Program-made: the position numbers and the translations under genes
In this document: positions 1-64,000 of the stretch, piece after piece
Layout: every line of letters begins with the position of its first letter
Position numbering within the stretch: the stretch's first letter is position 1
Notes under the pieces: generated by a model
Told to the model about the DNA's origin: nothing
The model's database searches: none
The model's input: only the letters and a program-made list of their open reading frames with translations
Assembly (NCBI GenBank): GCA_034926635.1
Contig: JAYFQX010000005.1
Location: 70,220-134,219 of the forward strand
Length of the DNA: 64,000 nt
Direction: 5' to 3'
Origin: Christensenella sp.
GTDB lineage: Bacteria > Bacillota > Clostridia > Christensenellales > Christensenellaceae

Positions 1-79
1 AAGGGTTATGGCGAGCAGTATAACATAAAATAAGAAAGCGATTGGCCGACTCAGTGAAAAACTGAAATGGAGAAAAAAG

Positions 80-790
80 ATGTTAGCATATGTCGATACC
101 AAGAACAAATTATTGAAGTATATCAATCACGAGAATTTGAAGGCAGGGGATCAGTTACCCTCTGAAAATAAACTCTCGGAAATGCTAGGCATCAGCAGGC
201 TAACGCTCCGGGAGGCTGTAAACGCATTAAAAAATGAAGGAGTCGTCTATTCTGTACAGGGAAAAGGGACGTTTGTGGCGTGTAATACGGATCAGATTGC
301 CGATACGCTGAATAACAACCTAAGTGTGACAGAGATGATCGAATCTAGCGGTTATGAAGCGGGCGTAAAGTTTTTTAAAAAAGAACTTGTACGTGCAGAG
401 GCGGAAATTGCTGAAAGATTGGGCGTGAATGAGGGAGCCAACCTGATTATGTGCGCGAGGATCCGCACGGCGGACGGAAAGCCGGTCGTCTATTCCGAGG
501 ATTATCTGGCGCCAAGATTGGTGGAAGAATTTCTGGCGGTCACGGATGAAAACGTGTCGTTATATAAGTTTATTGAAAATCAAGCCGGAATTGAGATGGG
601 GCTCTCTATCGCAGAAATCGTACCAGTAAAAGCAGACAGTGAGCTCGCAAAAATGTTGGAAACAAAGCCGGATGACGTTTTACAAAAATTTATGATTACC
701 GTAAATGACGTCTATGGCACTCCGCTTGTGTATGCGCGTGAGTATATGCGCCCCGATTCTTTCAAATTTCTCATTCATAGATGGAGGTAA
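80..790 (+). CDS. GntR family transcriptional regulator (HutC/UTRA type)
   Basis: N-terminal wHTH (LPSENKLSEMLGISRLTLREA...QGKGTFV) followed by a UTRA-like effector domain; heads the sugar cluster. Confidence 0.92.
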   Translation: MLAYVDTKNKLLKYINHENLKAGDQLPSENKLSEMLGISRLTLREAVNALKNEGVVYSVQGKGTFVACNTDQIADTLNNNLSVTEMIESSGYEAGVKFFKKELVRAEAEIAERLGVNEGANLIMCARIRTADGKPVVYSEDYLAPRLVEEFLAVTDENVSLYKFIENQAGIEMGLSIAEIVPVKADSELAKMLETKPDDVLQKFMITVNDVYGTPLVYAREYMRPDSFKFLIHRWR

Positions 791-796
791 TATAAT

Positions 797-1858
797 TTGA
801 AAGCAGTCGTAAAGGTAGATTATGGCGAAGGAAAAATAGAGCTTCGCGATGTGCCGGTGCCGGAAATCGGTGACGACGATGTATTGATAGAAGTAAAAGC
901 GGCGGGTCTATGCGGGTCTGATCTTGCGTTCGCGCAGGGACACCACGCCGATATCTTAAGACCTCCGGTAATTTTGGGGCATGAATTTTCCGGCGTGATT
1001 GCAAAAGTCGGGAAAAATGTTACAAAATGGAAGGTTGGAGACCGTGTGGTATCAGACAACACCGGAAAGGTATGCGGAGAATGTTATGCCTGCTCAACGG
1101 CGGATTACCTTTCGTGCCCCGAACGTTTGGGGATCGGTTATGGAATGGACGGTGGATTTACAAAATATTGCAAAATATTAGGTGAGACGCTCAAGGTATT
1201 CCCGAATTCCCTGATGCGGATTCCGGAATGCATGACATTTGAGGAAGCAGCGATTCTCGATCCTGCCTGCAACGCGTATATGGCGGTCGTGCAGGAGGCA
1301 AAGCTGATGCCGGGCGAATATATTGCAGTATTCGGCGCAGGCGCACTGGGACAGTTCTCCGTGGAAGCGGCAAGAGCGGCAGGCGCGGCAAAGATTATTG
1401 TGATCGGGCTTTCACAGGATGCGCATCGGTTTGAGGTGGCAAAGCAGCATGGCGCGACGGATATCGTCGTATCGGACAAAGAAGACGCCATTGAGGCGGT
1501 AAACCGGATTACAAACGGCGAAGGCGTTGCGGTCGTAATTGATTGCGCAGGCGTTTCGGCAGTATTAAAGCAGGCAATCCAGATTGTGCGGACAAACGGA
1601 ACCATTATCAAAATCGGTTATGATGCGCGTCCGCTCGGATTTTCACTGGATGATATCATAGGAAAAGCAATCAATTTAAAAGGACATTTTGGATACGACT
1701 GGGTTTCGTGGCGGAATGTCATGAATTTGGTAGTAGCGGGAAAATTTACTCTCAACACCGCGATCACGCATAAAATGTCAATTTCACAATTCGATGAAGC
1801 GCTTACATTGTTGAAAAATCAGCAAGCGCTTAAGATTATCCTTTATCCTGAGGATTAA
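797..1858 (+). CDS. Zinc-dependent alcohol/polyol dehydrogenase (MDR), E. coli YdjL-like
   Basis: CGSD, GHEFSG, structural Zn CxxCxxC...C, GAGALG; RVVSDN and LDPACNAY segments recall YdjL; TTG start. Confidence 0.9.
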   Translation: MKAVVKVDYGEGKIELRDVPVPEIGDDDVLIEVKAAGLCGSDLAFAQGHHADILRPPVILGHEFSGVIAKVGKNVTKWKVGDRVVSDNTGKVCGECYACSTADYLSCPERLGIGYGMDGGFTKYCKILGETLKVFPNSLMRIPECMTFEEAAILDPACNAYMAVVQEAKLMPGEYIAVFGAGALGQFSVEAARAAGAAKIIVIGLSQDAHRFEVAKQHGATDIVVSDKEDAIEAVNRITNGEGVAVVIDCAGVSAVLKQAIQIVRTNGTIIKIGYDARPLGFSLDDIIGKAINLKGHFGYDWVSWRNVMNLVVAGKFTLNTAITHKMSISQFDEALTLLKNQQALKIILYPED

Positions 1859-1916
1859 TTAGTACGATAAAAAAATCAATTTATTAATTTTTATAAAAGG
1901 TTTGGAGGCGAGCTAC

Positions 1917-2960
1917 TTGGAAATATACATTTGCGCCGACTTCAGCCAGGATGGCATCGAGATGCTGCGGGTGGCAGGACATACTGTCCGCACCGGAGGC
2001 TGGGGCTTTGAAGAACATATCCTGACGGAAGAGCAACTGATCGAGCAAATCGGCAACGCCGACGTTTTGATTGTCGGTTATGAGGAAGTATCGAGGAAGG
2101 TGCTTGAGAATACGCACCTGAAGGCGATCTCCTCCATCCGTGGAGGTCCGCGCGCGAACATAGACGTGGACTATGCGACAGAACTGGGAATTCCGGTATT
2201 TTATACCTTTGGACGCGAAGCGATTCCGGTTGCAGATTTTACGCTGGGACAAATCCTTGCAGTAACAAGGAAAATCGCGCGTGCTGACCGTGAATTGCGG
2301 CGTGGCGTTTTTGCTGCACCGGATATGGACTACGGCAGTGACAAAGACGTTATTTGGGATATGACCCCGGAAGGACCGTGGCAAGCACGTAAAGGCATTG
2401 AAATGCAGGGTAAGACCATTGGGCTGATCGGTTTTGGTACGGTAGGCAAAGAGGTTGCAAAACGTGCAAAGAGCTTTGGCATGCAGGTCATTGTGTATGA
2501 TCCTTATCAGGATGCACAGCGTGTTGCGCAGGGTGGCGGTACAAAGGTTGAGATAGAACAGTTGTTGAAATCCGCGGATATTATTTCTTTCCATGCGAAA
2601 ATCACAGATAAAAATAAAGGCATGATCGGCGAACGCGAGTTCGGTATGATGAAAGACGGCGTTTATGTCGTGAACAACGCACGTGCGGGATTGATGGACG
2701 AACAGGCGCTGAGAAACGCATTGAAAAGCGGAAAGCTTGGCGGTCTGGCGCTGGATGTGTTCCACCAGGAGCCCATTAAGAGCAACGATGAATTCTTTAA
2801 TTATGACAACGTGGTCTTAACACCGCACATCGCGGGATCTGGCAGGGACGTTATCTATTTGCAGTCCGTCATGCTGGTAAATGATTTGATGCTGTATTTT
2901 GGAGGCGGGCGTCCGAAGCCTGTCGTGAATCCTGAAGTTTTTGACAAGATTGGAAGGTGA
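1917..2960 (+). CDS. D-isomer-specific 2-hydroxyacid dehydrogenase (SerA-like catalytic core)
   Basis: GFGTVG NAD motif, NNARAG, DVFHQEP, TPHIAG; start re-called to TTG 1917 behind GGAGG at 1904-1908. Confidence 0.88.
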   Translation: MEIYICADFSQDGIEMLRVAGHTVRTGGWGFEEHILTEEQLIEQIGNADVLIVGYEEVSRKVLENTHLKAISSIRGGPRANIDVDYATELGIPVFYTFGREAIPVADFTLGQILAVTRKIARADRELRRGVFAAPDMDYGSDKDVIWDMTPEGPWQARKGIEMQGKTIGLIGFGTVGKEVAKRAKSFGMQVIVYDPYQDAQRVAQGGGTKVEIEQLLKSADIISFHAKITDKNKGMIGEREFGMMKDGVYVVNNARAGLMDEQALRNALKSGKLGGLALDVFHQEPIKSNDEFFNYDNVVLTPHIAGSGRDVIYLQSVMLVNDLMLYFGGGRPKPVVNPEVFDKIGR

Positions 2961-2965
2961 AGGGA

Positions 2966-4030
2966 ATGCCTTTAGTAAAGACACTGGATCTATTAAGAGA
3001 TTGCGAAGATATGAAATATGCGGTAGGGGCGTTTAACATTAACGGTCTTGACCAGCCGCAGGCGTTGATCAAGCGTGCGCAGCAGCTCCGCTCCCCGATT
3101 TTGATGGTGGAGCCGGGGGTCATTGAAAAATATGTAAGTTTTGAAGATTTTGCGGATGTAACAGCGCGTGCAGCACGCGATGCGGACATTCCTGTGGGAA
3201 TCCATTTAAGCCATGGGCTGGATTTAGAACAGTTTGAACGCGCTTGCAAGGCGGGATTTACATCTGTTATGTATGACGGCTCCAAATTTTCTTATGAAGA
3301 AAACGTTGCCAATACAAGAATCGCGGTAGAAATCGGTCGTAAATACGGTTGTGCGGTGGAAGGCGAATTGGGAGCGCTCGGCAGCTCGTTTGCAAATGTA
3401 TCGGAGTCCATGACTGACCCGGCAATGGCGCGGGACTTTGTTGAGAAAACTGGCGTTGATATTCTTGCAGTTTCTATTGGCAATGCGCATGGATTTTATA
3501 AAGGAACACCGAGCCTTGATTTTAAACGGCTGGAAGAAATCCGCTATGCACTGATGGCTAAGGATTGCTTCTTGACGCTGCATGGCGGCACGGGAATTCC
3601 CGAAGACCATATCCGCCGCAGTATTGAGATGGGTATCGTAAAAATTTGTATCTACACGGAAATGTGCCATGTTGGAAAGGCTAACGCCATTAAGTATATT
3701 GAAGAACATCCGGAATATACGGGAAATTATGACGTGTGTGATTTGATCGCCTCAATTGATAATGGTTTTGCTGATGCGATGGAAGAATCCATGCGGATGT
3801 TTATGAGTATCGGCAAAGTGGGGCGTGGACAGGGAAACTTTCAGTCCATGGAACATCCTATGAGGGATATGAGTACGCAGGCAATGCCGGCGGGCGTAAA
3901 AGCAACGCAGGCTTCGGCGGCCCCCGCAGCAGTGGATACGGAAGTTCGCGATCCGGGTCCGGCATATCCGTCGCTTCCCGCGCAGAACCCGAATTACAGA
4001 CCTGCGGGCTTCTGGAATAAAAACGTTTGA
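2966..4030 (+). CDS. Class II fructose/tagatose-bisphosphate aldolase family protein, atypical (HLSH motif, 69-aa C-terminal tail)
   Basis: AVGAFNI, VEGELG, SIGNAHG, LHGGTG motifs; canonical HLDH reads HLSH. Confidence 0.85.
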   Translation: MPLVKTLDLLRDCEDMKYAVGAFNINGLDQPQALIKRAQQLRSPILMVEPGVIEKYVSFEDFADVTARAARDADIPVGIHLSHGLDLEQFERACKAGFTSVMYDGSKFSYEENVANTRIAVEIGRKYGCAVEGELGALGSSFANVSESMTDPAMARDFVEKTGVDILAVSIGNAHGFYKGTPSLDFKRLEEIRYALMAKDCFLTLHGGTGIPEDHIRRSIEMGIVKICIYTEMCHVGKANAIKYIEEHPEYTGNYDVCDLIASIDNGFADAMEESMRMFMSIGKVGRGQGNFQSMEHPMRDMSTQAMPAGVKATQASAAPAAVDTEVRDPGPAYPSLPAQNPNYRPAGFWNKNV

Positions 4031-4044
4031 GGAATCATACAGTA

Positions 4045-4070
4045 TGCGGGAGCGGTTTTGCGCTCCCGCA
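4045..4070. other. GC-rich intercistronic stem-loop without U-tract
   Basis: TGCGGGAGCG-GTTTTG-CGCTCCCGCA perfect 10-bp stem between aldolase and kinase genes. Confidence 0.7.
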
Positions 4071-4090
4071 AGGTAGGAGCGTAAAGCGAT

Positions 4091-5590
4091 ATGTTGTTGA
4101 TGGGCGTGGATATGGGAACTTCGGGCTGCAAAGCTGTGGTTTTCGACGAGCAATGGAAGATAGCAGCAAGCGCATACCGTGAATACGGGTTTACGCTTCC
4201 GGGTCAGGGGCTTTTAGAGCTGGATGCGGAAGCGGTATGGCAAGGAATTTGTGAAGTAATTGCGGAAGCCGGAAAAAAAGTCGATGGAAAAATAACGGCA
4301 CTTGCGGTTTCGGCCATCGGCGATGTCATTATACCGCTGGGAAGCGATGGGAAACAAACTCGATATTCGATCGTGGATTTTGACCCGCGCGGCAAGGCGG
4401 AGCTGGACAGGCAAATACAGGCATTTGGAAAAAAAAAGTTTTTCCAAATTACAGGGATGCCGCCGCTTTATCTCGGAAGCCTTGCCAAGATTTTATGGAT
4501 CAGGGAGCATGAGCCGCAGGCATTTGCCAAAACAACGCGCTATGCTACCTATGAGGATTTCATCGTAGAGCGGTTGGGAATCAAGCCTGCCGTCAGTTAC
4601 AGCGAAGCGGCGCGTACTATGTTATTTGATATTCGCAAAAAAGATTGGTCAGATGAGGTGCTTGCCATAGCGGGACTGAAACGGGAGATGCTGGCAACGC
4701 CGGTGGAATCGGGTATTAAGCTTGGGGTGATACCGGATAAAATATGCGGCGCTCTGGGACTGGAAAATGGCGTTTGCGTTGTAAGCGGCGGACATGATAT
4801 GGTGTGCGCGGCAGTGGGCGCAGGACTTAATGAAGACAAGCCGGAAACGGCGGTCGATATTGCGGGAACGATTGAAGGAATCGTAGCGACCATGAAAGAG
4901 CCGAATACTTCGGCTGAGATGCTGGAAAATAATTTTCCGTGCTATCCGTGTCATAAAGGATATGTAACCTTCAGCGTGAACGTGACGGCGGGCTGTATTG
5001 TCCGCTGGTACAGGAATTTTATCGCAAAAGATGAATATGAATCCTGTGAAGAAAAAAATATTAATTTTTATGAGTATATGCAGCGCGGAGTAAAAACAGA
5101 GGAGCCCGGGGAATTGATACTTCTGCCCCATTTTTCCGGGAGCGGCAATCCTTATTTTGATCCGTATGCAAAAGGAGCGCTTTACGGTATGACGCTGGAC
5201 ACCACGCGTGAGGATATCGCACGCGCGATGATCGAAGGGCTCTGTTATGAATTAAAATTTCATGCGCAGGCGTTTCAAAACGCAGGCATGGATATCCACA
5301 CAATCCGCGCGGTGGGCGGCGGCGCGATAATTGATAAACAACTGCAGTTAAAAGCGAATATCACGGGGCTTACTGTGATTAAAGGGGCGGTAAGCGAATC
5401 TTCCGCGATGGGCGCAGCGGCATATGCTGCGGTTGGTGTCAACCTGATTGAAAATCCGGCGCAGGCTTTTTCGGCTGTGCGGGAGCAGGAACGCGTGTTC
5501 CAGCCGGATACAACCATCTCAAATCGATTCTGTAATGCTTATGAAGAGTATCGGAAACTTTCAAAATTGATCCATGATTTTGAGCAATGA
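4091..5590 (+). CDS. FGGY family carbohydrate kinase (xylulokinase-like)
   Basis: GVDMGTSGCK, GGHD, LPHFSG, GGGA motifs. Confidence 0.92.
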   Translation: MLLMGVDMGTSGCKAVVFDEQWKIAASAYREYGFTLPGQGLLELDAEAVWQGICEVIAEAGKKVDGKITALAVSAIGDVIIPLGSDGKQTRYSIVDFDPRGKAELDRQIQAFGKKKFFQITGMPPLYLGSLAKILWIREHEPQAFAKTTRYATYEDFIVERLGIKPAVSYSEAARTMLFDIRKKDWSDEVLAIAGLKREMLATPVESGIKLGVIPDKICGALGLENGVCVVSGGHDMVCAAVGAGLNEDKPETAVDIAGTIEGIVATMKEPNTSAEMLENNFPCYPCHKGYVTFSVNVTAGCIVRWYRNFIAKDEYESCEEKNINFYEYMQRGVKTEEPGELILLPHFSGSGNPYFDPYAKGALYGMTLDTTREDIARAMIEGLCYELKFHAQAFQNAGMDIHTIRAVGGGAIIDKQLQLKANITGLTVIKGAVSESSAMGAAAYAAVGVNLIENPAQAFSAVREQERVFQPDTTISNRFCNAYEEYRKLSKLIHDFEQ

Positions 5591-5822
5591 AAAATAGGAA
5601 ACACAAGTAATTCAATGCTTTCCCTGGAAATCAAAGGGTTTCTGACAAGAGGGAAATGAACCTTCAATAACAGATAAAAAATAATGGTATTCATGTATGG
5701 AGAAACAAGAAAAATTCTCCTGAGGTTTTGTGTTCGCAAAATAGATATTTATGTATCAAAAAGCGATTTGTTTTATGATATTTCGAAGTTTGATGAATAA
5801 AAAATTCAAAGGAGGATCGGTC

Positions 5823-6317
5823 ATGAAAGAAATAACAATTGGTCAGGCTGCAAAGCTGACCTCACCGCATCTGTTTGCGGCAATCGTTACAAAAAACAGT
5901 GATGGAAAAGTGAATATTATGGGGGCGTCATGGCTCTCATTTGTATCCTTCCGTAATCAAAAAATGCTGTTTTGTACTTCCGCTTCCGGATATACGGGGG
6001 GCATTGTGAAAGAGACCGGAAAGGCAAGCTTGTGCTTTATTACGCAGGCCGCGGCAGAGCAGGTTTTTAAGTGCTGCAAGGTTAGCGGGCACAATACGGA
6101 TAAGATCAAGGAATTTGGGATCTCGTTGGTGCAACCCGAAGGGTTTGACGTGCCGGTACCCGAAGGATCCGGGGTTGCTTTCTCGTTGGAGTTAGACCAG
6201 GCGGTTTTGAGCGGCGACCATAACATTTATATCTGTTCGATCAAAAAAGTGGTTCAACTCAGTGATGAACCGATCTTAATGGCATTTGACGGCTATAGCC
6301 GTATTGGGACAATTTAA
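5823..6317 (+). CDS. Flavin reductase-like FMN-binding split-barrel protein
   Basis: VNIMGASW, CCKVSG..DK, GDH motifs; start re-called behind GGAGG at 5811. Confidence 0.85.
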   Translation: MKEITIGQAAKLTSPHLFAAIVTKNSDGKVNIMGASWLSFVSFRNQKMLFCTSASGYTGGIVKETGKASLCFITQAAAEQVFKCCKVSGHNTDKIKEFGISLVQPEGFDVPVPEGSGVAFSLELDQAVLSGDHNIYICSIKKVVQLSDEPILMAFDGYSRIGTI

Positions 6318-6349
6318 AAAAATGATAAAAGGAAAAGGAGGAGAGCAGC

Positions 6350-7846
6350 TTGGAAGAATATGTGCTTGAAATGAGCGATGTCGGCAAAACGTTTGCAGGC
6401 GTAAATGTATTGCGTGACATTAACCTAAAGCTGAAAAAAGGCGAAGTACATGTACTGCTTGGAGAAAACGGCGCGGGAAAATCAACGCTCATCAAGATTA
6501 TTTCCGGCTATCATAAGCAGGACAAAGGCGGAACGATCAAGGTAAACAGTAAAGAAGTGGATTTCAAACGCCCGAAAGACGCGATTGATGCCTCGATCCA
6601 TACGATTTATCAGGAATTAAGCTTATGTCCGTATATGACGGTTGCGGAAAACATCGTGATCGACAAACAGGATAGGTTTAACGGCGGAACATTGAAAAAT
6701 GCGGAATTTCGTAAAATTGCGGTAGACGCTCTGAAAAAATTGGGTCAAGACGAAATTAATCCTGATATGCTGGTACGTGATTTATCCATTGCCCAGCAGC
6801 AGGTAGTTGAAATTGCAAAAGCGATTTCTGCAAATGCACAGATCGTATTAATGGATGAACCGACGTCTTCTATTTCACAGAAAGATGCGGATAAACTGCT
6901 GCAAATCGTACGGAATCTGAGGGATAACGGCGTAACGGTGATCTATATTTCCCATAGGTTGCAGGAAATCGGACAGATCGCCGACAGGATCACTATCCTG
7001 CGCGATGGGAATCTTGTAAAGACCGTAGAGCAAAAAGACGTTACGGATAAAGATCTGATCAGTATGATGGTCGGCAGAGATATCACCAATACCTATCCAA
7101 AACGAGATGTAAAACTCGGAGATGTGGTGCTAAAGCTCGATAAGATTAAATGTGAAGGCGTTTTCGAAGAAGTTTCTTTAGAAGTCCGCAGCGGAGAGAT
7201 TTTTGGTATTGGCGGCATTGTTGGTGCGAAACGTACAGAAATTTTAGAAGCGATTTTCGGGCTACGCAAAATTACAAGTGGCAAGATGTATTTAAATGGG
7301 AAAGAATTCAATCCCAGAGGACCGCGTGATGCAATCAAAGATAAGATTGCGTTCGTAACAGAAGACAGAAAAAAATCCGGGTTGGTATTATGCCTCCCAA
7401 CCATGGAAAACATCAATATGGTCAATGCACAGCGAAAATCAAAATTTGGGTACATTGACTGGAAAGCCATGACAAAAGAAGCGTTAAAACAAAAAGAATT
7501 ACTGAACATCAAACTCAATAATATTAACCAGAAGGTATCTACGCTTTCCGGCGGCAATCAGCAAAAAGTTGTACTTGCAAAGTGGATGGATTTCGAACCG
7601 GCGGTGGTGCTCTTTGATGAGCCGACACGAGGTGTTGATATCGGTGCTAAAACTGAAATTTACAATATTATGGGGGATCTTGCAGAAAAAGGCGTAGCGA
7701 TTATTATGGTTTCTTCTGAATTGCCGGAATTGATTAGCGTAACGGACAAAATTATGGTTATGCGCGAAGGTGTCATGAAAGGCGTGATCGACAGGGACGA
7801 AGCGACGCAGGAACTGGTTATGGCCCTTGCAACGATGGAATCATAA
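6350..7846 (+). CDS. Sugar ABC transporter ATP-binding protein (RbsA/MglA type)
   Basis: GENGAGKS, MDEPT, LSGGNQQK, FDEPTRGVDIGAK; twin NBDs. Confidence 0.95.
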   Translation: MEEYVLEMSDVGKTFAGVNVLRDINLKLKKGEVHVLLGENGAGKSTLIKIISGYHKQDKGGTIKVNSKEVDFKRPKDAIDASIHTIYQELSLCPYMTVAENIVIDKQDRFNGGTLKNAEFRKIAVDALKKLGQDEINPDMLVRDLSIAQQQVVEIAKAISANAQIVLMDEPTSSISQKDADKLLQIVRNLRDNGVTVIYISHRLQEIGQIADRITILRDGNLVKTVEQKDVTDKDLISMMVGRDITNTYPKRDVKLGDVVLKLDKIKCEGVFEEVSLEVRSGEIFGIGGIVGAKRTEILEAIFGLRKITSGKMYLNGKEFNPRGPRDAIKDKIAFVTEDRKKSGLVLCLPTMENINMVNAQRKSKFGYIDWKAMTKEALKQKELLNIKLNNINQKVSTLSGGNQQKVVLAKWMDFEPAVVLFDEPTRGVDIGAKTEIYNIMGDLAEKGVAIIMVSSELPELISVTDKIMVMREGVMKGVIDRDEATQELVMALATMES

Positions 7847-7865
7847 AGATACAGGAGGAGACACA

Positions 7866-8879
7866 ATGGAAACATTAGAAAAAAATAGAAGCTTTAAAGG
7901 ATTTTTGATCAAGTATAAAACAGTCTTGATTTTAATCGCGATTATCGTAATTTTTACGATTATCAAACCGATCTTTGTTGCGCCGGTCAATCTCATGAAC
8001 ATGCTAAAACGCATGAGTTATGTTGCGCTGACAGGCTTCGGGATGACGTTCATCATTACGCTGGCAGGTCTTGATCTTTCGGTTGGATCGATTTGTGCGA
8101 TCGTTGGCGTAACGCTGGGCATGATGCTTGGAGCTGGCGTACCGCTGGTGCTGGCGATCATTATTACACTGGGCATTTCGCTGGGACTCGGCTTTATCAA
8201 TGGTTTTGTTTCTGTAAAAGGAAAAATTGAGCCATTCCTCGTAACGCTGGCAACTATGAATATTTATCGCGGTATTGCGCTTATCCTATCGGAAGGAAAG
8301 CCAATCCCGATTACGGCGGAGGGATTTGCTGATTTTTTCGGAAATGGGCTGGTTGCAGACTTTATTCCTACTCCGGTTATTATCATCGTCATTTTCTTTG
8401 TACTGACCTTATTCCTTTATAAACATACAAAATTTGGTTTTTATGTACGCGCAATCGGCGGAAATCCGGAAGCGGCACGTGTCGCTGGTATCAACGTAGG
8501 CGGGATTAAAATGATCGCTTATACGCTCAATGGTATCTATGCATGGATGTCGGGACTGATTTTGGCGGCGCTGATGAATTCAGGTTTACCGAATATCGGT
8601 ACTGATCTTGCGCTTGATGCAATCGCGGCTGTTGTTTTGGGAGGCACGATTATCGCCGGTGGTTATGGAACGGTCTGGGGGACCCTCGGCGGCGTATTGA
8701 TCATGGGTGCGCTCAACAGCGGCATGAGCCTTTTGGGTGCGCAAACGCCGGTAATCATCCTGGTAAAAGGTCTTGTAATCATTCTTGCCGTATTAATGCA
8801 GAATGTATTAAGCCCGGATTCTTTGAAGGCGAAGGCAGCTAAGAAAAAAGGTGGATCGCTAAAAACGGCTAAAGAGTGA
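7866..8879 (+). CDS. Sugar ABC transporter permease (RbsC type)
   Basis: GLDLSVGS, AIGGNPEAARVAG, AAVVLGGT motifs; multiple hydrophobic segments. Confidence 0.93.
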   Translation: METLEKNRSFKGFLIKYKTVLILIAIIVIFTIIKPIFVAPVNLMNMLKRMSYVALTGFGMTFIITLAGLDLSVGSICAIVGVTLGMMLGAGVPLVLAIIITLGISLGLGFINGFVSVKGKIEPFLVTLATMNIYRGIALILSEGKPIPITAEGFADFFGNGLVADFIPTPVIIIVIFFVLTLFLYKHTKFGFYVRAIGGNPEAARVAGINVGGIKMIAYTLNGIYAWMSGLILAALMNSGLPNIGTDLALDAIAAVVLGGTIIAGGYGTVWGTLGGVLIMGALNSGMSLLGAQTPVIILVKGLVIILAVLMQNVLSPDSLKAKAAKKKGGSLKTAKE

Positions 8880-8920
8880 CAGATTTTATGAACTGAAAAT
8901 AATAAAAGGAGTAACAAAGA

Positions 8921-10147
8921 ATGAAAAAAATGAAAAGAATGTCTCTGGTTGCGGTACTTTTGGTCATTTTGATATTAGTAACGGCATGCACTGGGACAAG
9001 CTCTACGGGGACAGATGCGGCGGCTTCAGAAGATACTGCGGAAGCTGCAGCATCTCAGGAAATAGGCACCACAGCTACTAAAGAGAATACTGAAGTTGCG
9101 TCATTTGAATACGTGAACCCCGCGGGAACAAAATCCGACATTAACAAGTATTACAATGACCTTGGGATTGACTGCAACGTAGATATCCGCTGTACGGGCG
9201 GTGATGTCAAAATCAAGGATGGCGCGATTGAAAAAATTCCAACGCCTAGCAAACAATATACCATCGGATTTTCGGATTACTATACGGTAGACGAGGTTGG
9301 GTCTATGTACCTGCAGTCTATGAAAGAAGCTGCTGAAGAAGTGGGAATCGAGCTTTTGATCAATGATGCAAACTACGACCAAAGCAAACAAGACCAGGCA
9401 ATCGAGCAGTGGATCCAGCAAGGCGTAGACGGCGTTATATTAACACCGTGCGACTTTACCGGCGTAAAAGCATCATTAGATGCCCTGGAAGCAGCCGGAA
9501 TTCCGGTGATCTCTTTGGATGCGCCCCCACAGGCAGGGAATGTAGATGCGATCGTTACTTACGATTGTATCGAGCAAGGTGAAATGGCAGGCGGTCTGCT
9601 GGAACAGGCACTGCTGGACAGCGGATCGGATATGAAAGGTAAAGTAGTCTATAACACGCTGCCGTTTGTACATCCCAATGCGGTAACACGTACCATTGGA
9701 TTTGAAAATGTATTTGATCAGTATCCTGATATCGAGCTGGTAGAGCTGACAGGCAATGCACCGGAAGATCATTACACCGCGTTTGAAGGTGCGATTCAGG
9801 CAAATCCGGATATGCTTGGCGCATGGGGGCTTTACAGCTCGGCGACCATTGGCATGATGAATGCAAAAATGGCTGCAAAACGTGATGACATCCTGCTGAC
9901 CTCTGTTGATAACGACAGACCGATCCTTGCGGGCATCGCCAATGGTGAAATTCTAGGGAGCGCATGCTATAGCGCAGTAGACGGTTCGAGGATCGCACTG
10001 AGCCAGATGATCAATCTTTTAGATGGCGCTGAAATTCCGGGAATCATCTATCAGGAAAACATTCTGGTTACAAAAGACAATGTTGAAGAAATGTTCCCGC
10101 ACTATTATCCGGGAAATACACTGGAAGGGTATTTAAGCGCACAATAA
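8921..10147 (+). CDS. Sugar ABC transporter substrate-binding lipoprotein, paralog 1
   Basis: Signal peptide with lipobox LVTAC, Ala/Ser/Thr tether, RbsB-like domain. Confidence 0.88.
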   Translation: MKKMKRMSLVAVLLVILILVTACTGTSSTGTDAAASEDTAEAAASQEIGTTATKENTEVASFEYVNPAGTKSDINKYYNDLGIDCNVDIRCTGGDVKIKDGAIEKIPTPSKQYTIGFSDYYTVDEVGSMYLQSMKEAAEEVGIELLINDANYDQSKQDQAIEQWIQQGVDGVILTPCDFTGVKASLDALEAAGIPVISLDAPPQAGNVDAIVTYDCIEQGEMAGGLLEQALLDSGSDMKGKVVYNTLPFVHPNAVTRTIGFENVFDQYPDIELVELTGNAPEDHYTAFEGAIQANPDMLGAWGLYSSATIGMMNAKMAAKRDDILLTSVDNDRPILAGIANGEILGSACYSAVDGSRIALSQMINLLDGAEIPGIIYQENILVTKDNVEEMFPHYYPGNTLEGYLSAQ

Positions 10148-10258
10148 AACATAACGACGGGAATCCCTTTGTTTGTGAAAATTCTATAAAAATGATGAAC
10201 ATGAATTTGGTTTGCTTTATGTAAAACCATAAAATAAAAAAATGAATGGAGGAAAAAA

Positions 10259-11515
10259 ATGAAAAAATTATCACTGGTTGCACTGGTACTCGCAGTATTG
10301 ATGCTGTTTGCGGCGTGCGGAACAGGAACGACGACGGAATCGTCTGCACCGGCGGAATCTGCAGCGGCTTCGGAGGAACCGACCAAAACGGAAGCGCCCG
10401 CAGAGTCGTCCGCTGCGGCTTCGGAAGCGACGGGAACATCGGACAACCCGAATGCTGCTGATTTTGAATATGTCACGGCAGATTATGTAAAAGACGGCGT
10501 ATTTGATATCAACACATATTACAATTCTCTTGGGGTAGACTGCAACGTTACCATTAAAGAAGACGGCGGCGTAGTAAAAGTACAAGACGACATGAAGACG
10601 TCTGTGCCTAAGGCAAAAGAAAAGTACACGATCGGTTTCTCGATTTATTACACGGTTGACGAAGTTGGCGCAGTTATTCTGGATACTATGAAAAAAGTAG
10701 CGGAAGAAGCTGGCGTGGAGTTGCTGGTCAATGACGCGAACTATGATCAAAACGCGCAGAACCAGGCTGTTGAGCAGTGGATCACGCAGGGCGTAGACGG
10801 CGTTATCATTGCACCATGCGATTTTACAGCAGTAAAAGGATCGCTGGATGCACTGGAAAAAGCCAATATCCCGGTTGTTTCCATGAACCCGCCGCTTGCA
10901 GGGACGGTTGACACAGTTGTTATGCTCGACTGTGTAGAAGAAGGTCAAATGGCTGGCGAAATGCTGATCGACGCCATCAAAGCAGAAGGCAAAGACGTAA
11001 AAGGACAGATCGTTTATGACACACTGCCTTTCGTTCATCCAAACGCGGCAACCCGTACCAAAGGCTTTAAAGATGCATTTGCTTCTTATCCGGATGTTGA
11101 ATTTGTTGAACTGACAGGGACTTCTCCGGAAGACCATTATACCGCATTTGAAGGTGCGCTGCAGGCGTATCCGGACATGATCGGTGCATGGGGGCTTTAC
11201 AGCTCGGCGACCATTGGTATGGTAAATGCGAAAAAAGCAGCAAACAGCACTGTTCCGATCTCCTCGGTTGATAACGATAAAGTTATTCTCGCGGATATCG
11301 CAGACGGATCTGTTGTTGGATCAGCGTGCTATTCCGGCGCGGCTTCCGCAACGTGGTGCATGTCTGATATCGTCAATATTTTGAATGGCGTACAGGATAT
11401 CCCTGCTGCAATTTTCTATCAGAACCAAAAAGTTACAAAAGATAACGTTGCGGAAATGTTTGCGCATTATTATCCGGGAACGACGTTAGAAGAGTACCAG
11501 AATGGGCAAGGCTAA
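10259..11515 (+). CDS. Sugar ABC transporter substrate-binding lipoprotein, paralog 2
   Basis: Lipobox LFAAC, ESSAPAESAAASE tether; extensive identity with 8921-10147 (LPFVHPNA, PEDHYTAFEGA, AWGLYSSATIGM). Confidence 0.88.
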   Translation: MKKLSLVALVLAVLMLFAACGTGTTTESSAPAESAAASEEPTKTEAPAESSAAASEATGTSDNPNAADFEYVTADYVKDGVFDINTYYNSLGVDCNVTIKEDGGVVKVQDDMKTSVPKAKEKYTIGFSIYYTVDEVGAVILDTMKKVAEEAGVELLVNDANYDQNAQNQAVEQWITQGVDGVIIAPCDFTAVKGSLDALEKANIPVVSMNPPLAGTVDTVVMLDCVEEGQMAGEMLIDAIKAEGKDVKGQIVYDTLPFVHPNAATRTKGFKDAFASYPDVEFVELTGTSPEDHYTAFEGALQAYPDMIGAWGLYSSATIGMVNAKKAANSTVPISSVDNDKVILADIADGSVVGSACYSGAASATWCMSDIVNILNGVQDIPAAIFYQNQKVTKDNVAEMFAHYYPGTTLEEYQNGQG

Positions 11516-11559
11516 TATAACAGTAATAAAAAAATTCGTGATTTGAAAGAGGTAAAAAA

Positions 11560-12234
11560 ATGAGTAATGTAGCGCCTGAGTTGATCGTTATGCTGACACA
11601 CCATGACAAAACAGTGGAAAATGCGATCGAAGTATTCGAAGGGGCAAAAGATGCACCCGCCAAATATTGGGGTTTTAAAGAAGTTGGGCTTCCTATTCCC
11701 GATATGAAAATATTGGTGAAAAAGATGAAAGACGCAGGAAAAAAGACATGCTTGGAGATCGTGGATTACACGGAAGAAGGCTGTCTTGCCGGAGCAAAGA
11801 TCGGTGTGGAATGCGGATTCGACATCGTGATGGGGACGTTGTATTTCGACTCTGTGAGAGACCTGCTTATAGAGAACAACGTGGAATACATGCCTTTTGT
11901 TGGGAAGCTTTCCGGTCGCCCGAGCGTTCTTGATGGCACGATCGAAGAGATCATTGCCGAAGCGCAGTATTTGGTGAAGGAGAAAGGCATCAAGGGCTTC
12001 GACCTTCTTGGATACCGCTACGTGGGAGATGCTGTAAAGCTCAATAACGAGTTTGTGAAGAATGCCGGCGTGCCGGTATGCCTCGCGGGCAGTGTACAGA
12101 GTTATCAGCGCCTTGACGAAGTAAAAGCAACAGGCGCATGGGCATTTACCATTGGCGGAGCGTTCTTTGAGAATAAATTCGACGGAACGTTTGCAGAACA
12201 GATCACAAAAGTTGTAGAGTATATGAAACGCTAA
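11560..12234 (+). CDS. Uncharacterised protein, probable ribulose-phosphate-binding TIM barrel
   Basis: Alternating beta/alpha pattern, GFKEVG, and a C-terminal LAGSV...TIGGAF phosphate-binding-like segment; function not recognised. Confidence 0.6.
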   Translation: MSNVAPELIVMLTHHDKTVENAIEVFEGAKDAPAKYWGFKEVGLPIPDMKILVKKMKDAGKKTCLEIVDYTEEGCLAGAKIGVECGFDIVMGTLYFDSVRDLLIENNVEYMPFVGKLSGRPSVLDGTIEEIIAEAQYLVKEKGIKGFDLLGYRYVGDAVKLNNEFVKNAGVPVCLAGSVQSYQRLDEVKATGAWAFTIGGAFFENKFDGTFAEQITKVVEYMKR

Positions 12235-12250
12235 CCACATTGTGTCGGTT

Positions 12251-12282
12251 GGGGAGGCAGCCGGAGAATGCCGGACCTCCCC
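12251..12282. other. GC-rich stem-loop without U-tract
   Basis: GGGGAGG-CAGCCGG..CCGG-A-CCTCCCC downstream of 11560-12234. Confidence 0.55.
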
Positions 12283-12367
12283 TTCATGGCATTTATCAAA
12301 AAAGAAAAAAACGCCCGCAGAGGCGCGGCATATAGTTTTATTTAAAATTGGAAAGGAAGTAAATGTG

Positions 12368-13090
12368 ATGAGAGTATTGGCTTTTGGGGCGCACCCGGAC
12401 GATATTGAGTTCCGTTGCGCAGGGACGCTGGCAAAGATGGCTGAACGCGGCGATGAAATTTATATGTGTATCGCGACCAATGGGAACATCGGTTCTTTTA
12501 AAATGGGGAAAGATGAGATTAAGGCGGTACGCAGGGCTGAAGCGGAAAAAGCCTGCGAGGTGATCGGTGCGCACTTGATTTATCTGGATGAACCGGATGA
12601 GTTTTTGTTTGACACGGAAGCAACTCGCATGAAGTTTATCGAGGCGTACCGTATAGCGCGCCCGGACGTGGTATTCGCGCCGCCGTCTTTTGCGGATTAT
12701 AACCAGGATCACGATATGACGGGGTATCTTGCGTTTGTAGCGCGCGTGCTTGCTACAATTAAGCTGATCGAAACGGAGCATGAACCAACCGCGTTTGTAC
12801 CGCCGCTTTTTTATACGCAGCCGCATGGAATCCACCCGGATTTTCAACCGGAGTATTTTGTGGATATTACGCAGACGGCAGGAATTAAAGACGAAATGTG
12901 TAATTGCCATGCTTCTCAGATGGGCGATTGGTGTAAAGACGCCTTTGGAGTAAATTATCTGGAAGGCAAAGAACGTACGGATAAGTACTGGGCAAATGCG
13001 TGTGCGACACCCGGCGTAGAGTATGTAGAAGTGTTCTCGCTGTGTAAAACGTGGCCGATTCGTGCAGGCGCCCATAAACTTTTACCATAA
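12368..13090 (+). CDS. PIG-L/LmbE family deacetylase
   Basis: GAHPDDIE and DH(D) metal-binding motifs; start re-called behind AAGGAAG. Confidence 0.9.
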   Translation: MRVLAFGAHPDDIEFRCAGTLAKMAERGDEIYMCIATNGNIGSFKMGKDEIKAVRRAEAEKACEVIGAHLIYLDEPDEFLFDTEATRMKFIEAYRIARPDVVFAPPSFADYNQDHDMTGYLAFVARVLATIKLIETEHEPTAFVPPLFYTQPHGIHPDFQPEYFVDITQTAGIKDEMCNCHASQMGDWCKDAFGVNYLEGKERTDKYWANACATPGVEYVEVFSLCKTWPIRAGAHKLLP

Positions 13091-13125
13091 AAGAGACAAA
13101 ATATGCAGATTGAATTTTGTAAAAT

Positions 13126-13154
13126 GTTCCGGTTGCCAGAAAAACAACCGGAAC
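13126..13154. terminator. Probable terminator hairpin closing the sugar cluster
   Basis: GTTCCGGTTG-ccagaaaaa-CAACCGGAAC followed by GTTTTG. Confidence 0.55.
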
Positions 13155-13203
13155 GTTTTGTGTTATAATGCAAAAGAAACTCTTTTAACGGGAGAACGGA
13201 ACA

Positions 13204-14388
13204 ATGAAGTATGATTTTGAACATTATATTGCACGGGATCAAAGCGGTTCGGTAAAGTGGGCGGAAATGCATAGGAAGAATCCTGACGTGACAGACAGTA
13301 TCGTTCCGTTTTCCGTTGCGGATATGGAGTTTCGGACCGCGCCTGAAATCATTACGGGACTGCAGAAATATTTGGAAACAGCGGTTCTTGGGTATACAGA
13401 AGCGACGGATTCTTATTTTGACGCGGTGACGGAATGGATGCGCCGTCGTCATGTATGGGAAGTCAAAAAGGAATGGATCGTGCCAACACCGGGGGTGGTG
13501 GCGGCGCTGGGCGTGGCGGTGAACGCTTATACCAAGCCGGGTGACGGGGTGATCATCATGACGCCGGTCTATTATCCTTTTTACCTGGTAATTGAAAAAT
13601 CCGGCAGGACAATCGTGGAAAACCCATTGAGAGAGACTGACGGTCATTATGAAATTGATTTTGATGATCTGGAAAGAAAAGCGGCGCAGCAGGACAGCAA
13701 AATGCTGATTTTATGCAGCCCGCATAATCCTGTGGGGCGTGTATGGACGCCGGGAGAATTAGCACGCATCGGAGAGATTTGCGAAAAATACGCGCTTGTA
13801 CCGGTAATTGATGAAATCCACCACGATTTGATTATGCCGGGATACCGGCATACTGTATTTCCCAATGCCTGTAAAAGTCTTGCGCAGCAGTGCGTTGTTT
13901 GCACCGCACCCAGCAAAACCTTTAATCTTGCGGGGATGCAGACGTCTAATATTGTAATTCCAGATGAAAATATGCGAAAAAAGTTTATCCGTGTGAAGCA
14001 AAGCGCAGCCATGCTGGAATTGAACGTTCTGGGGTATCGCGCCTGTGAGATTGCCTACCGCGAGTGTGAAACGTGGCTCAATGAATTGATTGCCGTTTTG
14101 GATCAAAACCGCGCGATGGTAGAAGATTTTTGTGCGCGGAATCTTCCCGGAGTGCGTGTAACAAGGCTGGAGGGGACATACCTCCAATGGCTTGACTTTC
14201 GCAGCGCAGAACTTTCTGAAAAAAAGCTGGAAGAACTGATGACGCAGCAGGCACAGGTGTTTTTTGACGAGGGATATATTTTCGGCAGTGCCGGGTCAGG
14301 CTTTGAACGCTTGAATATTGCGTGCCCCAAGTACATTTTGGAAGCGGGGCTTTTGCGCGTGCAAAAGGCTATCAAACCCTATTTATAA
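13204..14388 (+). CDS. patB: MalY/PatB family PLP-dependent cystathionine beta-lyase
   Basis: VADMEF, CSPHNPVGRVW, DEIHHD, APSKTFNLAG (PLP lysine). Confidence 0.92.
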   Translation: MKYDFEHYIARDQSGSVKWAEMHRKNPDVTDSIVPFSVADMEFRTAPEIITGLQKYLETAVLGYTEATDSYFDAVTEWMRRRHVWEVKKEWIVPTPGVVAALGVAVNAYTKPGDGVIIMTPVYYPFYLVIEKSGRTIVENPLRETDGHYEIDFDDLERKAAQQDSKMLILCSPHNPVGRVWTPGELARIGEICEKYALVPVIDEIHHDLIMPGYRHTVFPNACKSLAQQCVVCTAPSKTFNLAGMQTSNIVIPDENMRKKFIRVKQSAAMLELNVLGYRACEIAYRECETWLNELIAVLDQNRAMVEDFCARNLPGVRVTRLEGTYLQWLDFRSAELSEKKLEELMTQQAQVFFDEGYIFGSAGSGFERLNIACPKYILEAGLLRVQKAIKPYL

Positions 14389-14421
14389 TAAATATTTTAT
14401 ATGACTGACTTGTAAAACGGT

Positions 14422-14449
14422 TTGATTTTTTTTTCATCTATGCTATAAT
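14422..14449 (+). promoter_or_regulatory. SigmaA-type promoter of the RND-tetR operon
   Basis: TTGATT-16bp-TATAAT with extended TGn; spacer contains a T9 run. Confidence 0.65.
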
Positions 14450-14462
14450 GACGGAGGCTGAC

Positions 14463-14476
14463 TGACTGGCCAGTCA
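14463..14476. promoter_or_regulatory. Probable TetR operator
   Basis: Perfect palindrome TGACTGGCCAGTCA just downstream of the -10; TGACTGAC half-site copies at 14402 and 14459. Confidence 0.7.
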
Positions 14477-14521
14477 ATTATTGAGGTATTATATTTTTAG
14501 AGATACAGGAGAGTATCGCCC

Positions 14522-17500
14522 ATGCCAAAATTCAGCGTGAAAAAGCCCATGACAATTTTTGTAATCGTAATCCTGGTGTGTCTTTTAGGATTTATTTCCG
14601 TGACCAGTATGACAACGGATCTGCTTCCCAAGATGGATTTACCTTATGTGGCTGTTTTTACCACATATCCGGGGGCAAGCCCCGAGAAAATCGAGCAAGC
14701 AGTCACAAAGCCGTTGGAGCAGACTCTTTCCACAACCAGCGGAGTGAAGAATGTCACCAGTATTTCAAACGAAAACACCAGCGTAGTGATTTTGGAGTTT
14801 ACGCAGGACACAAACATGGACAGTGTGATGATTGAGATGAGCGGCAGCATCGATATGGTGAAGGCCAGTCTCGACGATGCGGTAGGAACGCCTACGCTGA
14901 TCAAAATCAACCCGGATTTGATGCCTGTGATGGTGGCAAGCGTGGATATGGACGGCGGAGAAATCGGAGAAACCTCGCAGCTTGTGCAGGATACGGTGTT
15001 GCCCGCGTTTGAGCGGATCGACGGGGTAGCCTCCGTGACTGCAACAGGGATCGTGGAAGATTCCATCGAGGTGACACTCAGTCAAACCAAGATAGATGAA
15101 CTTAACCGTCGGGTACTCGCTTCCGTGGACGAGCAGCTTGCGGAGGCGCAGGAGAAGCTGGACGCGGCAAAAGAGGAGATCACCGACGGCAAGCAGCAGA
15201 TTTCCGAAATGGGGAAAACGCAGGCGGCAAAGCTTGTGGATGCGGGCTTGCAATTATCGGCAGGACGCGACCAGATCGAGGCTGCGATTTCGAGCCTGCC
15301 CGCTATGCAGCAGGAGCTTCAGGCGCAGCTTACTGATTTGCAGGCGCAGAAGACAGCGCTGGAAACGCAGCTTGCGGACGCCAAGACAGCGCGCGACAGC
15401 TTGCAGCAGACCATTGCGGGATTGGTTGCGGCGGGGCAGCCCGTACCGGAGGAACTAACGACACAGCTTGCAACGCTGGAACAGAGTATTCCACAAATGG
15501 AAGCGGGATTGACGCAGCTTACGGACGGCATCACGCAGATCGAGGCGGGGATCGCGCAGATTCCGGTGCAAAAAGAACAGTTGGAACAAAAACTCGCGGA
15601 ATTAGGCGAAAGCGAAAAACAACTGGAGACAGGGAAGATAACGCTTTCTACAGAACTGGCGCAAGCATCAGGGCAACTGGCAGGCGGTGAAGCGCAGCTT
15701 CAGCAAAGCGAAGAAGAGTTTGAGAAACAAAAAGATGCAGCATACCAGCAAGCAGGATTGGACGATAAAATCACGCAGGATACAATTAGCCAAATTCTTG
15801 CGGCGCAGAATTTTTCTATGCCTGCCGGATATATTAAGGATGGCACGGAGAAATATCTGGTGAAGGTGGGCGACCAAATTGGTGATATGGGCGAGCTGGA
15901 ACACCTTGTGTTGTTTGACATCAGCGCGGGCGATATCGGAAAAGTTACGCTCTCGGATGTCGCAGATATCAAAATGACGGATAACCGCGATGAATTATAT
16001 GCGAAAATTAACGGGAACGACGGCATCCTGCTTTCGTTCCAGAAGCAAAGTACGTCTTCTACCACGGATGTATCGTCCAAAATCAATGAAGCAATCAAAA
16101 AACTGGAGACTGATCATCCGGGGATGCACATTGTTGCACTTTCTGATCAGGGGGTATATATCAATATCGTGCTGGACTCGGTGCTCAACAATCTGCTTCT
16201 GGGCGCTGTACTTGCCATCATTATCCTGTTCTTGTTTTTAAAGGATATTAAGCCCACGATCATTGTTGCAATCAGTATTCCGTTCAGTTTGCTTGCGGCC
16301 ATTACCTTGATGTATTTCTGTGGGGTCACCCTTAACGTGATTTCTCTTGCGGGACTTGCGCTCGGCGTAGGGATGTTGGTGGACAACAGCATTGTAGTAA
16401 TCGAAAACATTTATCGGCTGCGCTCCATGGGGGTTTCTGCGGCGCGCGCTGCGGTCAAGGGGGCGACGCAGGTTGCGGGCGCGATCTTTGCTTCTACGCT
16501 GACGACGGTATGTGTATTTTTGCCGATCGTATTCACGCAAGGGCTGACGCGCCAGCTTTTTGCGGATATGGGACTGACGATTGCGTTTTCCCTTTTGTCC
16601 AGCCTTGTGATCGCGCTGACACTGGTACCGGCGATGGGCTCCACCATGCTGCGAAAGGTAAAAGAGAAAAAGCATCAAGGCTTTGACAAGTTCACGGCAG
16701 CGTATCAGAAAACCCTGCGCGCAGGGCTTAAGCATAAATGGGTGATATTTGTGATCGCAATCGGTCTGTTCGCGTTTAGTGCGGTAAGTATTTTGGGCAT
16801 GGGGACATCGCTTATTCCTAAAATGGATAGTACGGAAATGATGATCACCATGGAAATGCCTGCGGGAAGCAGCACGCAGGAAACGCGGGATATGAGCGAC
16901 GTCATTTTGGAACGTCTGACTGCGTTGCCGGATGTGGAAACCATCGGTGCAATGGAAGGAGGCGTGACATCGCTTATGGGGGGCTCGGCTTCGGGCTCCA
17001 ACAACACATCCATTATGATGTATGCGATTTTAAAAGATGAGAAGCAGCACACCAGCGCGCAGGTGGCGGAAATGATGCGCGAAGAAGTAAAAGACCTGCC
17101 CTGCACGGTGGAAGTCAACGATTCCACGATGGATCTCTCTATGCTTTCCGGGTCGGGGCTGGAAGTGGCGGTTCGTGGGGACGACCTTGATACACTGAAG
17201 CAAATTGCGCAGGAGGTCGCGGACCGCATGGCGCAGACAGAAGGGCTTACCAATATTGACAACGGAATGAAAGATGCTTCAGATGAGACACGGATCAGCG
17301 TGGATAAAAACAAAGCAGCGGTATATGGTCTGACTGTTGCACAGGTCTATCAGCAGATTTCCGCGGAGCTGGCCTCGGGCAAGACAGCCACGACCCTCGC
17401 ACTGCAGGCGGGCGATTATCCTGTGGTTGTACAAAACAGCCCGGAAAACAGCGCAAGTCTGGCGGGTCTGCCAGATTTTGCCATAACCGGAACAAAAGAT

Positions 17501-18277
17501 GGGGAAGAAACAGAAGTAAAACTTTCGGAAATTGCGGAAATCAGCACGGAAAAGGGATTATCCGCGATCAACCATGACGGGCAGGTTCGGACCTTGACCG
17601 TCACGGCGGATGTGGATGCAAATCATAATATTGGGCTTGTAAGCCGCGATTTTTCCCAAAAGCTGCAGGACTATCAGGTCCCCGACGGTTATACGGTGGA
17701 AATCCAGGGAGAAAACCAAACGATCACAGATACGTTTACGAACCTCATTTATATGTTCCTGCTGGCGGTGGTGCTGATTTATCTGATTATGGTAGCACAG
17801 TTCCAGTCGCTGAAATCACCTTTCATTATTTTGTTCACGATTCCATTGGCGTTTACCGGTGGGCTTTTGGCATTGCTGCTCACGGGCTCGGATCTTTCTA
17901 TGATTGCGCTGCTTGGCTTCCTGCTTTTGGCGGGCATCGTGGTGAACAACGGGATCGTGTTTGTGGATTATGTCAACCAGCTCCGCCTGTCCGGTGTAGA
18001 ACGGCGTGAAGCGCTTATCAGGACAGGAGGCGCGCGAATCCGCCCGATCTTGATGACGGCGTTTACCACAATCCTTGGGCTTGTTCCCTTGGCGCTCGGC
18101 ATGGGGCAGGGCGCAGAAATGCTTCAGCCTATGGCGATCGTCACCATCGGCGGTCTTGTTTATGCGACGTTTATGACACTGTTTTTTGTGCCTGCGCTGT
18201 ATGACGTCATGAATAAAAAAGAAATGAAGCAGGTTATGATAGAAGACGAAGAGGAGGATTCCATTGACGCAATATAA
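14522..18277 (+). CDS. AcrB/AcrD/AcrF family RND transporter with long coiled-coil insertion
   Basis: GMLVDNSIVVIENI, GIVVNNGIV, RIRPILMT motifs; Gln/Leu/Glu heptad segment at about aa 195-410. Confidence 0.92.
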   Translation: MPKFSVKKPMTIFVIVILVCLLGFISVTSMTTDLLPKMDLPYVAVFTTYPGASPEKIEQAVTKPLEQTLSTTSGVKNVTSISNENTSVVILEFTQDTNMDSVMIEMSGSIDMVKASLDDAVGTPTLIKINPDLMPVMVASVDMDGGEIGETSQLVQDTVLPAFERIDGVASVTATGIVEDSIEVTLSQTKIDELNRRVLASVDEQLAEAQEKLDAAKEEITDGKQQISEMGKTQAAKLVDAGLQLSAGRDQIEAAISSLPAMQQELQAQLTDLQAQKTALETQLADAKTARDSLQQTIAGLVAAGQPVPEELTTQLATLEQSIPQMEAGLTQLTDGITQIEAGIAQIPVQKEQLEQKLAELGESEKQLETGKITLSTELAQASGQLAGGEAQLQQSEEEFEKQKDAAYQQAGLDDKITQDTISQILAAQNFSMPAGYIKDGTEKYLVKVGDQIGDMGELEHLVLFDISAGDIGKVTLSDVADIKMTDNRDELYAKINGNDGILLSFQKQSTSSTTDVSSKINEAIKKLETDHPGMHIVALSDQGVYINIVLDSVLNNLLLGAVLAIIILFLFLKDIKPTIIVAISIPFSLLAAITLMYFCGVTLNVISLAGLALGVGMLVDNSIVVIENIYRLRSMGVSAARAAVKGATQVAGAIFASTLTTVCVFLPIVFTQGLTRQLFADMGLTIAFSLLSSLVIALTLVPAMGSTMLRKVKEKKHQGFDKFTAAYQKTLRAGLKHKWVIFVIAIGLFAFSAVSILGMGTSLIPKMDSTEMMITMEMPAGSSTQETRDMSDVILERLTALPDVETIGAMEGGVTSLMGGSASGSNNTSIMMYAILKDEKQHTSAQVAEMMREEVKDLPCTVEVNDSTMDLSMLSGSGLEVAVRGDDLDTLKQIAQEVADRMAQTEGLTNIDNGMKDASDETRISVDKNKAAVYGLTVAQVYQQISAELASGKTATTLALQAGDYPVVVQNSPENSASLAGLPDFAITGTKDGEETEVKLSEIAEISTEKGLSAINHDGQVRTLTVTADVDANHNIGLVSRDFSQKLQDYQVPDGYTVEIQGENQTITDTFTNLIYMFLLAVVLIYLIMVAQFQSLKSPFIILFTIPLAFTGGLLALLLTGSDLSMIALLGFLLLAGIVVNNGIVFVDYVNQLRLSGVERREALIRTGGARIRPILMTAFTTILGLVPLALGMGQGAEMLQPMAIVTIGGLVYATFMTLFFVPALYDVMNKKEMKQVMIEDEEEDSIDAI

Positions 18278-18866
18278 GGAAAAGGAATTAAAGATTATGC
18301 GCGCGCTCCTTGGCCTGCTGAAAGACGGCTGTGCGCTTTATGAAATCAAGGCCTCGGATATCGCCCAAAAAGCCGGAATCGGCAAAGGCACGCTATATAA
18401 TTATTTTGAATCGAAGGAAGACATCATTGCAAAAACCGTGGAATACAGCCTTGATACAACGATCCGCTCAGAGATCGCGAGGCTTGCGGAACTCCCCGGG
18501 TTCCGTGAGAAATGTTATGCGATCCTTGGCGATGTGGACGATATTATTCATAATGAAAGCTCAGATTTCCATTTGCTGTTATTTAACGTCGGAGGAAGGG
18601 AAATGAGCGGGTATTGCGGCTGTAATCCCGGAATGATTCAAAAATATTTGCGCGTTATCTTTGATCACACGATCTCCATTGCGCGTGTTGCGGTTGAGGA
18701 GGGCTGTATTCCTCCGTTTGAGGATGAGGAATATGTTTACAGTGCGTTTGCTTCCGCGTTGATGGGATTTGTGCATGCGCGCTGCCGTATGCAGGGCGTA
18801 TCCGAAGCAGAAATAGGACGCGCAAAAGACAATGCATGGAAGTTTTTGTTAAAAGCGCTGCATTAA
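18264..18866 (+). CDS. TetR/AcrR family regulator
   Basis: IAQKAGIGKGTLYNYFESKEDI HTH; TTG start behind GAGGAGG, overlapping the RND stop. Confidence 0.92.
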   Translation: MTQYKEKELKIMRALLGLLKDGCALYEIKASDIAQKAGIGKGTLYNYFESKEDIIAKTVEYSLDTTIRSEIARLAELPGFREKCYAILGDVDDIIHNESSDFHLLLFNVGGREMSGYCGCNPGMIQKYLRVIFDHTISIARVAVEEGCIPPFEDEEYVYSAFASALMGFVHARCRMQGVSEAEIGRAKDNAWKFLLKALH

Positions 18867-18931
18867 AAGGCTCCGGCGCAAAATACGCCGAAGCCAATAT
18901 GTTTTTTGTATCACGCCGTGCTGCCTGCCCG

Positions 18932-19588
18932 TTAAAGCAGATGGGTTAATTCCCTCATCGAACGGATGACAAAAGTAGGTTGGTAATCCTGCGCGACCTT
19001 TAGCGGATCGGGCATCCAGGAAATATCCGCCACTGCAAGGCAAGAATCGCATTGCAGGTCTTTTGCGATTTCTACATCGCGCGCCGCGTCCCCGACATAG
19101 AGCGCGTTGCCGGACGGGCATAACTCGCGCAGCGCATCCGCGCATCGGTTTTCTTTGCCGGATTCCGTTGGGGTAGCGCCTTTGATAGAAGCAAAATACG
19201 GCGTCAGCCCGTGCAGCTGCATGATCCGCTGCGCCAGCGGATGCAGAGAGTTGGTGACAAGACTCAGGCAGTATCCCCGCTGCTTCATGGTTTCCAGCAT
19301 TTCTTGCGTGCCGTCAGCCAGGGGAATATCGCGGATGAGATCGTCTACCTCGTGCTTATAAAAAACTTCCAGTTTTTGGTACAATTCTTCCCGATCTTCC
19401 TGCGGGACTCCAAGCACGCCGAACATTTCTTCTATGGTGTTGCCAAGTCCTTCGAGCGTATCGTGCATTTGAACCGGGATGTTGTAGGTTTTAAAAAAAC
19501 GTTTGTAAGCTAAAACGTGGAACCGGGCAGAATCAATGATGGTTCCGTCCATGTCAAACATGAGAAGGTCATATTGTCGCATAGTCAT
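18932..19588 (-). CDS. HAD family hydrolase (phosphoglycolate phosphatase-like)
   Basis: FDMDGTIIDS, VTNS, YVGDAARD motifs; exact start uncertain (19582/19588/19600). Confidence 0.88.
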   Translation of the reverse strand: MTMRQYDLLMFDMDGTIIDSARFHVLAYKRFFKTYNIPVQMHDTLEGLGNTIEEMFGVLGVPQEDREELYQKLEVFYKHEVDDLIRDIPLADGTQEMLETMKQRGYCLSLVTNSLHPLAQRIMQLHGLTPYFASIKGATPTESGKENRCADALRELCPSGNALYVGDAARDVEIAKDLQCDSCLAVADISWMPDPLKVAQDYQPTFVIRSMRELTHLL

Positions 19589-19759
19589 TTGCCTGCGCAT
19601 AAGGCGAATTTTGTTTTTACAAGCTTATGCGCACCTGCTTACTATTATACCATAAGAACCCTTGATTTGCAGGGGATTTTAGGGTATTATGCCGAAAAAC
19701 AAGCATTTTTATTAAAATACAACTGTATTTCACCGTTTCATGATCAATTGGATGAAATA

Positions 19760-20242
19760 TTATTTGATGATACGCCACTTACCTACGACAGGTAGTTCTT
19801 TCATCTCTCCTTTTAGCGCGTTGATAATACCAATGATGGCCAGCACGGCAATCAAGATACTGACAATGGTAGAAAGGATCGACACGATCCCCCATGCGCC
19901 CCATGCACCCAGTGAAAACGGGTTCCATAAAACAGCGTTGCTGATGATAGAAAACACGATAATATCGATCAGCCAAAGAATGAATACATTAAAGCCTTGT
20001 ACTGCATGAAAATGTGCAAATTTGGAATCCTTGGCCGCAACAAGCGGGATAAAAAACAGGCAAAAGCAATAGGCAAGTACGGCCACCAGCTTATTGTTTT
20101 GAGCGTCTTGTTGTACGCTTGTGCCGGACGGCGCTTTGTTTGAATCGGCCGCCGTGGACTGCGCGCCCACGGGACTTCCGCATGTCGGGCAAAAACGCGT
20201 ACTTTCATCAAATTGCGTTCCACAGTTTTTACAAGTAATCAT
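19760..20242 (-). CDS. Zinc-ribbon plus DUF4870/Tic20-like membrane protein
   Basis: CKNCG...CPTCG, polar linker, then LVAVLAY...FHAVQG and three hydrophobic helices. Confidence 0.8.
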   Translation of the reverse strand: MITCKNCGTQFDESTRFCPTCGSPVGAQSTAADSNKAPSGTSVQQDAQNNKLVAVLAYCFCLFFIPLVAAKDSKFAHFHAVQGFNVFILWLIDIIVFSIISNAVLWNPFSLGAWGAWGIVSILSTIVSILIAVLAIIGIINALKGEMKELPVVGKWRIIK

Positions 20243-20309
20243 AATTTTTTCCCTCTTTTCAGTCATTGGTTTGAGAGTGTGCAACATGGCGCGCCGCGCC
20301 GCAAGTTTT

Positions 20310-21062
20310 TTACAGTTTTGTTCCGCATTCTCCGCAGAATTTCATGCCGGGCTCTACCTCCGCGCCGCATGCCGGGCATTTTTGGGGCAGCGCGGTATTC
20401 ATAGGTGTTCCGCATTCATTGCAAAATTTTATTCCCAGCGCAACTTTTGCGCCGCATGCCGGGCATACCTGCATTGCCATGGGCGCGCCGCAGTTGTTAC
20501 AGAATTTGCCGTTCCCGGCGGGTTTGCCACATACGGGGCAAACGGTGGTTTTGCTTTCAAGTTCTCCTTTCCAGACGATAGCTGTGTCCGCGAGATCGTC
20601 AATGTTTTTCTTCATTGCGGTCGCGCGTGCTTTTGCGACATAGACTTCTTGACGCGGCGCACATTCTACACACAAGCCTTCGTCTTCGTTATAATCCGCA
20701 TCGCATACCCATTTTTGGCAGCCGTGACAGCGGTGAAAATGTTGTTTTGCTTCGTTCTGCGCCATTTCAAAAGCACGCTGGTGTTCCTTTTGCCATTCCG
20801 GGCTGCGTTCTTCAAACCGTTCGGATAAAATGTCGCCACCGCGCTCGGCAGCCCAGCCGACACTGCTTGCTTGCCCGCCAAATAGACTACCTAAAATTCC
20901 GGCACCTGCGGAAAGCCCGCGCATCCCCTTCTTTTTTTTATAAGTTTGCGATTCGATAAAGGATGTTTTATATCCATCCTGACAGATATCACAGTAAAAC
21001 GTAAATTGAAAGCCTGCTTCCGTAGAGTTGTCTTCATAGTTTCTTGTGAATGATTTTAGCAT
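20310..21062 (-). CDS. Cys-rich protein: novel Zn-finger domain with Gly-rich insert plus three zinc ribbons
   Basis: 19 Cys; CDIC, CHGC-WVC, CVEC then CPVC/CNNC, CPAC/CNEC, CPAC/CGEC; GGAGG RBS. Confidence 0.82.
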   Translation of the reverse strand: MLKSFTRNYEDNSTEAGFQFTFYCDICQDGYKTSFIESQTYKKKKGMRGLSAGAGILGSLFGGQASSVGWAAERGGDILSERFEERSPEWQKEHQRAFEMAQNEAKQHFHRCHGCQKWVCDADYNEDEGLCVECAPRQEVYVAKARATAMKKNIDDLADTAIVWKGELESKTTVCPVCGKPAGNGKFCNNCGAPMAMQVCPACGAKVALGIKFCNECGTPMNTALPQKCPACGAEVEPGMKFCGECGTKL

Positions 21063-21073
21063 GCTGTTCCCTC

Positions 21074-21415
21074 CTATTTTCCGATTTTTGTTTTTATTTT
21101 TTTCCCGCATGCGGTACAGTATTCATTTTCAAAAAATTGTTCCTGTCCGCACCGTTTGTTACTGCATTTCACCATCAAACTGCGTCCGCATGCCTCGCAC
21201 CGATCCCCGACAAAGGTTTTTGCGCCGCAAAAAGGGCATGAGATAAAGAGTGGTCTGCCACAGCCTGCGCAGCACGCGTCGGTTTTGCTGATTTCACGCA
21301 GGCAGGTAGGACAGTGGTATCCAAAGGGGCTTCGGCTGCCGCATTTTGGACAAAAAAGCGCGTCGCGGTCAATCAGTGTTCCGCAATGGATGCATGGTTG
21401 CCGATAGGTACTCAT
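21074..21415 (-). CDS. Quadruple zinc-ribbon protein
   Basis: 17 Cys in 113 aa arranged as eight CxxC-type pairs; GGAGG RBS. Confidence 0.82.
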   Translation of the reverse strand: MSTYRQPCIHCGTLIDRDALFCPKCGSRSPFGYHCPTCLREISKTDACCAGCGRPLFISCPFCGAKTFVGDRCEACGRSLMVKCSNKRCGQEQFFENEYCTACGKKIKTKIGK

Positions 21416-21419
21416 AAAA

Positions 21420-21902
21420 TTATTCCTCCTGTAAGCGGTTGCCGCACTCTCCGCAGAATCGGGTTCCGGGAGGGTTGCTTGCGCCGCAAGCCGGGCAGTT
21501 GAGACTTGTGGATACGCCCAGACGTGTCCCGCATTCTTGGCAGAATTTTATGCCGTCCGGGTTTTCTATTCCGCAAGCCGGGCAGGTGCGCAAGGCTTTT
21601 GCCTGCTGTTCCTCTTGTTCCTGAGCCCGCTGCTCTGCACTTGCCGCAGACAACCGGGATTCCGCCTGCTTTTGATTTTCCTGCACGAGCCGCAGTCTGG
21701 CGGAGATTTCAGGAAAGCCTTCGTCTCCGTAGGTCGTCAGCGCATTTTTCCCGATTTCCGCATATAATTCCATCTCTTGTTTTTTGAGATCCTCCAACTC
21801 TGATTGCGCGTTAAAAACCTTGACTGCGGGATCGTTTTGCGGCATTAGACCCGAGAATCCTTTCATCAAACCGCCAAGACCTCCAAAAAAATCGTTACTC
21901 AA
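21420..21902 (-). CDS. Coiled-coil plus double zinc-ribbon protein
   Basis: Gly-rich amphipathic N-terminus, ELEDLKKQEMELYAEIG coiled coil, CPAC/CQEC and CPAC/CGEC; TTG start behind AAGGAGG. Confidence 0.82.
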   Translation of the reverse strand: MSNDFFGGLGGLMKGFSGLMPQNDPAVKVFNAQSELEDLKKQEMELYAEIGKNALTTYGDEGFPEISARLRLVQENQKQAESRLSAASAEQRAQEQEEQQAKALRTCPACGIENPDGIKFCQECGTRLGVSTSLNCPACGASNPPGTRFCGECGNRLQEE

Positions 21903-21918
21903 AGCTTGATCCTCCTTT

Positions 21919-22173
21919 TTACCGTTTTTCGGCGCACTTTATACACAGCATCACATCTTCCCGGTAGTCGTGGTCGCATACCCAGCGTCCGCATAATCTG
22001 CATCGGTTAAAATAGCGGCGTGCTTCTTTTTGTGCAATGTCGAGCGCTTCTTCGTAGGAAGCCGATACCACCAGGGGCGTCTGATACTTTTTGCCGCAAA
22101 CATCACAGAAAAATGCAAAAGAAAATCCGTGCACCGTACCATATGATCTATAATTCTTTGTAAAAACCTTCAT
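21919..22173 (-). CDS. Stand-alone Zn-finger domain protein, paralog of the N-terminal domain of 20310-21062
   Basis: FTKNY..GFSFAFFCDVC...AQKEA..FNRCRLCGRWVCDHDY..LCIKCA; start re-called to ATG 22173 behind GGAGG. Confidence 0.78.
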   Translation of the reverse strand: MKVFTKNYRSYGTVHGFSFAFFCDVCGKKYQTPLVVSASYEEALDIAQKEARRYFNRCRLCGRWVCDHDYREDVMLCIKCAEKR

Positions 22174-22303
22174 CTTGCCCTCCGCCCGGATCATCCCGGT
22201 CAAGACACGAAAGGAAAACCTCCAGCCTAAGAAGATCGTCTTCACCCAGCGTACGTATCTCTTTAAGCAGGAAGGCGAGCAGCTCGTCCCGGCTCTGGTC
22301 CAT
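22148..22303 (-). CDS. Unannotated 51-aa protein resembling the C-terminal helices of the XRE regulator at 25661 (SinI-like candidate)
   Basis: Translated by hand: MDQSRDELLAFLLKEIRTLGEDDLLRLEVFLSCLDRDDPGGGQDEGFYKEL; RBS AAAGGGGAG 7 nt upstream; overlaps the next gene by 26 nt; below the track's 60-aa cutoff. Confidence 0.72.
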   Translation of the reverse strand: MDQSRDELLAFLLKEIRTLGEDDLLRLEVFLSCLDRDDPGGGQDEGFYKEL

Positions 22304-22458
22304 AGATATCTCCCCTTTCGGCAATACTAAAAATTATATGGACTAAGTTAGATGTTTTCGATACAATGAATGGGAATGGAAGAATGATTTCCGACAGTAT
22401 CGTTTGGATGATGACGGTTACTGCCTACTGCTACCATAGCAATTTATTTGTTTTTTGT

Positions 22459-22477
22459 AATCACCCCGAGGGTGATT
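22459..22477. promoter_or_regulatory. Inverted repeat in the divergent promoter region, candidate regulator site
   Basis: AATCACCC-CGA-GGGTGATT. Confidence 0.45.
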
Positions 22478-22556
22478 TTTCAGGAAATAGCTTCGATTTT
22501 TATCAAATGCCCTGTGGGAAGCAGCCGGAATTCATTTTGCCGGGAGGGGAAAATCA

Positions 22557-23963
22557 ATGAAGAAAAAGATGATATGTATTGCTGTCTGCGTACTTATTTG
22601 TTGTACGGCGCTGCTGGGGTGTACGGCGGGACCTCTTGATCCGGGTAACCCGGTGACTGTTACGCTGTGGCACAACTATGGCGGACAGATGAAGACAACC
22701 ATGGATGAACTTGTGGATGAATTCAATAGCACGGTTGGTCATGAAAAGGGGATTATATTAAGTGTGACGTCAATATCCAGCTCTGCCACGCTGCAGGAAA
22801 AACTGGATATGGCTGCCAACGGAGACCCGGGTGCGCCGGCGTTGCCTGATATTACCACCTGTTATCCCAAGACCGCGCTTAACCTGAAAGAAAACGAGCA
22901 GCTCTGTGATTTGTCAGATCAATTTACAGAGGAAGAGCTTTCGGCATACGTACCCAGGTTTTTGGAGGAGGGTACGATTGACGGAGATCTGTATGTATTC
23001 CCGATTGCAAAATCAACAGAAGTTTTATTTGTAAACCAAACATTGTTTGACCGATTTGCGGCAGAAAGCGGCGTTACATTGGAAGACCTTTCCACATTTG
23101 AAGGGATTGCGGATGCAGCGCGGAAGTATTATGACTGGACCGACGCAAAAACGCCGGAGGTTCCGCTGGATGGAAAGGCTTTTTATGCGGCGGATTCGCT
23201 GTTTAATCTGGCGCAGGTAGGGATGGAGCAAATAGGGGAATCGCTTTTGTCCGGACAATCGCTGGATTTATCGACGGAAGGATACCGGCGAATCTGGGAT
23301 TTTTATTTTGACCCGGCTGTAGCCGGCGGGGCCGCAATTTATGATGGCTATTCTTCCGATCTTTCCAAAACAGGCGATATTGTCTGCTCGACAGGCTCGA
23401 CGGCGGGAATCCTGTTTTATGGTGACGAAATAACATACCCTGACAATATCACGGAAAAAGTGGAATATACGGTATTGCCATACCCTGTATTTGAGGGCGG
23501 GGAAAAAATAGCGATCCAGCGCGGCGGCGGTATGTGCGTTACCAGCTCGACTCCGGAAAAAGAATATGCGGCGGCGGTATTCCTGAAATGGTTTACAGCG
23601 CCGGAGCAGAATATGAAATTTGTTTCTTCTACCGGTTATCTTCCGGTTACGCAGGAGGCTTTTGATAATATTCTGGAAGAAGAAATGGATGCAATAGAAA
23701 ACAGAAATATTCAAAAACTTTTGATGGCGGCAGCAACCATGCAGCGTGAATATGATTTTTATATCCCGCCTACATTTGCAGGATTTGACGAAATAGGCGA
23801 TGCTTACGAAGAAGGGCTGAGAGCGAAAGTTAAGACCGCGCAGGCCGGTTATAAAGCGGCGGTTTTATCCGGAGAGGCGCCGGAAGCTGCGTTTGAAAAG
23901 GCGGCGGACGGAGCACAGGCTTCTTTTACAGAAGGATTTTTGAACACAGCGGTAAGGAAGTAA
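22557..23963 (+). CDS. Extracellular solute-binding lipoprotein (family 1) with no adjacent permease
   Basis: Lipobox ALLGC; TLWHNY, PIAKSTEVLFVN, AAVFLKWFT, TGYLPV motifs. Confidence 0.88.
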   Translation: MKKKMICIAVCVLICCTALLGCTAGPLDPGNPVTVTLWHNYGGQMKTTMDELVDEFNSTVGHEKGIILSVTSISSSATLQEKLDMAANGDPGAPALPDITTCYPKTALNLKENEQLCDLSDQFTEEELSAYVPRFLEEGTIDGDLYVFPIAKSTEVLFVNQTLFDRFAAESGVTLEDLSTFEGIADAARKYYDWTDAKTPEVPLDGKAFYAADSLFNLAQVGMEQIGESLLSGQSLDLSTEGYRRIWDFYFDPAVAGGAAIYDGYSSDLSKTGDIVCSTGSTAGILFYGDEITYPDNITEKVEYTVLPYPVFEGGEKIAIQRGGGMCVTSSTPEKEYAAAVFLKWFTAPEQNMKFVSSTGYLPVTQEAFDNILEEEMDAIENRNIQKLLMAAATMQREYDFYIPPTFAGFDEIGDAYEEGLRAKVKTAQAGYKAAVLSGEAPEAAFEKAADGAQASFTEGFLNTAVRK

Positions 23964-24010
23964 TCCGCGTCCGGTCATAAAAAAAATCGGCGTAAGGAAA
24001 GGCGGCTTTC

Positions 24011-25648
24011 TTGAGCAAGGAAAAAAAACTGTTTCGGCAATTGAAAGAGGGATGGATAAAGACAGGAAAAAACGGAGCGTCCATGCAGCTTCGTCTGTTC
24101 TGTTTCTTTACGCTGCTTGTTGTGACGGTGGTGCTCGGGGTACTTGCCGTTTTGTTTGCGACGGGTATTTTTTCTGCCGGAAGTCGTGAAACCAAAACCA
24201 TCCTGCAAGGAGAAATAACGCATCTTTCCCAGAATGCCGCAGAACAGTTTGGTAATCTTTCTATCCAAAGCGTTGCACTGTCGCAAGAAATATCCAATAG
24301 TATGGAAGCATATATAAAGACGCTGGGGCTCACTCCGGAGGAAATTGCGCATAACCCCGAGGCGCTGGAGGCGTTGTTGGGGAGCCAGTTTGACAGGATG
24401 ACGGGGGCGCTTGAATCGGTAAAGAGCAGCGGGGTATTTCTGATTTTGGACGCCACAATAAATCCGGAGGCTGAAAATGCCGAAAATTCGCGCGCCGGGT
24501 TATTTATAAAAAATATGGAGCCAAACATCCTGAATGCTTCTGCGCCGAATATTTTGATGATCCGCGGACCTGTTGCGATTGCGCGGGAAAACGGGTATAA
24601 TATTCATTCTCAGTGGAAGATGGAATTTGATACTGAGGGAGCCGATTATTATACGTTGCCGATGCAGGCGGCCCGGGAAACAAAGTTACAGCTCTCACGT
24701 CTATATTACTGGTGCCCAAATGTACGACTGCCGGAAACCAATGAAACCATCATGCTTTGCAGCGTGCCTTTGATTGCGTCCGATGGAACGGTGTTTGGTG
24801 TTTGTGGGTTTGAAGTGAGCGAGATGCTGTTTAAACTGGCGAATATGCCGGATAATTCGACTTATACCCGTATTTTTTGTATGATTTCACCCGTGGAGGG
24901 AAACCGGCTGAATACGCAAAACGCGCTGCTGGCGGGGAACTATTCTGCGCTGCCCCATGACGGCGCGGCAAGAGAACTGTTGGCGCGTCCGGGGGAAGAT
25001 TCGTTCGACCGCTTTGAATGGGACGGAGAAACGCTTTATGCGGGGATGTACACGCCGTTGCAGATGTATCCGCGCGGCTCAGCGTTTGAAAACTGCGGAT
25101 GGGCGTTTTCGCTGATGATGCCGGAGCAGGATCTATTAGAAGTGGTTTCTCTGCAAAGAAACTATTTGATTTTGTTCTTACTGCTGCTGATGGCAGGAGG
25201 CGTTGCGGCGGTGCTGCTTGTCAGTAAAAAAGTATTACGTCCCATGATGGATGCTTTGGAAACGTTGAAGACGAAAGGACCGTCGGGGCTTACAAAGACG
25301 CACATTCTGGAAATCGATGATTTTATCGCGTTTTTATCCGCGCAAGATGATGCGTCAAAACAACCGGGGGAAAAGACGACCCCGCAGCAGCACGGTTTTT
25401 CTAAGTACGAGGAATTTGTGAAAAATATTGAAACGCTTTCGCCCGCGGAGCGTGCTGTTTTTAATCTTTATATGAAGGGGTATACGGCGAAGGAGATCGC
25501 GGAAATCCTATGTTTGAGTATTAATACGATCAAGACGCATAATAAGCGTATTTATATGAAGTTAAACGTGACGTCACGCAAAGAATTGATGGTTTACGTA
25601 GATATGATGGCAGAGTCGCGCGGGATGCCGCGGCGTGAAGAAAAATAG
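24011..25648 (+). CDS. Membrane-anchored one-component regulator: TM-extracellular sensor-TM-LuxR HTH
   Basis: Two hydrophobic helices flanking about 330 aa; C-terminal LSPAERAVF...GYTAKEIAEILCLSINTIKTHNKRIYMKLNV; alternative start ATG 24083. Confidence 0.85.
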   Translation: MSKEKKLFRQLKEGWIKTGKNGASMQLRLFCFFTLLVVTVVLGVLAVLFATGIFSAGSRETKTILQGEITHLSQNAAEQFGNLSIQSVALSQEISNSMEAYIKTLGLTPEEIAHNPEALEALLGSQFDRMTGALESVKSSGVFLILDATINPEAENAENSRAGLFIKNMEPNILNASAPNILMIRGPVAIARENGYNIHSQWKMEFDTEGADYYTLPMQAARETKLQLSRLYYWCPNVRLPETNETIMLCSVPLIASDGTVFGVCGFEVSEMLFKLANMPDNSTYTRIFCMISPVEGNRLNTQNALLAGNYSALPHDGAARELLARPGEDSFDRFEWDGETLYAGMYTPLQMYPRGSAFENCGWAFSLMMPEQDLLEVVSLQRNYLILFLLLLMAGGVAAVLLVSKKVLRPMMDALETLKTKGPSGLTKTHILEIDDFIAFLSAQDDASKQPGEKTTPQQHGFSKYEEFVKNIETLSPAERAVFNLYMKGYTAKEIAEILCLSINTIKTHNKRIYMKLNVTSRKELMVYVDMMAESRGMPRREEK

Positions 25649-25660
25649 GCGGGAGAATGG

Positions 25661-25993
25661 ATGGACACCTTAGCAGACAGAATCAAACAGATCCTCGCGG
25701 AACAAAACTTAAAACAGGCGGAATTTGCGCGGGCATTGGGGATCAGCGCCAACTATGTGTATTTGCTTACAAGCGGAAAAAAGAAAGCAATTTCAAAGAC
25801 GCTTTCTCGGTTGATTGAGACGTTCTATGGATATCAAGCGGGCTGGGTGCGCGGCGAACCCGGTATGGAAGGCGTTGCCAGAGTCAGCAGCCTTCGGCGG
25901 CGGACGTCTGAACAGATTTGTCGTCTTGCGCCGGAAGATCTTAAAAAAGTAGCAGCATTTTTGCATACGCTTGATCAGCGAAAAAAGAACTAA
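25661..25993 (+). CDS. XRE family HTH regulator with short C-terminal helical domain
   Basis: RIKQILAEQNLKQAEFARALGISANYV HTH; GGGAG RBS. Confidence 0.88.
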   Translation: MDTLADRIKQILAEQNLKQAEFARALGISANYVYLLTSGKKKAISKTLSRLIETFYGYQAGWVRGEPGMEGVARVSSLRRRTSEQICRLAPEDLKKVAAFLHTLDQRKKN

Positions 25994-26084
25994 AAAAAGA
26001 GCGAAAAAAGCAGGCGTTTTTTAGAAGAAAACAGCCTGTTTTTGCCGCTCAGGCAAAGTTTTTGTAAAATATGATCGGATTCAT

Positions 26085-26114
26085 TTGACAATAGCGGGGA
26101 ATCAATGCTATAAT
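26085..26114 (+). promoter_or_regulatory. Consensus sigmaA promoter of glgP
   Basis: TTGACA-18bp-TATAAT with extended TGn. Confidence 0.75.
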
Positions 26115-26167
26115 GCGCATATTTTCAATGATAGGGAGTGGGTAACGGTCCTTTTGGACAGGAGGAA

Positions 26168-28495
26168 ATGATGGAGCTATTAAACAGGACGGAAGAAATC
26201 GTGCGGCAGGATATGCGCAAGGAGCTGTGCGAGGTTAACGCAGAGGAATTGCAGGAAGCGATTGCCAAAGCGGTGTTAGAATCAATTTCTTTAGAATGGA
26301 AGAAAACGCGTGGAGAAAAAACGCGCAAAGCATATTATTTTTCTGCAGAATACCTGATTGGAAGAATGGTATTTCATAACCTGTATGCCCTTGGATGGCT
26401 AAAAGAGGCGAGGGAACAATTTTTAGCGCGCGGCGTAGACCTTTCGAAAATGGAAGAGATCGAAGATGCGGCGATCGGCAACGGCGGACTTGGACGCCTT
26501 GCGGCTTGTTTTTTGGATTCTGCGGCGACAATGGGACTGCCGCTTAATGGTTATGGAATTAAGTATAAAAACGGGCTTTTTCGCCAGAAGATCAGCGATG
26601 GATTTCAGGTAGAAGAAGCGGATGACTGGAACAGCGACAGAGATCCATGGTTTGTTCGCAGCGAGCAGGACAGCGTGACTGTGCACTATCGCGGACAAGA
26701 AGTGATTGCGGTGCCATATGATATGCCGGTGATCGGATATAAATCCGGGGAAGTCAATACGCTCAGGCTGTGGCAGGCAGAAGCCGGGAAAGAATTTGAT
26801 TTTGCACGGTTTAACGCAGGCGATTACGCCGGTGCGGTAGAAGAAAAGAACAATGCAGAAATGATTACCCGGGTGCTCTATCCAAATGATAGTGCGCCGG
26901 AAGGAAAACGGCTGCGTCTGAAGCAGGAGTACTTCTTTTCCAGCGCATCGCTTCAGGATCTGCTGCGGCGGTTTGAAAAAGAATATGGCAGTGATTTCGG
27001 CGAATTCGCAAAATATCATGCAATCCAGCTTAACGATACGCACCCGGTGGTTGCGATCCCAGAACTCATCCGTCTTTTGATGCAGAAGGGGATGGAGTTT
27101 GAAGACGCTTTTGCAGTCGCACGGGAGACTTTTTCCTACACCAACCACACGATTATGGCAGAAGCGCTGGAGACATGGGATATTGGGCTATTCCGGGATT
27201 TGCTTCCGGAGGTTTATGATATTATCGTATTGTTAAACGACAGGCTGCTTATGGAGCTTGATGGCAGAAATCAGGCAGAGCTGGAGATTTTGCATGACGG
27301 GTCAATCCAGATGGCGAGGCTGGCGGTCTATGCGTCGTCTTGCGTGAATGGCGTAGCGGAGATCCATACGGAATTGCTCAAGCAAAATGTTTTGCATGAT
27401 TGGTATGCGTGGTTTCCCGAGAGGTTTCAAAACAAGACGAACGGCGTCACGCAGCGGCGGTGGCTGGGCCTTTGCGATCCGGAGCTTGCACGGCTAATCT
27501 CCGGCAAAATCGGCTGGGATTGGCTGAAAGATTTTTCGCAGATCCAAAATATTGAGCCGTATATTGCAGACGACGCATTTGTACGTGATTTTTTGCAAGT
27601 GAAAAAAATCCGTAAAGAAAAGCTTGCCGATTACATTTATAAGCGTGATAAGACGGCTGTGCGCGCGGATTCGGTTTTTGACATCCAGATCAAACGTCTG
27701 CATGAATATAAACGGCAGCTTTTAAACGCGTTTTCCATTGTGGATATTTATTTTCGGATCAAAGACGGAGAACTTGTGGATTTTCCGCGTATGACGTTTG
27801 TATTTGGCTCGAAGGCTGCGCCGGGATATTATGTTGCAAAAGGGATTATTAAATATATCAATGAAATCAGCCGGGTGATTGCGGCAGATGATCAGGTGAA
27901 CGAAATTTTGCAGGTGGTGTTTGCTTCCAATTACGATGTATCGTATGCACAGAAGCTTGTTCCGGCGGCAAATATTTCCGAGCAGATCTCTACGGCAGGA
28001 ACCGAGGCGTCCGGCACAGGCAATATGAAGTTTATGATGAACGGTGCGGTGACGCTGGGCACGTATGACGGGGCAAATGTGGAAATTGTCCGGCAGGCCG
28101 GAGAAGAGAACAATTATATTTTTGGCGCACGAGTGGAAGACTTACAGCGCATTGGCGGCAGTTATCGTCCGATGGAAATTTATGAAAAAGACGCACGAAT
28201 CCGCAGGGTGGTGGATACGCTGATAGACGGTACTTTTTCTGACGGCGGGACAGGAATGTTTGGTGTGATTTATGACCAGCTTTTGCATGGCGGAAACGGA
28301 CAGGAAGCCGACCACTATAAGGTGCTGCTGGATTTTGGAGATTATATGTGTCAAAAACTGCGCGCGATCTATGATACAAAGGATGAAATGATGTTTGGAC
28401 GCAAGTGCCTTTATAACATCGCCAGAAGCGGCATGTTTTCCAGTGATCGCACGGTTGCGGAATATGCACGGGATATCTGGCATATCGAAAAATAA
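26168..28495 (+). CDS. glgP: Glycogen/starch/maltodextrin phosphorylase
   Basis: GNGGLGRLAACF, QLNDTHP, NKTNGVT, IKRLHEYKRQ, EASGTGNMKF; start ATG 26168 (GGAGG) or GTG 26138. Confidence 0.95.
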   Translation: MMELLNRTEEIVRQDMRKELCEVNAEELQEAIAKAVLESISLEWKKTRGEKTRKAYYFSAEYLIGRMVFHNLYALGWLKEAREQFLARGVDLSKMEEIEDAAIGNGGLGRLAACFLDSAATMGLPLNGYGIKYKNGLFRQKISDGFQVEEADDWNSDRDPWFVRSEQDSVTVHYRGQEVIAVPYDMPVIGYKSGEVNTLRLWQAEAGKEFDFARFNAGDYAGAVEEKNNAEMITRVLYPNDSAPEGKRLRLKQEYFFSSASLQDLLRRFEKEYGSDFGEFAKYHAIQLNDTHPVVAIPELIRLLMQKGMEFEDAFAVARETFSYTNHTIMAEALETWDIGLFRDLLPEVYDIIVLLNDRLLMELDGRNQAELEILHDGSIQMARLAVYASSCVNGVAEIHTELLKQNVLHDWYAWFPERFQNKTNGVTQRRWLGLCDPELARLISGKIGWDWLKDFSQIQNIEPYIADDAFVRDFLQVKKIRKEKLADYIYKRDKTAVRADSVFDIQIKRLHEYKRQLLNAFSIVDIYFRIKDGELVDFPRMTFVFGSKAAPGYYVAKGIIKYINEISRVIAADDQVNEILQVVFASNYDVSYAQKLVPAANISEQISTAGTEASGTGNMKFMMNGAVTLGTYDGANVEIVRQAGEENNYIFGARVEDLQRIGGSYRPMEIYEKDARIRRVVDTLIDGTFSDGGTGMFGVIYDQLLHGGNGQEADHYKVLLDFGDYMCQKLRAIYDTKDEMMFGRKCLYNIARSGMFSSDRTVAEYARDIWHIEK

Positions 28496-28504
28496 ATTTT
28501 TATC

Positions 28505-28538
28505 AACAAAAAAGAGCCTTATAAGGCTCTTTTTTGTT
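28505..28538. terminator. Bidirectional intrinsic terminator
   Basis: AACAAAAAAGAGCCTT-AT-AAGGCTCTTTTTTGTT between convergent genes. Confidence 0.85.
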
Positions 28539-28574
28539 ATATTCATTTTCAGGAAGAAAAAAAGGATAGCTTTT

Positions 28575-28838
28575 TTATTTCAATGCTTCAATAAAAACCT
28601 GTTCTATTTTTTCTTTGCTGGGCACGCCTTCATGAACTTTTACATCTCCTACGAAAAATGTGGGGACATACCAATAATCATATCCTTCGGTTTTCCGGGG
28701 TTCTTTGCTCTCTTCGATGGTTTCGATAGAAACCGTTTTATATTCGGGATGTTCTTTTTGCAGCGCAGCAATCAACTGGAATGCGCGCTTGCAGTGGGGA
28801 CATGTGTCCAAAATCATCGCTTTTACAGGTTTCGGCAT
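28575..28838 (-). CDS. Small thioredoxin/glutaredoxin-like protein
   Basis: CPHC active site and YVPT cis-Pro loop; start behind GGAGG. Confidence 0.85.
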   Translation of the reverse strand: MPKPVKAMILDTCPHCKRAFQLIAALQKEHPEYKTVSIETIEESKEPRKTEGYDYWYVPTFFVGDVKVHEGVPSKEKIEQVFIEALK

Positions 28839-28937
28839 GATTGATACCTCCATTTTTTAAAATTCGTGTTATAATCATAATAAACTGGTGAAAGAATTGT
28901 TAAACCGGTTGCCGTGATTTTGAGGAGAGCCCGCAAT

Positions 28938-29318
28938 ATGAATTTTTATGATAAAGTATATGATGCGGTCAGGAAAATCCCCTGTGGGAAAGTAGCGACC
29001 TACGGACAGATTGCCCGGATGGCGGGAAGTCCGCGCGCCTCAAGGGCGGTAGGATATGCACTGCACCGCAACCCTGCGCCGGGAGTCATTCCTTGTCACC
29101 GCGTTGTAAACCAGAAAGGACGACTCGCCCCGGCATTTGCGTTTGGCGGACCGGGAGCACAGCGGGCGTTGCTGGAGGCGGAAGGCGTTGTATTCCGCCC
29201 GGATGGGTTTGTGGATTTGGAAGTTTTTCTATGGGATGTGAACGAAGCAAAATGGTGGAAAGGAGAGGTATGGGAAAACCATACCGGGCACAAGAATGAA
29301 GAAACAGAAAAAAGATAA
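28938..29318 (+). CDS. MGMT family O6-alkylguanine DNA-binding/repair protein
   Basis: IPCGKVATYGQIA, RAVG, PCHRV. Confidence 0.9.
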   Translation: MNFYDKVYDAVRKIPCGKVATYGQIARMAGSPRASRAVGYALHRNPAPGVIPCHRVVNQKGRLAPAFAFGGPGAQRALLEAEGVVFRPDGFVDLEVFLWDVNEAKWWKGEVWENHTGHKNEETEKR

Positions 29319-29808
29319 GGCAAAAGGGCTGCTGCAAGAATTTAAGGAGTTTATCTCGCGCGGAAGCGTGATGGACCTAGCAGTCGGTATGATCATCGGC
29401 GCTGCTTTTACGGCAATCGTGAAGGCGCTGGTAGAGAATATTATCAATCCTGTGATCGGATTATTGACAGGCGGGATGGATTTTTCATCATGGAAGATCC
29501 CACTCACTGCCGCAGGAGCCGAGGGCGCGTGTATTGAGCTGGGAATGTTTATCAATGCGGTGATCAATTTCCTGCTGGTGGCGCTGGTGATTTTTTTGCT
29601 TGTAAAGGGGCTCAACAGCCTGCATAAAAAACCGGATCCCACGCCGGAAAAACAGCCGAGGCTGTGCCCGTATTGCCGCGGCGAGATTGCCGACGACGCA
29701 ACGCGCTGTCCGCATTGTACATCTATGTTGACTGACGATACAGCCGTGCAGCCGGAATCTGTGAAACCGAAAACATATGGACGCAAAATAGGAGGAACCC
29801 AGGCATGA
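29296..29808 (+). CDS. mscL: Large-conductance mechanosensitive channel with C-terminal zinc ribbon
   Basis: EFKEFISRGSVMDLAVGMIIGAAF, INAVINFL; tail CPYC...CPHC. Confidence 0.93.
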   Translation: MKKQKKDKAKGLLQEFKEFISRGSVMDLAVGMIIGAAFTAIVKALVENIINPVIGLLTGGMDFSSWKIPLTAAGAEGACIELGMFINAVINFLLVALVIFLLVKGLNSLHKKPDPTPEKQPRLCPYCRGEIADDATRCPHCTSMLTDDTAVQPESVKPKTYGRKIGGTQA

Positions 29809-30170
29809 ATTTTAAGATGGTGCATAACAACCTAAATGTTTTAGATTTACAAAAATCTCTGGATTTTTACAAAAACGCCCTTGGTCTTAAGGAAATCCGC
29901 AGAAAAGAAGGCGACGGATTTATCCTCGTGTACCTTTCGGGCGGCAGCGCATCCCATCAGCTTGAGCTCACTTGGCTGCGGGACAAGGATACGCCTTATG
30001 ATTTGGGCGATAATGAAATCCATCTTGCGTTTGAAACAGACGATTTTGCAGCGGCGCATGCCATGCACAGGGAAATGGGATGTATCTGCTATGAAAATGA
30101 AGCGATGGGAATCTATTTTATCGAAGATCCGGATGGTTACTGGCTGGAGATCATTCCGGCAAAAAAATAA
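29805..30170 (+). CDS. gloA: Lactoylglutathione lyase / VOC family protein
   Basis: SLDFYKNALG, LELTW, HLAF, DPDGYWLE; ATGA overlap with mscL. Confidence 0.85.
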   Translation: MNFKMVHNNLNVLDLQKSLDFYKNALGLKEIRRKEGDGFILVYLSGGSASHQLELTWLRDKDTPYDLGDNEIHLAFETDDFAAAHAMHREMGCICYENEAMGIYFIEDPDGYWLEIIPAKK

Positions 30171-30191
30171 GGGGTATCCGTCTGAAATAAT

Positions 30192-30229
30192 AAAGCCTGC
30201 GGCAGCATAAAAGCGTCCGCAGGCTTTTT
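30192..30229. terminator. Bidirectional intrinsic terminator
   Basis: AAAGCCTGCGG...CCGCAGGCTTTTT between convergent genes. Confidence 0.75.
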
Positions 30230-30242
30230 AGACAATTAAATT

Positions 30243-31649
30243 TTATCGATCGACGGAAGGCTCTGCAAGCGATGATTTGCCGCGCATATGTTTACGGACA
30301 CTGTGCGCAGCCACAAGCTCGCCCACTGCGACTGCACCCGCAACCCCGAGGATCAGCGGGAGATTTGGGCTTAATGCGCCGCCCGGCGTATCTGAAAAAA
30401 ATGTAAAGAACAGGGTAATGCACAAAAATGCAAACGGCGCCACGGTAATTAAAATTAATTTTGCTTTTCCGCCCTTGACGCGGTATGGGCGCGGGCGCTG
30501 TGCATCGGATTTTCGCAGCTTCAAGAATGACGGAAACAGGAATAAATAACAAGCCAGCAGTAGATCCACATTCAGTGCAAAAAACATCCAAAAGACATCC
30601 GTGCCGCTCCCGAAAGCATCCAGCAGCGCAGCCGATATCAAAAGCGCGGAGATCACCACGCCGTTTGTCAGGTTTGCGCCAAGCGGCATACCGTTTTTTT
30701 TGCTTTTGGAAGCCAGGAACTTGGGAAGTGTGCCGAATTCCGCAGCATGCTGCGTAACATAATTCACGCCTAACGACCATGTGATGGTATTGGTGATCAA
30801 AGTAAACATAAAAAGCAGTCCGCATATCACGAGAAAAACGCCGCCGGGAGAACCGAGCAAAATAGCGAGGCTGTCAATGAAACCGCTGGATTTGGATAAT
30901 TCTGCCGTGGGAATGGCAACGCCGATCCCGAAGGACGCGAATAAATAAAAAGCGGTAATGAGCACGCCGCCCCAGATGATGGCACGGGGGATCTCTTTGG
31001 TGGGGTTTTGCATATCCCCGGCATAAGTGGTGATCACTTCAAAACCAAGGAAATTAAAAATGATAATAGAAATATAAGAAAGTCCCGAAGCGTTTGGGAG
31101 AAAATCCAAAATAGAATTTGCGGGGTTTGCTACGCCGCGGGTCATGGCGGCATACACGCCAAGGCACCCCAAAACCAGAATGAGTGCAACCTTGATCAGC
31201 GCGCCGATGTTGACGAGCCATTTGCTTTCGCTGATGTGGTGATTTGACAGAAAAACAACGAGCCAGACCACCGCAAGCTGAATGACAAGCGCTGTAAGCG
31301 GGGAAATCAAAATACCGGTGGCAGCAGTGAAAACCTGTGTAAACATAATGAGGGTAGAGGTGACCCAAATAGGGAAGTTGATCCAATAATAAAAAGCCAC
31401 GCGGGAACCTGCGCGAATGCCAAAGGCGCGCTTCACCCAGTCGCATAGACCGCCCTGATCTTCATAGGCGGTTCCGAGCTCCGCATTCACAAGACCATAG
31501 GGAATAAAAAAGCCGATCAGCAGGAGCAGCCACCAAAAGTATTGCGAATTCCCAATAGCGGCAGCCGGGGCAACTGCGTCGATCGTAAGGACGATACAGA
31601 CGGCTGCTAAGATGGCGTCAAAAAGGCGCAGCTTTTTTTTCTTTGCCAT
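30243..31649 (-). CDS. APC family amino acid/polyamine permease (AguD-like)
   Basis: AELGTAY..GG..WVKRAFG, FNFLGFE, RPRPYRV; about 12 TM; start re-called to MAKKKK. Confidence 0.88.
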   Translation of the reverse strand: MAKKKKLRLFDAILAAVCIVLTIDAVAPAAAIGNSQYFWWLLLLIGFFIPYGLVNAELGTAYEDQGGLCDWVKRAFGIRAGSRVAFYYWINFPIWVTSTLIMFTQVFTAATGILISPLTALVIQLAVVWLVVFLSNHHISESKWLVNIGALIKVALILVLGCLGVYAAMTRGVANPANSILDFLPNASGLSYISIIIFNFLGFEVITTYAGDMQNPTKEIPRAIIWGGVLITAFYLFASFGIGVAIPTAELSKSSGFIDSLAILLGSPGGVFLVICGLLFMFTLITNTITWSLGVNYVTQHAAEFGTLPKFLASKSKKNGMPLGANLTNGVVISALLISAALLDAFGSGTDVFWMFFALNVDLLLACYLFLFPSFLKLRKSDAQRPRPYRVKGGKAKLILITVAPFAFLCITLFFTFFSDTPGGALSPNLPLILGVAGAVAVGELVAAHSVRKHMRGKSSLAEPSVDR

Positions 31650-31821
31650 ATCTGATTTCCTTTTTCGGTTGGAATGTAGGCTATTTCGCCATGCAGGCAT
31701 GAAATGGGATTCCGGTGAGGATTGCTTTGCGGCAGGAAAAATGAAACCTGCACCGTGCCCGCAGAGCAAAGCGGGGGAGTCAACCCTTGGCGGCAGCTGC
31801 ATTTTGGAAAGCTTATTCTAT

Positions 31822-33297
31822 TTATACCCGTTTTTTTAAAATGTCAATCATGGTTTTTAAGGTTTTCAGACGCGCAAATTTTTTATCGCCGGCTTCTACA
31901 ACAATCCACGGCGCAAAATCAGTGTTGGTATAGCGGAACATGTCGTTGACCGCGGCAGTGTATTGATCCCATTTATCGCGGTTGCGCCAGTCTTCCTCCG
32001 TGATTTTCCATTGCTTTTCCGGCGTGCTTTCCCGTTGTTCAAAACGGCATAGCTGTTCGTCTTTATCAATGGCAAGCCAAAATTTAAACAATACGGCACC
32101 CCAGCGGTGCAGCATATATTCAAATTCGTTGATTTCATGATAAGCCTGGTTAATGCGGGATATGGAGGTAAGGGCTTCTACCCGCTCGACTAATACCCGC
32201 CCATACCAGGTGCGATCAAAAATAGCAAAATGCCCGGTGCGCGGCAAAGATTTCCAGAAACGCCATAAGTATTGATGGTTCAGCTCGTCCGGGGATGGCG
32301 CAGCGACCGGTGTTACCGCATAACTGCGTGCGTCGAGCGCCGCAGCGACGCGTTTGATATTGCCTCCTTTGCCGGCGGCGTCATTGCCTTCGTAGGCAAT
32401 GATGACCGGGATTTTTTTCAGATATAGTGCGTTTTGCAACTCAAACAGTTTCTTTTGGTATTGTTTTAGCAGCCTGCGGTATTCTTCTTCGTTAACCGAA
32501 GGCATTAAATCCATTTCTTCAATTTTTTTGTGGGGCAACAGTGTGAATCGCGTTTCGGGAACCGGAGAGAACTCAGCTTGAGGGATGCTTTCGCGTTTGC
32601 GTGCAAGGGCATGTTCCATGGCATCGGCAATCGCCGAAAAAATTCGTACACGCGCATATCGCCTGTCTGTTGCAGCGACAGCCTGCCACTTTGCGTAAGG
32701 CGCATCCGTCTGTAAGATCAGTTTTTCAGAGCGGGATGTGATGGCATCGTATTGCTTTACGTTTTCCCAGTCTGTTTCGGTGACGCGCCAAGCGGTATGA
32801 GGATCATCTCGAAGCGCTTCCAAACGCTTTTTCTGTTCTTTTTTGCTGATATATAAATAGAATTTTAGAATCAGATAACCGTCGTCGGCAAGCTGGCGTT
32901 CAAAAATTTTAATGGATTCGATTCGGGCAGACGCACTTTTTTCCGACTTGACACCCGGCATCAATACACCGCTGTACCAGGAACGGTCAAAGATGGAAAT
33001 ACGACCATAGGACGGGATTTGATCCATGAAACGCGCAAGCCACGGCAGGCGCAGTTCATCCGGCTGGGGCGGGCGCGTATTATAAACCGTATAACCGCGC
33101 GCATCAAAATTGAGGATCAGCGAATTGACCGCCGCACCCTTCCCGGCGGCAGAAAGGCCCTCAAAAATAATGATGACGGGTATTTTTTTCTTGATAATTT
33201 CCTGCTGCAGCATGGTGAGCCGCGGTTTTAGCTGCTTGATGAGAGGCGTATATTCTTCTTCCGGTATTTTTGTTTTCAGATCAAGTTCTTTCAGCAT
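31822..33297 (-). CDS. ppk2: Two-domain PPK2 family polyphosphate:AMP phosphotransferase
   Basis: Duplicated domains with EGLSAAGKG/EGNDAAGKG and FDRSWY/FDRTWYGRV motifs. Confidence 0.92.
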   Translation of the reverse strand: MLKELDLKTKIPEEEYTPLIKQLKPRLTMLQQEIIKKKIPVIIIFEGLSAAGKGAAVNSLILNFDARGYTVYNTRPPQPDELRLPWLARFMDQIPSYGRISIFDRSWYSGVLMPGVKSEKSASARIESIKIFERQLADDGYLILKFYLYISKKEQKKRLEALRDDPHTAWRVTETDWENVKQYDAITSRSEKLILQTDAPYAKWQAVAATDRRYARVRIFSAIADAMEHALARKRESIPQAEFSPVPETRFTLLPHKKIEEMDLMPSVNEEEYRRLLKQYQKKLFELQNALYLKKIPVIIAYEGNDAAGKGGNIKRVAAALDARSYAVTPVAAPSPDELNHQYLWRFWKSLPRTGHFAIFDRTWYGRVLVERVEALTSISRINQAYHEINEFEYMLHRWGAVLFKFWLAIDKDEQLCRFEQRESTPEKQWKITEEDWRNRDKWDQYTAAVNDMFRYTNTDFAPWIVVEAGDKKFARLKTLKTMIDILKKRV

Positions 33298-33516
33298 TTC
33301 GCGAGACCTCTTTTCCTGATAGGATATAAAAATAAAAAAATGTGGGATAGGAAACCGGCTTGAAAATAAATTTACGAAAAAAATCTTTTTTTACAGTTTA
33401 ACTTTTTTTGCAGCAAGAAACAAGAGGAAGCAATTTTTTAAACAGAAAGAATTTTTTAAAGGTACAGGAAAAAAAGAGGAGAATACAGAAGTATTCCCCT
33501 CCTACAACAAAAGTTA

Positions 33517-35112
33517 TCAGAAGCTTTCAAACTGCGCAACGCCCTTTGTCATAAGGTTACGATATAATATAATATCTAAAATTGCTACCAGCGCAAGCGC
33601 TCCGAGCAAGACCGTTACCCCCGCAATTAGGGAAAGAAGGGCGGGAATAATGGTAAGCGCCATTCCCACCAGCATGGTAAGAAGCGTCGGCTTACTCTGT
33701 TTGATGACCGTGACTTCATTTGTCCAGTCAAAGTTTGCATTGTTCAGGTTGCACTTTAGCCCGAAAAATGCAATGAAATAAGAATACGCAAGGGGAATCG
33801 CGTACATTAGGACAATATATAAGGGATCGGGCTTCAGAGCGATGTTAAACAGTGTCCCGCAGATGATCACCGTAGGATAAAACAAGGTCATAGCGACATG
33901 AATTTTGGATTTTAGAATCAACCGCGTATCCACCGGCAGAGAACGGGCGATCCACAAAGCCTTCCCTTCCAGAGAAATGGAAGAGGATGTCGTGCAGGCC
34001 ATGGCGATAAAAAAAGTAATTCCCATAGGCGCAGCGACTTTCAAAAGCGTCTCGAATTCAGGAATATCCGAATAAACGCCAAAGCCTTTGGAACCGGAAA
34101 CAAGCAAGATGATAGAGACTACCACTAAAAGGAGTGGTCCGACCGCCGTATTCAAAACGTACTGGGAAGAAGAAAGGTAACGCTTCATTTCACGGCGGTT
34201 CAGCGCTTTTTTTGGTGCGCTGGAACGCAACTCCGTCATTTTGTAGTTCGAGGCGGCGCGGTTTGTTGTCATGGCGGTGTTCAGCTTTCCAAAATGTTTG
34301 GAAATAATGACCACAAATACCGCAAATCCACCGATGGAAATAGCGAGGAACAGCAGAAATGCCTGGATGCTGATCGAAGCGATTGCATCTGAGAACAGCG
34401 CTGTCATAGGATAAATCTTCACGAGGATATCGTTGAGACCTGTGCCAATAGCTGAGAAATCACTTATGACATCGCCAGAATTTACCCAGAAGCCCATCCA
34501 TACCACCATGAATACCATGAAAAATGCCACGGTAAAGATGACGTTTAAACCATTTTTGCGTTTGAATCGGGAGGCGGCCATGGAAATCAACGTGCCGATC
34601 ACCGTTGCAATAACAATGGGCAGCAGGGGCGTCGCCAACATTAGAATAATGTAGATAAGATAAAACGCAAAAGGTGGCTGGGCAAGAATCGCATAACCAA
34701 TCATGGGAGGAATCATCACGATCAGCACAAACAGCGCGTTTAAACCATACAGGATCAGAATACGGCTGGTGATCAGCGTGCGGGTGTTGACGGGCAGCGA
34801 CATTTGCAGGTCATAATCCTGAAAGCCGAACAGGGTTCCGTTTACCTTATAGATCGTGGTGAACAGCGTAGCCAGCGACGCGGCCATCATCATAATGTTG
34901 AGTACAATACTGGAAAGACCAAGAGGTTCCAAACTTGACATCATACCCATGCTCATCGCAAAAATAGCGATCGCCATCATAGCATAACAAAAGACCAGCA
35001 AAACCGTCATGCCAGAGGATTTTGCCTTTTTTTCATGCGTAAACTTCGCCTTGTTAAAGCCAAACGAAGTACGAAAATATACTTTTAATAAAGAACCAAG
35101 CTTATTTTTCAT
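33517..35112 (-). CDS. ABC-2 type exporter permease
   Basis: Many TM segments; DYDLQMSLPV and SLEGK.LWIARSLPV motifs; overlaps the ATPase gene. Confidence 0.85.
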   Translation of the reverse strand: MKNKLGSLLKVYFRTSFGFNKAKFTHEKKAKSSGMTVLLVFCYAMMAIAIFAMSMGMMSSLEPLGLSSIVLNIMMMAASLATLFTTIYKVNGTLFGFQDYDLQMSLPVNTRTLITSRILILYGLNALFVLIVMIPPMIGYAILAQPPFAFYLIYIILMLATPLLPIVIATVIGTLISMAASRFKRKNGLNVIFTVAFFMVFMVVWMGFWVNSGDVISDFSAIGTGLNDILVKIYPMTALFSDAIASISIQAFLLFLAISIGGFAVFVVIISKHFGKLNTAMTTNRAASNYKMTELRSSAPKKALNRREMKRYLSSSQYVLNTAVGPLLLVVVSIILLVSGSKGFGVYSDIPEFETLLKVAAPMGITFFIAMACTTSSSISLEGKALWIARSLPVDTRLILKSKIHVAMTLFYPTVIICGTLFNIALKPDPLYIVLMYAIPLAYSYFIAFFGLKCNLNNANFDWTNEVTVIKQSKPTLLTMLVGMALTIIPALLSLIAGVTVLLGALALVAILDIILYRNLMTKGVAQFESF

Positions 35113-35815
35113 CGATTAACTCCAGGAATACGTCTTCCAGGCTTTCATCGCCCTTCACTTCTTCGATATTACCCGCGCGCAGCAGCTTGCCGTTTTTGAT
35201 AATGGCAATTTTGTCGCACAGTTTTTCCGCTACTTCCAAAACATGGGTAGAAAAGAAAATCGCGCTGCCGTTATCACACATCTCGCGCATCAGTTGTTTT
35301 ACGGTATGTGCAGCTTTTGGGTCGAGCCCGACAAAGGGTTCGTCCAGCACCAAAAGCTTGGGTTTGTGGATCAACGCTGAAATTAAAACCAATTTCTGCT
35401 TCATGCCGTGCGAATACGAGGAAATTAAATCGCCGAGGTTTGCAGTGATTTCAAACAATTCGGCATAATGCGCGATCATTTGCTCACGCTTTTGCGCGGG
35501 GATCTCAAAAATGTCGCCGATAAAGTTAAGGTATTGGATTCCTGTAAGGCTCTCGTAAATATCCGGATTATCTGGGATATATGCTGTGATTTTTTTGCAT
35601 TCCACAGGATGTTCTTTGATGGACATTCCGTCGATCTTGATTTCACCGCTGTCAAAATCGAGGATGCCTACTACAGCCTTGATTGTAGTTGTCTTTCCGG
35701 CGCCGTTGTGACCGATAAATCCGTAAATATCACCGTCTTCGACAGTGATACTGAGATCGTCGACCGCCTTTTTGCCTCCCTTGTAACTTTTGGTAAGGTT
35801 TTTGATTTCTAACAC
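35102..35815 (-). CDS. ABC exporter ATP-binding protein
   Basis: GHNGAGKTT, YSHGMKQK, LDEPFVGLDP; GTG start behind AAGGAG. Confidence 0.93.
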   Translation of the reverse strand: MLEIKNLTKSYKGGKKAVDDLSITVEDGDIYGFIGHNGAGKTTTIKAVVGILDFDSGEIKIDGMSIKEHPVECKKITAYIPDNPDIYESLTGIQYLNFIGDIFEIPAQKREQMIAHYAELFEITANLGDLISSYSHGMKQKLVLISALIHKPKLLVLDEPFVGLDPKAAHTVKQLMREMCDNGSAIFFSTHVLEVAEKLCDKIAIIKNGKLLRAGNIEEVKGDESLEDVFLELIDEK

Positions 35816-36408
35816 ATTGCACTCCTTTTCTGCGGCATGACACACTGTACGCGCCATGCTTTGCGCAAAACAAATTGGTCATTCCTGAAAATGCGTACCT
35901 GACCATCAAGAATACGTCTATTATATTGCGTAGTCAAAGGACAGTCAATTATTCCATTCGACTTAATTAAAAATGTAAGGCGTGTCATAAAAGCGTAAAA
36001 ATTAGTTGTTTAGGGCGGCGCGGTTCCGTTTAATTTGTTTAGTAAGACTGTGAAATTTTTGCGCGGTTATAAAATTAAGTTAAGAAATCGGAAAAGACAG
36101 TTTTGTAGAAGGATAAGAAATATAGGAATAAACATAATATAAAGAAGAGAATTGAATTCTGGCTCAAAAAACTGTCATTCGTGCAATTGGCTGCATATGT
36201 GATAACAAAAGTGCACAAATGCCCAAGCTTTTTGCCTTGTTTTTTATCCTGTGTGAATTTAGAATGAACATTGTTGAAAGATGTTTTCTGCAAGTAGGGT
36301 TTTTAACCATATTGCAGGAAGTAATGAAATGTTTGTTTTAAAAATATGATGTTGAGTAAACGATTGATTAAATGTATGTACGTTTAGTAGTTTATAAACG
36401 CAAATCAC

Positions 36409-36437
36409 TTGACAATGCTAAACATACGTGGTATTTT
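36409..36437 (+). promoter_or_regulatory. Promoter of the second sugar ABC operon
   Basis: TTGACA-17bp-TATTTT with extended TGn. Confidence 0.6.
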
Positions 36438-36455
36438 TTATTAAAAACAACAGAA

Positions 36456-36468
36456 CGTTTACTAAACG
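36456..36468. promoter_or_regulatory. Candidate LacI-family operator element
   Basis: CGTTTACTAAACG downstream of the promoter; TTTACTAAA recurs upstream of the lacI gene at 44449. Confidence 0.55.
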
Positions 36469-36645
36469 AATTTCGCATGAATTATCGAATAAGACAGAAA
36501 AAATGCTTGGGACAGGCTTCCCGGGCAAAAGAGACGGGATTTTATAAGGCAATATGGCGGTTTTGCCGCGTTACGCCATCATTATATTGAATTTATTGGT
36601 TTTTCGCGTAAGCGAGAATGTATAAAATACTAGGAGGAAACAAAA

Positions 36646-37791
36646 ATGAAAAAAATTCTGGTTACAGTATTAGCTGTAGTGCTGGCATTTGCACTGGTTG
36701 CGTGCTCCACGGCACCCGCTGCAAGTGAGAGCCCGGCTGAATCTTCTGCGGCTGCTTCCGAATCGGCTGCTGTTGAATCTGCAGATGCAACGGAATCGGC
36801 TTCTGAATCCGCTGCGACAGGAACACAGATCGTTGGTGGGGATCACGCATCCCTGAAAGATCTGAACACAGACTTCACGATTATCACAATCCCGAAGACG
36901 ACAGGTCTTGCTTGGTTCCAGAGAATGGACGAAGGCGTAAAACAGTTTGCTGCTGATACAGGCGTAGATGCTTACCAGGACGGCCCGGCTGAAGCAGATG
37001 CAGCACAGCAGGCGCAGTATGTAGAAGAAGCAATCGCTGCTGGCGTAAACGCAATCTGCGTAGTGCCGAACGATCCTTCTGCTCTTGAACCCGTTCTGCA
37101 AAGAGCCCGCGAAGCCGGCATCGTAGTTATTTCCCACGAAGCTGACGGTATGGCAAATGTAGACTATGACCTCGAAGCGTTTGACAATGTAAAATATGGC
37201 GAACACTTTATGCAGAAACTTGCTGAACTCATGGGCGACAAAGGACAGTATGCGATGATGGTTGGTTATCTGACCTCCGCTTCCCACAACACATGGGTTG
37301 ACGCTTCCATCGCTTATCAGGAAGCAAACTATCCGGATATGAAGCTGGCTCTTGACAAAATCGAGTCTGCTGAAGATCAGGAACAGGCTTACAACAAAAC
37401 AAAAGAAGCTTTGACAGCTGATCCGACCATCACCGGTATGCAGGGTTCTTCCATGTCTGACCCGGCTGGTATGGCGAAAGCGGTTGACGAAATGGGTCTC
37501 GCAGGCAAAGTACACATCGTTGGTACTTCCCTCGTATCTGTTTCCGGTAAATATGTACGCGACGGCGTTATCGACATGATTTCCTTCTGGGATCCGGCTG
37601 CTGCTGGTTATGCGATGAACGAGCTCGCTCTTAAGATCCTGAACGGCCAGACTGTAGAAGCAGGCATGGCTCTCACGGTTCCTGGTTATGAAAGCCTGAC
37701 AATGGGCGGCAAAAACAACAACACACTGTATGGACAGGCTTGGATCGATGTTGACAAGAGCAACGTGGACGATCCGCAGTACAACTTCTAA
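36646..37791 (+). CDS. Sugar ABC substrate-binding lipoprotein, LsrB/RhaS (AI-2/rhamnose) type
   Basis: Lipobox ALVAC, A/S/E tether, IPK..G.AWF, GPAEADAAQQ, FWDP motifs. Confidence 0.88.
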   Translation: MKKILVTVLAVVLAFALVACSTAPAASESPAESSAAASESAAVESADATESASESAATGTQIVGGDHASLKDLNTDFTIITIPKTTGLAWFQRMDEGVKQFAADTGVDAYQDGPAEADAAQQAQYVEEAIAAGVNAICVVPNDPSALEPVLQRAREAGIVVISHEADGMANVDYDLEAFDNVKYGEHFMQKLAELMGDKGQYAMMVGYLTSASHNTWVDASIAYQEANYPDMKLALDKIESAEDQEQAYNKTKEALTADPTITGMQGSSMSDPAGMAKAVDEMGLAGKVHIVGTSLVSVSGKYVRDGVIDMISFWDPAAAGYAMNELALKILNGQTVEAGMALTVPGYESLTMGGKNNNTLYGQAWIDVDKSNVDDPQYNF

Positions 37792-37818
37792 GACACTACT
37801 AATCTTTAATACATAATG

Positions 37819-37850
37819 TGCGGGCTCCCCGTAAAACGGGGAGCCTTGCA
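37819..37850. other. GC-rich stem-loop after the SBP gene (likely mRNA stabiliser)
   Basis: GGCTCCCCGT-AAA-ACGGGGAGCC, no U-tract. Confidence 0.65.
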
Positions 37851-37881
37851 TATCATAAACAGGGGAAAGGTGGAAATAATC

Positions 37882-39369
37882 ATGTCAGAGGTATTCTTGA
37901 AAGTAACAGGAATTAAAAAATCCTTTGGCGGTGTAAAAGCTTTAAAAGGCGTTGATCTCACGATCAACAAAGGCGAAGTCCGGTGTCTTGCAGGGGAAAA
38001 CGGATGCGGAAAATCGACGCTGATTAAAGTAATATCAGGCGCCCACGATGCCGACGAAGGTGAAATCTATATCGACGGGAAAACAATGCGCTCTCTGACG
38101 CCTATGGAGGCGATCAGGATGGGGATCCAGGTGATTTACCAGGATTTTTCGGTTTTTCCGAATATGACTGTTGCAGAAAATATTGCTCTTAACAACGAAC
38201 TCAACGCAGGAAAAAAGACAGTTAACTGGAAAGAAGTGCGCAAAATCGCGCAGCAGGCTATGGATAAGATCGGCGCAAAGATCCCGCTCGACGTTTTGGT
38301 AGAACGGTTGTCCGTAGCAAACAAGCAGATGGTTGCCATTTGCCGTGCGCTTTTAAACGACGCAAAACTCGTCATCATGGACGAGCCGACTACCGCGCTT
38401 ACAGCAAAAGAAGTTGCAAAATTATTTGAAATCATCAGAATGCTGCAATCGCAGGGGATTGCGGTGCTCATTGTTAACCATAAATTAGATGAAGTATATG
38501 ATATCGCGCAAACGCTTACTATTTTGCGGAATGGTGAAAATGTGGCGGATGGTCCGATCAATGAATTCGACCGCGCACGTTTTGTAAAAGACATGACAGG
38601 CCGTGAGATTGAAGACGTTTATTATCGTCCGGAAAAAACAGGAAAGACGATCCTTGAAGTGAAGGATCTCGAACGCAGAGGCGAATTCTCCGATGTTAGC
38701 TTTACGCTGAACGAAGGCGACGTGCTGGGCATCACAGGCTTGCTTGGGTCGGGCCGTGGAGAAATCGGCGAGGCGCTTTTTGGCATTACGCCTCCGACGG
38801 GCGGTCAGATTATTCTGGACGGAAAAGAAATTAAAATTAAAGGCGTTGCCGACGCTATGAAAAATAACATCGGTTATGTTCCGGAAGACCGTTTGACGGA
38901 AGGCTTGTTTTTGGAGATCCCGATCGGCACCAATACGGTTGCGGCTTCCATTAAATCTTACCTGAAAAATGGGAAAATTGATTATAAGGGAATGAAGGAA
39001 GCCATGTGGGAGTGGATCAAAAAGCTTTCCATTGCCGCGCCTTCCCCTGAACCCCCCATTAAGACGCTCTCCGGCGGGAACCAACAAAAGGTTGTTCTTG
39101 CAAAATGGTTGAATACCAACCCGAAGCTGCTGATCTTGAATGGACCGACGGTTGGCGTGGATATCGGTTCCAAAGCGGATATTCATGCGATCCTGCACCA
39201 ATTGGCAAAAGACGGCGTAGGGGTCATCGTGATTTCGGACGACCTGCCTGAGCTTATCCAGAACTGCAACAAGATCGTCATCATGCGCGGCGGGAAACTG
39301 ACTGCAAGCATGGGGACAGAAGATCTGGATGAAACCAAGCTGGCGTCTTTGCTGAGCGAACAGGCGTAA
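37882..39369 (+). CDS. Sugar ABC transporter ATP-binding protein
   Basis: GENGCGKS, MDEPT, LSGGNQQK, NGPTVGVDIGSK. Confidence 0.94.
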   Translation: MSEVFLKVTGIKKSFGGVKALKGVDLTINKGEVRCLAGENGCGKSTLIKVISGAHDADEGEIYIDGKTMRSLTPMEAIRMGIQVIYQDFSVFPNMTVAENIALNNELNAGKKTVNWKEVRKIAQQAMDKIGAKIPLDVLVERLSVANKQMVAICRALLNDAKLVIMDEPTTALTAKEVAKLFEIIRMLQSQGIAVLIVNHKLDEVYDIAQTLTILRNGENVADGPINEFDRARFVKDMTGREIEDVYYRPEKTGKTILEVKDLERRGEFSDVSFTLNEGDVLGITGLLGSGRGEIGEALFGITPPTGGQIILDGKEIKIKGVADAMKNNIGYVPEDRLTEGLFLEIPIGTNTVAASIKSYLKNGKIDYKGMKEAMWEWIKKLSIAAPSPEPPIKTLSGGNQQKVVLAKWLNTNPKLLILNGPTVGVDIGSKADIHAILHQLAKDGVGVIVISDDLPELIQNCNKIVIMRGGKLTASMGTEDLDETKLASLLSEQA

Positions 39370-39384
39370 AGGGGGAGCATAATT

Positions 39385-40389
39385 ATGAATAAAGCAAAAT
39401 TTGGTAAAAGTAATGTGTTCACCAGCAACGAAATGATCGTTGTCTATATCCTTGTAGGTTTATGCCTTTTGATTGGCTGTGTGAACAACGCGTTTTTCAG
39501 CGCGAATACCATTGTCGATACGGCGCGCGCCATGCTGACAATGCTGATGTTTGCCTTGTGTGAAATGATCGTCATCATTTCCGGCGGCATTGATGTATCA
39601 TTTCCGGCGTTTGCATCCTTTGCGATGTATGTAACGACAAAACTAATGCTTGACACCGGTCTTGATAATATTTTTCTCGCGTTTGTTATCGCGGGCGGTA
39701 TCGGCGCGGGGCTTGGTCTCATCAACGCGTTTTTGGTGGGGACCTTCAAGATCCCAACCCTGATCGCAACCCTTGGAACCAGCAGCCTGATCAACGGTGC
39801 GCTGCTTTCGTTTGTGGGTACTAACGAGATCTCGAATCTTCCAACCACCTTGGAAGCGGCATCAAAAACATTTTTGTTCCAGGTGGGATCGGGAGATAAA
39901 GTTTCGTCCATGTCGGTCTTTGTGATCGTGCCGATCGTACTATGTGTTCTGGTATGGTTTTTGCTTCGGTATACCATGCTTGGACGTGCGATCTACGCCA
40001 TTGGCGGCGACCAGAACTCTGCGCGCCGCGCTGGTTTCAGCGTCATTAAAACACAGTATTTTATCTATATTTTTGTCGGCCTGATCGTTGGTATTACGGG
40101 TATGACCTACACGATCCTTTCGCGTAACTCCAACCCGATCAACCTGATGGGCAGCGAGATGATGGTCATCGCGGCTGTCGTATTGGGCGGCGCACGGATT
40201 ACAGGCGGTCACGGAAATGTGATCGGCACTGTGCTTGGTGTCGCGCTGATCAGTATCGTCCAGAATAACCTGATTATGCTGGGCGTACCAACCTATTGGC
40301 AGACATTCGTGATTGGCGTCCTGATTATCGTGGGCTGTTCGATTACATCCATTAAGGCGAAGCGCATCGCGCTCAGCCCGAAGATTTGA
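39385..40389 (+). CDS. Sugar ABC transporter permease 1
   Basis: GGIDVSF, AIGGD..SARRAG, AVVLGG. Confidence 0.92.
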   Translation: MNKAKFGKSNVFTSNEMIVVYILVGLCLLIGCVNNAFFSANTIVDTARAMLTMLMFALCEMIVIISGGIDVSFPAFASFAMYVTTKLMLDTGLDNIFLAFVIAGGIGAGLGLINAFLVGTFKIPTLIATLGTSSLINGALLSFVGTNEISNLPTTLEAASKTFLFQVGSGDKVSSMSVFVIVPIVLCVLVWFLLRYTMLGRAIYAIGGDQNSARRAGFSVIKTQYFIYIFVGLIVGITGMTYTILSRNSNPINLMGSEMMVIAAVVLGGARITGGHGNVIGTVLGVALISIVQNNLIMLGVPTYWQTFVIGVLIIVGCSITSIKAKRIALSPKI

Positions 40390-40403
40390 GGGAGGTGTCA
40401 TTT

Positions 40404-41429
40404 ATGGATAAAAGTATGAAATCTCAGAAAATCAATGTTTTTAAATCCATTGATAAAAATATTTTATGGCTGGCGCTGATTATTATCGGTTTGGTGGTCT
40501 GGATGACGATCGCGGCGCCCGGACGTTTCTGGAAGGGCGCAACGTTCCAGGCGATGGCTTACCAGTTCCCGGAATTCGGCATTATGTCGCTTGGTATGAT
40601 GCTGTGCATGATCGCCGGCGGGATCGACCTTTCCGTTGTCGGGGTCTCTAACCTTGCCGGTATTGTAGCTGCGTTCATCATTAAATCCGCGGGTGCGGAT
40701 CCCAGCATGGGCGTGATCATTGGCGCAATTGTGGCGGCCATCGCGGTCGGCGCTGGCGCTGGCGCATTTAACGGCTTTATGATCGGAAACCTGCGTATCC
40801 CGGCGATGCTGGTTACGCTGTGTGGGCAGCAGATATTCACCGGGCTTGGGATTGCCATTACGCAGGGACCTGCCATCAGCGGGATGCCGGATGCGTTTAA
40901 AGCAATTGCGAACGACCTTGTGTTTGGCGCGGTTCCGGTGCCGTTGTTTATCTTTATTGCAGTTGTTGTGGTGCTGTTTCTTGTATTGCGGTTCACCGTG
41001 TTTGGGCAGCAGCTTTACCTGATGGGCGCAAACCCCACCGCGTCGCAGTATTCAGGTATTAACAACTTTGGCGTTACCATGAAGACGTACATGGCTTCCG
41101 GCATTCTTGCTGCGGTTGCGGGCATTATCGTTTGTTCGCATTACGGTTCAGCAAAGGCAGACTATGGTACATCTTATACGCTGCTTACCCTTTTGATCGT
41201 TATTCTTGGCGGGATTTCGCCGGCAGGCGGCAAAGGGAAATTGGCAGGTGTTGTGCTTTCCATCCTGGTTTTGCAGATTATTTCCAGCGCGTTTAACATC
41301 CTGCGTTTTGACTCCTACCTGAAGACCTTTGTATGGGGGCTTGTCATGATCGGCGTTATGATGATCCAATACGGCTCTGAAGTGAGAGGCGGGCATCCAA
41401 AGAAACTGAAAGTGAGAAAAACGTCATGA
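40404..41429 (+). CDS. Sugar ABC transporter permease 2
   Basis: GGIDLS, MGANPTASQYSG, ILGG; start behind GGAGG. Confidence 0.92.
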   Translation: MDKSMKSQKINVFKSIDKNILWLALIIIGLVVWMTIAAPGRFWKGATFQAMAYQFPEFGIMSLGMMLCMIAGGIDLSVVGVSNLAGIVAAFIIKSAGADPSMGVIIGAIVAAIAVGAGAGAFNGFMIGNLRIPAMLVTLCGQQIFTGLGIAITQGPAISGMPDAFKAIANDLVFGAVPVPLFIFIAVVVVLFLVLRFTVFGQQLYLMGANPTASQYSGINNFGVTMKTYMASGILAAVAGIIVCSHYGSAKADYGTSYTLLTLLIVILGGISPAGGKGKLAGVVLSILVLQIISSAFNILRFDSYLKTFVWGLVMIGVMMIQYGSEVRGGHPKKLKVRKTS

Positions 41430-42436
41430 AAAAAATAATTAACCAACCGGAAAATTTTATTAATGAAATGCTGGAAGGTATTTATGCCGCGCATCCCGAT
41501 ATGGTAGGGTATGCGGGCGAAGACCTTCGCTGTCTTGTTGCAAAGCATAAAAAGGAAGGCAAAGTAGGGATTGCCACAGGCGGCGGCAGCGGGCATCTTC
41601 CGCTCTTCCTCGGTTATGTGGGAGACGGCATGCTGGACGGCTGCTCGATCGGTGATGTCTTCCAGTCTCCAAGTGCAGAGCAGATGTTTGAAGTAACAAA
41701 AGAAATCGATGCGGGCGCGGGTGTGCTTTACATCTATGGAAACTATAACGGTGATATTTTTAATTTTGATATGGCCGCGGAAATGGCTGATTTTGAAGCT
41801 GACATCAAAGTGGAAAGCGTGGTTGCGGGAGAAGACGTCGCTTCGGCGGGTCCGGCGCAGCCCGGCGCGAAAAACACGCGTCGCGGTGTTGCGGGTATTT
41901 TCTTCGTATATAAATGTGCGGGTGCTGCGGCGGATGAAATGCTGCCTTTGGACGAAGTCAAGCGCGTTGCACAAAAGGCGTGCGCAAACGTCCGTACCAT
42001 GGGCGTGGCACTGACACCCTGTATTGTTCCGCGCGTTGGCAAACCGAGCTTTGAGATCGCGGATGATGAGATGGAGATCGGCATGGGAATCCATGGCGAG
42101 CCGGGGATTCGGCGCGGACAGCTCCTGCCTGCGGATGAAATTGTAGAAGAAATGATGGAGCCGATTATTGCGGATATTCCGTATGTCTCCGGCGACGAGG
42201 TTGCGGTTTTGGTCAACGGACTTGGCAGTACACCGCTGGAAGAACAGTACGTTGTGTTCCGTAAGGTAAACGAGATCCTGTCGGCAAAAGGCATTAAGGT
42301 ATATAGGACGTACGTTGGGGAATATGCGACATCGCTTGAAATGGCAGGAATGTCGATTTCTCTGCTCAAGCTGGACGACGAGCTCAAGAGGCTGGTTGAT
42401 CATCCGGCAAATACGCCTTTCTTTAAGCAGGTATAA
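41426..42436 (+). CDS. dhaK: Dihydroxyacetone kinase DhaK-like subunit (variant, possibly a tetrulose kinase)
   Basis: GGGSGH, NY.GD, GMGIHGEPG, LVNGLG, SLEMAG. Confidence 0.9.
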   Translation: MKKIINQPENFINEMLEGIYAAHPDMVGYAGEDLRCLVAKHKKEGKVGIATGGGSGHLPLFLGYVGDGMLDGCSIGDVFQSPSAEQMFEVTKEIDAGAGVLYIYGNYNGDIFNFDMAAEMADFEADIKVESVVAGEDVASAGPAQPGAKNTRRGVAGIFFVYKCAGAAADEMLPLDEVKRVAQKACANVRTMGVALTPCIVPRVGKPSFEIADDEMEIGMGIHGEPGIRRGQLLPADEIVEEMMEPIIADIPYVSGDEVAVLVNGLGSTPLEEQYVVFRKVNEILSAKGIKVYRTYVGEYATSLEMAGMSISLLKLDDELKRLVDHPANTPFFKQV

Positions 42437-42461
42437 CCGGATCAGGAGGTAAGAAAAAACA

Positions 42462-43085
42462 ATGAATCAAAAAGAATTGTTAAACGTACTGGCGTCATGG
42501 AAAAAGATCATGGCTGACCACCGCGATTTTTTGATTGAAATTGATGGCGTGGTAGGCGATGGAGACCTTGGTCTCACCATGAGCGACGGATTTGCGGCGG
42601 CGTATGATACCGCCTCGGAAAAAGATGAGCAGGATCTTGGAAAATTGCTTTATTTCGCAGGTAAAGCCATGTCTACAGCGGTTCCGTCCACAATGGGGAC
42701 GCTGATGGCCTCGGGTCTGATGAATGCGGGCAAGGAGCTCAAAGGCAAGACACAGTTAGATGCGCAAGGCGTTGCGGATTTATTTGAAGCATATTTTAAC
42801 GGCGTAGCAAACCGCGGCGGCGCGAAGGTTGGAGATAAAACCTTTTTAGACGGGCTTTATCCTGCTGTGGAATCACTGAAAAAAGATGCGTCTGCCGGAG
42901 AAGACATAAAGACAATGGCACAAAACGCTAAAAAGGCTGCGGAAGACGGGTTTCATGCAACAAAAGGAATGCTTGCAGTTCATGGACGCGCGGCAACGCG
43001 GGGTGAAGCATCGCGTGAGCTGCTGGATCCGGGTGCTGCAGTAGCAAAGCTTTTGATGGAAGGATTTGCGGACGCGGTCGCGTAA
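42462..43085 (+). CDS. dhaL: Dihydroxyacetone kinase DhaL-like subunit
   Basis: DGVVGDGDLG, GDKTFLD, GRAA, DPGA. Confidence 0.92.
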   Translation: MNQKELLNVLASWKKIMADHRDFLIEIDGVVGDGDLGLTMSDGFAAAYDTASEKDEQDLGKLLYFAGKAMSTAVPSTMGTLMASGLMNAGKELKGKTQLDAQGVADLFEAYFNGVANRGGAKVGDKTFLDGLYPAVESLKKDASAGEDIKTMAQNAKKAAEDGFHATKGMLAVHGRAATRGEASRELLDPGAAVAKLLMEGFADAVA

Positions 43086-43103
43086 GGAAATGCATACAGG
43101 CTT

Positions 43104-43198
43104 TGGAGGGACAGGCATTGATGCCTGCCCTTCCATTTGATAGGGCGCCGGTCTATATGGCTGTGCTTGGGGGGAAGGAGCGCGTGGCTCCTTTCCCC
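43104..43198. other. Two consecutive GC-rich hairpins after dhaL
   Basis: TGGAGGGACAGGCAT-TG-ATGCCTGCCCTTCCA and GGGGAAGGAGC-GCGTG-GCTCCTTTCCCC. Confidence 0.6.
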
Positions 43199-43263
43199 AC
43201 CTTTCCCCTGTTTTTATGGAAACGATCCATAATGGCAGATTTGGGAAGAATAATAGAATATAC

Positions 43264-43300
43264 AATAAAAACGCATTGCAACCGGCAATGCGTTTTTATT
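43264..43300. terminator. Bidirectional intrinsic terminator
   Basis: AATAAAAACGCATTGC-AACCG-GCAATGCGTTTTTATT. Confidence 0.85.
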
Positions 43301-43306
43301 ATACGT

Positions 43307-44308
43307 TTATTTTTTTGGCGGACATGTGCTTTGCCGCTCCACCAGTCTGGAGCCGACCAAAATCTTTACGTTACTGTTGATAGGGCTTTCCTGCATGCGT
43401 TCGCACAGGCGGCGGACGGCCAACTTGCCGATTCTCCTGCGCGGTATGCGCATTGTGGTAAGCGGCGGATCAGAGATCGTACAGTAAGGGATGTCGTCAA
43501 AGCCCATAATGGAGATATCCTCCGGAATTCGAAAGCCTACCTCCTGCAGGGCTTTCATTGCGCCAAGGGCAATTGTATCGTTATCGGCAAACGCGGCAGT
43601 CGGAAAGACCGCACCATCGCCAATATATTTTTTCATGGATTCATAAGCGCCGTCAAGCGTTGGCGTTAATAAAAATCTGTGATCGCATGTGAGGGACAGG
43701 CGCTCACAGCAAGTATAAAAAGCTTCGCTGCGTTCCTTGAAATTAGAGCTTTCGGTTGCACTCTGGAAATAGGCGATTGCTTTATGCCCCAGTTCCGCTA
43801 AATATTTTAAAGCGCAATAAGTTGTTTCCTTGTTATTCATAACCACGCATTCATAAGGCTCGTACGCCAGAATGTTATCCACAACGACCATGGGCTTTTG
43901 GACAAGCTTCAGCTTTGGGTAATCTGCTTCGCTGATTTCCGACCCCAACAAAATAATGCCGTCGGAAGTATCGTTTTGCAGGATCTTCAGGGCTTGTTTA
44001 AAGCCGCCCTTCACTGTTGTGATGATCAGGTTGTACCCCATCTCGCGGCATTCTGCTTCCACGGCGTCAATGATTGCGGAAATAAACCCAGCGTTTCCGT
44101 CTACGACCATGCTATGGTCTTTATATTTCAGGAACCGAATATTTTTCATGGGAACCTTGTTTTTGGGTGGAAGCTTGTAATCATATTCTTTTAAAATACT
44201 TTGAACGCGTTTTCTTGTTTCATCCCCTACGCCGGGCTTGTTGTTTAGTACAAGGGAAATTGTAGCGGGAGAGACGTTCGCAAGACGCGCAATTTCTCGA
44301 ATGGTCAT
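43307..44308 (-). CDS. LacI family transcriptional regulator
   Basis: MTIREIARLANVSPATISLVLN HTH plus sugar-binding domain. Confidence 0.94.
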   Translation of the reverse strand: MTIREIARLANVSPATISLVLNNKPGVGDETRKRVQSILKEYDYKLPPKNKVPMKNIRFLKYKDHSMVVDGNAGFISAIIDAVEAECREMGYNLIITTVKGGFKQALKILQNDTSDGIILLGSEISEADYPKLKLVQKPMVVVDNILAYEPYECVVMNNKETTYCALKYLAELGHKAIAYFQSATESSNFKERSEAFYTCCERLSLTCDHRFLLTPTLDGAYESMKKYIGDGAVFPTAAFADNDTIALGAMKALQEVGFRIPEDISIMGFDDIPYCTISDPPLTTMRIPRRRIGKLAVRRLCERMQESPINSNVKILVGSRLVERQSTCPPKK

Positions 44309-44606
44309 AGAAAACCTGCCTGCTATCCATAGTTTTGTCGCAATTACCGGCACTTGAAGATTTTATAAAAAACTTGCCAGTATTCAACGTTATTATCATA
44401 GCATTTAGTGAACAAAAAAGCAATTGTTTAATAAAAAATAATCGAAAATTTACTAAACAAATAATGTGCTATCCTAATAGACAGGCATTTTTCAGCAAAT
44501 ATAAGGATTGTATGTGTTTAGCGCATATTACCAATCTATAAAAAAGCACAAAGAAAAAAATTCAGACTATAAACACATAACGGCCAAAAACGCCCGGTAA
44601 GCAATG

Positions 44607-45461
44607 TTATTGCATATCCAGCGGCAACTTATGGTTTGGAGCGGGAAATGCGACGTCAATTTGACGTAGATCTTCCGCACTTAAACAAAGCTGCGCTGCT
44701 TGTGCGTTTTCTAAGGTGTGACTTGGGGTTGACGCCTTGGGAATGGCGATTACCTGCTTTTGCGCGAGCAAAAACGCGAGCATCACAGCGAAAACAGTTG
44801 TACTTTTTTCCTGCGCAATGTTGATAAGAGCGGAATTTCTTGCAAGCTGCCTGCGCAGTGAGCCGCCCTGTGCCAGCGGGCAATATGCCATTGCGGGAAT
44901 ACCGCGTTCGCGCATCCAGGGAAGCAGGTCGTATTCAATCCCGCGTGAGCCAACATGGTAAAGCACCTGGTTTGCCGCACACGCTTCACCGCCCGGCGTA
45001 TTCCAAAGCTTTTTCATATCGTGGGTGTCAAAATTAGAAACGCCCCAGTATCGGATCTTGCCCTTGCTTTTCAGTTCCTCCATACATTCGACAGTCTCCC
45101 GCAGGGGCACACTGCCCGGCCAATGTAAAAGATATAAATCAAGGTATTCCGTGTTCATGCGGCGAAGGCTGTTTTCCAGACTGGTAAAAATGTTTGCTCT
45201 TCCGGCGTTCCATGGATAGACTTTGGAAACTAAAAACAGGCTTTCTCTGTCGATCCCTGCGAGGGCCTTTCCGAGCATACGCTCTGCCGCGCCGTCACCA
45301 TACATTTCCGCCGTATCAATCAGTGTCATGCCGTGTTCTATGCCGACGCGGATGCTCGCGATTTCAGCTTCCAGCAAGACGGACTGCTCGCCCATATACC
45401 AAGTTCCCTGCCCGAGTGCGGGAACACGCTCGCCGCCGGGAAGTGTTACAGTTTGTTTCAT
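44607..45461 (-). CDS. yeaE: Aldo/keto reductase, YeaE-like
   Basis: LGQGTWYMGE, IDTAEMY, SKVYPWNAG, SRGIEYDLLPW. Confidence 0.88.
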   Translation of the reverse strand: MKQTVTLPGGERVPALGQGTWYMGEQSVLLEAEIASIRVGIEHGMTLIDTAEMYGDGAAERMLGKALAGIDRESLFLVSKVYPWNAGRANIFTSLENSLRRMNTEYLDLYLLHWPGSVPLRETVECMEELKSKGKIRYWGVSNFDTHDMKKLWNTPGGEACAANQVLYHVGSRGIEYDLLPWMRERGIPAMAYCPLAQGGSLRRQLARNSALINIAQEKSTTVFAVMLAFLLAQKQVIAIPKASTPSHTLENAQAAQLCLSAEDLRQIDVAFPAPNHKLPLDMQ

Positions 45462-45580
45462 GCCGATCCCTCCCTTTTTTGTTTATCTTACCATACCCGC
45501 CGCGTTTTTCAAGCGCTGATTTGACAAATCGACCAGGGGTGCGTATCATAAGACAAAACCAAAGAGAAAGGACACGTTTG

Positions 45581-46366
45581 ATGAAAAAAACAGCAAGGAT
45601 CCTGCGCGCCATACTGGGTATTTTGGGAGCGGCGCTGCTCGTCTATTCAGCGCTGCTGCTGGCGCGAAATAATTTCAACCTTGGAAATGCGCTCCCGGGA
45701 TTGTTGGGATTGCCTCTGTTTTTATACGGTATTTTTGCACCGCGCCTCAATTTATGGTTTTCTCATGGCGTGGGAAAGGCGGTAAAATGGTTTTTTATTT
45801 GCGGATATGTATTTTTGATTGCTGTTTTTAGTATTTTTGGCATCATGATGGGCGCTGCCGCCGGTGAAACGCCCCCGCAGGGCGCAGATGCGGTGATCGT
45901 ACTGGGCGCTGCCCTAAAAGGAAAGCAGCCATCGGATACTTTGGCGCGTCGTCTTGACCTCGCTATGGAATATGCGCGAGAGAATCCCGACGCCGTTATC
46001 TTAGTGAGCGGCGGGCAAGGAGCACAGGAAGAAATCCCGGAATCGCATGCAATGCGCGAATATCTGATTGCCAATGGGGTCGCGAAGGACCGTATTTTGG
46101 TGGAAGATCAATCTACCAGCACGCGGGAAAACTTTGCAAATTCCAAAAAGATTCTTGATCAAATTTTTGGCGCGGGAAATTATATGACGGTATTCGTTAC
46201 AAACGATTATCATGTTCTCCGCGCAAAGATAACAGCCGAAGCAGCGGGCATGACGAATGTGTCTGCGCTGGTCTACAACACGCTGCTTTATACCGCCCCG
46301 CCCGCGTATCTGCGTGAATCCTTGGCGCTGCTGGCAACCTTCACATTTGGTGTGGTATTCGATTGA
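45581..46366 (+). CDS. YdcF/DUF218 family membrane protein
   Basis: IVLGA, VSGGQG..E..PESHAM, EDQSTSTREN, VTNDYH. Confidence 0.9.
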   Translation: MKKTARILRAILGILGAALLVYSALLLARNNFNLGNALPGLLGLPLFLYGIFAPRLNLWFSHGVGKAVKWFFICGYVFLIAVFSIFGIMMGAAAGETPPQGADAVIVLGAALKGKQPSDTLARRLDLAMEYARENPDAVILVSGGQGAQEEIPESHAMREYLIANGVAKDRILVEDQSTSTRENFANSKKILDQIFGAGNYMTVFVTNDYHVLRAKITAEAAGMTNVSALVYNTLLYTAPPAYLRESLALLATFTFGVVFD

Positions 46367-46562
46367 AAAAGCCATAGGATAAGAGAACGCGCGTGATAGA
46401 AGCGCAGTCCGTATATGTGGCGTTAATGCCGCCTATCCGGTAAATTTTACCGTTTTTTTCCTGTGGGGCGCAATTGACAAAGCAACTGCTTTCCATTACC
46501 ATAATAAAGTAGATAAGAAAATGGGGAAATAGGCTTTTGCTTTCCAAAGGGGTCGTCAAAGC

Positions 46563-46829
46563 ATGCAAACATTGGATCAACTAAAACCGGGACAATCCGG
46601 TATGATAGAACAAGTCGGTGGGCAGGGAGCGTTGAGAAGGCGCTTGCTGGAAATGGGTCTTACGCCGGGAACGTCGGTGAGGATTTTAAAAATGGCGCCT
46701 TCAGGCGATCCGCTGGAGATCGCAGTTCGGGGATACCATCTTACGCTCCGGCGAGAAGACGCATCAGAAATTGAAATCAGGGAAAGCGGCAAGGGACGTA
46801 CATACCGTTTCCGCGGAGGAAACGCATGA
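46563..46829 (+). CDS. feoA: Ferrous iron transport protein A
   Basis: RRRLLEMGLTPG, APSGDP. Confidence 0.93.
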   Translation: MQTLDQLKPGQSGMIEQVGGQGALRRRLLEMGLTPGTSVRILKMAPSGDPLEIAVRGYHLTLRREDASEIEIRESGKGRTYRFRGGNA

Positions 46830-48823
46830 GTACACTCGTAGCGCTTGCAGGCAACCAAAATTGCGGGAAAACAACATTATTTAACCAATTGACAGGATCC
46901 AACCAGCATGTCGGGAATTTTCCGGGGGTGACGGTGGATCATAAAGAAGGCAAAATACGCGGGATACGCGATACCACAGTCGTAGACCTGCCGGGAATTT
47001 ATTCGCTTTCGCCCTATACGCCGGAAGAAATCGTTTCGCGTGATTTTATCATCAAGCAAAATCCGGATGCGATCTTAAATATCATTGATGCAACAAACCT
47101 GCAACGCAACTTATATTTGACGTTGCAACTTATTGAACTCAATAAACCCATGGTCATTGCGCTTAACATGATGGATGAGGTGCGCGCAAACGGGATTACC
47201 ATTGATATTCCTAAGCTGAGCGAAGAGATCGGCGTGCCCATCGTACCAATTTCCGCTGCCAAAAACCAGGGCGTGGAAGAGCTTGTGGAAGAATTGCAGC
47301 GCGTTGTAAAAGGGCGGATTCTGCCGAAACGCACAGATTTTTGCGGCGGCGAGGTGCATAAGGCGCTGCATGCGGCAAAGCATTTGATTGAAGACCACGC
47401 CGCAGGCGCCGGATATCCGCCGAGGTTTGCTGCTTCTAAGCTGATTGAAGGTGATGAACCTTTGGAAAAGGCGTTGGAGCTTGACGCATCTGATAAAGAT
47501 ATTTTGCAGCATATTATTGACCAGATGGAGGAAGGTACGGGGCTTGACCGCGAGGCTGCCCTGGCCGACATGCGTTATCAGTTCATTGAAAAGGTTTATG
47601 GCGAATGTGTCACGCAAAACAGCGAAACGCGCGAGATGCAACGTTCTGTAAAAATAGATAAGGTGCTTACGCATAGGTTTTTGGCAATTCCTATTTTTAT
47701 CGGCATTATGGCTCTTGTCTTTTATCTCACATTCGGACCGCTTGGAGGAACACTTTCTCATTTGCTCGAGGAAGGGATCACAAGCCTTACGGAAGTCACT
47801 AGCGCGGCGCTTTCGTCCGCGGGCGTGTCGGAGTGGATGCGATCGTTCCTTGTAAACGGCGTTTTTACCGGGGTAGGAACGGTACTTTCATTTCTTCCGA
47901 TCATCGTCATATTGTTCTTTTTCCTGTCTATTTTGGAAGACTCGGGATATATGGCGCGGGTTGCGTTTGTGATGGATAGTTCCCTGCGCAAGATCGGTCT
48001 TTCCGGACGCTCGTTTGTACCGATGCTGATTGGTTTCGGATGCAGCGTACCTGCGATCATGTCAGCGCGTACGCTTGCAAGCGACAGAGATCGGAAGCTG
48101 ACGATTTTGATCACACCGTTTATGTCTTGCGGGGCAAAGGTGCCGATTTATGCACTTTTTGCAGCGGCATTTTTTACACAATACCAGGGACTTGTGATGA
48201 TCTCCCTTTATATCCTAGGGATCTTGATTGCGATTTTGACAGGCCTGATCTTTAAAAAAACGTTGTTTAAAGGAAACCCGGTTCCGTTTGTGCTGGAGCT
48301 TCCTGCATACAGGCTTCCATCCATGAAGAGCGTACTGCTGCATATGTGGGAAAAAGCCAAGGATTTTCTTGTGCGCGCGTTTACCATTATTTTTCTTGCC
48401 AGTATTGTCATTTGGTTTTTGCAGTCGTTCAACTTTCAGTTTAATTTTATTACGGATAATTCAAACAGTATCCTCGCCGGGATCGGCAAGGCGGTCGCGC
48501 CTATTTTTGCGCCGCTGGGGTTTGGAAGCTGGCAGTCAGCGACCGCGCTGATTACTGGTTTAACCGCAAAAGAAACGGTTATAAGTACTTTGTCGGTGCT
48601 GACCGGAGGCGAGCAGATGCTGGCGACCTTGTTTACGCCGCTGAGCGCATATGCGTTTTTGTCATTTGTGCTTTTGTATATGCCGTGCGTGGCGGCGGTG
48701 GCAACAACAAAACGGGAATTGGGCGCAAAAAACGCGTTTCTTACGATTTTATATCAAACGTTGACTGCATGGGTAGTCGCTTTTCTGATTTTCCAGATCG
48801 GTTCATTGTTTTTAGGCGGCTAA
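46826..48823 (+). CDS. feoB: Ferrous iron transport protein B
   Basis: GNQNCGKTT, VGNFPGVTV, DLPG, GFGCSVPA, SCGAK, LYMPC. Confidence 0.96.
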   Translation: MSTLVALAGNQNCGKTTLFNQLTGSNQHVGNFPGVTVDHKEGKIRGIRDTTVVDLPGIYSLSPYTPEEIVSRDFIIKQNPDAILNIIDATNLQRNLYLTLQLIELNKPMVIALNMMDEVRANGITIDIPKLSEEIGVPIVPISAAKNQGVEELVEELQRVVKGRILPKRTDFCGGEVHKALHAAKHLIEDHAAGAGYPPRFAASKLIEGDEPLEKALELDASDKDILQHIIDQMEEGTGLDREAALADMRYQFIEKVYGECVTQNSETREMQRSVKIDKVLTHRFLAIPIFIGIMALVFYLTFGPLGGTLSHLLEEGITSLTEVTSAALSSAGVSEWMRSFLVNGVFTGVGTVLSFLPIIVILFFFLSILEDSGYMARVAFVMDSSLRKIGLSGRSFVPMLIGFGCSVPAIMSARTLASDRDRKLTILITPFMSCGAKVPIYALFAAAFFTQYQGLVMISLYILGILIAILTGLIFKKTLFKGNPVPFVLELPAYRLPSMKSVLLHMWEKAKDFLVRAFTIIFLASIVIWFLQSFNFQFNFITDNSNSILAGIGKAVAPIFAPLGFGSWQSATALITGLTAKETVISTLSVLTGGEQMLATLFTPLSAYAFLSFVLLYMPCVAAVATTKRELGAKNAFLTILYQTLTAWVVAFLIFQIGSLFLGG

Positions 48824-48847
48824 AACTATGTAGAAAGGAACCGAAAT

Positions 48848-49015
48848 ATGGCAGATTGGATTTTAGGGATTGCGATTGTGGTTGCGATTGCAGCGGTAGT
48901 CTGGTATCTCGTGAAAAAGAGAAAAAGGGGCGAGTGCGTCGGATGCAGTGAATGTAACCGAAGCCGTAGCTGTGAGAGCTGCCCCCATAATTTGAAGCCT
49001 CCGGAAAAGAAATAA
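48848..49015 (+). CDS. FeoB-associated Cys-rich membrane protein (55 aa, not in ORF track)
   Basis: Translated by hand: MADWILGIAIVVAIAAVVWYLVKKRKRGECVGCSECNRSRSCESCPHNLKPPEKK; AAAGGAA RBS. Confidence 0.85.
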   Translation: MADWILGIAIVVAIAAVVWYLVKKRKRGECVGCSECNRSRSCESCPHNLKPPEKK

Positions 49016-49029
49016 ACGGAGGTTTTTTT

Positions 49030-49938
49030 ATGCTTACAATACTGAAATACGAAGATTGGAAGGATACGGCGTATGTGCTGCACAGTATCTCGCAAATGAT
49101 GGGGAAGGTGAAGCTTGCCCGCATGCCATCCCAGCCGGAGTGGGGACAGGTTGTGCTGCTTTTGACGCCGCAGGGGTTTTCTACCGGGCTGATCCCAAAT
49201 GGAGAAAAAAGTTTTTCAATTGTATTAAACTTCGATACTGCAACCGTATTTGCGCAGACGGTATCCGGGGAAACCTCTGGGTTTTCGCTTCGAAATCACA
49301 CTTCGGTCAGCGAATACTACAGGGACTTTCACCACATGCTGACGATGCTTGCTTGCGATACAGAAATATCGCCAGTGCCGCAGGAAACGCCCACGCAGAT
49401 CCCGTTTCCTGAAGATACCGCAAAGTATGATTATGATAACGATGCAGCGCGCGCGTTTTTTGCAATGGCTGTGTTTGCATACGGGCAACTGCTTGATTTT
49501 GTGTCTCCGTTTCGTGGGAAAAAGCTTCTTCCGTCCTTTTTCTGGGGTACGTTTGATCTTTCTGCGATCCTTTTTTCCGGGATGCCGTGCCCGTTTGACG
49601 GAAAAGGGATCATTGAAGAAAATGCTTTTGACGAGCGTTTTGTGGAATTCGGTTTTTGGCCGGGAGATCCTGCAAATGCAGATCCTTCGTTTTATGTACT
49701 GCCTTATCCGTTTCTGAAAAGCATAGGAACTCAAACAAAAGCACGACCGGATAAAGCGGCTTACAGCGCGCAAAAATCAGAGTATTTTTTAACGCTGGCA
49801 GCGGCGCTTTCCTACCGCGAGCCACAGCGCGCGATACAGGATTTTTTTGGGAGCGTGTTTCACGGCGTGGTAAAAAGCGAGGAATGGAAAGATTTGGCTT
49901 GGCTGACAAAGGCATTACCGCGGTCGCTGAAAAAATAG
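49030..49938 (+). CDS. DUF5996-like protein of unknown function
   Basis: W.DT..VLH...Q..GK, FFWGTFDL, FGFWPGD, FYVLPYP recall this family. Confidence 0.65.
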   Translation: MLTILKYEDWKDTAYVLHSISQMMGKVKLARMPSQPEWGQVVLLLTPQGFSTGLIPNGEKSFSIVLNFDTATVFAQTVSGETSGFSLRNHTSVSEYYRDFHHMLTMLACDTEISPVPQETPTQIPFPEDTAKYDYDNDAARAFFAMAVFAYGQLLDFVSPFRGKKLLPSFFWGTFDLSAILFSGMPCPFDGKGIIEENAFDERFVEFGFWPGDPANADPSFYVLPYPFLKSIGTQTKARPDKAAYSAQKSEYFLTLAAALSYREPQRAIQDFFGSVFHGVVKSEEWKDLAWLTKALPRSLKK

Positions 49939-49973
49939 CGGAAACAAAAAAATGGAGTGCGCAAAGAGATGCG

Positions 49974-50654
49974 TCATTCCATTTTTTGAAAATCCAGTAT
50001 TTTGAAGCTGTTTTTCCAATAATCTATGAGTCCCGCACGCTTCATGGCAGATAGCTCCCGCGAAAGGGCGCTGCGGTCAACGCTCAAAAAATCTGCGAGC
50101 TCGTTGCGGTTGAATTCAATGAGAAAAGGATTGCTTTTTTGACGCCGGTAGGAAGAAAGTAAAAAAGCACCGATTTTTTCGCGCGTGGTGCGTTTGCCTA
50201 AAAAATCAATTTTTTCATTGAGCGCAATGTTTTTTCGTGCCAGCATGCGGACAAGGCGGGCGATAAGCGCATTATGAAAAGTGCAGGCATGGCTGCAAAG
50301 GGTGAGGACTTTTTCTACATTTAAAAAAAGTACGCGGGTTGCCGTTTGCCCTGCCATTACGGAAACCGGGCTTTCCGGTAATCCCGCGCAGGCAAAGGCC
50401 TCGCCAAAAACGCCGCCGGGCATGATATATGCAATAATATTCCTTTTTCCAAAGAGGTCGTCCCGCAGCACTTGCGCCTGCCCGTCGAGCACAATGCCAA
50501 AGCTGCGGACAATGTCGCCGGTATTCCAGATGATATTATTTTTGGGGTAAACGCGTTCGTGGTACCCAAGACAGGAAAGCATAGACCGGATTTCTTCCCG
50601 AGACATATTTTCAAATAATTCGGTTTGCTGCAAAACTCCAAAAAATTGTTCCAT
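49974..50654 (-). CDS. hcpR: Crp/Fnr family regulator, HcpR-like
   Basis: cNMP-type domain (FGEAFAC) plus ELADFLSVDRSALSREL HTH; divergent from hcp. Confidence 0.85.
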   Translation of the reverse strand: MEQFFGVLQQTELFENMSREEIRSMLSCLGYHERVYPKNNIIWNTGDIVRSFGIVLDGQAQVLRDDLFGKRNIIAYIMPGGVFGEAFACAGLPESPVSVMAGQTATRVLFLNVEKVLTLCSHACTFHNALIARLVRMLARKNIALNEKIDFLGKRTTREKIGAFLLSSYRRQKSNPFLIEFNRNELADFLSVDRSALSRELSAMKRAGLIDYWKNSFKILDFQKME

Positions 50655-50669
50655 ATTCCCTCCCGTTTT

Positions 50670-50683
50670 GTTGCAATTGCAAC
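50670..50683. promoter_or_regulatory. Probable HcpR binding site
   Basis: Perfect palindrome GTTGCAATTGCAAC between the regulator and hcp. Confidence 0.7.
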
Positions 50684-50787
50684 GGCACATTTGCTTCTAT
50701 TGTACTATTCTCATACCAGGAAAGCAAATAGACGGGATCGGGGAGCGAAGGTTCCGGAAGAATAAAAAAGCAGGAGGAAAATTAAAA

Positions 50788-52338
50788 TTGGAAATGTTTT
50801 GTTTTCAATGTGAACAAACGGCAAAGGGGCAAGGCTGCACTGTGGGAGGTGTCTGCGGGAAAAAAGCGGAAACGGCAAACCTGCAGGACGACCTCACCGC
50901 AAAAATGATCGAGCTGGCCTGCGCGGCAGAGGGCAAACCCCATTCGCAGGAAACAGACGATTATTTGGTGGATGGACTATTTACCACGGTAACAAACGTT
51001 AATTTTGATGATGCGGATATCCGGGCACTGTGTGGAAAAGGCGATGATCTTATTGCGCGTTTTGGTAAGACTGTTGATTTTTCCGCCGCAACAATCTGGC
51101 ACAACGATGAGGACATCCGCAGCCTGCAGTCCCTTTTGCTGTTCGGGATGCGGGGCATGGCAGCCTATGCGCATCATGCGCGTATTCTCGGGAAACGTTC
51201 AGCAGAAGTAAATGCGTTTTTTTATAAAGGATTGGCAGCGATTGCAAAGAGGCTTCCCGCAGAAGAATATCTTGCACTTGTGATGGAATGCGGCGAGGTA
51301 AACCTTTTGTGTATGCAGCTTCTGAACGACGCAAACGTTGGAGCTTATGGAAAGCCGGAGCCGACAGCGGTCACCACCGATGTAGAAGCGGGACCTTTCA
51401 TTATCGTGACGGGGCATGACCTTCATGATTTGAAGCTTCTTTTGGAGCAAACGGAAGGCAAAGGGATCCATGTTTATACCCATGGCGAAATGCTGCCGGC
51501 ACACGCCTACCCGGAGCTCAAAAAGTATGCGCATTTGAAGGGGAACTTCGGTACGGCATGGCAAAATCAAAAAAAGGAATTTGACGGAGTCCCTGCGCCG
51601 ATTCTTTTTACCACAAACTGCCTGATGCCCCCGGCGGAATCATATGCGGACAGGGTATATACCACTTCTGTGGTGGGATATCCCGGGATGACGCATATCG
51701 GTGATGATAAGGATTTTTCACCGGTGATTGAAAAAGCGCTTGCGCTGGGAGGTTGGAAAGAAAAGAAGGAAATGAGCGGTATCAACGGCGGGCATACGCT
51801 GACCACGGGGTTTGGGATAGACACTGTGCTTTCGGTGGCGCCGCAGGTGATCGATGCGGTAAAAGAAGGCAAAATAAGCCGGTTTTTCCTGGTGGGAGGC
51901 TGCGACGGGGCAAAACCGGGACGAAACTATTATACGGATTTTGTTAAGCAGACGCCGAAGGATTCGGTGATCCTGACGCTTGCATGCGGCAAATTCCGTT
52001 TTAACGATCTTGACCTTGGCACGGTTGCGGGACTTCCGCGGCTGATGGATATGGGACAATGCAACGATGCATACTCCGCGATTCAGGTTGCCCTTGCGCT
52101 GGCGGATGCGTTTGCGTGCGGTGTGAATGATTTGCCGCTTTCTCTTGTGTTGTCATGGTATGAACAAAAGGCAGTCTGCATTTTGTTGACGCTGCTGTCG
52201 CTCGGCATCCGGGATATTTACCTTGGACCTACGCTGCCGGCGTTTGTATCGCCGAACGTGCTTGATATCCTTGTGGAAAAATTCAATATTCATCCGGTTT
52301 CTACCCCGCAGGAAGATCTAAAAGCGATCCTGGGCTGA
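50788..52338 (+). CDS. hcp: Hybrid cluster protein (hydroxylamine/NO reductase)
   Basis: MFCFQCEQ...GC...GVCGK, TGHDL, HGEMLPAH, TTNC, GCDG, GQCND, SWYEQKA. Confidence 0.96.
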   Translation: MEMFCFQCEQTAKGQGCTVGGVCGKKAETANLQDDLTAKMIELACAAEGKPHSQETDDYLVDGLFTTVTNVNFDDADIRALCGKGDDLIARFGKTVDFSAATIWHNDEDIRSLQSLLLFGMRGMAAYAHHARILGKRSAEVNAFFYKGLAAIAKRLPAEEYLALVMECGEVNLLCMQLLNDANVGAYGKPEPTAVTTDVEAGPFIIVTGHDLHDLKLLLEQTEGKGIHVYTHGEMLPAHAYPELKKYAHLKGNFGTAWQNQKKEFDGVPAPILFTTNCLMPPAESYADRVYTTSVVGYPGMTHIGDDKDFSPVIEKALALGGWKEKKEMSGINGGHTLTTGFGIDTVLSVAPQVIDAVKEGKISRFFLVGGCDGAKPGRNYYTDFVKQTPKDSVILTLACGKFRFNDLDLGTVAGLPRLMDMGQCNDAYSAIQVALALADAFACGVNDLPLSLVLSWYEQKAVCILLTLLSLGIRDIYLGPTLPAFVSPNVLDILVEKFNIHPVSTPQEDLKAILG

Positions 52339-52351
52339 AAAACAAGAAAGA

Positions 52352-52388
52352 AAAAATCCCTTTTGCGATGATAGCAGAAGGGATTTTT
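52352..52388. terminator. Bidirectional terminator
   Basis: AAAAATCCCTTTTGC-GATGATA-GCAGAAGGGATTTTT. Confidence 0.75.
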
Positions 52389-52398
52389 GGCTTTTTGC

Positions 52399-52932
52399 TC
52401 AAAGGTCGATTTCGCTTAAAAATTGCAACGCTTCCGAACGGACACGTGAAGAAATATAAGCAAGAACCATCACCTGTAAAACAGGTTTTAACCGCGCATA
52501 TACGGAAGGATCAAGATCCCGCTGGGATAAAAGATGGTCTATCAAATCTCCCGTATCGGTTGCGGCGCGGATGGTATCGGGCGGAATCAGCCCCAGAAGT
52601 CCGACAAAGCAGCCGTAAATCAGGGAAGGCGCATCAGGCGAGACGCGCCTGACAAATTCTATCATGCTGGTAATCTGGTCGATCTGGAACGTATCATTGA
52701 GCATATTGATCATCACGATCGTACAGAACTGGTCGCGGTTATATTTTTTGTTGACTGGCGGCGGCACAAACTTCCGCTTGACCCAATTTTGTACGGTGTG
52801 GGCGGAAAGCCCGGTTAATTGCAAAACCTGAGAGAGTACAAGGCCGTTTGTGGCAAACAGAGAGTCAAGGAAGGTCTCTGCGCTTGCAGCCGTATTGATT
52901 TCTACCGTGGTTCCCGGTAAATATGTCGTCAT
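52399..52932 (-). CDS. DUF1836 domain protein (putative DNA-binding)
   Basis: LSQV..LTG....VQNWVKR..VPPP..KKY motif. Confidence 0.82.
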   Translation of the reverse strand: MTTYLPGTTVEINTAASAETFLDSLFATNGLVLSQVLQLTGLSAHTVQNWVKRKFVPPPVNKKYNRDQFCTIVMINMLNDTFQIDQITSMIEFVRRVSPDAPSLIYGCFVGLLGLIPPDTIRAATDTGDLIDHLLSQRDLDPSVYARLKPVLQVMVLAYISSRVRSEALQFLSEIDL

Positions 52933-53026
52933 AAAAACATCTCCTTTATTTTATGATAACATATGGTCATATGACTTTCAAATGTTTTCGATTGAACTGA
53001 TGTGACTTTTTGACAAGAAAAAATCA

Positions 53027-54001
53027 TTAAAACGGATAGCCTGCGTCGACACGCATTTGCAGCATCATCTTTGAAACATCCAAAGAAAGCTTCTGTGCCG
53101 CATGGTATTCTGCCGCGCTGCCTTCCGGGTCGGTAATATAACGATAAAAATCCCGCATTTCATTTGCCATTAAATCGCGCTTTTCTACATCGCCAAATAT
53201 AATATCTTTACTGCCGTCCGTATGAAACAGCGAGATGCCGGACAAATGGTGCACAAACTCGATGGAAATCGTGCCTTGATCACCAAGAATTTCTGAGCCG
53301 CAGCGATCCTGACCGGTTTTACAGGCGGTAAGGGTAAGCAAAAATCCTGGATAATGGAAAATGCTGGTGAAGCTTCCATCGGCGCCGGTAGACAGGAAGT
53401 TAGCTGTAGTGAATGCGGATTTAGGGAAACCAAACAAGTCAAGTGCAAGATAGACACAATAAACCCCGAGGTCCATCAGGCAGCCTGCGGCAAATTCCGG
53501 GTTGAAAATATTGGGAAGCTCCCCGCTGCAAAAAGCTGCATAGCGTGAAGAAAGCTGGGAAAAATCAAGATGAACACCGGTAATATTGCCGATTTCAGGA
53601 AGAATAGCTTTTAAGATACGGCGTTGTGGCTGATGAACCATCATAATGGCTTCCATCAGGACGACGTTATTTTGCTGTGCGAGCTGCGCCAGTTCGTGCG
53701 ACTGCTGCGGCGTTACGGTAAGCGGTTTTTCGCAGATCACGTGTTTGCCTGCCTGCAAAAACAGTTGGCATTGCTCGTAGTGCAACGCGTTTGGGCTTGC
53801 GATATAAATAGCATCGGCTCTGCTTTTTGCCAAAGCAGAGAGGCTGTTGTATGCGCGGCTGCAACCAAAGCCTGCGCCAAATTCCTGCGCACGCGCAAGG
53901 CTGCGTGAATAAACGCCGTCAAGCTCCCACAGACCTGTGCTGCCTGCGGCTTCAATCATCTGGGATGCGATCCCAGAGGTACCGATTGTTGCGTATTTCA
54001 T
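53027..54001 (-). CDS. Gfo/Idh/MocA family oxidoreductase
   Basis: IGTSGIA, YIASPNALH, ICEKP, GCLMDLGVY. Confidence 0.92.
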   Translation of the reverse strand: MKYATIGTSGIASQMIEAAGSTGLWELDGVYSRSLARAQEFGAGFGCSRAYNSLSALAKSRADAIYIASPNALHYEQCQLFLQAGKHVICEKPLTVTPQQSHELAQLAQQNNVVLMEAIMMVHQPQRRILKAILPEIGNITGVHLDFSQLSSRYAAFCSGELPNIFNPEFAAGCLMDLGVYCVYLALDLFGFPKSAFTTANFLSTGADGSFTSIFHYPGFLLTLTACKTGQDRCGSEILGDQGTISIEFVHHLSGISLFHTDGSKDIIFGDVEKRDLMANEMRDFYRYITDPEGSAAEYHAAQKLSLDVSKMMLQMRVDAGYPF

Positions 54002-54140
54002 ATGTATCCTCCAATGATTTATGGTATTTTTAGTATACCATATTTCAGTATATCGTAAGGAAATATTAAGAATAATTCTTTGATTCGGAGGGTGAAGTAT
54101 GGTATAACTGAATTAAAGAATGGAAAGGAGCATACTAGTC

Positions 54141-54830
54141 ATGATTTGTGGACAATGTAATCAGGAATATGATGGAAATTTAGGCGCTTGCCCATACTGT
54201 GGCGCACCAAACCAGCAGCAGGCAGCGCAGCAGGATCAAAATCAAACGCAACAGGAGGCCGCATATGCACCGCCGGTACAGCAGCCGCAGGACAGCAGCA
54301 CTGCACCGCAGCAGCCGCAGTATAATCAGGCTCCGCCGCAGCAGCCGCAGTATAATCAGGCTCCGCCGCAGCAGCCGCAGTACGGTCAGGCTCCGCCACA
54401 GCAGCCGCAGTACGGTCAGGCTCCGCCACAGCAGCCGCAGTACGGTCAGGCTCCGCCGCAGCAGCCGCAGTACAGTCAGGCTCCGCCGCAGCAGCCGCAG
54501 TATAGTCAGGTTCCGCCACTGGGAGAAAAAGCCAAGAATTTTGGAATTGGCTCCATGGTTTGCGGGATCATCGGGCTTGTCCTTTGCTGTGTGCCTTTTG
54601 TGGGAGTGGTACTCAATATTCTTGCAATTGTTTTTTATACACTTGCAAGGAAGAATATGGCGCCGAGTGAGCAGAACGGCATGGCGACAGCAGGACTTGT
54701 TTGCGGGATCATCGGGTTAATCGTTTCGATTTTTGTGACGATCATCATGGTTGTGGCACTTTCTATATATAGTACGCTGACTTACAGCTATGCGTCGACG
54801 TATCCGTGGGATTTTTTCTTTAATTTTTAA
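54141..54830 (+). CDS. Zinc ribbon + Gln/Pro repeat + DUF4190-like membrane protein
   Basis: CGQC...CPYCGAP, QQPQYxQAPP repeats, two hydrophobic hairpins with GMATAGLVCGIIG; start behind AAGGAG. Confidence 0.82.
   Translation: MICGQCNQEYDGNLGACPYCGAPNQQQAAQQDQNQTQQEAAYAPPVQQPQDSSTAPQQPQYNQAPPQQPQYNQAPPQQPQYGQAPPQQPQYGQAPPQQPQYGQAPPQQPQYSQAPPQQPQYSQVPPLGEKAKNFGIGSMVCGIIGLVLCCVPFVGVVLNILAIVFYTLARKNMAPSEQNGMATAGLVCGIIGLIVSIFVTIIMVVALSIYSTLTYSYASTYPWDFFFNF
54309..54518 (+). repeat. Seven tandem 30-bp units (in-frame VNTR)
   Basis: CAGCAGCCGCAGTAYNNTCAGGCTCCGCCR x7, encoding QQPQY[N,N,G,G,G,S,S]Q[A/V]PP. Confidence 0.95.
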
Positions 54831-54936
54831 CGCGAATACAGGCTGTTGAAATGGATTTCACAAGAATACGCGGTTTTTTTTGCCGCGTATTTTTATGAAG
54901 GCGCGTACTTTTGCGCCGGATATGGAGAGATAGAAT

Positions 54937-55437
54937 ATGATATGTAAAAGATGCGAACAAACCTACAGCGATGCGCTCACTATGTGTCCTTATTGCGGTG
55001 CGCCCAAAGAAGCCGGACAGGAACAGCCTTCCAATAATGCGGAGAGTGGTTATGGCGAAACACAGCCGCAAGGCACACCGCCTGTTTACGGGCAACAGTA
55101 TGGGCAAAGTGCCTATGGTCAACAATATGGGCAGCCGCAATATTACGCGCCGGTACCCGTGAAGGTAAAAGGCGCATCGGCATCCCTCATATGCGGTATT
55201 ATTGGATTTATTTTATGCTGGATTCCGTTTGTGGGATTGGCGCTCAACATTATAGCGATCGCGCTTTCGGCATCTTCCAAAAAGTATGGGCAGAGCGGCA
55301 TAGCGACCGCAGGGCTTGTTCTTGGGATTCTAGGGTTGATCGTCTCGATCATCGTCTCGGTAGTTATGCTGTTTGCATTTGCTGCGATAGGTGCGATTGC
55401 GGGGATCGGCTCGGGGATTGCTACTGTTCTGTCATAA
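54937..55437 (+). CDS. Zinc ribbon + DUF4190-like membrane protein, tandem paralog of 54141-54830
   Basis: MICxxCxQxY...CPYCGAP start shared; YGQQ linker; GIATAGLVLGILG. Confidence 0.82.
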   Translation: MICKRCEQTYSDALTMCPYCGAPKEAGQEQPSNNAESGYGETQPQGTPPVYGQQYGQSAYGQQYGQPQYYAPVPVKVKGASASLICGIIGFILCWIPFVGLALNIIAIALSASSKKYGQSGIATAGLVLGILGLIVSIIVSVVMLFAFAAIGAIAGIGSGIATVLS

Positions 55438-55446
55438 CGCAGGAAG

Positions 55447-55482
55447 AAAAGGACCGCTCGGCTTGCCGAACGGTCCTTTTTT
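55447..55482. terminator. Bidirectional terminator
   Basis: AAAAGGACCG-CTCGGCTTGCCGAA-CGGTCCTTTTTT. Confidence 0.75.
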
Positions 55483-55489
55483 CATTTAT

Positions 55490-57898
55490 TTAATCCCTGT
55501 CCTCTTCTTTTTCCTGTTTTAAGGAATCGCCCAGCTTTTTTAACAGACCCTTTTTCTTTCGGCGCGTGAGAACGGAAAGCGCGCCTTTTTGTACAAGGTG
55601 TTCAAACAACTTCATAATGAAGGGCATCAAGAGGATGTTGATTCCTAAAACAATATATTGAGGGATGTTGAGCGGCGTTACGCCGAAGAAATTACTCAGG
55701 AAAATCAGGCACAAGACAAATACGCCGATAGAAGCAGCCAAGATGATTTTTCGGGCGGTGGTAAACGGCTGACTGACTTTGACGACGACCCATATGCCTG
55801 CGGCGGTGGCGAGGAATACACACATGGTGGAAACTGCATCCGGCGTGTATTGGAATACGCCTGCTAAGATATTGACCGCTAAAATGCTCAGGATGACGCA
55901 AAGTCCCCCGGGCAATGATTTTTCTAAGATATTGATCAGGAAGTGTTTCTTGATCGGGGCAAAATTTGGCTCCAGCGCAAGGAAGAATGCGGGGAACCCG
56001 ATGTTGACAAAGCTGATCAGCGTCAATTGCAGCGGCGTAAACGGATAACTGCTGTCAATCAGGATCAGTGTCATCAACGCCAATAAAACGGCATACACTG
56101 TTTTTGTAATAAAAAGGGTGGCAACGCGCTGGATGTTGTTGATCACCTTGCGCCCTTCGTTGACGATATCGGGCATCGTGGCAAAGTTGGAATCCATCAG
56201 TACCAGGTTGGCGATGTTTTTGGCAGCGTCACTGCCCGATGCCATAGCGATACTGCAATCTGATTCACGCAGCGCAAGAACGTCGTTTACGCCGTCGCCT
56301 GTCATGGCAACAGTATGATCCTGCCGCTTGAGTGCGGCGATCAAATCTTTTTTCTGCGCAGGCGTTACCCGGCCAAACACGCTATATTTTGCAGCGGCTT
56401 CCTCGATTTGCTCCAAGGTTGTAAGATGAGAAGCGTCTATCGCTTCATATTTTTTCAGACCGGCTTGCCGTGCGATTGCACTGACGGTTACGGGACTGTC
56501 TCCCGAAATGATTTTAATATCCACCTGTTGTTTTTCGAAAAATTCCAGCGTTGCTTTGGCATCGTCGCGGATTCGATCCGCAATAATGACAAACGCAATG
56601 GGATGAATGCCCGCAGGCACCTCGTTTTCCTTGGATTGGTTGTCGCTGTGCGCCAAAACAAGGACGCGTGCGCCGTCTTTGGCGTAATCGTCCGGATGAA
56701 CATTTGGAAATGGCTGCGGGAAGATAAACTCGTACGCCCCCATTAAATAAGTACCCCGTCCGTCAAAACATACGCCGCTGTATTTGCGGGCGGAAGAAAA
56801 CGGGATGATATGGTTGATGGGGTAATCAAAACGTTCTCCGTATTTTTCGCGGATTGCATTCATAGTGGCGTTATCGTCGGTAAGCGCGCCCGCCATGTTG
56901 GCGAGGAGCCTTGGGATATCGGCTTTGCGCAGCGGAATGGTTCCCTGTACGTGCATTTTGCCTTCGGTGATGGTACCGGTTTTATCCAGGCATAATACGT
57001 CTACGCGCGCAAGCGTCTCGATGCAGTAAAGGTCTTGCACCAGCGTATGGCGCGTCGCCAGGATGACGGCACTGGTGGCAAGCGAAATACTGGTCAGCAG
57101 AATAAGCCCTTCCGGGATCATGCCGATCAGCGCGCCAACTGTTTTTACCGTATTATCTGCGATAGGAAGTCCCACGATAAGCCATTGCTTTAAGAAGAGG
57201 AGCACACCGATAGGGACGATGATGACACTGACGATTTTGAGGATCTTGTTCAGCGCGATACGAAGCTGAGAATAACGTTTTTTGGTCACCTTGGCAGAAG
57301 CGGAGATCCGGTTGGCATAGTTTTCGAGACCCACGTGCTCTACTTGCGCATAGGCGCTGCCCGATACCACGAAGCTACCGGAATAAAGGAAGTCCCCGGG
57401 CGCTTTTACGATTACATCCGATTCCCCTGTGATCAAAGATTCGTTTACTTCAAGAGAACCCTCCAAAACGATGCTGTCAGCGCTGATCTGGTTGCCGGTT
57501 TTCAGCAGGATCACATCATCGAGTACGAGGTCAGTGATGTTGATCACGCTTTGGACGCCGTCGCGTACAACTGTTACTTTGGCGGTGACCATTACGGATA
57601 ATTTGTCAAGTGTGCGCTTGGTTGTGATTTCCTGCACCAGCCCGATGATAAGGTTGCCACCCACCACAAGAAGGAAAGCCAGCTCTTTGATATAGCCGGT
57701 AAGGATAATCAATATCGTAAAAATTAAATTCAGAACATTAAAAAATGTCAGGAAATTATCCTTGAAGATTTGCCGGTATGTTTTTGTTGTATGTGTGTTC
57801 ACCGCGTTGGTCAGTCCTGCCGCGATGCGGTCCTGCACCTGTTTTTCGGTCAGGCCTGTTTTGCAATGCGGCTGAAAGCGCGGTATCTCTTCTGCCAT
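55490..57898 (-). CDS. Cation-translocating P-type ATPase (CtpE-like)
   Basis: ESLITGES, IPEGL, DKTGT, ISGD, TGDGVND. Confidence 0.93.
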   Translation of the reverse strand: MAEEIPRFQPHCKTGLTEKQVQDRIAAGLTNAVNTHTTKTYRQIFKDNFLTFFNVLNLIFTILIILTGYIKELAFLLVVGGNLIIGLVQEITTKRTLDKLSVMVTAKVTVVRDGVQSVINITDLVLDDVILLKTGNQISADSIVLEGSLEVNESLITGESDVIVKAPGDFLYSGSFVVSGSAYAQVEHVGLENYANRISASAKVTKKRYSQLRIALNKILKIVSVIIVPIGVLLFLKQWLIVGLPIADNTVKTVGALIGMIPEGLILLTSISLATSAVILATRHTLVQDLYCIETLARVDVLCLDKTGTITEGKMHVQGTIPLRKADIPRLLANMAGALTDDNATMNAIREKYGERFDYPINHIIPFSSARKYSGVCFDGRGTYLMGAYEFIFPQPFPNVHPDDYAKDGARVLVLAHSDNQSKENEVPAGIHPIAFVIIADRIRDDAKATLEFFEKQQVDIKIISGDSPVTVSAIARQAGLKKYEAIDASHLTTLEQIEEAAAKYSVFGRVTPAQKKDLIAALKRQDHTVAMTGDGVNDVLALRESDCSIAMASGSDAAKNIANLVLMDSNFATMPDIVNEGRKVINNIQRVATLFITKTVYAVLLALMTLILIDSSYPFTPLQLTLISFVNIGFPAFFLALEPNFAPIKKHFLINILEKSLPGGLCVILSILAVNILAGVFQYTPDAVSTMCVFLATAAGIWVVVKVSQPFTTARKIILAASIGVFVLCLIFLSNFFGVTPLNIPQYIVLGINILLMPFIMKLFEHLVQKGALSVLTRRKKKGLLKKLGDSLKQEKEEDRD

Positions 57899-58097
57899 AA
57901 ATTCCCTTCCATACAAAATCTACTATTATCTATTATAACATAGTTTTTGTACTCAGTTTGAACTTTCAGGCAAGAATTTCATACAAATTCCAAACGGTTT
58001 TCGATCAGTTGGCACATTTGTGGGAAGAATTAAGATTATGCCTATGTATAGCCGTTTATTTAATAATCTATATATTGATGTTATATGGAGGGCAGGA

Positions 58098-58493
58098 ATG
58101 AACATCCCTGAAGATTTAAAGTATACGCTGACGCATGAGTGGGTTCGATTCGAAAAAAATGGATATGTGCATATCGGGCTTACGGATTGGGAGCAAAGCC
58201 TGCCGGGACATATTGTTTATATTAACCTTCCTTATACAGGAGAGTTTTATCGTGAAGGAGAGCTTTTTGCAGATGTGGAATCCATGGGCAGCGGATATGA
58301 AGTTTTTATGCCGCTGAGCGGTCGTGTGGTTTCGACCAACATACAGCTTTCCCAGCGCCCGGAAATGCTGAAGGAAGATCCCTACGGAAGCTGGCTAGTG
58401 GAAATCGCGGGCGCCATCGGGGGAAATTTGATGGGGGCGCAGCAATATCGCGCATACCTGACTTATTTAGAGGGAAAAAAGGCGGGAAAATAA
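58098..58493 (+). CDS. Glycine cleavage H-like protein lacking the lipoyl lysine
   Basis: IPEDLKY..THEWVR, P.SG.V...N, DPYG; VESMGS replaces canonical VESVKA. Confidence 0.85.
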   Translation: MNIPEDLKYTLTHEWVRFEKNGYVHIGLTDWEQSLPGHIVYINLPYTGEFYREGELFADVESMGSGYEVFMPLSGRVVSTNIQLSQRPEMLKEDPYGSWLVEIAGAIGGNLMGAQQYRAYLTYLEGKKAGK

Positions 58494-58528
58494 AAAAAGC
58501 GTCTGCATAAGGGGGAGACGCTCTTTTT
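58494..58528 (+). terminator. Intrinsic terminator
   Basis: AGCGTCT...AGACGCT followed by CTTTTT. Confidence 0.65.
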
Positions 58529-58734
58529 GAGGAAGAATAATGAAAAATTTTATTGGTGTTTGTTTATGCTTTCAATATACACGTAATTTATGAATTTTAT
58601 TTGTTTTTTGTGTGAAAATTCTATTAAAAATATATGACAAAACAGGCAGCGAAAATCCTATTCGTTGTTTTTTGTTCCTATCTATTGTATGATAAAAAAA
58701 ATACCTTGATAAAACCGTGAAAAAGGAGAATAAA

Positions 58735-59292
58735 ATGGAATTCAGCGAATTGTTATATGTACGGGAAAGCTGTCGGCATTTTTCGGACAGGCAGGTGGAA
58801 AAAGAAAAACTGGAACGCATTTTAACGGCTGCCAGCCTTGCGCCCAGCGGATGTAACAGTCAGCCGTGGCATTTTACGGTGATTTCGCAAGAGCCGGAAA
58901 AAGAAATGCTTAGGGAAATGATCGTGAGAGGCGCGGAAGACGAATCAACCAAGTTGAATTTATTTGTTCGGGAGGTTCCTGTATTTGTTGTCATCACTGA
59001 GGAGCATGCAAAGCTGCTGCCGGCGCCAGAGAAGAAATATGGTTCTCAGCATTTCGCGCAGATAGACGTCGGTTTGTGCGCCGCATACCTTACGTTTGCA
59101 GCAGCGGACGAAGGACTGGGCAGCTGCATGATTGGGATGTTCCAGGATGAAAAAGTAAAAGAATTGGTGGGTGCGCCGCATGAAAGCACGGTACGGCTGG
59201 TGGTTGCGCTTGGATATTCCGCAGATCAAAAAGCGCCGCGCAAAAAGGTACGCAGGTCGATTGCGGAAAGCGTATCTTATGGAAAACGGTAA
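58735..59292 (+). CDS. Nitroreductase family protein
   Basis: RESCRHFS, APSGCNSQPWHF, EGLGSCMIG. Confidence 0.92.
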   Translation: MEFSELLYVRESCRHFSDRQVEKEKLERILTAASLAPSGCNSQPWHFTVISQEPEKEMLREMIVRGAEDESTKLNLFVREVPVFVVITEEHAKLLPAPEKKYGSQHFAQIDVGLCAAYLTFAAADEGLGSCMIGMFQDEKVKELVGAPHESTVRLVVALGYSADQKAPRKKVRRSIAESVSYGKR

Positions 59293-59341
59293 GGAAGAAA
59301 TGAAATTTTGAGGCTTATGCGCCGCAGAACAGGAGATGTTT

Positions 59342-61144
59342 ATGAAAAAGCAAATACGCGTGACGGCGCTGGTAATAGCGATTTTATTGTGTGCCGTGTT
59401 GGGAGCTGGCTGCAGCGTGATTACGGCGACCACGGATGCTGTGAACTCTGCACTACAGGATTATGTTTCGCAAAGTTCCCCAAGCGCTTCATCGCAGGCG
59501 ACGCTTCCGCCGATAGGTTTAACCGATGCGCAGGCGACGCCGTTTGACGAAATTGAATATATCCGTCCGGATGCGCAGGCAGAAGCCGATACGTTGGGAG
59601 CTCTTGCACAGCAGGTCGCTGCATGCAGCGATGCAGAGCAGCTTGCGGAGATTTTTCGTCAGGGGGAAAGCCTGTATGGAAATTACCAGACGATGTATAA
59701 TCTGGCGTCCCTGCAATACAGCAGGGATTTTACAGATGCCGTCTGGGAAGAGGAAGCCCGGGTGACTGCCGAGGGAATGGTTGTGGTAGACGAGGCATAC
59801 CAGGAATTCTATCTGTCGCTTTACGATTCGCCGTTCAGTGAGCAGATCGAGGAGCAAAGCCCAGGCTACTTTGACGGTATTTCGGAAGAACGAGACTGGT
59901 ACGCGGGAAACGCGGAGGAATTATATGAGCGGGAAGCGAGCCTGATCAACGATTACAACAAGGCGCTGGCCACGGCGGCGATCACCTATCAGGGCACGGA
60001 AATGACTATCAGCGATCTTTATGGGCTAGAAGATTACGACAGTTATCGCGAGGCGATACTTGCATGGGGAGACGAATATAATGCTGCTTTGGGGAATCTT
60101 TATATTGAACTGGTAAAAACACGCAGTCAGCTTGCCCGGGAACTTGGTTTTGAGAATTATACGGAAATGGTGTTTGAGCAAAATAAGATGGATTATACAC
60201 CGGAAATGATGGATGCCTTCATAGAAGGTGTTGTGGAGAACCTCGGACCGGTTTATCGCGAGGTAGTAGGATATTATGTTGAGGATGCCGTTGATTTTGA
60301 AACAATGGCGGACTTTCTGCAAACACAGCTTTTCAATATGGACGAGGAACTGGGGTCGTCCTTTGCATTGATGCGCCAATATGGGTTGATCGATTATGAA
60401 CCCCGTAATTACAAAGACAGCGGCGCCTATACGACCTATTTTCAGGAATTTGGATCGCCGTTTATTTTAATGAACTATTCCGGGGACGAATACAGCTGGA
60501 ATACGCTGGTGCATGAATTTGGGCATTTCAATGATTATCTAACCATGGGGCAGGTGCCCGGGACCATCGACACGGCGGAGACGTATTCTCAAGGGCTCGA
60601 AATGCTGATGGCAGGTTCTTATGCGGAGCTTTTGGGGGAAGATACAGGATACTCTGTGGAATATAATCTGGTACTGGATAAACTGAGCTCCATGGTGAGA
60701 CAGCCATATTATACTGCGATCGAGCAGGAAGTATATGCCATGGATCCTGATGCGCTTACTGTGGAGGCGATCAATGAGATTGCATCGCGGCAGGCGATGC
60801 GGTTTGGGCTTGCAACGGAGGAGGATGCGCAGCTATATACGATCGAATGGGTGACGACCCCGCATATTTTTGAAGCGCCGTACTATACGTTTGCCTACGC
60901 GACTTCCGCCGATGTATCCGTACAATTATGGGAGATCGCACGAACGGACAGGGCGGCTGCGGCCGAAACTTATCTGCGATTATTGGCGCGGGAAAAAAGC
61001 ACGGAGTTTATCGCAAATACCGAGGCGGCTGGACTTGTGAGTCCGTTTGCAGAAGGGGAAACACAGCGAATTGCGGCGTTGTTCTCGCGCTACCTTGTAG
61101 AGGAAGACTGGACAGAAGAGGCTGTGCTGCAAGAGGCGGCATAA
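59342..61144 (+). CDS. M3 family (oligoendopeptidase-like) metallopeptidase lipoprotein
   Basis: Lipobox LGAGC; GAYTT, HEFGH, AETYSQ, PYY motifs. Confidence 0.8.
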   Translation: MKKQIRVTALVIAILLCAVLGAGCSVITATTDAVNSALQDYVSQSSPSASSQATLPPIGLTDAQATPFDEIEYIRPDAQAEADTLGALAQQVAACSDAEQLAEIFRQGESLYGNYQTMYNLASLQYSRDFTDAVWEEEARVTAEGMVVVDEAYQEFYLSLYDSPFSEQIEEQSPGYFDGISEERDWYAGNAEELYEREASLINDYNKALATAAITYQGTEMTISDLYGLEDYDSYREAILAWGDEYNAALGNLYIELVKTRSQLARELGFENYTEMVFEQNKMDYTPEMMDAFIEGVVENLGPVYREVVGYYVEDAVDFETMADFLQTQLFNMDEELGSSFALMRQYGLIDYEPRNYKDSGAYTTYFQEFGSPFILMNYSGDEYSWNTLVHEFGHFNDYLTMGQVPGTIDTAETYSQGLEMLMAGSYAELLGEDTGYSVEYNLVLDKLSSMVRQPYYTAIEQEVYAMDPDALTVEAINEIASRQAMRFGLATEEDAQLYTIEWVTTPHIFEAPYYTFAYATSADVSVQLWEIARTDRAAAAETYLRLLAREKSTEFIANTEAAGLVSPFAEGETQRIAALFSRYLVEEDWTEEAVLQEAA

Positions 61145-61291
61145 ATATTTTTTCTAAAATATTGCGGGAGCCTTAAAAGTTTATGAAGATGGTGCAACGT
61201 CTGTTGACTTGCCCGGTTGCCAAACATATACTTGAAAATAGAAAGACAAAGCGGGCACAAAAGTCCGCGAAATAAGGGAGGTAACGGTTTT

Positions 61292-61750
61292 ATGGCTGAA
61301 TTTAAATATTGCAGGAATTGCGGGAAGCAATTGAACCCGGGGGAGCAGGTTTGCCTGGGCTGCGGCGTTCCTGTGGGGACGGGGCATAATTATTGCTGGA
61401 ACTGCGGCGGAAAGACGGATCCGCAGGCGGTTGTCTGTGTGACGTGCGGCGCAGGTTTGGTACCCCAAAACGGCGGGCAGCCAAATACGGCGCAGCAGAC
61501 GCAAAACCCAAATGCGAAGTCGAAGATAGCCGCGGGAATTCTGGCGATTCTTTTAGGCTGGCTTGGGATTTATAATTTTTACCTTGGTTATACAGGCAAG
61601 GCTGTGGGGCAGTTGATTTTGGGCTTGCTCGGGTTTTTGACGTTTGGCATTACCACATGGGCGGCTGCCATTTGGGGGCTTGTGGAAGGTATTATGATCC
61701 TTACAGGGAGTATTTCCAAAGATGCAAACGGCGTTCCGCTTGTTAATTGA
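61292..61750 (+). CDS. Double zinc ribbon + TM2 domain membrane protein
   Basis: CRNC/CLGC and CWNC/CVTC; KSKIAAGILAILLGWLGIYNFYLG TM2 motif. Confidence 0.88.
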   Translation: MAEFKYCRNCGKQLNPGEQVCLGCGVPVGTGHNYCWNCGGKTDPQAVVCVTCGAGLVPQNGGQPNTAQQTQNPNAKSKIAAGILAILLGWLGIYNFYLGYTGKAVGQLILGLLGFLTFGITTWAAAIWGLVEGIMILTGSISKDANGVPLVN

Positions 61751-61775
61751 CAAGACAGAAGGAGCGTATCAAAGG

Positions 61776-61807
61776 ACAGCGGCAGGTAGATCTGCCGCTG
61801 TTTTTTT
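61776..61807 (+). terminator. Intrinsic terminator
   Basis: ACAGCGGCAG-GTAGAT-CTGCCGCTGT-TTTTTT. Confidence 0.85.
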
Positions 61808-61857
61808 GTATGCGGAAAAAGCCTTAGGGCAAGGGAGATCGGGCGCATGTTAAGATT

Positions 61858-61874
61858 CGTTGCTTGCAGCAACG
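61858..61874. promoter_or_regulatory. Inverted repeat upstream of the XRE gene, candidate operator
   Basis: CGTTGC-TTGCA-GCAACG. Confidence 0.5.
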
Positions 61875-61918
61875 GCAAAAGATTTGTATCATAAATGCGA
61901 GGACAGGAGGAACAGAAA

Positions 61919-62446
61919 ATGCTTGGTGAAAATTTAAAGAATATCCGTAAGGCAAAAGGACTTTCGCAGGAAGAGCTGGCTGCAAAGTTAAATGTGGTAA
62001 GGCAAACAATTTCCAAATGGGAAAAAGGAATCTCCGTACCGGATTCGGAAATGCTGATCGAAATAGCGAATACGTTGGAGACGCCGGTTTTTATTCTGCT
62101 GGGCGAAACGGCTGGATTACAGGAACCACCGGACACAATCCAAAGCCTCTCGGAAAAATTGACGCTGGTCAACGAGCAGCTAGCCAAACATGCGGAACAA
62201 AAACGGAAGGCGGCAAGGATCGTATCGCTGGCTGCGCTGGTTGTGGCAGCGGCGTTCTTGATTTTGCAGGTGATCTCGGCATTTCTCGTGATGCCGGTAG
62301 AAAATGCGGGAATTTCCGTGATTGGCGGCGCAGACGGACCAACAGCTATTTTTGTAGCGGCATCGGTGAATGTCCCCGGCGTACTGGTCGCCGCTGCGGT
62401 AATCGTTGCTGCCGTTTCTGCTATTTGCCTTACGAGAAAAAAATAA
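61919..62446 (+). CDS. XRE family HTH protein with two-TM tail carrying a GGADGPT motif
   Basis: LSQEELAAKLNVVRQTISKWEKG HTH; C-terminal TM-GGADGPTAIF-TM. Confidence 0.87.
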   Translation: MLGENLKNIRKAKGLSQEELAAKLNVVRQTISKWEKGISVPDSEMLIEIANTLETPVFILLGETAGLQEPPDTIQSLSEKLTLVNEQLAKHAEQKRKAARIVSLAALVVAAAFLILQVISAFLVMPVENAGISVIGGADGPTAIFVAASVNVPGVLVAAAVIVAAVSAICLTRKK

Positions 62447-62474
62447 ACGCGATAAAAAAACGTTTTTTAATGCT

Positions 62475-62520
62475 AAAAAACCCTATGCGCGGTTCTGAAT
62501 GACGGCATAGGGTTTTTCTT
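62475..62520. terminator. Bidirectional terminator
   Basis: AAAAAACCCTATGC...GCATAGGGTTTTT. Confidence 0.75.
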
Positions 62521-62546
62521 CTTTGATTGAATGATTTTTCTGCGTT

Positions 62547-63068
62547 TCAGTAGGAAACGGTAGGGCGCAGCGAAAACCGCCTGCGCAGGGAGAGCATCGG
62601 ATGGTAAAGCGCCGCCGCAATCCCAACGCCGCAGCCTGCCTGGAGCAGGTTAGGCACAATGGTAACGGCAACGGCAGCGAAGCCGCCATTCAGGAAAAAT
62701 TCATAGGTGCAGTATCCAAACGCCATAACGAGCGACGCCAGCAGGCACGCGATGAAATAACGTTTGAAGGAAACGCTTTTCAGCGTCATCATTCCTACGA
62801 TAAGCGCCATGCAGCCTTTGATGACGAGGGTTGCAGGAATATAAACTGCTGAACCGAGCGCGAGGTCTGCCAGCGCGGAGCCGACAGCAGCGGCAAATAC
62901 CGCGTAAGGCCCGCCTAAAATAAAGGATAGGCAATAAATGATGACGTCGCCTACATTGAAGTAGGCGCCTTTTACGCCGGGAACGGGGATGTAGACCAGC
63001 ATGGTGACAATAAAGACCAATGCAGCCATAACGGCGGTTGTTGTAAGTTTTTTTGTTTTCTGTTCCAT
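62547..63068 (-). CDS. ECF transporter S component
   Basis: YFNVGD, GSALADL, PATLVIKG motifs; about 5-6 TM; start behind GAGGAG. Confidence 0.88.
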   Translation of the reverse strand: MEQKTKKLTTTAVMAALVFIVTMLVYIPVPGVKGAYFNVGDVIIYCLSFILGGPYAVFAAAVGSALADLALGSAVYIPATLVIKGCMALIVGMMTLKSVSFKRYFIACLLASLVMAFGYCTYEFFLNGGFAAVAVTIVPNLLQAGCGVGIAAALYHPMLSLRRRFSLRPTVSY

Positions 63069-63146
63069 TGCGGTTCTCCTCTTTTTTTCCGGACGTTTCC
63101 TGCCGTAATTATGGTAACCCGCAGGCGCATGCTGAAACATGACGGG

Positions 63147-63250
63147 ATTGTATTCTTCCGGATTTTAATTGTATGCATCTATTTGACTACAATATTTATT
63201 ATAGAATTGTTTTCGTGTGCTTTCAATGCTATAATTGTATGCAATACAAT
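63147..63250. promoter_or_regulatory. Divergent promoters with ATTGTAT boxes (probable MocR sites)
   Basis: ATTGTAT at 63147 and 63168; ATTGTAT-GCA-ATACAAT at 63234-63250; leftward TTGAAA-17-TATAAT (63226-63198); rightward TTGTTT-17-TATAAT (63207-63235). Confidence 0.7.
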
Positions 63251-63296
63251 AAACTGAAATGGGTAACTGCAGGATCGCCCGAAAGGATGGAAGAGA

Positions 63297-64000
63297 ATGC
63301 AACGTTTTTATTATGATGATCTGTCATGGAAGCCGGAGATTGGGAAAACAGGGAAACCGGTTTATAAAGAAATCATCAGCGCGCTGCGCCGCGATATCAA
63401 AGAGGGCGCACTGAAGCCGGGAGACAGACTGCCGCCGCAAAGGGAGCTCGCTGATTTTTTGGGTATCAACCTCAGCACGGTGACACGTGCGTTTAAAATT
63501 TGCGAGCAAAAAGGGCTGATTTACGCGACGGTGGGAAAAGGGACATTTGTTTCGGCTGACATCGAGGCGGGGGAAGCAGGGGAAACCGCTGATGGTGCCG
63601 CAGCGCCGCATTTGGTGGATCTGGGAATGATTTATCCGCTGTATAACAGGGATGAAGAGATCATAGAAGCAATGCGCCATGTTGCGCTTTCCGATGAAAT
63701 CGAGCAATGCCTTTCTTATGACGCGCCCCAAAAGAGGCGCGCGGACGGGCAGACTGGCGCAGCGTGGATCGAAAAAATGAATTATCATGTGCAGCCGGAA
63801 CATGTATTTGCTGTTGCCGGCGTACAGAATGCACTGGCGATTGCCCTTACATCACTGTTTTCGGCAGGGGATAAAATTGCGGTCGACAGCTATACCTATA
63901 CAGGATTTAAAAACCTGGCGTATATGCTGGGGATTCGTCTGGTACCCGTCGAAGCGGATGCGCAGGGGATGGACCCCGATGCGCTGCGCAAAATATGTAC
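63297..64000 (+). CDS. MocR/GabR family PLP-dependent regulator (truncated by window end, not in ORF track)
   Basis: Translated by hand: MQRFYYDDLSWKP...LKPGDRLPPQRELADFLGINLSTVTRAF...VGKGTFV, then aminotransferase-like sequence; frame open to the end. Confidence 0.9.
   Translation, partial: MQRFYYDDLSWKPEIGKTGKPVYKEIISALRRDIKEGALKPGDRLPPQRELADFLGINLSTVTRAFKICEQKGLIYATVGKGTFVSADIEAGEAGETADGAAAPHLVDLGMIYPLYNRDEEIIEAMRHVALSDEIEQCLSYDAPQKRRADGQTGAAWIEKMNYHVQPEHVFAVAGVQNALAIALTSLFSAGDKIAVDSYTYTGFKNLAYMLGIRLVPVEADAQGMDPDALRKIC

Follow-up and report, generated by a model that had tools for sequence, protein, structure and literature searches.

A conserved branch of the class II aldolase family lacks the catalytic Asp and is linked to microcompartment genes

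The HLSH branch described here is, as judged from its conservation, a genuine and conserved variant of a well-known enzyme family that has so far escaped description. The PF01116-fold class II aldolases are textbook enzymes and drug targets, and we know of no natural branch lacking the catalytic Asp that has been described. The member that we analyzed, P0001, is a 354-aa class II aldolase-family protein encoded in the window, which here means the whole 64,000-nucleotide stretch of Christensenella sp. DNA under study. Because two substrate-contacting residues are always replaced in this branch and its C-terminal tails are linked to microcompartment (BMC) genes, the HLSH protein is probably an enzyme with altered chemistry inside a protein-shelled organelle. 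Relative to the first-pass annotation of this DNA, which was made from the sequence only, the new observations are the microcompartment context, a targeting-type C-terminal extension, and the invariants E54, Y56, P50, T204, and C234 together with a Y251/G253 insertion.

Results

P0001 keeps the class II aldolase fold and metal ligands and lacks two family hallmarks

The P0001 gene (2966..4030, + strand, stop codon included) was delimited by its ORF and translation and assigned by PF01116. It starts with an ATG at 2966, ends with a stop codon at 4028-4030, and is intact according to both the ORF list and its translation; the ATG lies 5 bases past the stop of the upstream dehydrogenase gene and is preceded by a GAAGG ribosome-binding motif. 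PF01116 spans the protein end to end (residues 5-284, E 2.5e-73), and this full-length profile match, together with the (beta/alpha)8 fold, supports its membership in the family. The AF2 model has a mean pLDDT of 90.7, and Foldseek ranks class IIb aldolases for FBP, TBP, and sulfofructose-phosphate as most similar to it (target TM 0.90-0.94). These class IIb enzymes, namely AgaY/KbaY/GatY (1GVF), the Bacillus and Staphylococcus FBA (3Q94, 4TO8), and SqiA (8Q57-8Q5A), have the family and the TIM-barrel fold in common with P0001 at 31-35% identity. When compared with the curated equivalog cut-offs for FBA, TBP aldolase, and ketose-1,6-bisphosphate aldolase, P0001 fell below the cut-off in all 20 matching NCBIfam aldolase models, with a best score of 238 bits versus a cut-off of 406.

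Codons CAT TTA AGC CAT at 3203..3214 (+ strand) encode H80-L-S82-H83, in which H83 is a metal ligand and S82 (AGC, 3209-3211) replaces the catalytic Asp. The first-pass annotation had reported this HLSH in place of HLDH at 3202-3230; the motif itself is just as it described, and only the start was set one base early. It had also read KICIYTE instead of KIN..TE and had described the zinc-ligand His residues of HLSH, GNAHG, and LHGG as kept, both of which are borne out here: AAA ATT TGT ATC TAC ACG GAA at 3641-3661 encodes K226-I-C228-I-Y-T-E, the beginning of a K226-I-C228-I-Y230-T231-E-M-C234 segment (3641..3667, + strand) in which C228 takes the place of the Asn that binds the DHAP moiety, and H83, H175, and H206 are all present. 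In a HMMER alignment to AgaY (PDB 1GVF), S82 falls under Asp82 of HLDH, C228 falls under Asn230 of KVNVATE, and the three His residues, with H175 in GNAHG and H206 in LHGG, align with the three zinc ligands of AgaY. P0001 and the class IIb aldolases thus share the His83/His180/His208 metal triad (AgaY numbering), Glu134, and the P1 phosphate site, whereas P0001 differs from them by the replacement of Asp82 with Ser and Asn230 with Cys, by remodeled strand-2 and mobile loops, by an insertion at 251-253, and by a 65-aa C-terminal extension. The catalytic Asp of HxDH and the Asn of KxNxxT, both hallmarks of the family, are missing from P0001 and from its clade. The genome also encodes a separate canonical class II FBA with HLDH, KINIDSD, and a GVEDE loop, so glycolysis is independent of the HLSH gene.

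The HLSH sequences form a single clade with invariant substitutions

We constructed a joint alignment of 118 clade members (47-99% identity) and the 143 nearest other PF01116 representatives. Ser82 and Cys228 occur in 100% of the 118 homologues, and the outgroup has Asp at position 82 in 100% and Asn at position 228 in 97% of its sequences, with Ser/Cys in 0%. Since the two residues are clade-wide and absent from the outgroup, a pattern well beyond chance, they reflect neither an error nor a private mutation. Likewise, among the best ~120 database homologues (49-99% identity), 119 of 121 carry HLSH, one carries HMSH, and in one the motif was not picked up by the pattern search; 118 have KxCIYT[ED], and the ORF is intact in all HLSH homologues. 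The same gene is also found in three congeneric genomes at 80-83% identity. The first-pass annotation had argued that the changes are not a sequencing error, and these results agree: it is virtually excluded that P0001 is an ordinary aldolase altered by misread bases or by a mutation confined to one strain.

In a maximum-likelihood tree, a long branch (length 0.6, SH-aLRT 100) separates all 28 sampled HLSH sequences from the others, and the clade is accordingly monophyletic. When 1.84 billion representatives at 50% identity were searched exhaustively, scores dropped from 384 bits (P0105) to 200 bits on leaving the clade, and the only motif carriers among the best 150 matches in that library are P0105 and two fragments. 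Clade-specific features include T204 (Val elsewhere), G124, and the inserted Y251/G253, and further clade invariants are P50, E54, Y56, C234, and D256. In 28 members with identities as low as 45%, approximately 70 columns do not vary, among them those of every metal ligand and phosphate-site residue. From this sequence conservation, it can be considered established that P0001 is strongly constrained as an enzyme that binds metal and phosphate. Members of the clade come from Bacillota (one is a Lachnospiraceae MAG) and from Actinomycetota MAGs. In the family to which the window belongs, the distribution is patchy, with the gene present in 4 of 14 genomes of the genus and in 0 of 42 genomes of other genera. 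A locus search of genome contigs returned mostly canonical aldolases, with three Actinomycetota clade loci among the matches listed.

The enolization and phosphate half of the active site is largely conserved, and the aldol-specific pair is replaced

The clade keeps the three His residues, both Glu of ExELG, D104, and the HGG[ST]G and T231 phosphate site; H83, H175, H206, and E134 show little or no variation in either clade or outgroup. E147 stands at the column of the mobile-loop Glu, which is E/D in 97% of the clade, with the loop differing in length and a few members (e.g., P0117) having no acid there. Relative to E. coli FbaA, the class IIa enzyme that serves as the mechanistic reference, P0001 would follow the same metal-enediolate logic, with E147 as the probable equivalent of Glu182, whereas equivalents of Asp109 and Asn286 are absent. 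In FbaA, Asp109 is the proton donor to the hydroxyl that arises as the C-C bond forms, and the loop Glu182 takes the proton from DHAP (review PMC11194214). In the SqiA-substrate crystal complex, the residues that make hydrogen bonds to the C3-OH are precisely Asp82 (2.5 A) and Asn230 (3.0 A) (PMC10665668). Thus, the enolization and phosphate half of the site is largely conserved and the aldol-specific pair is swapped. Because the Asp-to-Ser and Asn-to-Cys changes hit both residues that hydrogen-bond the substrate C3-OH, standard FBP/TBP aldolase activity is unlikely, and on the evidence of these residues we take P0001 not to be a standard FBP/TBP aldolase.

The loop after strand 2, P50-G-V-I-E54-K-Y56 (3113..3133, + strand), is remodeled in the clade, with P50, E54, and Y56 invariant, at the place where canonical enzymes bind the distal anionic group. 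In SqiA, backbone amides of this loop hold the distal sulfonate (PMC10665668), so its replacement would argue against a second anionic group on the substrate. The first-pass annotation had proposed altered chemistry rather than a standard aldolase. The case against a standard FBP/TBP enzyme stands, both C3-OH contacts being replaced, whereas the exclusion of every aldolase does not follow: in FbaA D109A, FBP cleavage is absent and a 4-epimerase activity via retro-aldol is retained, with Asp288 or Tyr328 as the base (PMC5434028), which leaves room for an aldolase with another base. Tyr230, which is invariant in the clade and aligns at the FbaA Asp288 position, is a conceivable alternative base in the HLSH protein. 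It should also be noted that the Giardia D83A enzyme was crystallized with intact FBP, according to the title of PDB 3GB6. For C228, Y230, and E54, we infer placement in the active site from the alignment.

The HLSH gene belongs to a conserved carbohydrate cassette

The HLSH gene is the fourth gene of a co-directional cassette on the + strand. Upstream are genes for a GntR/UTRA regulator (80-790), a Zn-dependent alcohol/polyol dehydrogenase (797-1858), and a D-2-hydroxyacid dehydrogenase (1902..2960), the last of which directly precedes the HLSH gene with a 5-nt gap. Downstream are genes for an FGGY carbohydrate kinase (4091..5590) that is XylB-like and below cut-off, a flavin-reductase-like protein (5751-6317), an ABC sugar importer consisting of an ATPase, a permease, and two binding lipoproteins (6350-11515), an orphan HisA-like phosphate-binding barrel (11560-12234), and a PIG-L/LmbE deacetylase (12242-13090) whose actual start is probably close to 12368. 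From Bacillota through Actinomycetota, the conserved order of the cassette is GntR, Zn-ADH, D-2-hydroxyacid dehydrogenase, the HLSH gene, FGGY kinase, HisA-like barrel, and PIG-L deacetylase, with the D-2-hydroxyacid dehydrogenase gene adjoining the HLSH gene in nearly all loci. To the question posed in the first-pass annotation, whether HLSH defines a clade tied to this neighborhood, the comparison of homologues gave a clear answer: a monophyletic clade with one gene neighborhood. It is established that the HLSH protein is part of a six-enzyme pathway for an imported carbohydrate derivative, and several lineages couple this pathway to an acetaldehyde-type metabolosome. The PIG-L deacetylase and the acidic invariants of the distal pocket are weak hints of an amino- or N-acetyl-bearing substrate. 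Our literature search returned nothing specific on the HLSH cassette or on any PF01116 epimerase/isomerase.

The cassette directly follows a microcompartment operon

In the source genome, the cassette directly follows a BMC operon, with shell genes (PF00936, PF03319) 3.7 kb upstream. The window starts at contig position 70220, and the 8 kb just upstream of it (locus L006) contain a complete metabolosome: a PTAC, a PduM-like protein, three BMC-P, a PduS-like flavoprotein, one tandem BMC-T, and two BMC-H, plus an aldehyde dehydrogenase and a DERA-like aldolase. The aldehyde dehydrogenase is of the acylating type (PRK15398, 617 bits), and the DERA-like aldolase is divergent (TIGR00126 E 8.8e-18, below cut-off; PDB DERA matches E 1e-14). 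N-terminal amphipathic encapsulation helices of the typical kind are found on the DERA-like protein, the aldehyde dehydrogenase, and the PduM-like protein. Thus, a DERA-like enzyme bearing such a helix adjoins the cassette and can supply an aldehyde-forming step. A DeoC/DERA-family aldolase and an acylating aldehyde dehydrogenase beside shell genes are the mark of the SPU type, and both are present in L006; loci of this type match the SPU metabolosomes built around DERA (PMC8217296, PMC11585597). No RpiB-type ribose-5-phosphate isomerase turned up in the genes called for L001, L003-L005, and L093 or in the scanned ORFs of L006. RPI is present in most SPU subtypes and is reported absent from SPU5 and part of SPU4 (PMC11585597). 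LerI has been described as a TpiA homologue (PMC10733421).

The arrangement of cassette and BMC genes recurs (L001, L003, L004, L005; three congeneric genomes). In the Actinomycetota locus L010, a BMC-H gene lies between the dehydrogenase gene and the HLSH gene, and on another contig the same position is occupied by a BMC-H gene and an acetate kinase gene. For locus L093, we had considered the HLSH protein as the sole candidate signature enzyme, a view that was dropped upon finding a truncated 110-aa DERA-like ORF after the aldehyde dehydrogenase there.

Two types of C-terminal tail accompany the shell genes

Typical PF01116 members end near residue 285, and the 65-aa C-terminal extension of P0001 consists of two parts. 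A variable Ala/Pro-rich linker (about residues 291-322; 3836..3931, + strand) differs in length and sequence among homologues and has a pLDDT of 50-78. It is followed by a conserved tail motif (about residues 323-354; 3932..4027, + strand; ..V.D.GPAYPSLPAQN......G-FWNKNV), a candidate non-canonical microcompartment-association signal for which the subclade consensus is roughly [IV]xNxD[IL]GPxYPS[LK]PAxN......Gx[FY]W[DNH]KN[VL]. This tail is Pro/Gly-rich and has only a four-residue helix in the model, in which residues 331-340 reach a moderately confident pLDDT of about 81; it is not an amphipathic encapsulation helix of ~18 residues. Deeper branches of the clade (P0110-P0121, L009, L010) end in a classical amphipathic helix, e.g., EDIEVITKRVIDILKEK. 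In loci with a helix-tailed HLSH protein, the adjacent 2-hydroxyacid dehydrogenase is extended too (389-436 aa) and has its own encapsulation-type helix, the C-terminus of the L093 enzyme being YDWLVEEITRKVIEQMK. C-terminal encapsulation-type helices are also present in the nearest outgroup aldolases P0123, P0131, and P0132, which keep HLDH.

The presence of a tail follows that of shell genes. Shell genes were found in 11 of the 12 tail-bearing loci with usable flanks, the twelfth being on a contig that ends 3.8 kb downstream, and none were seen in any of the four tail-less loci (L094, L011, L095, and the P0083 contig), in which the cassette is otherwise retained. By a hypergeometric count, the probability that the five loci lacking shell genes include all four tail-less ones is 5/1820, a figure to be read with the caveat that the loci are not independent; tail-less members do occur at three or more places in the tree. 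As is typical of encapsulation extensions, the linker is poorly conserved and the extension is absent from the non-BMC homologues (these four loci). A region search for the tail motif elsewhere returned clade members only, and a regex scan in all six frames of seven loci and the window (eight sequences) found it only in the HLSH protein and in one decayed remnant. Given this co-occurrence with shell genes, both tail types read as candidate microcompartment-association signals, and the kind found in P0001 would be an undescribed, non-helical one.

Discussion

The reading that we favor, with a probability of roughly 0.4, is that P0001 carries out enediolate chemistry without the canonical aldol step, i.e., that it is an isomerase, epimerase, or dehydratase, with both the substrate class and the type of reaction inferred. 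It draws upon the aldol-specific role of the lost residues, the new invariant Cys beside C3, the largely retained enolization apparatus, and the availability of the DERA-like enzyme for the aldehyde-forming step. P0001 would be a functional, diverged member of the class II fold that keeps the half-site binding a phosphorylated alpha-hydroxyketone and stabilizing the enediolate; the lost pair (Asp82 and Asn230 in AgaY/SqiA numbering) would be the one that holds the C3-OH and classically protonates or deprotonates O4 in the aldol step. Its substrate would be a mono-phosphorylated modified sugar derived from the neighboring dehydrogenases, deacetylase, and FGGY kinase, and the reaction would be either a proton transfer (isomerase/epimerase) or a beta-elimination, with the invariant Cys228, Tyr230, or Glu54 as the acid/base. 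In the BMC-coupled loci, the C-terminal extension may direct the protein into the organelle, in some cases along with the neighboring 2-hydroxyacid dehydrogenase, and the protein would supply the DERA-like aldolase and the acylating aldehyde dehydrogenase. Such a pairing of HLSH and DERA-like enzymes would be comparable to that of RpiB with DERA in other SPU organelles. In its most specific form, which we consider doubtful as a whole, this would be the first non-aldolase chemistry in the PF01116 fold: a Cys/Glu- or Tyr-assisted isomerase, epimerase, or dehydratase that acts on a ketose-1-phosphate-like intermediate inside a BMC, prepares the substrate of the DERA-like signature enzyme in the place of RpiB, and is recruited by an undescribed non-helical C-terminal signal, GPxYPSLPAxN...G[FY]W[DN]KN[VL].

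The strongest rival, a serious contender that we nonetheless place short of even odds, is that P0001 is still a retro-aldol lyase and possibly the BMC signature enzyme. Its products from an unusual mono-phosphorylated sugar would be a triose-phosphate-type enediolate and a non-phosphorylated (perhaps amino- or acid-bearing) aldehyde, with Tyr230, Glu54/Tyr56, or a metal-released His as the base, and the Ser and Cys, being smaller, would make room for a non-hydroxyl C3 substituent. To our knowledge, all characterized PF01116 enzymes are lyases, which speaks for this rival and against the favored reading, as do the lack of any other recognizable candidate C-C lyase in the tail-less cassettes and the fact that aldehyde-forming signature enzymes are habitually the ones packaged in microcompartments. 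A further point against the favored reading is the location of Asn230, which in the 1B57 structure may lie in the enediolate plane, a poor position for proton transfer to carbon. A lyase is also consistent with the remodeled distal pocket and its invariant Glu54 and with the encapsulation-type helices of the HLDH-bearing outgroup enzymes P0123, P0131, and P0132. The Asp288/Tyr328-dependent retro-aldol epimerization kept by FbaA D109A (PMC5434028) is a point in its favor as well, with Y230 invariant at the Asp288 position, and PF00596-fold class II aldolases with C-terminal encapsulation peptides are signature enzymes in other BMCs, one of them paired with a hydroxyacid dehydrogenase (PMC8217296). 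However, the residues that hold O3 and act on O4 are both gone in 100% of the clade, the corresponding mutation abolishes FBP cleavage in FbaA (PMC5434028) and left FBP intact in the Giardia D83A crystal (PDB 3GB6 title), and in the BMC loci the aldehyde-forming step is already supplied by the DERA-like aldolase, of which even L093 has a remnant.

Improbable, in our view, is a beta-keto-acid decarboxylase, in which a 3-oxo-acid phosphate made via the adjacent 2-hydroxyacid dehydrogenase would lose CO2 to yield the metal-bound enediolate. Such a reaction would need no O4 base, and the Asp would have been replaced to avoid repelling the carboxylate, in keeping with the loss of negative charge at position 82, the near-universal tight adjacency of the D-2-hydroxyacid dehydrogenase gene, and the OtnC precedent in the PF00596 fold. 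Yet D-2-hydroxyacid dehydrogenases yield 2-oxo rather than 3-oxo acids, the pocket has acquired the acidic invariants E54 and D256, and the need for a BMC with an aldehyde dehydrogenase would be left unexplained. Very unlikely is a non-catalytic subunit, scaffold, or decaying paralogue; two catalytic residues are indeed lost and the tail could serve assembly only, but the ~70 invariant columns encompass the metal ligands and the phosphate site, the replacement residues are themselves invariant, and every homologous ORF is intact.

A precedent for the favored enediolate chemistry exists in the PF00596 class II aldolase fold, in which loss of the aldol-specific residues gave AraD epimerase, MtnB dehydratase, and OtnC decarboxylase; as far as our literature search goes, no functional offshoot of that kind is known for PF01116. 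The PF00596 enzymes (FucA/RhaD in PVM, GRM5, and ACI BMCs) are of an unrelated fold and family, and the analogy is confined to their being metal-enediolate enzymes, some of which are BMC cargo with C-terminal encapsulation peptides. A second comparison is E. coli YdjI, which we take to be a proven aldolase that keeps the canonical catalytic residues. Like the HLSH gene in its cassette, the YdjI gene (PDB 6OFU; E 4.6e-40 to P0001) is found in the ydj operon among genes for Zn-dehydrogenases, a kinase, and a sugar transporter, whereas YdjI, unlike P0001, has neither a microcompartment link nor a tail. The closest parallel in the BMC literature concerns the SPU5 sugar-phosphate BMCs, for which Dwyer, Sutter and Kerfeld 2024 (PMC11585597) report a "class II aldolase" with a C-terminal encapsulation peptide and propose FBP synthesis from GAP and DHAP. 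By its description, this protein resembles the HLSH protein as an aldolase-family cargo with a C-terminal extension in DERA-type loci without RpiB, and the HLSH locus L093 has a CsoS1D-type shell protein, as does SPU5. In the parts of PMC11585597 consulted, we found no mention of the missing Asp/Asn or of a non-helical tail.

A conserved branch that swaps both residues holding the C3-OH would be a natural experiment on which parts of the aldolase mechanism are indispensable. It also offers a handle on an uncharacterized sugar-derivative pathway that is linked to a BMC of the SPU kind in Clostridia and Actinomycetota from the gut, the rumen, and the environment. SPU organelles are widespread and poorly understood, and the published FBP-synthesis model for the SPU "class II aldolase" would need revision for the HLSH clade. 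Finally, the correlation of tails with shell genes gives a single enzyme family two natural candidate targeting signals, including one that would be new in type; they are directly testable and could serve microcompartment engineering.

Additional features of the cassette

The cassette encoding the HLSH protein also contains an orphan barrel of 224 aa (window 11560-12234), which has no match in Pfam and is kept in every cassette. Its C-terminal part is weakly similar to the phosphate-binding motifs of HisA and NanE, and the automatic name that it carries in some sources, "4-hydroxythreonine-4-phosphate dehydrogenase", is probably wrong. Two paralogous sugar-binding lipoproteins are encoded at window 8921-10147 and 10259-11515, whereas most related loci have only one, and in both proteins the lipobox is followed by a low-complexity linker of ~100 residues rich in Ala, Ser, Glu, and Thr. 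The PIG-L ORF is listed at window 12242-13090 with a GTG start, yielding a 282-aa product that exceeds its homologues (239-241 aa) by ~42 residues; translation probably begins instead at the ATG close to 12368 (MRVLAFGAHPDD). The related locus L003 carries, at 19180-19740, what is left of a decayed second copy of the cassette: pieces of the Zn-ADH and 2-hydroxyacid dehydrogenase genes and of the sequence for the HLSH tail motif (VENWDNGPSTPSEPT), with a further GntR gene on one side and a further FGGY kinase gene on the other.

Microcompartment genes and encapsulation helices

A complete BMC operon lies directly 5' of window position 1, on the adjoining stretch of the same contig (L006, G000:C28:56000-70400; ORFs 6433-14248). 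It encodes PTAC, a PduM-like protein, three BMC-P proteins, an aldehyde dehydrogenase, a PduS-like protein, a BMC-T protein, two BMC-H proteins, and a DERA-like aldolase. No RpiB is encoded among the L006 ORFs scanned. N-terminal encapsulation helices occur on its DERA-like, aldehyde dehydrogenase, and PduM-like proteins. In a related locus of another genome (L093), a 110-aa ORF located 3' of the aldehyde dehydrogenase gene (16507-16839) is a piece of a DERA-like gene that retains the KVIIE Schiff-base region and lacks both ends; either the gene has become a pseudogene or the assembly of this MAG is broken at that point.

The nearest outgroup representatives (P0123, P0131, and P0132) are class II aldolases with the canonical HLDH and KxNxYTQ motifs. 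They are 339-350 aa long, carry Cys-rich linkers and C-terminal amphipathic helices, and are probably packaged as microcompartment cargo, with their catalytic residues intact. In loci whose HLSH protein has an amphipathic helix as its tail, the adjoining D-2-hydroxyacid dehydrogenase is lengthened to 389-436 aa (L093:8805-9980 and the contigs of the deep HLSH-clade members P0111 and P0112). Since the L093 dehydrogenase ends C-terminally in an encapsulation-type helix, the HLSH protein and its adjacent dehydrogenase appear to be co-packaged.

Follow-up and report, generated by a model that had tools for sequence, protein, structure and literature searches.

A divergent zinc-ribbon and sensor locus of Christensenella sp., probably a horizontally acquired accessory module

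The window, a 64,000-nucleotide stretch of contig JAYFQX010000005.1 of Christensenella sp., contains nine intact open reading frames at positions 19760-25993 that form two divergent operons (Table 1). Six closely packed minus-strand genes (G1-G6) are separated by gaps of -26, 16, 4, 11 and 67 nt, each preceded by a purine-rich ribosome-binding site (RBS); opposite them lie the plus-strand genes of a solute-binding (SBP) lipoprotein, a LuxR regulator with two transmembrane (TM) segments and an XRE protein. Inspection of the ORFs and the sequence confirmed this tight leftward linkage, as described in an earlier sequence-only reading of the same DNA, together with its gaps and RBSs, whereas the estimate of about 55 Cys in about 770 aa was corrected to 58 Cys in 818 aa (7.1%). 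About 13 Cys4-type sites are predicted in the operon. The CxxC...CxxC ribbons number one in G2, two in G3, four in G4, three in G5 and one in G6, in addition to the split finger of G5. The hairpin in the G5-G6 gap has no U-tract on the sense strand and may serve as an attenuator or stabiliser. The gene following XRE on the plus strand is GlgP, and the genes flanking the nine-gene island are of housekeeping type, not a defence island.

Table 1. Genes and sequence features of the locus (window coordinates)
Feature	Position	Strand	Description
G6, 160 aa	19760-20242	-	N-terminal zinc ribbon and 3-segment membrane domain, HOTT/DUF4870-like
GC-rich hairpin in 67-nt G5-G6 gap	20287-20301	undefined	listed as terminator-like on + strand only
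G5, 250 aa	20310-21062	-	N-terminal two-zinc domain split by Gly-rich insert, helix, 3 zinc ribbons
G4, 113 aa	21074-21415	-	four zinc ribbons; DZR 54.6 bits, 4 stretches
G3, 160 aa, TTG start	21420-21902	-	N-terminal motif DLFGGLGGLMKGLSGFMPQDDP, helical coiled-coil region, 2 zinc ribbons (Pfam)
G2, 84 aa	21919-22173	-	stand-alone copy of G5 N-terminal two-zinc domain
G1, 51 aa	22148-22303	-	candidate anti-repressor, homologous to XRE C-terminal helices
Shared divergent intergenic region	22304-22556		
Predicted sigma-70-type promoter of zinc-ribbon operon, TCGAAA-17-TATAAT	22333-22361	-	consensus scan only, 10/12 matches
Conserved motif TCTAACTTAGTC in promoter spacer	22341-22352	-	candidate XRE operator
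Palindrome AATCACCC-N3-GGGTGATT	22459-22477	undefined	candidate LuxR operator
SBP_bac_8 solute-binding lipoprotein	22557-23963	+	lipobox LLGC; Pfam 101 bits
LuxR/GerE two-TM one-component regulator	24011-25648	+	GerE 56.7 bits
XRE-family HTH protein	25661-25993	+	C-terminal G1-like helical domain; HTH_3 34.1 bits
Terminator-like hairpin closing sensor operon	26040-26058	+	

In agreement with the earlier reading, a Pfam scan found no catalytic domain in the six minus-strand proteins, and the only families above threshold were Zn_Ribbon_1, DZR and DUF7577. G3, G4, G5 and G6 each exceed the gathering threshold for Zn_Ribbon_1- or DZR-type ribbons. The N-terminal two-zinc domain of G5 has neither a Pfam model nor a structural match, and G2 is paralogous to this part of G5, with 46% identity in one half and 40% in the other. 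In an alignment of the G5 family (A1), residues C24, C27, C112, C115, C120, C131 and C134 are invariant and position 123 is C or D; the non-Cys residues of the N-domain are very strongly conserved as well, with a mean column identity of 71%. The AF2 model of G5 has a mean pLDDT of 71, with insert residues 45-80 disordered, and the maximum Kyte-Doolittle value of the Gly-rich insert (1.03) is too low for a TM segment. G3 also carries a glycine-rich segment. A Foldseek search with G5 was uninformative, and the PDB and Foldseek matches are limited to the ribbons of L32, L40e, Rpb12 and NrdR, spanning ~25 residues of generic ribbon with E near 1. G2 scores 20.8 bits against Prok-RING_2 (PF14445), below the cut-off of 22.4, and such sub-threshold matches occur in 4 of 11 G2-family members, covering profile positions 23-48 only. 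A G2 profile (alignment A4) retrieves 596 clusters (50% identity); elsewhere, the domain is found on single-pass membrane proteins as their cytoplasmic head.

G6 combines a Zn_Ribbon_1 match (25.2 bits) with three hydrophobic segments at residues 49-73, 78-109 and 111-147. Its membrane part weakly matches DUF4870 (PF09685; 22.9 bits) and Tic20, and thereby resembles the HOTT/DUF4870-Tic20-MamF superfamily, but G6 possesses an additional N-terminal zinc ribbon and scores below the Pfam cut-off of 25. A stand-alone DUF4870 homologue in a related locus (L035) passes the threshold with 37.1 bits, and 8 of 10 sensor-bearing loci encode either a G6 homologue or a stand-alone DUF4870 protein. The HOTT family is uncharacterised (PMC11628618).

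The closest solved structures to the SBP are sugar and glycerol-3-phosphate binding proteins. No permease or ATPase gene lies beside it, the following plus-strand genes being LuxR, XRE and GlgP; the layout after the SBP is the same in E. callanderi, where no ABC transporter genes adjoin it either. In the LuxR regulator, an extracellular sensor domain of ~320 aa, for which Pfam has no model, is enclosed by two TM segments (residues ~22-59 and ~383-409) and followed by a GerE HTH (PF00196) at residues 475-529, which scores 56.7 bits (cut-off 23.5). The Pfam scan found no REC or autoinducer-binding input domain in this protein. Pfam and gene order thus bear out the divergent set of a transporter-less SBP lipoprotein, a transmembrane LuxR protein and an XRE protein recognised earlier. 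The same sensor domain is also fused to GGDEF-EAL, there too beside an SBP. Because this pairing recurs with a different output, the SBP is plausibly a co-sensor with the LuxR regulator, which strengthens the earlier proposal of sensing by the SBP. XylFII-LytS/YesN of Clostridium beijerinckii is an SBP-dependent membrane sensor. Both systems have a transporter-less SBP gene adjoining the membrane sensor that the SBP would feed; however, the sensor in the window is a one-component TM-LuxR protein that lacks a kinase or receiver domain.

Profile comparison by hhalign of the G1 family (A2) against the XRE family (A3) aligned G1 residues 6-41 to XRE residues 76-111 (Prob 93%, E 3.5e-7), which substantiates the resemblance between the 51-aa leader protein and the XRE C-terminus. 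G1 matches no Pfam family at E <= 0.1, and therefore not SinI, and XRE matches HTH models only. A small ORF before G2 is kept in L024, L031, L032, L043, L044 and L064, and in L024, L031 and L032 the LuxR gene is followed by an XRE orthologue. SinI pairs with SinR and inactivates it. The SinR/SinI and SlrR/SlrA pairs of Bacillus likewise comprise an XRE-type repressor with C-terminal helices and a small protein homologous to these helices alone; compared to them, G1 has no Pfam SinI match and is the first gene of its putative target operon, implying positive feedback. The G1-XRE homology fits an anti-repressor loop in a SinI/SinR-like arrangement, and to that extent supports the antirepressor feedback suggested before.

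The shared intergenic region carries two conserved elements. The full form of TCTAACTTAGTC occurs only in loci that also carry G1 (the window, L024, L031, L032 and L064), and the motif TCTAACTWAGTC is likewise present only where G1 occurs. The palindrome AATCACCC-N3-GGGTGATT is conserved across families and unique in this genome: the window contains a single exact copy, against 0.02 expected, and the 2.36-Mb genome no other. Allowing up to 3 mismatches, it is found in the shared intergenic region of 10 loci, amounting to 8 distinct species loci (L098-L100 counted as one locus) plus the window, compared to 3 matches elsewhere in 1.36 Mb. More distant SBP-LuxR paralogue cassettes have a different but related palindrome, TTCCCACCC...GGGTGGGGAC, which co-varies with the LuxR paralogue. 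The centre of the palindrome lies ~140 nt from the predicted zinc-ribbon promoter and ~80 nt from the SBP start codon, upstream of both; being nearer the latter, it may mainly autoregulate the sensor operon.

The cluster recurs across many gut and rumen Clostridia, and our literature search found no published description of the nine genes. None of the 13 same-genus genomes searched encodes a full-length G5, and the block is missing from all 13; nor was a full-length match found in 11 other genomes of the family (best E 2.6e-12). In the two same-genus genomes inspected at this locus, G007 and G004, the same flanking genes are present as GlgP-RND-TetR-HAD, with nothing of the island in between. 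The two divergent operons are conserved together and come and go as a single block: the SBP and TM-LuxR genes are divergent to G2-G5 in genomes G036 and G034, in E. callanderi, and in 10 of the 49 species loci whose upstream sequence extends far enough. In 401 sampled genomes of the order, this zinc-ribbon operon lies beside 9 of the LuxR sensor's 12 closest relatives, in several families, whereas the other three comprise one at a contig end, one remnant and one lacking the operon. Genome G342 has a close SBP-LuxR pair and no zinc-ribbon genes. The divergent layout and the motifs are kept although flanking genes differ between loci. Moreover, G2 co-occurs with the SBP/sensor (Fisher p = 8.6e-7), and DUF4870/G6 co-varies with the sensor (p = 4e-6). 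Altogether, the nine genes probably constitute one self-regulated accessory module that was acquired horizontally.

The synteny expected for all nine genes held for the two operons, which move as one gain/loss block, but the nine-gene set is one sub-architecture among others in the G5 family. This family, with G5 as its core, is large and has no name; it comprises 251 species loci and at least 1,489 protein clusters. In 42 of 80 loci a G4 homologue immediately precedes G5, and 30 of 80 have a G3 homologue. The sensor is absent from ~80% of G5 loci, so that the effector does not depend on it, and most G5 loci have no membrane protein at all. The most frequent partner of G5, found in many of its loci, is a tandem-PH protein (C1); its absence from this genome means that the version of the system in the window may be partial. 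Additional genes in related loci encode lipoproteins, an HtrA-like protease that bears a TM segment and zinc ribbons, and Flg_new surface proteins.

Comparison with known systems brought out partial likenesses. In Bacillus subtilis, YdjG and YdjH bring soluble YdjI and PspA to the membrane (PMC8581546); YdjG is a membrane protein with cytoplasmic zinc ribbons, and the soluble YdjI has a zinc ribbon at its end (PMC8581546, PMC11237479, PMC13713150). The pspA-ydjGHI (samGHI) operon and the G1-G6 operon both encode non-enzymatic proteins, and G6, with its ribbon and three hydrophobic segments, would be the counterpart of the ribbon-bearing membrane protein. They differ in the membrane part, HOTT/DUF4870-like in G6 and YpeB/NTF2-like in the B. 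subtilis protein, and in control, which is exerted by sigma-W there and by the SBP/LuxR/XRE cassette here. Pfam and NCBIfam scans of the nine proteins detected no PspA or Band_7/SPFH domain, in line with the earlier reading, and Pfam detected no TPM domain (TPM_phosphatase) in the window proteins; lacking PspA, SPFH and TPM, the locus was rejected as a member of the YdjGHI/SamGHI system. A paralogous sensor cassette in another genome (G047, locus L122), however, faces a YdjGHI-like operon with a DUF5067 lipoprotein, an SPFH and zinc-ribbon protein and a TPM protein, and this gives the Psp-like analogy an indirect basis. Zinc ribbons act as protein-protein interaction modules or switches in GltJ and ZitP (PMC11135422, PMC5182063). 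Like G6, ZitP of Caulobacter and GltJ of Myxococcus carry a TM segment after a cytoplasmic Cys4 ribbon, a comparison made by Pfam-type ribbon only; they belong to other phyla and differ in partners (PopZ, MglB) and in membrane and extracellular parts. Against PADLOC models, G1, G2, G4, G5, G6 and C1 gave no match, G3 gave only a chance-level Cas10 match (E 0.008), and the regulators matched generic HTH models only. In the absence of a specific match, membership in any PADLOC defence system was rejected; the operon thus maps to neither of these characterised sets.

We propose that the locus is a sensor-fed operon, switched by XRE and G1, that yields a membrane-tethered zinc-ribbon scaffold, an overall explanation to which we give an even chance of being right. 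The SBP lipoprotein would capture an extracellular solute, probably sugar-like, and signal through the extracellular domain of the LuxR-type regulator, whose cytoplasmic GerE HTH would bind the palindrome between the operons. XRE would repress the zinc-ribbon promoter, probably via TCTAACTTAGTC in its spacer. G1, the first product of the operon and a copy of only the C-terminal helices of XRE, would pair with XRE and inactivate it in the manner of SinI on SinR, resulting in positive feedback. The cytoplasmic proteins G2-G5, devoid of enzyme domains, would then assemble through their ribbons, with G6 as the tether, into an inducible scaffold or adaptor lining the inner face of the membrane. Its role would lie in the envelope or a surface lifestyle, and its logic resembles the recruitment of YdjI by YdjG/H. 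The regulatory part of the sequence-only reading is well supported. For the effector part, we infer that G1-G6 most likely provide a non-enzymatic membrane-tethered scaffold of zinc ribbons, somewhat similar to YdjGHI/SamGHI.

The same ribbons might instead bind nucleic acid or regulate transcription, translation or the ribosome, with G6 as a separate add-on and no scaffold. Ribosomal proteins and RNA polymerase subunits contain zinc ribbons of this kind, the only structural matches come from L32, L40e, Rpb12 and NrdR, and a membrane protein is missing from most G5 loci. These matches, however, are short and generic, the zinc-ribbon proteins have no basic or HTH region, and their recurring partners are membrane, lipoprotein or PH-domain proteins, so we regard this explanation as unlikely. 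It appears quite improbable that the SBP and LuxR protein control only themselves or an unlinked sugar regulon and adjoin the zinc-ribbon genes through island co-transfer. The position of the palindrome, the SBP-LuxR pair of G342 and the many sensorless G5 loci would suit such independence, but the adjacency in 9 of 12 LuxR relatives from several families and the retention of layout and motifs among differing flanks speak for linkage, and the lack of a second exact genomic copy of the palindrome argues against a distant regulon.

Two further explanations concern the function of the operon itself. With 58 Cys, so many predicted Cys4-type sites and no catalytic domain, it might be an inducible zinc/thiol buffer or sensor that stores zinc or responds to oxidants. 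This is very unlikely: the island has no Zur, Fur or PerR-type regulator and no metal transporter, the sensor looks sugar-type, and the non-Cys conservation of the G5 N-domain suggests a specific protein interface rather than bulk metal binding. An anti-phage or abortive-infection module, in which the Gly-rich segments of G5 and G3 damage the membrane once triggered, would fit the patchy, HGT-like phyletic distribution and island-like gain, as well as the resemblance of XRE and its small partner to regulators of some defence systems (with a weak capH match). Yet no PADLOC model matches C1 or any of the six proteins, there is no effector domain such as a nuclease or NTPase, the neighbours are housekeeping genes, and a sensor of extracellular solute would be an odd trigger for phage defence; such a function is highly improbable.

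Beyond the tethered scaffold, a bolder and doubtful extension can be put forward, in which G2-G6, with C1 elsewhere, would form a new inducible, ribbon-built cytoplasmic machine docked on a Tic20-like (HOTT) protein, remodelling the membrane or handling envelope proteins upon an external glycan signal. If true, the docked machine would provide a first function for the HOTT family and for the very common ZnR-TM proteins of Firmicutes.

The sequence-only reading had described a six-gene operon facing a lipoprotein, a LuxR regulator and an XRE protein, and the ORF listing together with a reading of the minus strand bears this description out. The six genes, termed G1 to G6, are co-directional, with successive gaps of -26, 16, 4, 11 and 67 nt and a Shine-Dalgarno sequence before every one of them. 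In total, they encode 58 cysteines in 818 residues, which corrects the earlier totals of about 55 in about 770. Searches against Pfam and NCBIfam revealed only zinc-ribbon models in G3 to G6 (Zn_Ribbon_1, DZR and DUF7577), a sole sub-threshold match of G2 to Prok-RING_2 and no match for G1; a sub-threshold DUF4870/Tic20 match spans the three hydrophobic segments of G6. G2 is paralogous to the N-terminal domain of the core protein G5 (termed G5N), the G5 copy being split by a glycine-rich insert. The sixth zinc-ligand position is Asp in both paralogues of the window (CDHD and CDAD); in most homologues it is His in the G2 family and Cys in the G5 family. The hairpin found between G5 and G6 might uncouple the levels of G6 from those of G1 to G5.

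Features of the island and its regulatory sites (window coordinates; G1 to G6 from the ORF listing and the minus-strand reading)
Feature	Position	Strand	Description
G1	22148-22303	-	51 aa
G2	21919-22173	-	84 aa
G3	21420-21902	-	160 aa, TTG start
G4	21074-21415	-	113 aa
G5	20310-21062	-	250 aa
G6	19760-20242	-	160 aa
SBP_bac_8 lipoprotein (SBP)	22557-23963	+	divergent to G1-G6; transporter genes absent alongside
LuxR/GerE regulator (TM-LuxR)	24011-25648	+	divergent to G1-G6; two TM segments flank an extracellular domain of ~320 aa
XRE protein	25661-25993	+	divergent to G1-G6
G5-G6 gap hairpin	20287-20301		GC-rich; sense strand without U-tract
Palindrome	22459-22477		candidate LuxR operator, SBP-to-G1 intergenic region
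TCTAACTTAGTC	22341-22352		candidate XRE operator, inside the spacer of the predicted operon promoter

Relatives of G5 occur at 251 species-level genome loci and, with clustering at 90% identity, in at least 1,489 clusters, none of which bears a name more specific than "zinc ribbon domain-containing protein" or "hypothetical". They come chiefly from gut, rumen and digester Clostridia and from some Coriobacteriia, and in the few MAGs labelled archaea or Dehalococcoidales the G5-bearing contigs were probably mis-binned. Between families, identity over the N-terminal 170 residues is 55-84%, and eight ligand positions are conserved (C24/C27, C112/C115, C120, C or D at 123, and C131/C134). Neighborhoods were counted in 80 loci, many of the compared loci originating from MAGs, with gene calls made heuristically from ORFs and tblastn. 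G4 lies directly upstream of G5 in 42/80 loci and G3 upstream in 30/80, and a divergent SBP and TM-LuxR pair faces the G5 operon in 10 of the 49 loci having at least 6.5 kb upstream. Co-conservation of the two divergent operons, which the sequence-only reading had set as a check, is found in other genomes, and the pair also adjoins the operon in genomes G036 and G034 and in Eubacterium callanderi. Both the stand-alone G2 (Fisher p = 8.6e-7) and the DUF4870/G6 protein (p = 4e-6) co-vary with the sensor, which places the window in a "sensor-equipped" sub-architecture of the wider G5 family. One predicted metagenomic protein of 308 aa (P0135) carries G1-like, G2-like and G3-like segments in one reading frame; natural fusion or calling artefact, it confirms the G1-G2-G3 order elsewhere.

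Full-length G5 was absent from all 13 same-genus genomes, and no full-length match was found in the 11 other genomes of the family (best E 2.6e-12); two other families of the order have it again, at 69% identity. Two same-genus genomes possess the flanking genes GlgP-RND-TetR-HAD without any of the nine island genes between them, and the flanking genes do not recur beside G5 in other loci, stray matches aside. Altogether, these distributions indicate an island spanning 19760-25993 that is gained or lost in one piece; an integrase gene was not seen within it. Relative to GlgP, the RND-TetR-HAD block is inverted compared with two same-genus genomes (window 14522-19600 and 26138-28495), and the new junction is where the island lies, so that rearrangement and insertion coincide.

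A search with the LuxR sensor region against 401 genomes of the order revealed 12 close relatives, eleven at E < 1e-76 in addition to that of genome G177. Nine of the 12 adjoin G5 and/or G2; of the other three, one sits at the end of a contig, another is a remnant, and the third (genome G342) lacks zinc-ribbon neighbours. The association of the sensor with the operon is therefore almost obligate; that of the operon with the sensor is optional.

Two candidate operators were found between the divergent operons. The palindrome AATCACCC-N3-GGGTGATT occurs once in the window (0.02 expected) and once exactly in the 2.36-Mb genome. It recurs with at most three mismatches in the equivalent region of 10 loci (eight distinct species loci plus the window, with L098-L100 counted as one locus), with only three matches elsewhere in 1.36 Mb. 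The copy in locus L025 has a longer spacer, and two direct AAAATCACCC repeats lie ahead of the palindrome in most loci. More distant cassettes carry a related yet distinct inverted repeat, TTCCCACCC...GGGTGGGGAC. As the palindrome co-varies with the LuxR paralogue whether or not the XRE gene is present, we assign it to the LuxR HTH as a candidate operator. The full form of the second motif is confined to loci that possess G1, and we infer that it may be the operator of the XRE protein.

The resemblance between G1 and the C-terminus of the XRE protein, already pointed out from the sequence alone, was upheld by profile-profile alignment, in which residues 6-41 of G1 pair with the C-terminal 36 residues of the XRE family (Prob 93%, E 3.5e-7). 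Six other loci likewise keep a small ORF abutting G2, and an XRE orthologue follows the LuxR gene in three loci, with a truncated remnant there in a fourth. The G1/XRE pair shares its design with the anti-repressor/repressor pair SinI/SinR of Bacillus; as the Pfam SinI model matches neither protein, the likeness is one of functional analogy rather than family membership. We propose that G1 would counteract repression by XRE in the manner of SinI and, since its gene heads the putative target operon, would feed back positively on its own operon.

The more distant cassettes, at 24-29% identity, again consist of SBP and LuxR, often with XRE, and lie opposite other envelope or surface operons. In genome G047 (L122:514-5191), the operon opposite a paralogous SBP/TM-LuxR/XRE cassette encodes a DUF5067 lipoprotein, a Band_7_1 (SPFH) protein with a zinc ribbon, a 365-aa zinc-ribbon protein and a TPM protein; this set matches the membrane-stress operon ydjGHI of B. 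subtilis, but lacks pspA and is under one-component control. Others face Flg_new or SpaA-type surface proteins with lipoproteins, or a G2-like protein with a two-ribbon protein. At still greater divergence, the sensor domain is shared with ~1,000-aa proteins whose output is GGDEF-EAL, and every one of these has its own SBP_bac_8 gene in front of it. Two such loci are in the same genus, L128:2719-7180 (genome G004) and L129:2307-6812 (genome G006), in which an SBP_bac_8 gene without transporter genes immediately precedes that of a ~1,000-aa membrane protein whose N-terminal domain is homologous to the window LuxR sensor. The pairing of SBP and sensor domain with either output suggests a reusable input module, c-di-GMP signalling included, and supports a role of the SBP as co-sensor.

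No enzymatic domain was found in the effector proteins. The AlphaFold2 model of G5, of moderate quality (pLDDT 71), has a structured two-zinc domain, a disordered glycine-rich loop, a long helix and three flexible ribbons; Foldseek against the PDB yielded nothing below E 0.4 other than generic 25-residue ribbons, and a profile search of the PDB returned ribbons alone. At the 50% identity level, 596 clusters make up the family of the G2/G5N domain, which is found by itself, combined with ribbons, or as the head, on the cytoplasmic side, of single-pass membrane proteins. A search for its fusions to known domains gave only TM segments with Ig-like tails and extra ribbons; a single HisKA fusion (P0161) was set aside as an apparent assembly chimera, as the join lies inside the H-box. 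The glycine-rich N-terminus of G3 and the glycine-rich insert of G5 share no common motif (hhalign Prob 2%), so that their likeness is merely compositional, and a Kyte-Doolittle maximum of 1.03 rejected the insert as a TM segment.

We propose that the effector would be a non-enzymatic assembly, held together via ribbons at the cytoplasmic face of the membrane, with a role in the envelope or in surface lifestyle. Consistent with such a scaffold, G6 is a putative membrane protein, sister loci encode lipoproteins, a protease and surface proteins, and the target of a sister cassette is YdjGHI-like. The cytoplasmic zinc ribbons of the membrane proteins GltJ and ZitP are protein-protein interaction modules (PMC11135422), and soluble YdjI and PspA are recruited by YdjG and YdjH (PMC8581546, PMC13713150). 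The ribbons might alternatively bind nucleic acid, or the cysteine-rich operon might serve as a metal or thiol buffer. Phage defence is a further rival, for which membership of a defence system was rejected since no PADLOC model matched. The adjacency of sensor and operon could also stem from co-transfer only. We give the full model, regulation and scaffold combined, even chances; its regulatory half is the more probable, and the scaffold half somewhat less likely than not.

A literature search, which covered DUF4870 with a zinc ribbon and clostridial TM-LuxR regulators paired with an SBP, found no paper describing the cluster. Zinc ribbons, one-component regulators and switches like SinI/SinR are all known kinds of part; undescribed are the gene combination, the G2/G5N domain and the tandem-PH protein C1, a partner of G5 in other genomes. 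The effector may be something categorically new. To our knowledge, zinc-ribbon proteins, stand-alone or membrane-anchored, are very common in Firmicutes and almost all unexplained. The present cluster is a well-delimited and self-contained example: it has its own sensor, a candidate operator, a candidate repressor/anti-repressor pair and few partners, and occurs also in the cultured E. callanderi, which has a complete genome. Its effector function, if solved, would annotate a family of at least 1,489 protein clusters from Clostridia of gut, rumen and digester, and might supply a function for the HOTT/DUF4870 family, explicitly called uncharacterised (PMC11628618).

No partner accompanies G5 more often than C1 (L019:5051-6283 and 41 other loci). 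This protein of 310-480 aa, for which there is no Pfam model, is encoded downstream of G5 in 37 of the 67 loci having at least 2 kb downstream. It was not found in the genome of the window. Its confident AlphaFold2 model (pLDDT 91.5) has tandem PH domains resembling those of BBS5, Rtt106 and Pob3, followed by a C-terminal alpha/beta domain with no structural match; some copies end in a zinc ribbon. In genome G036 (L016, reverse complement, 10473-12227), an HtrA-like trypsin protease is encoded between C1 and the G6 homologue. Besides a signal peptide and a single TM segment, it possesses two cytoplasmic zinc ribbons at its C-terminus, and is another envelope protein bearing the same ribbons.
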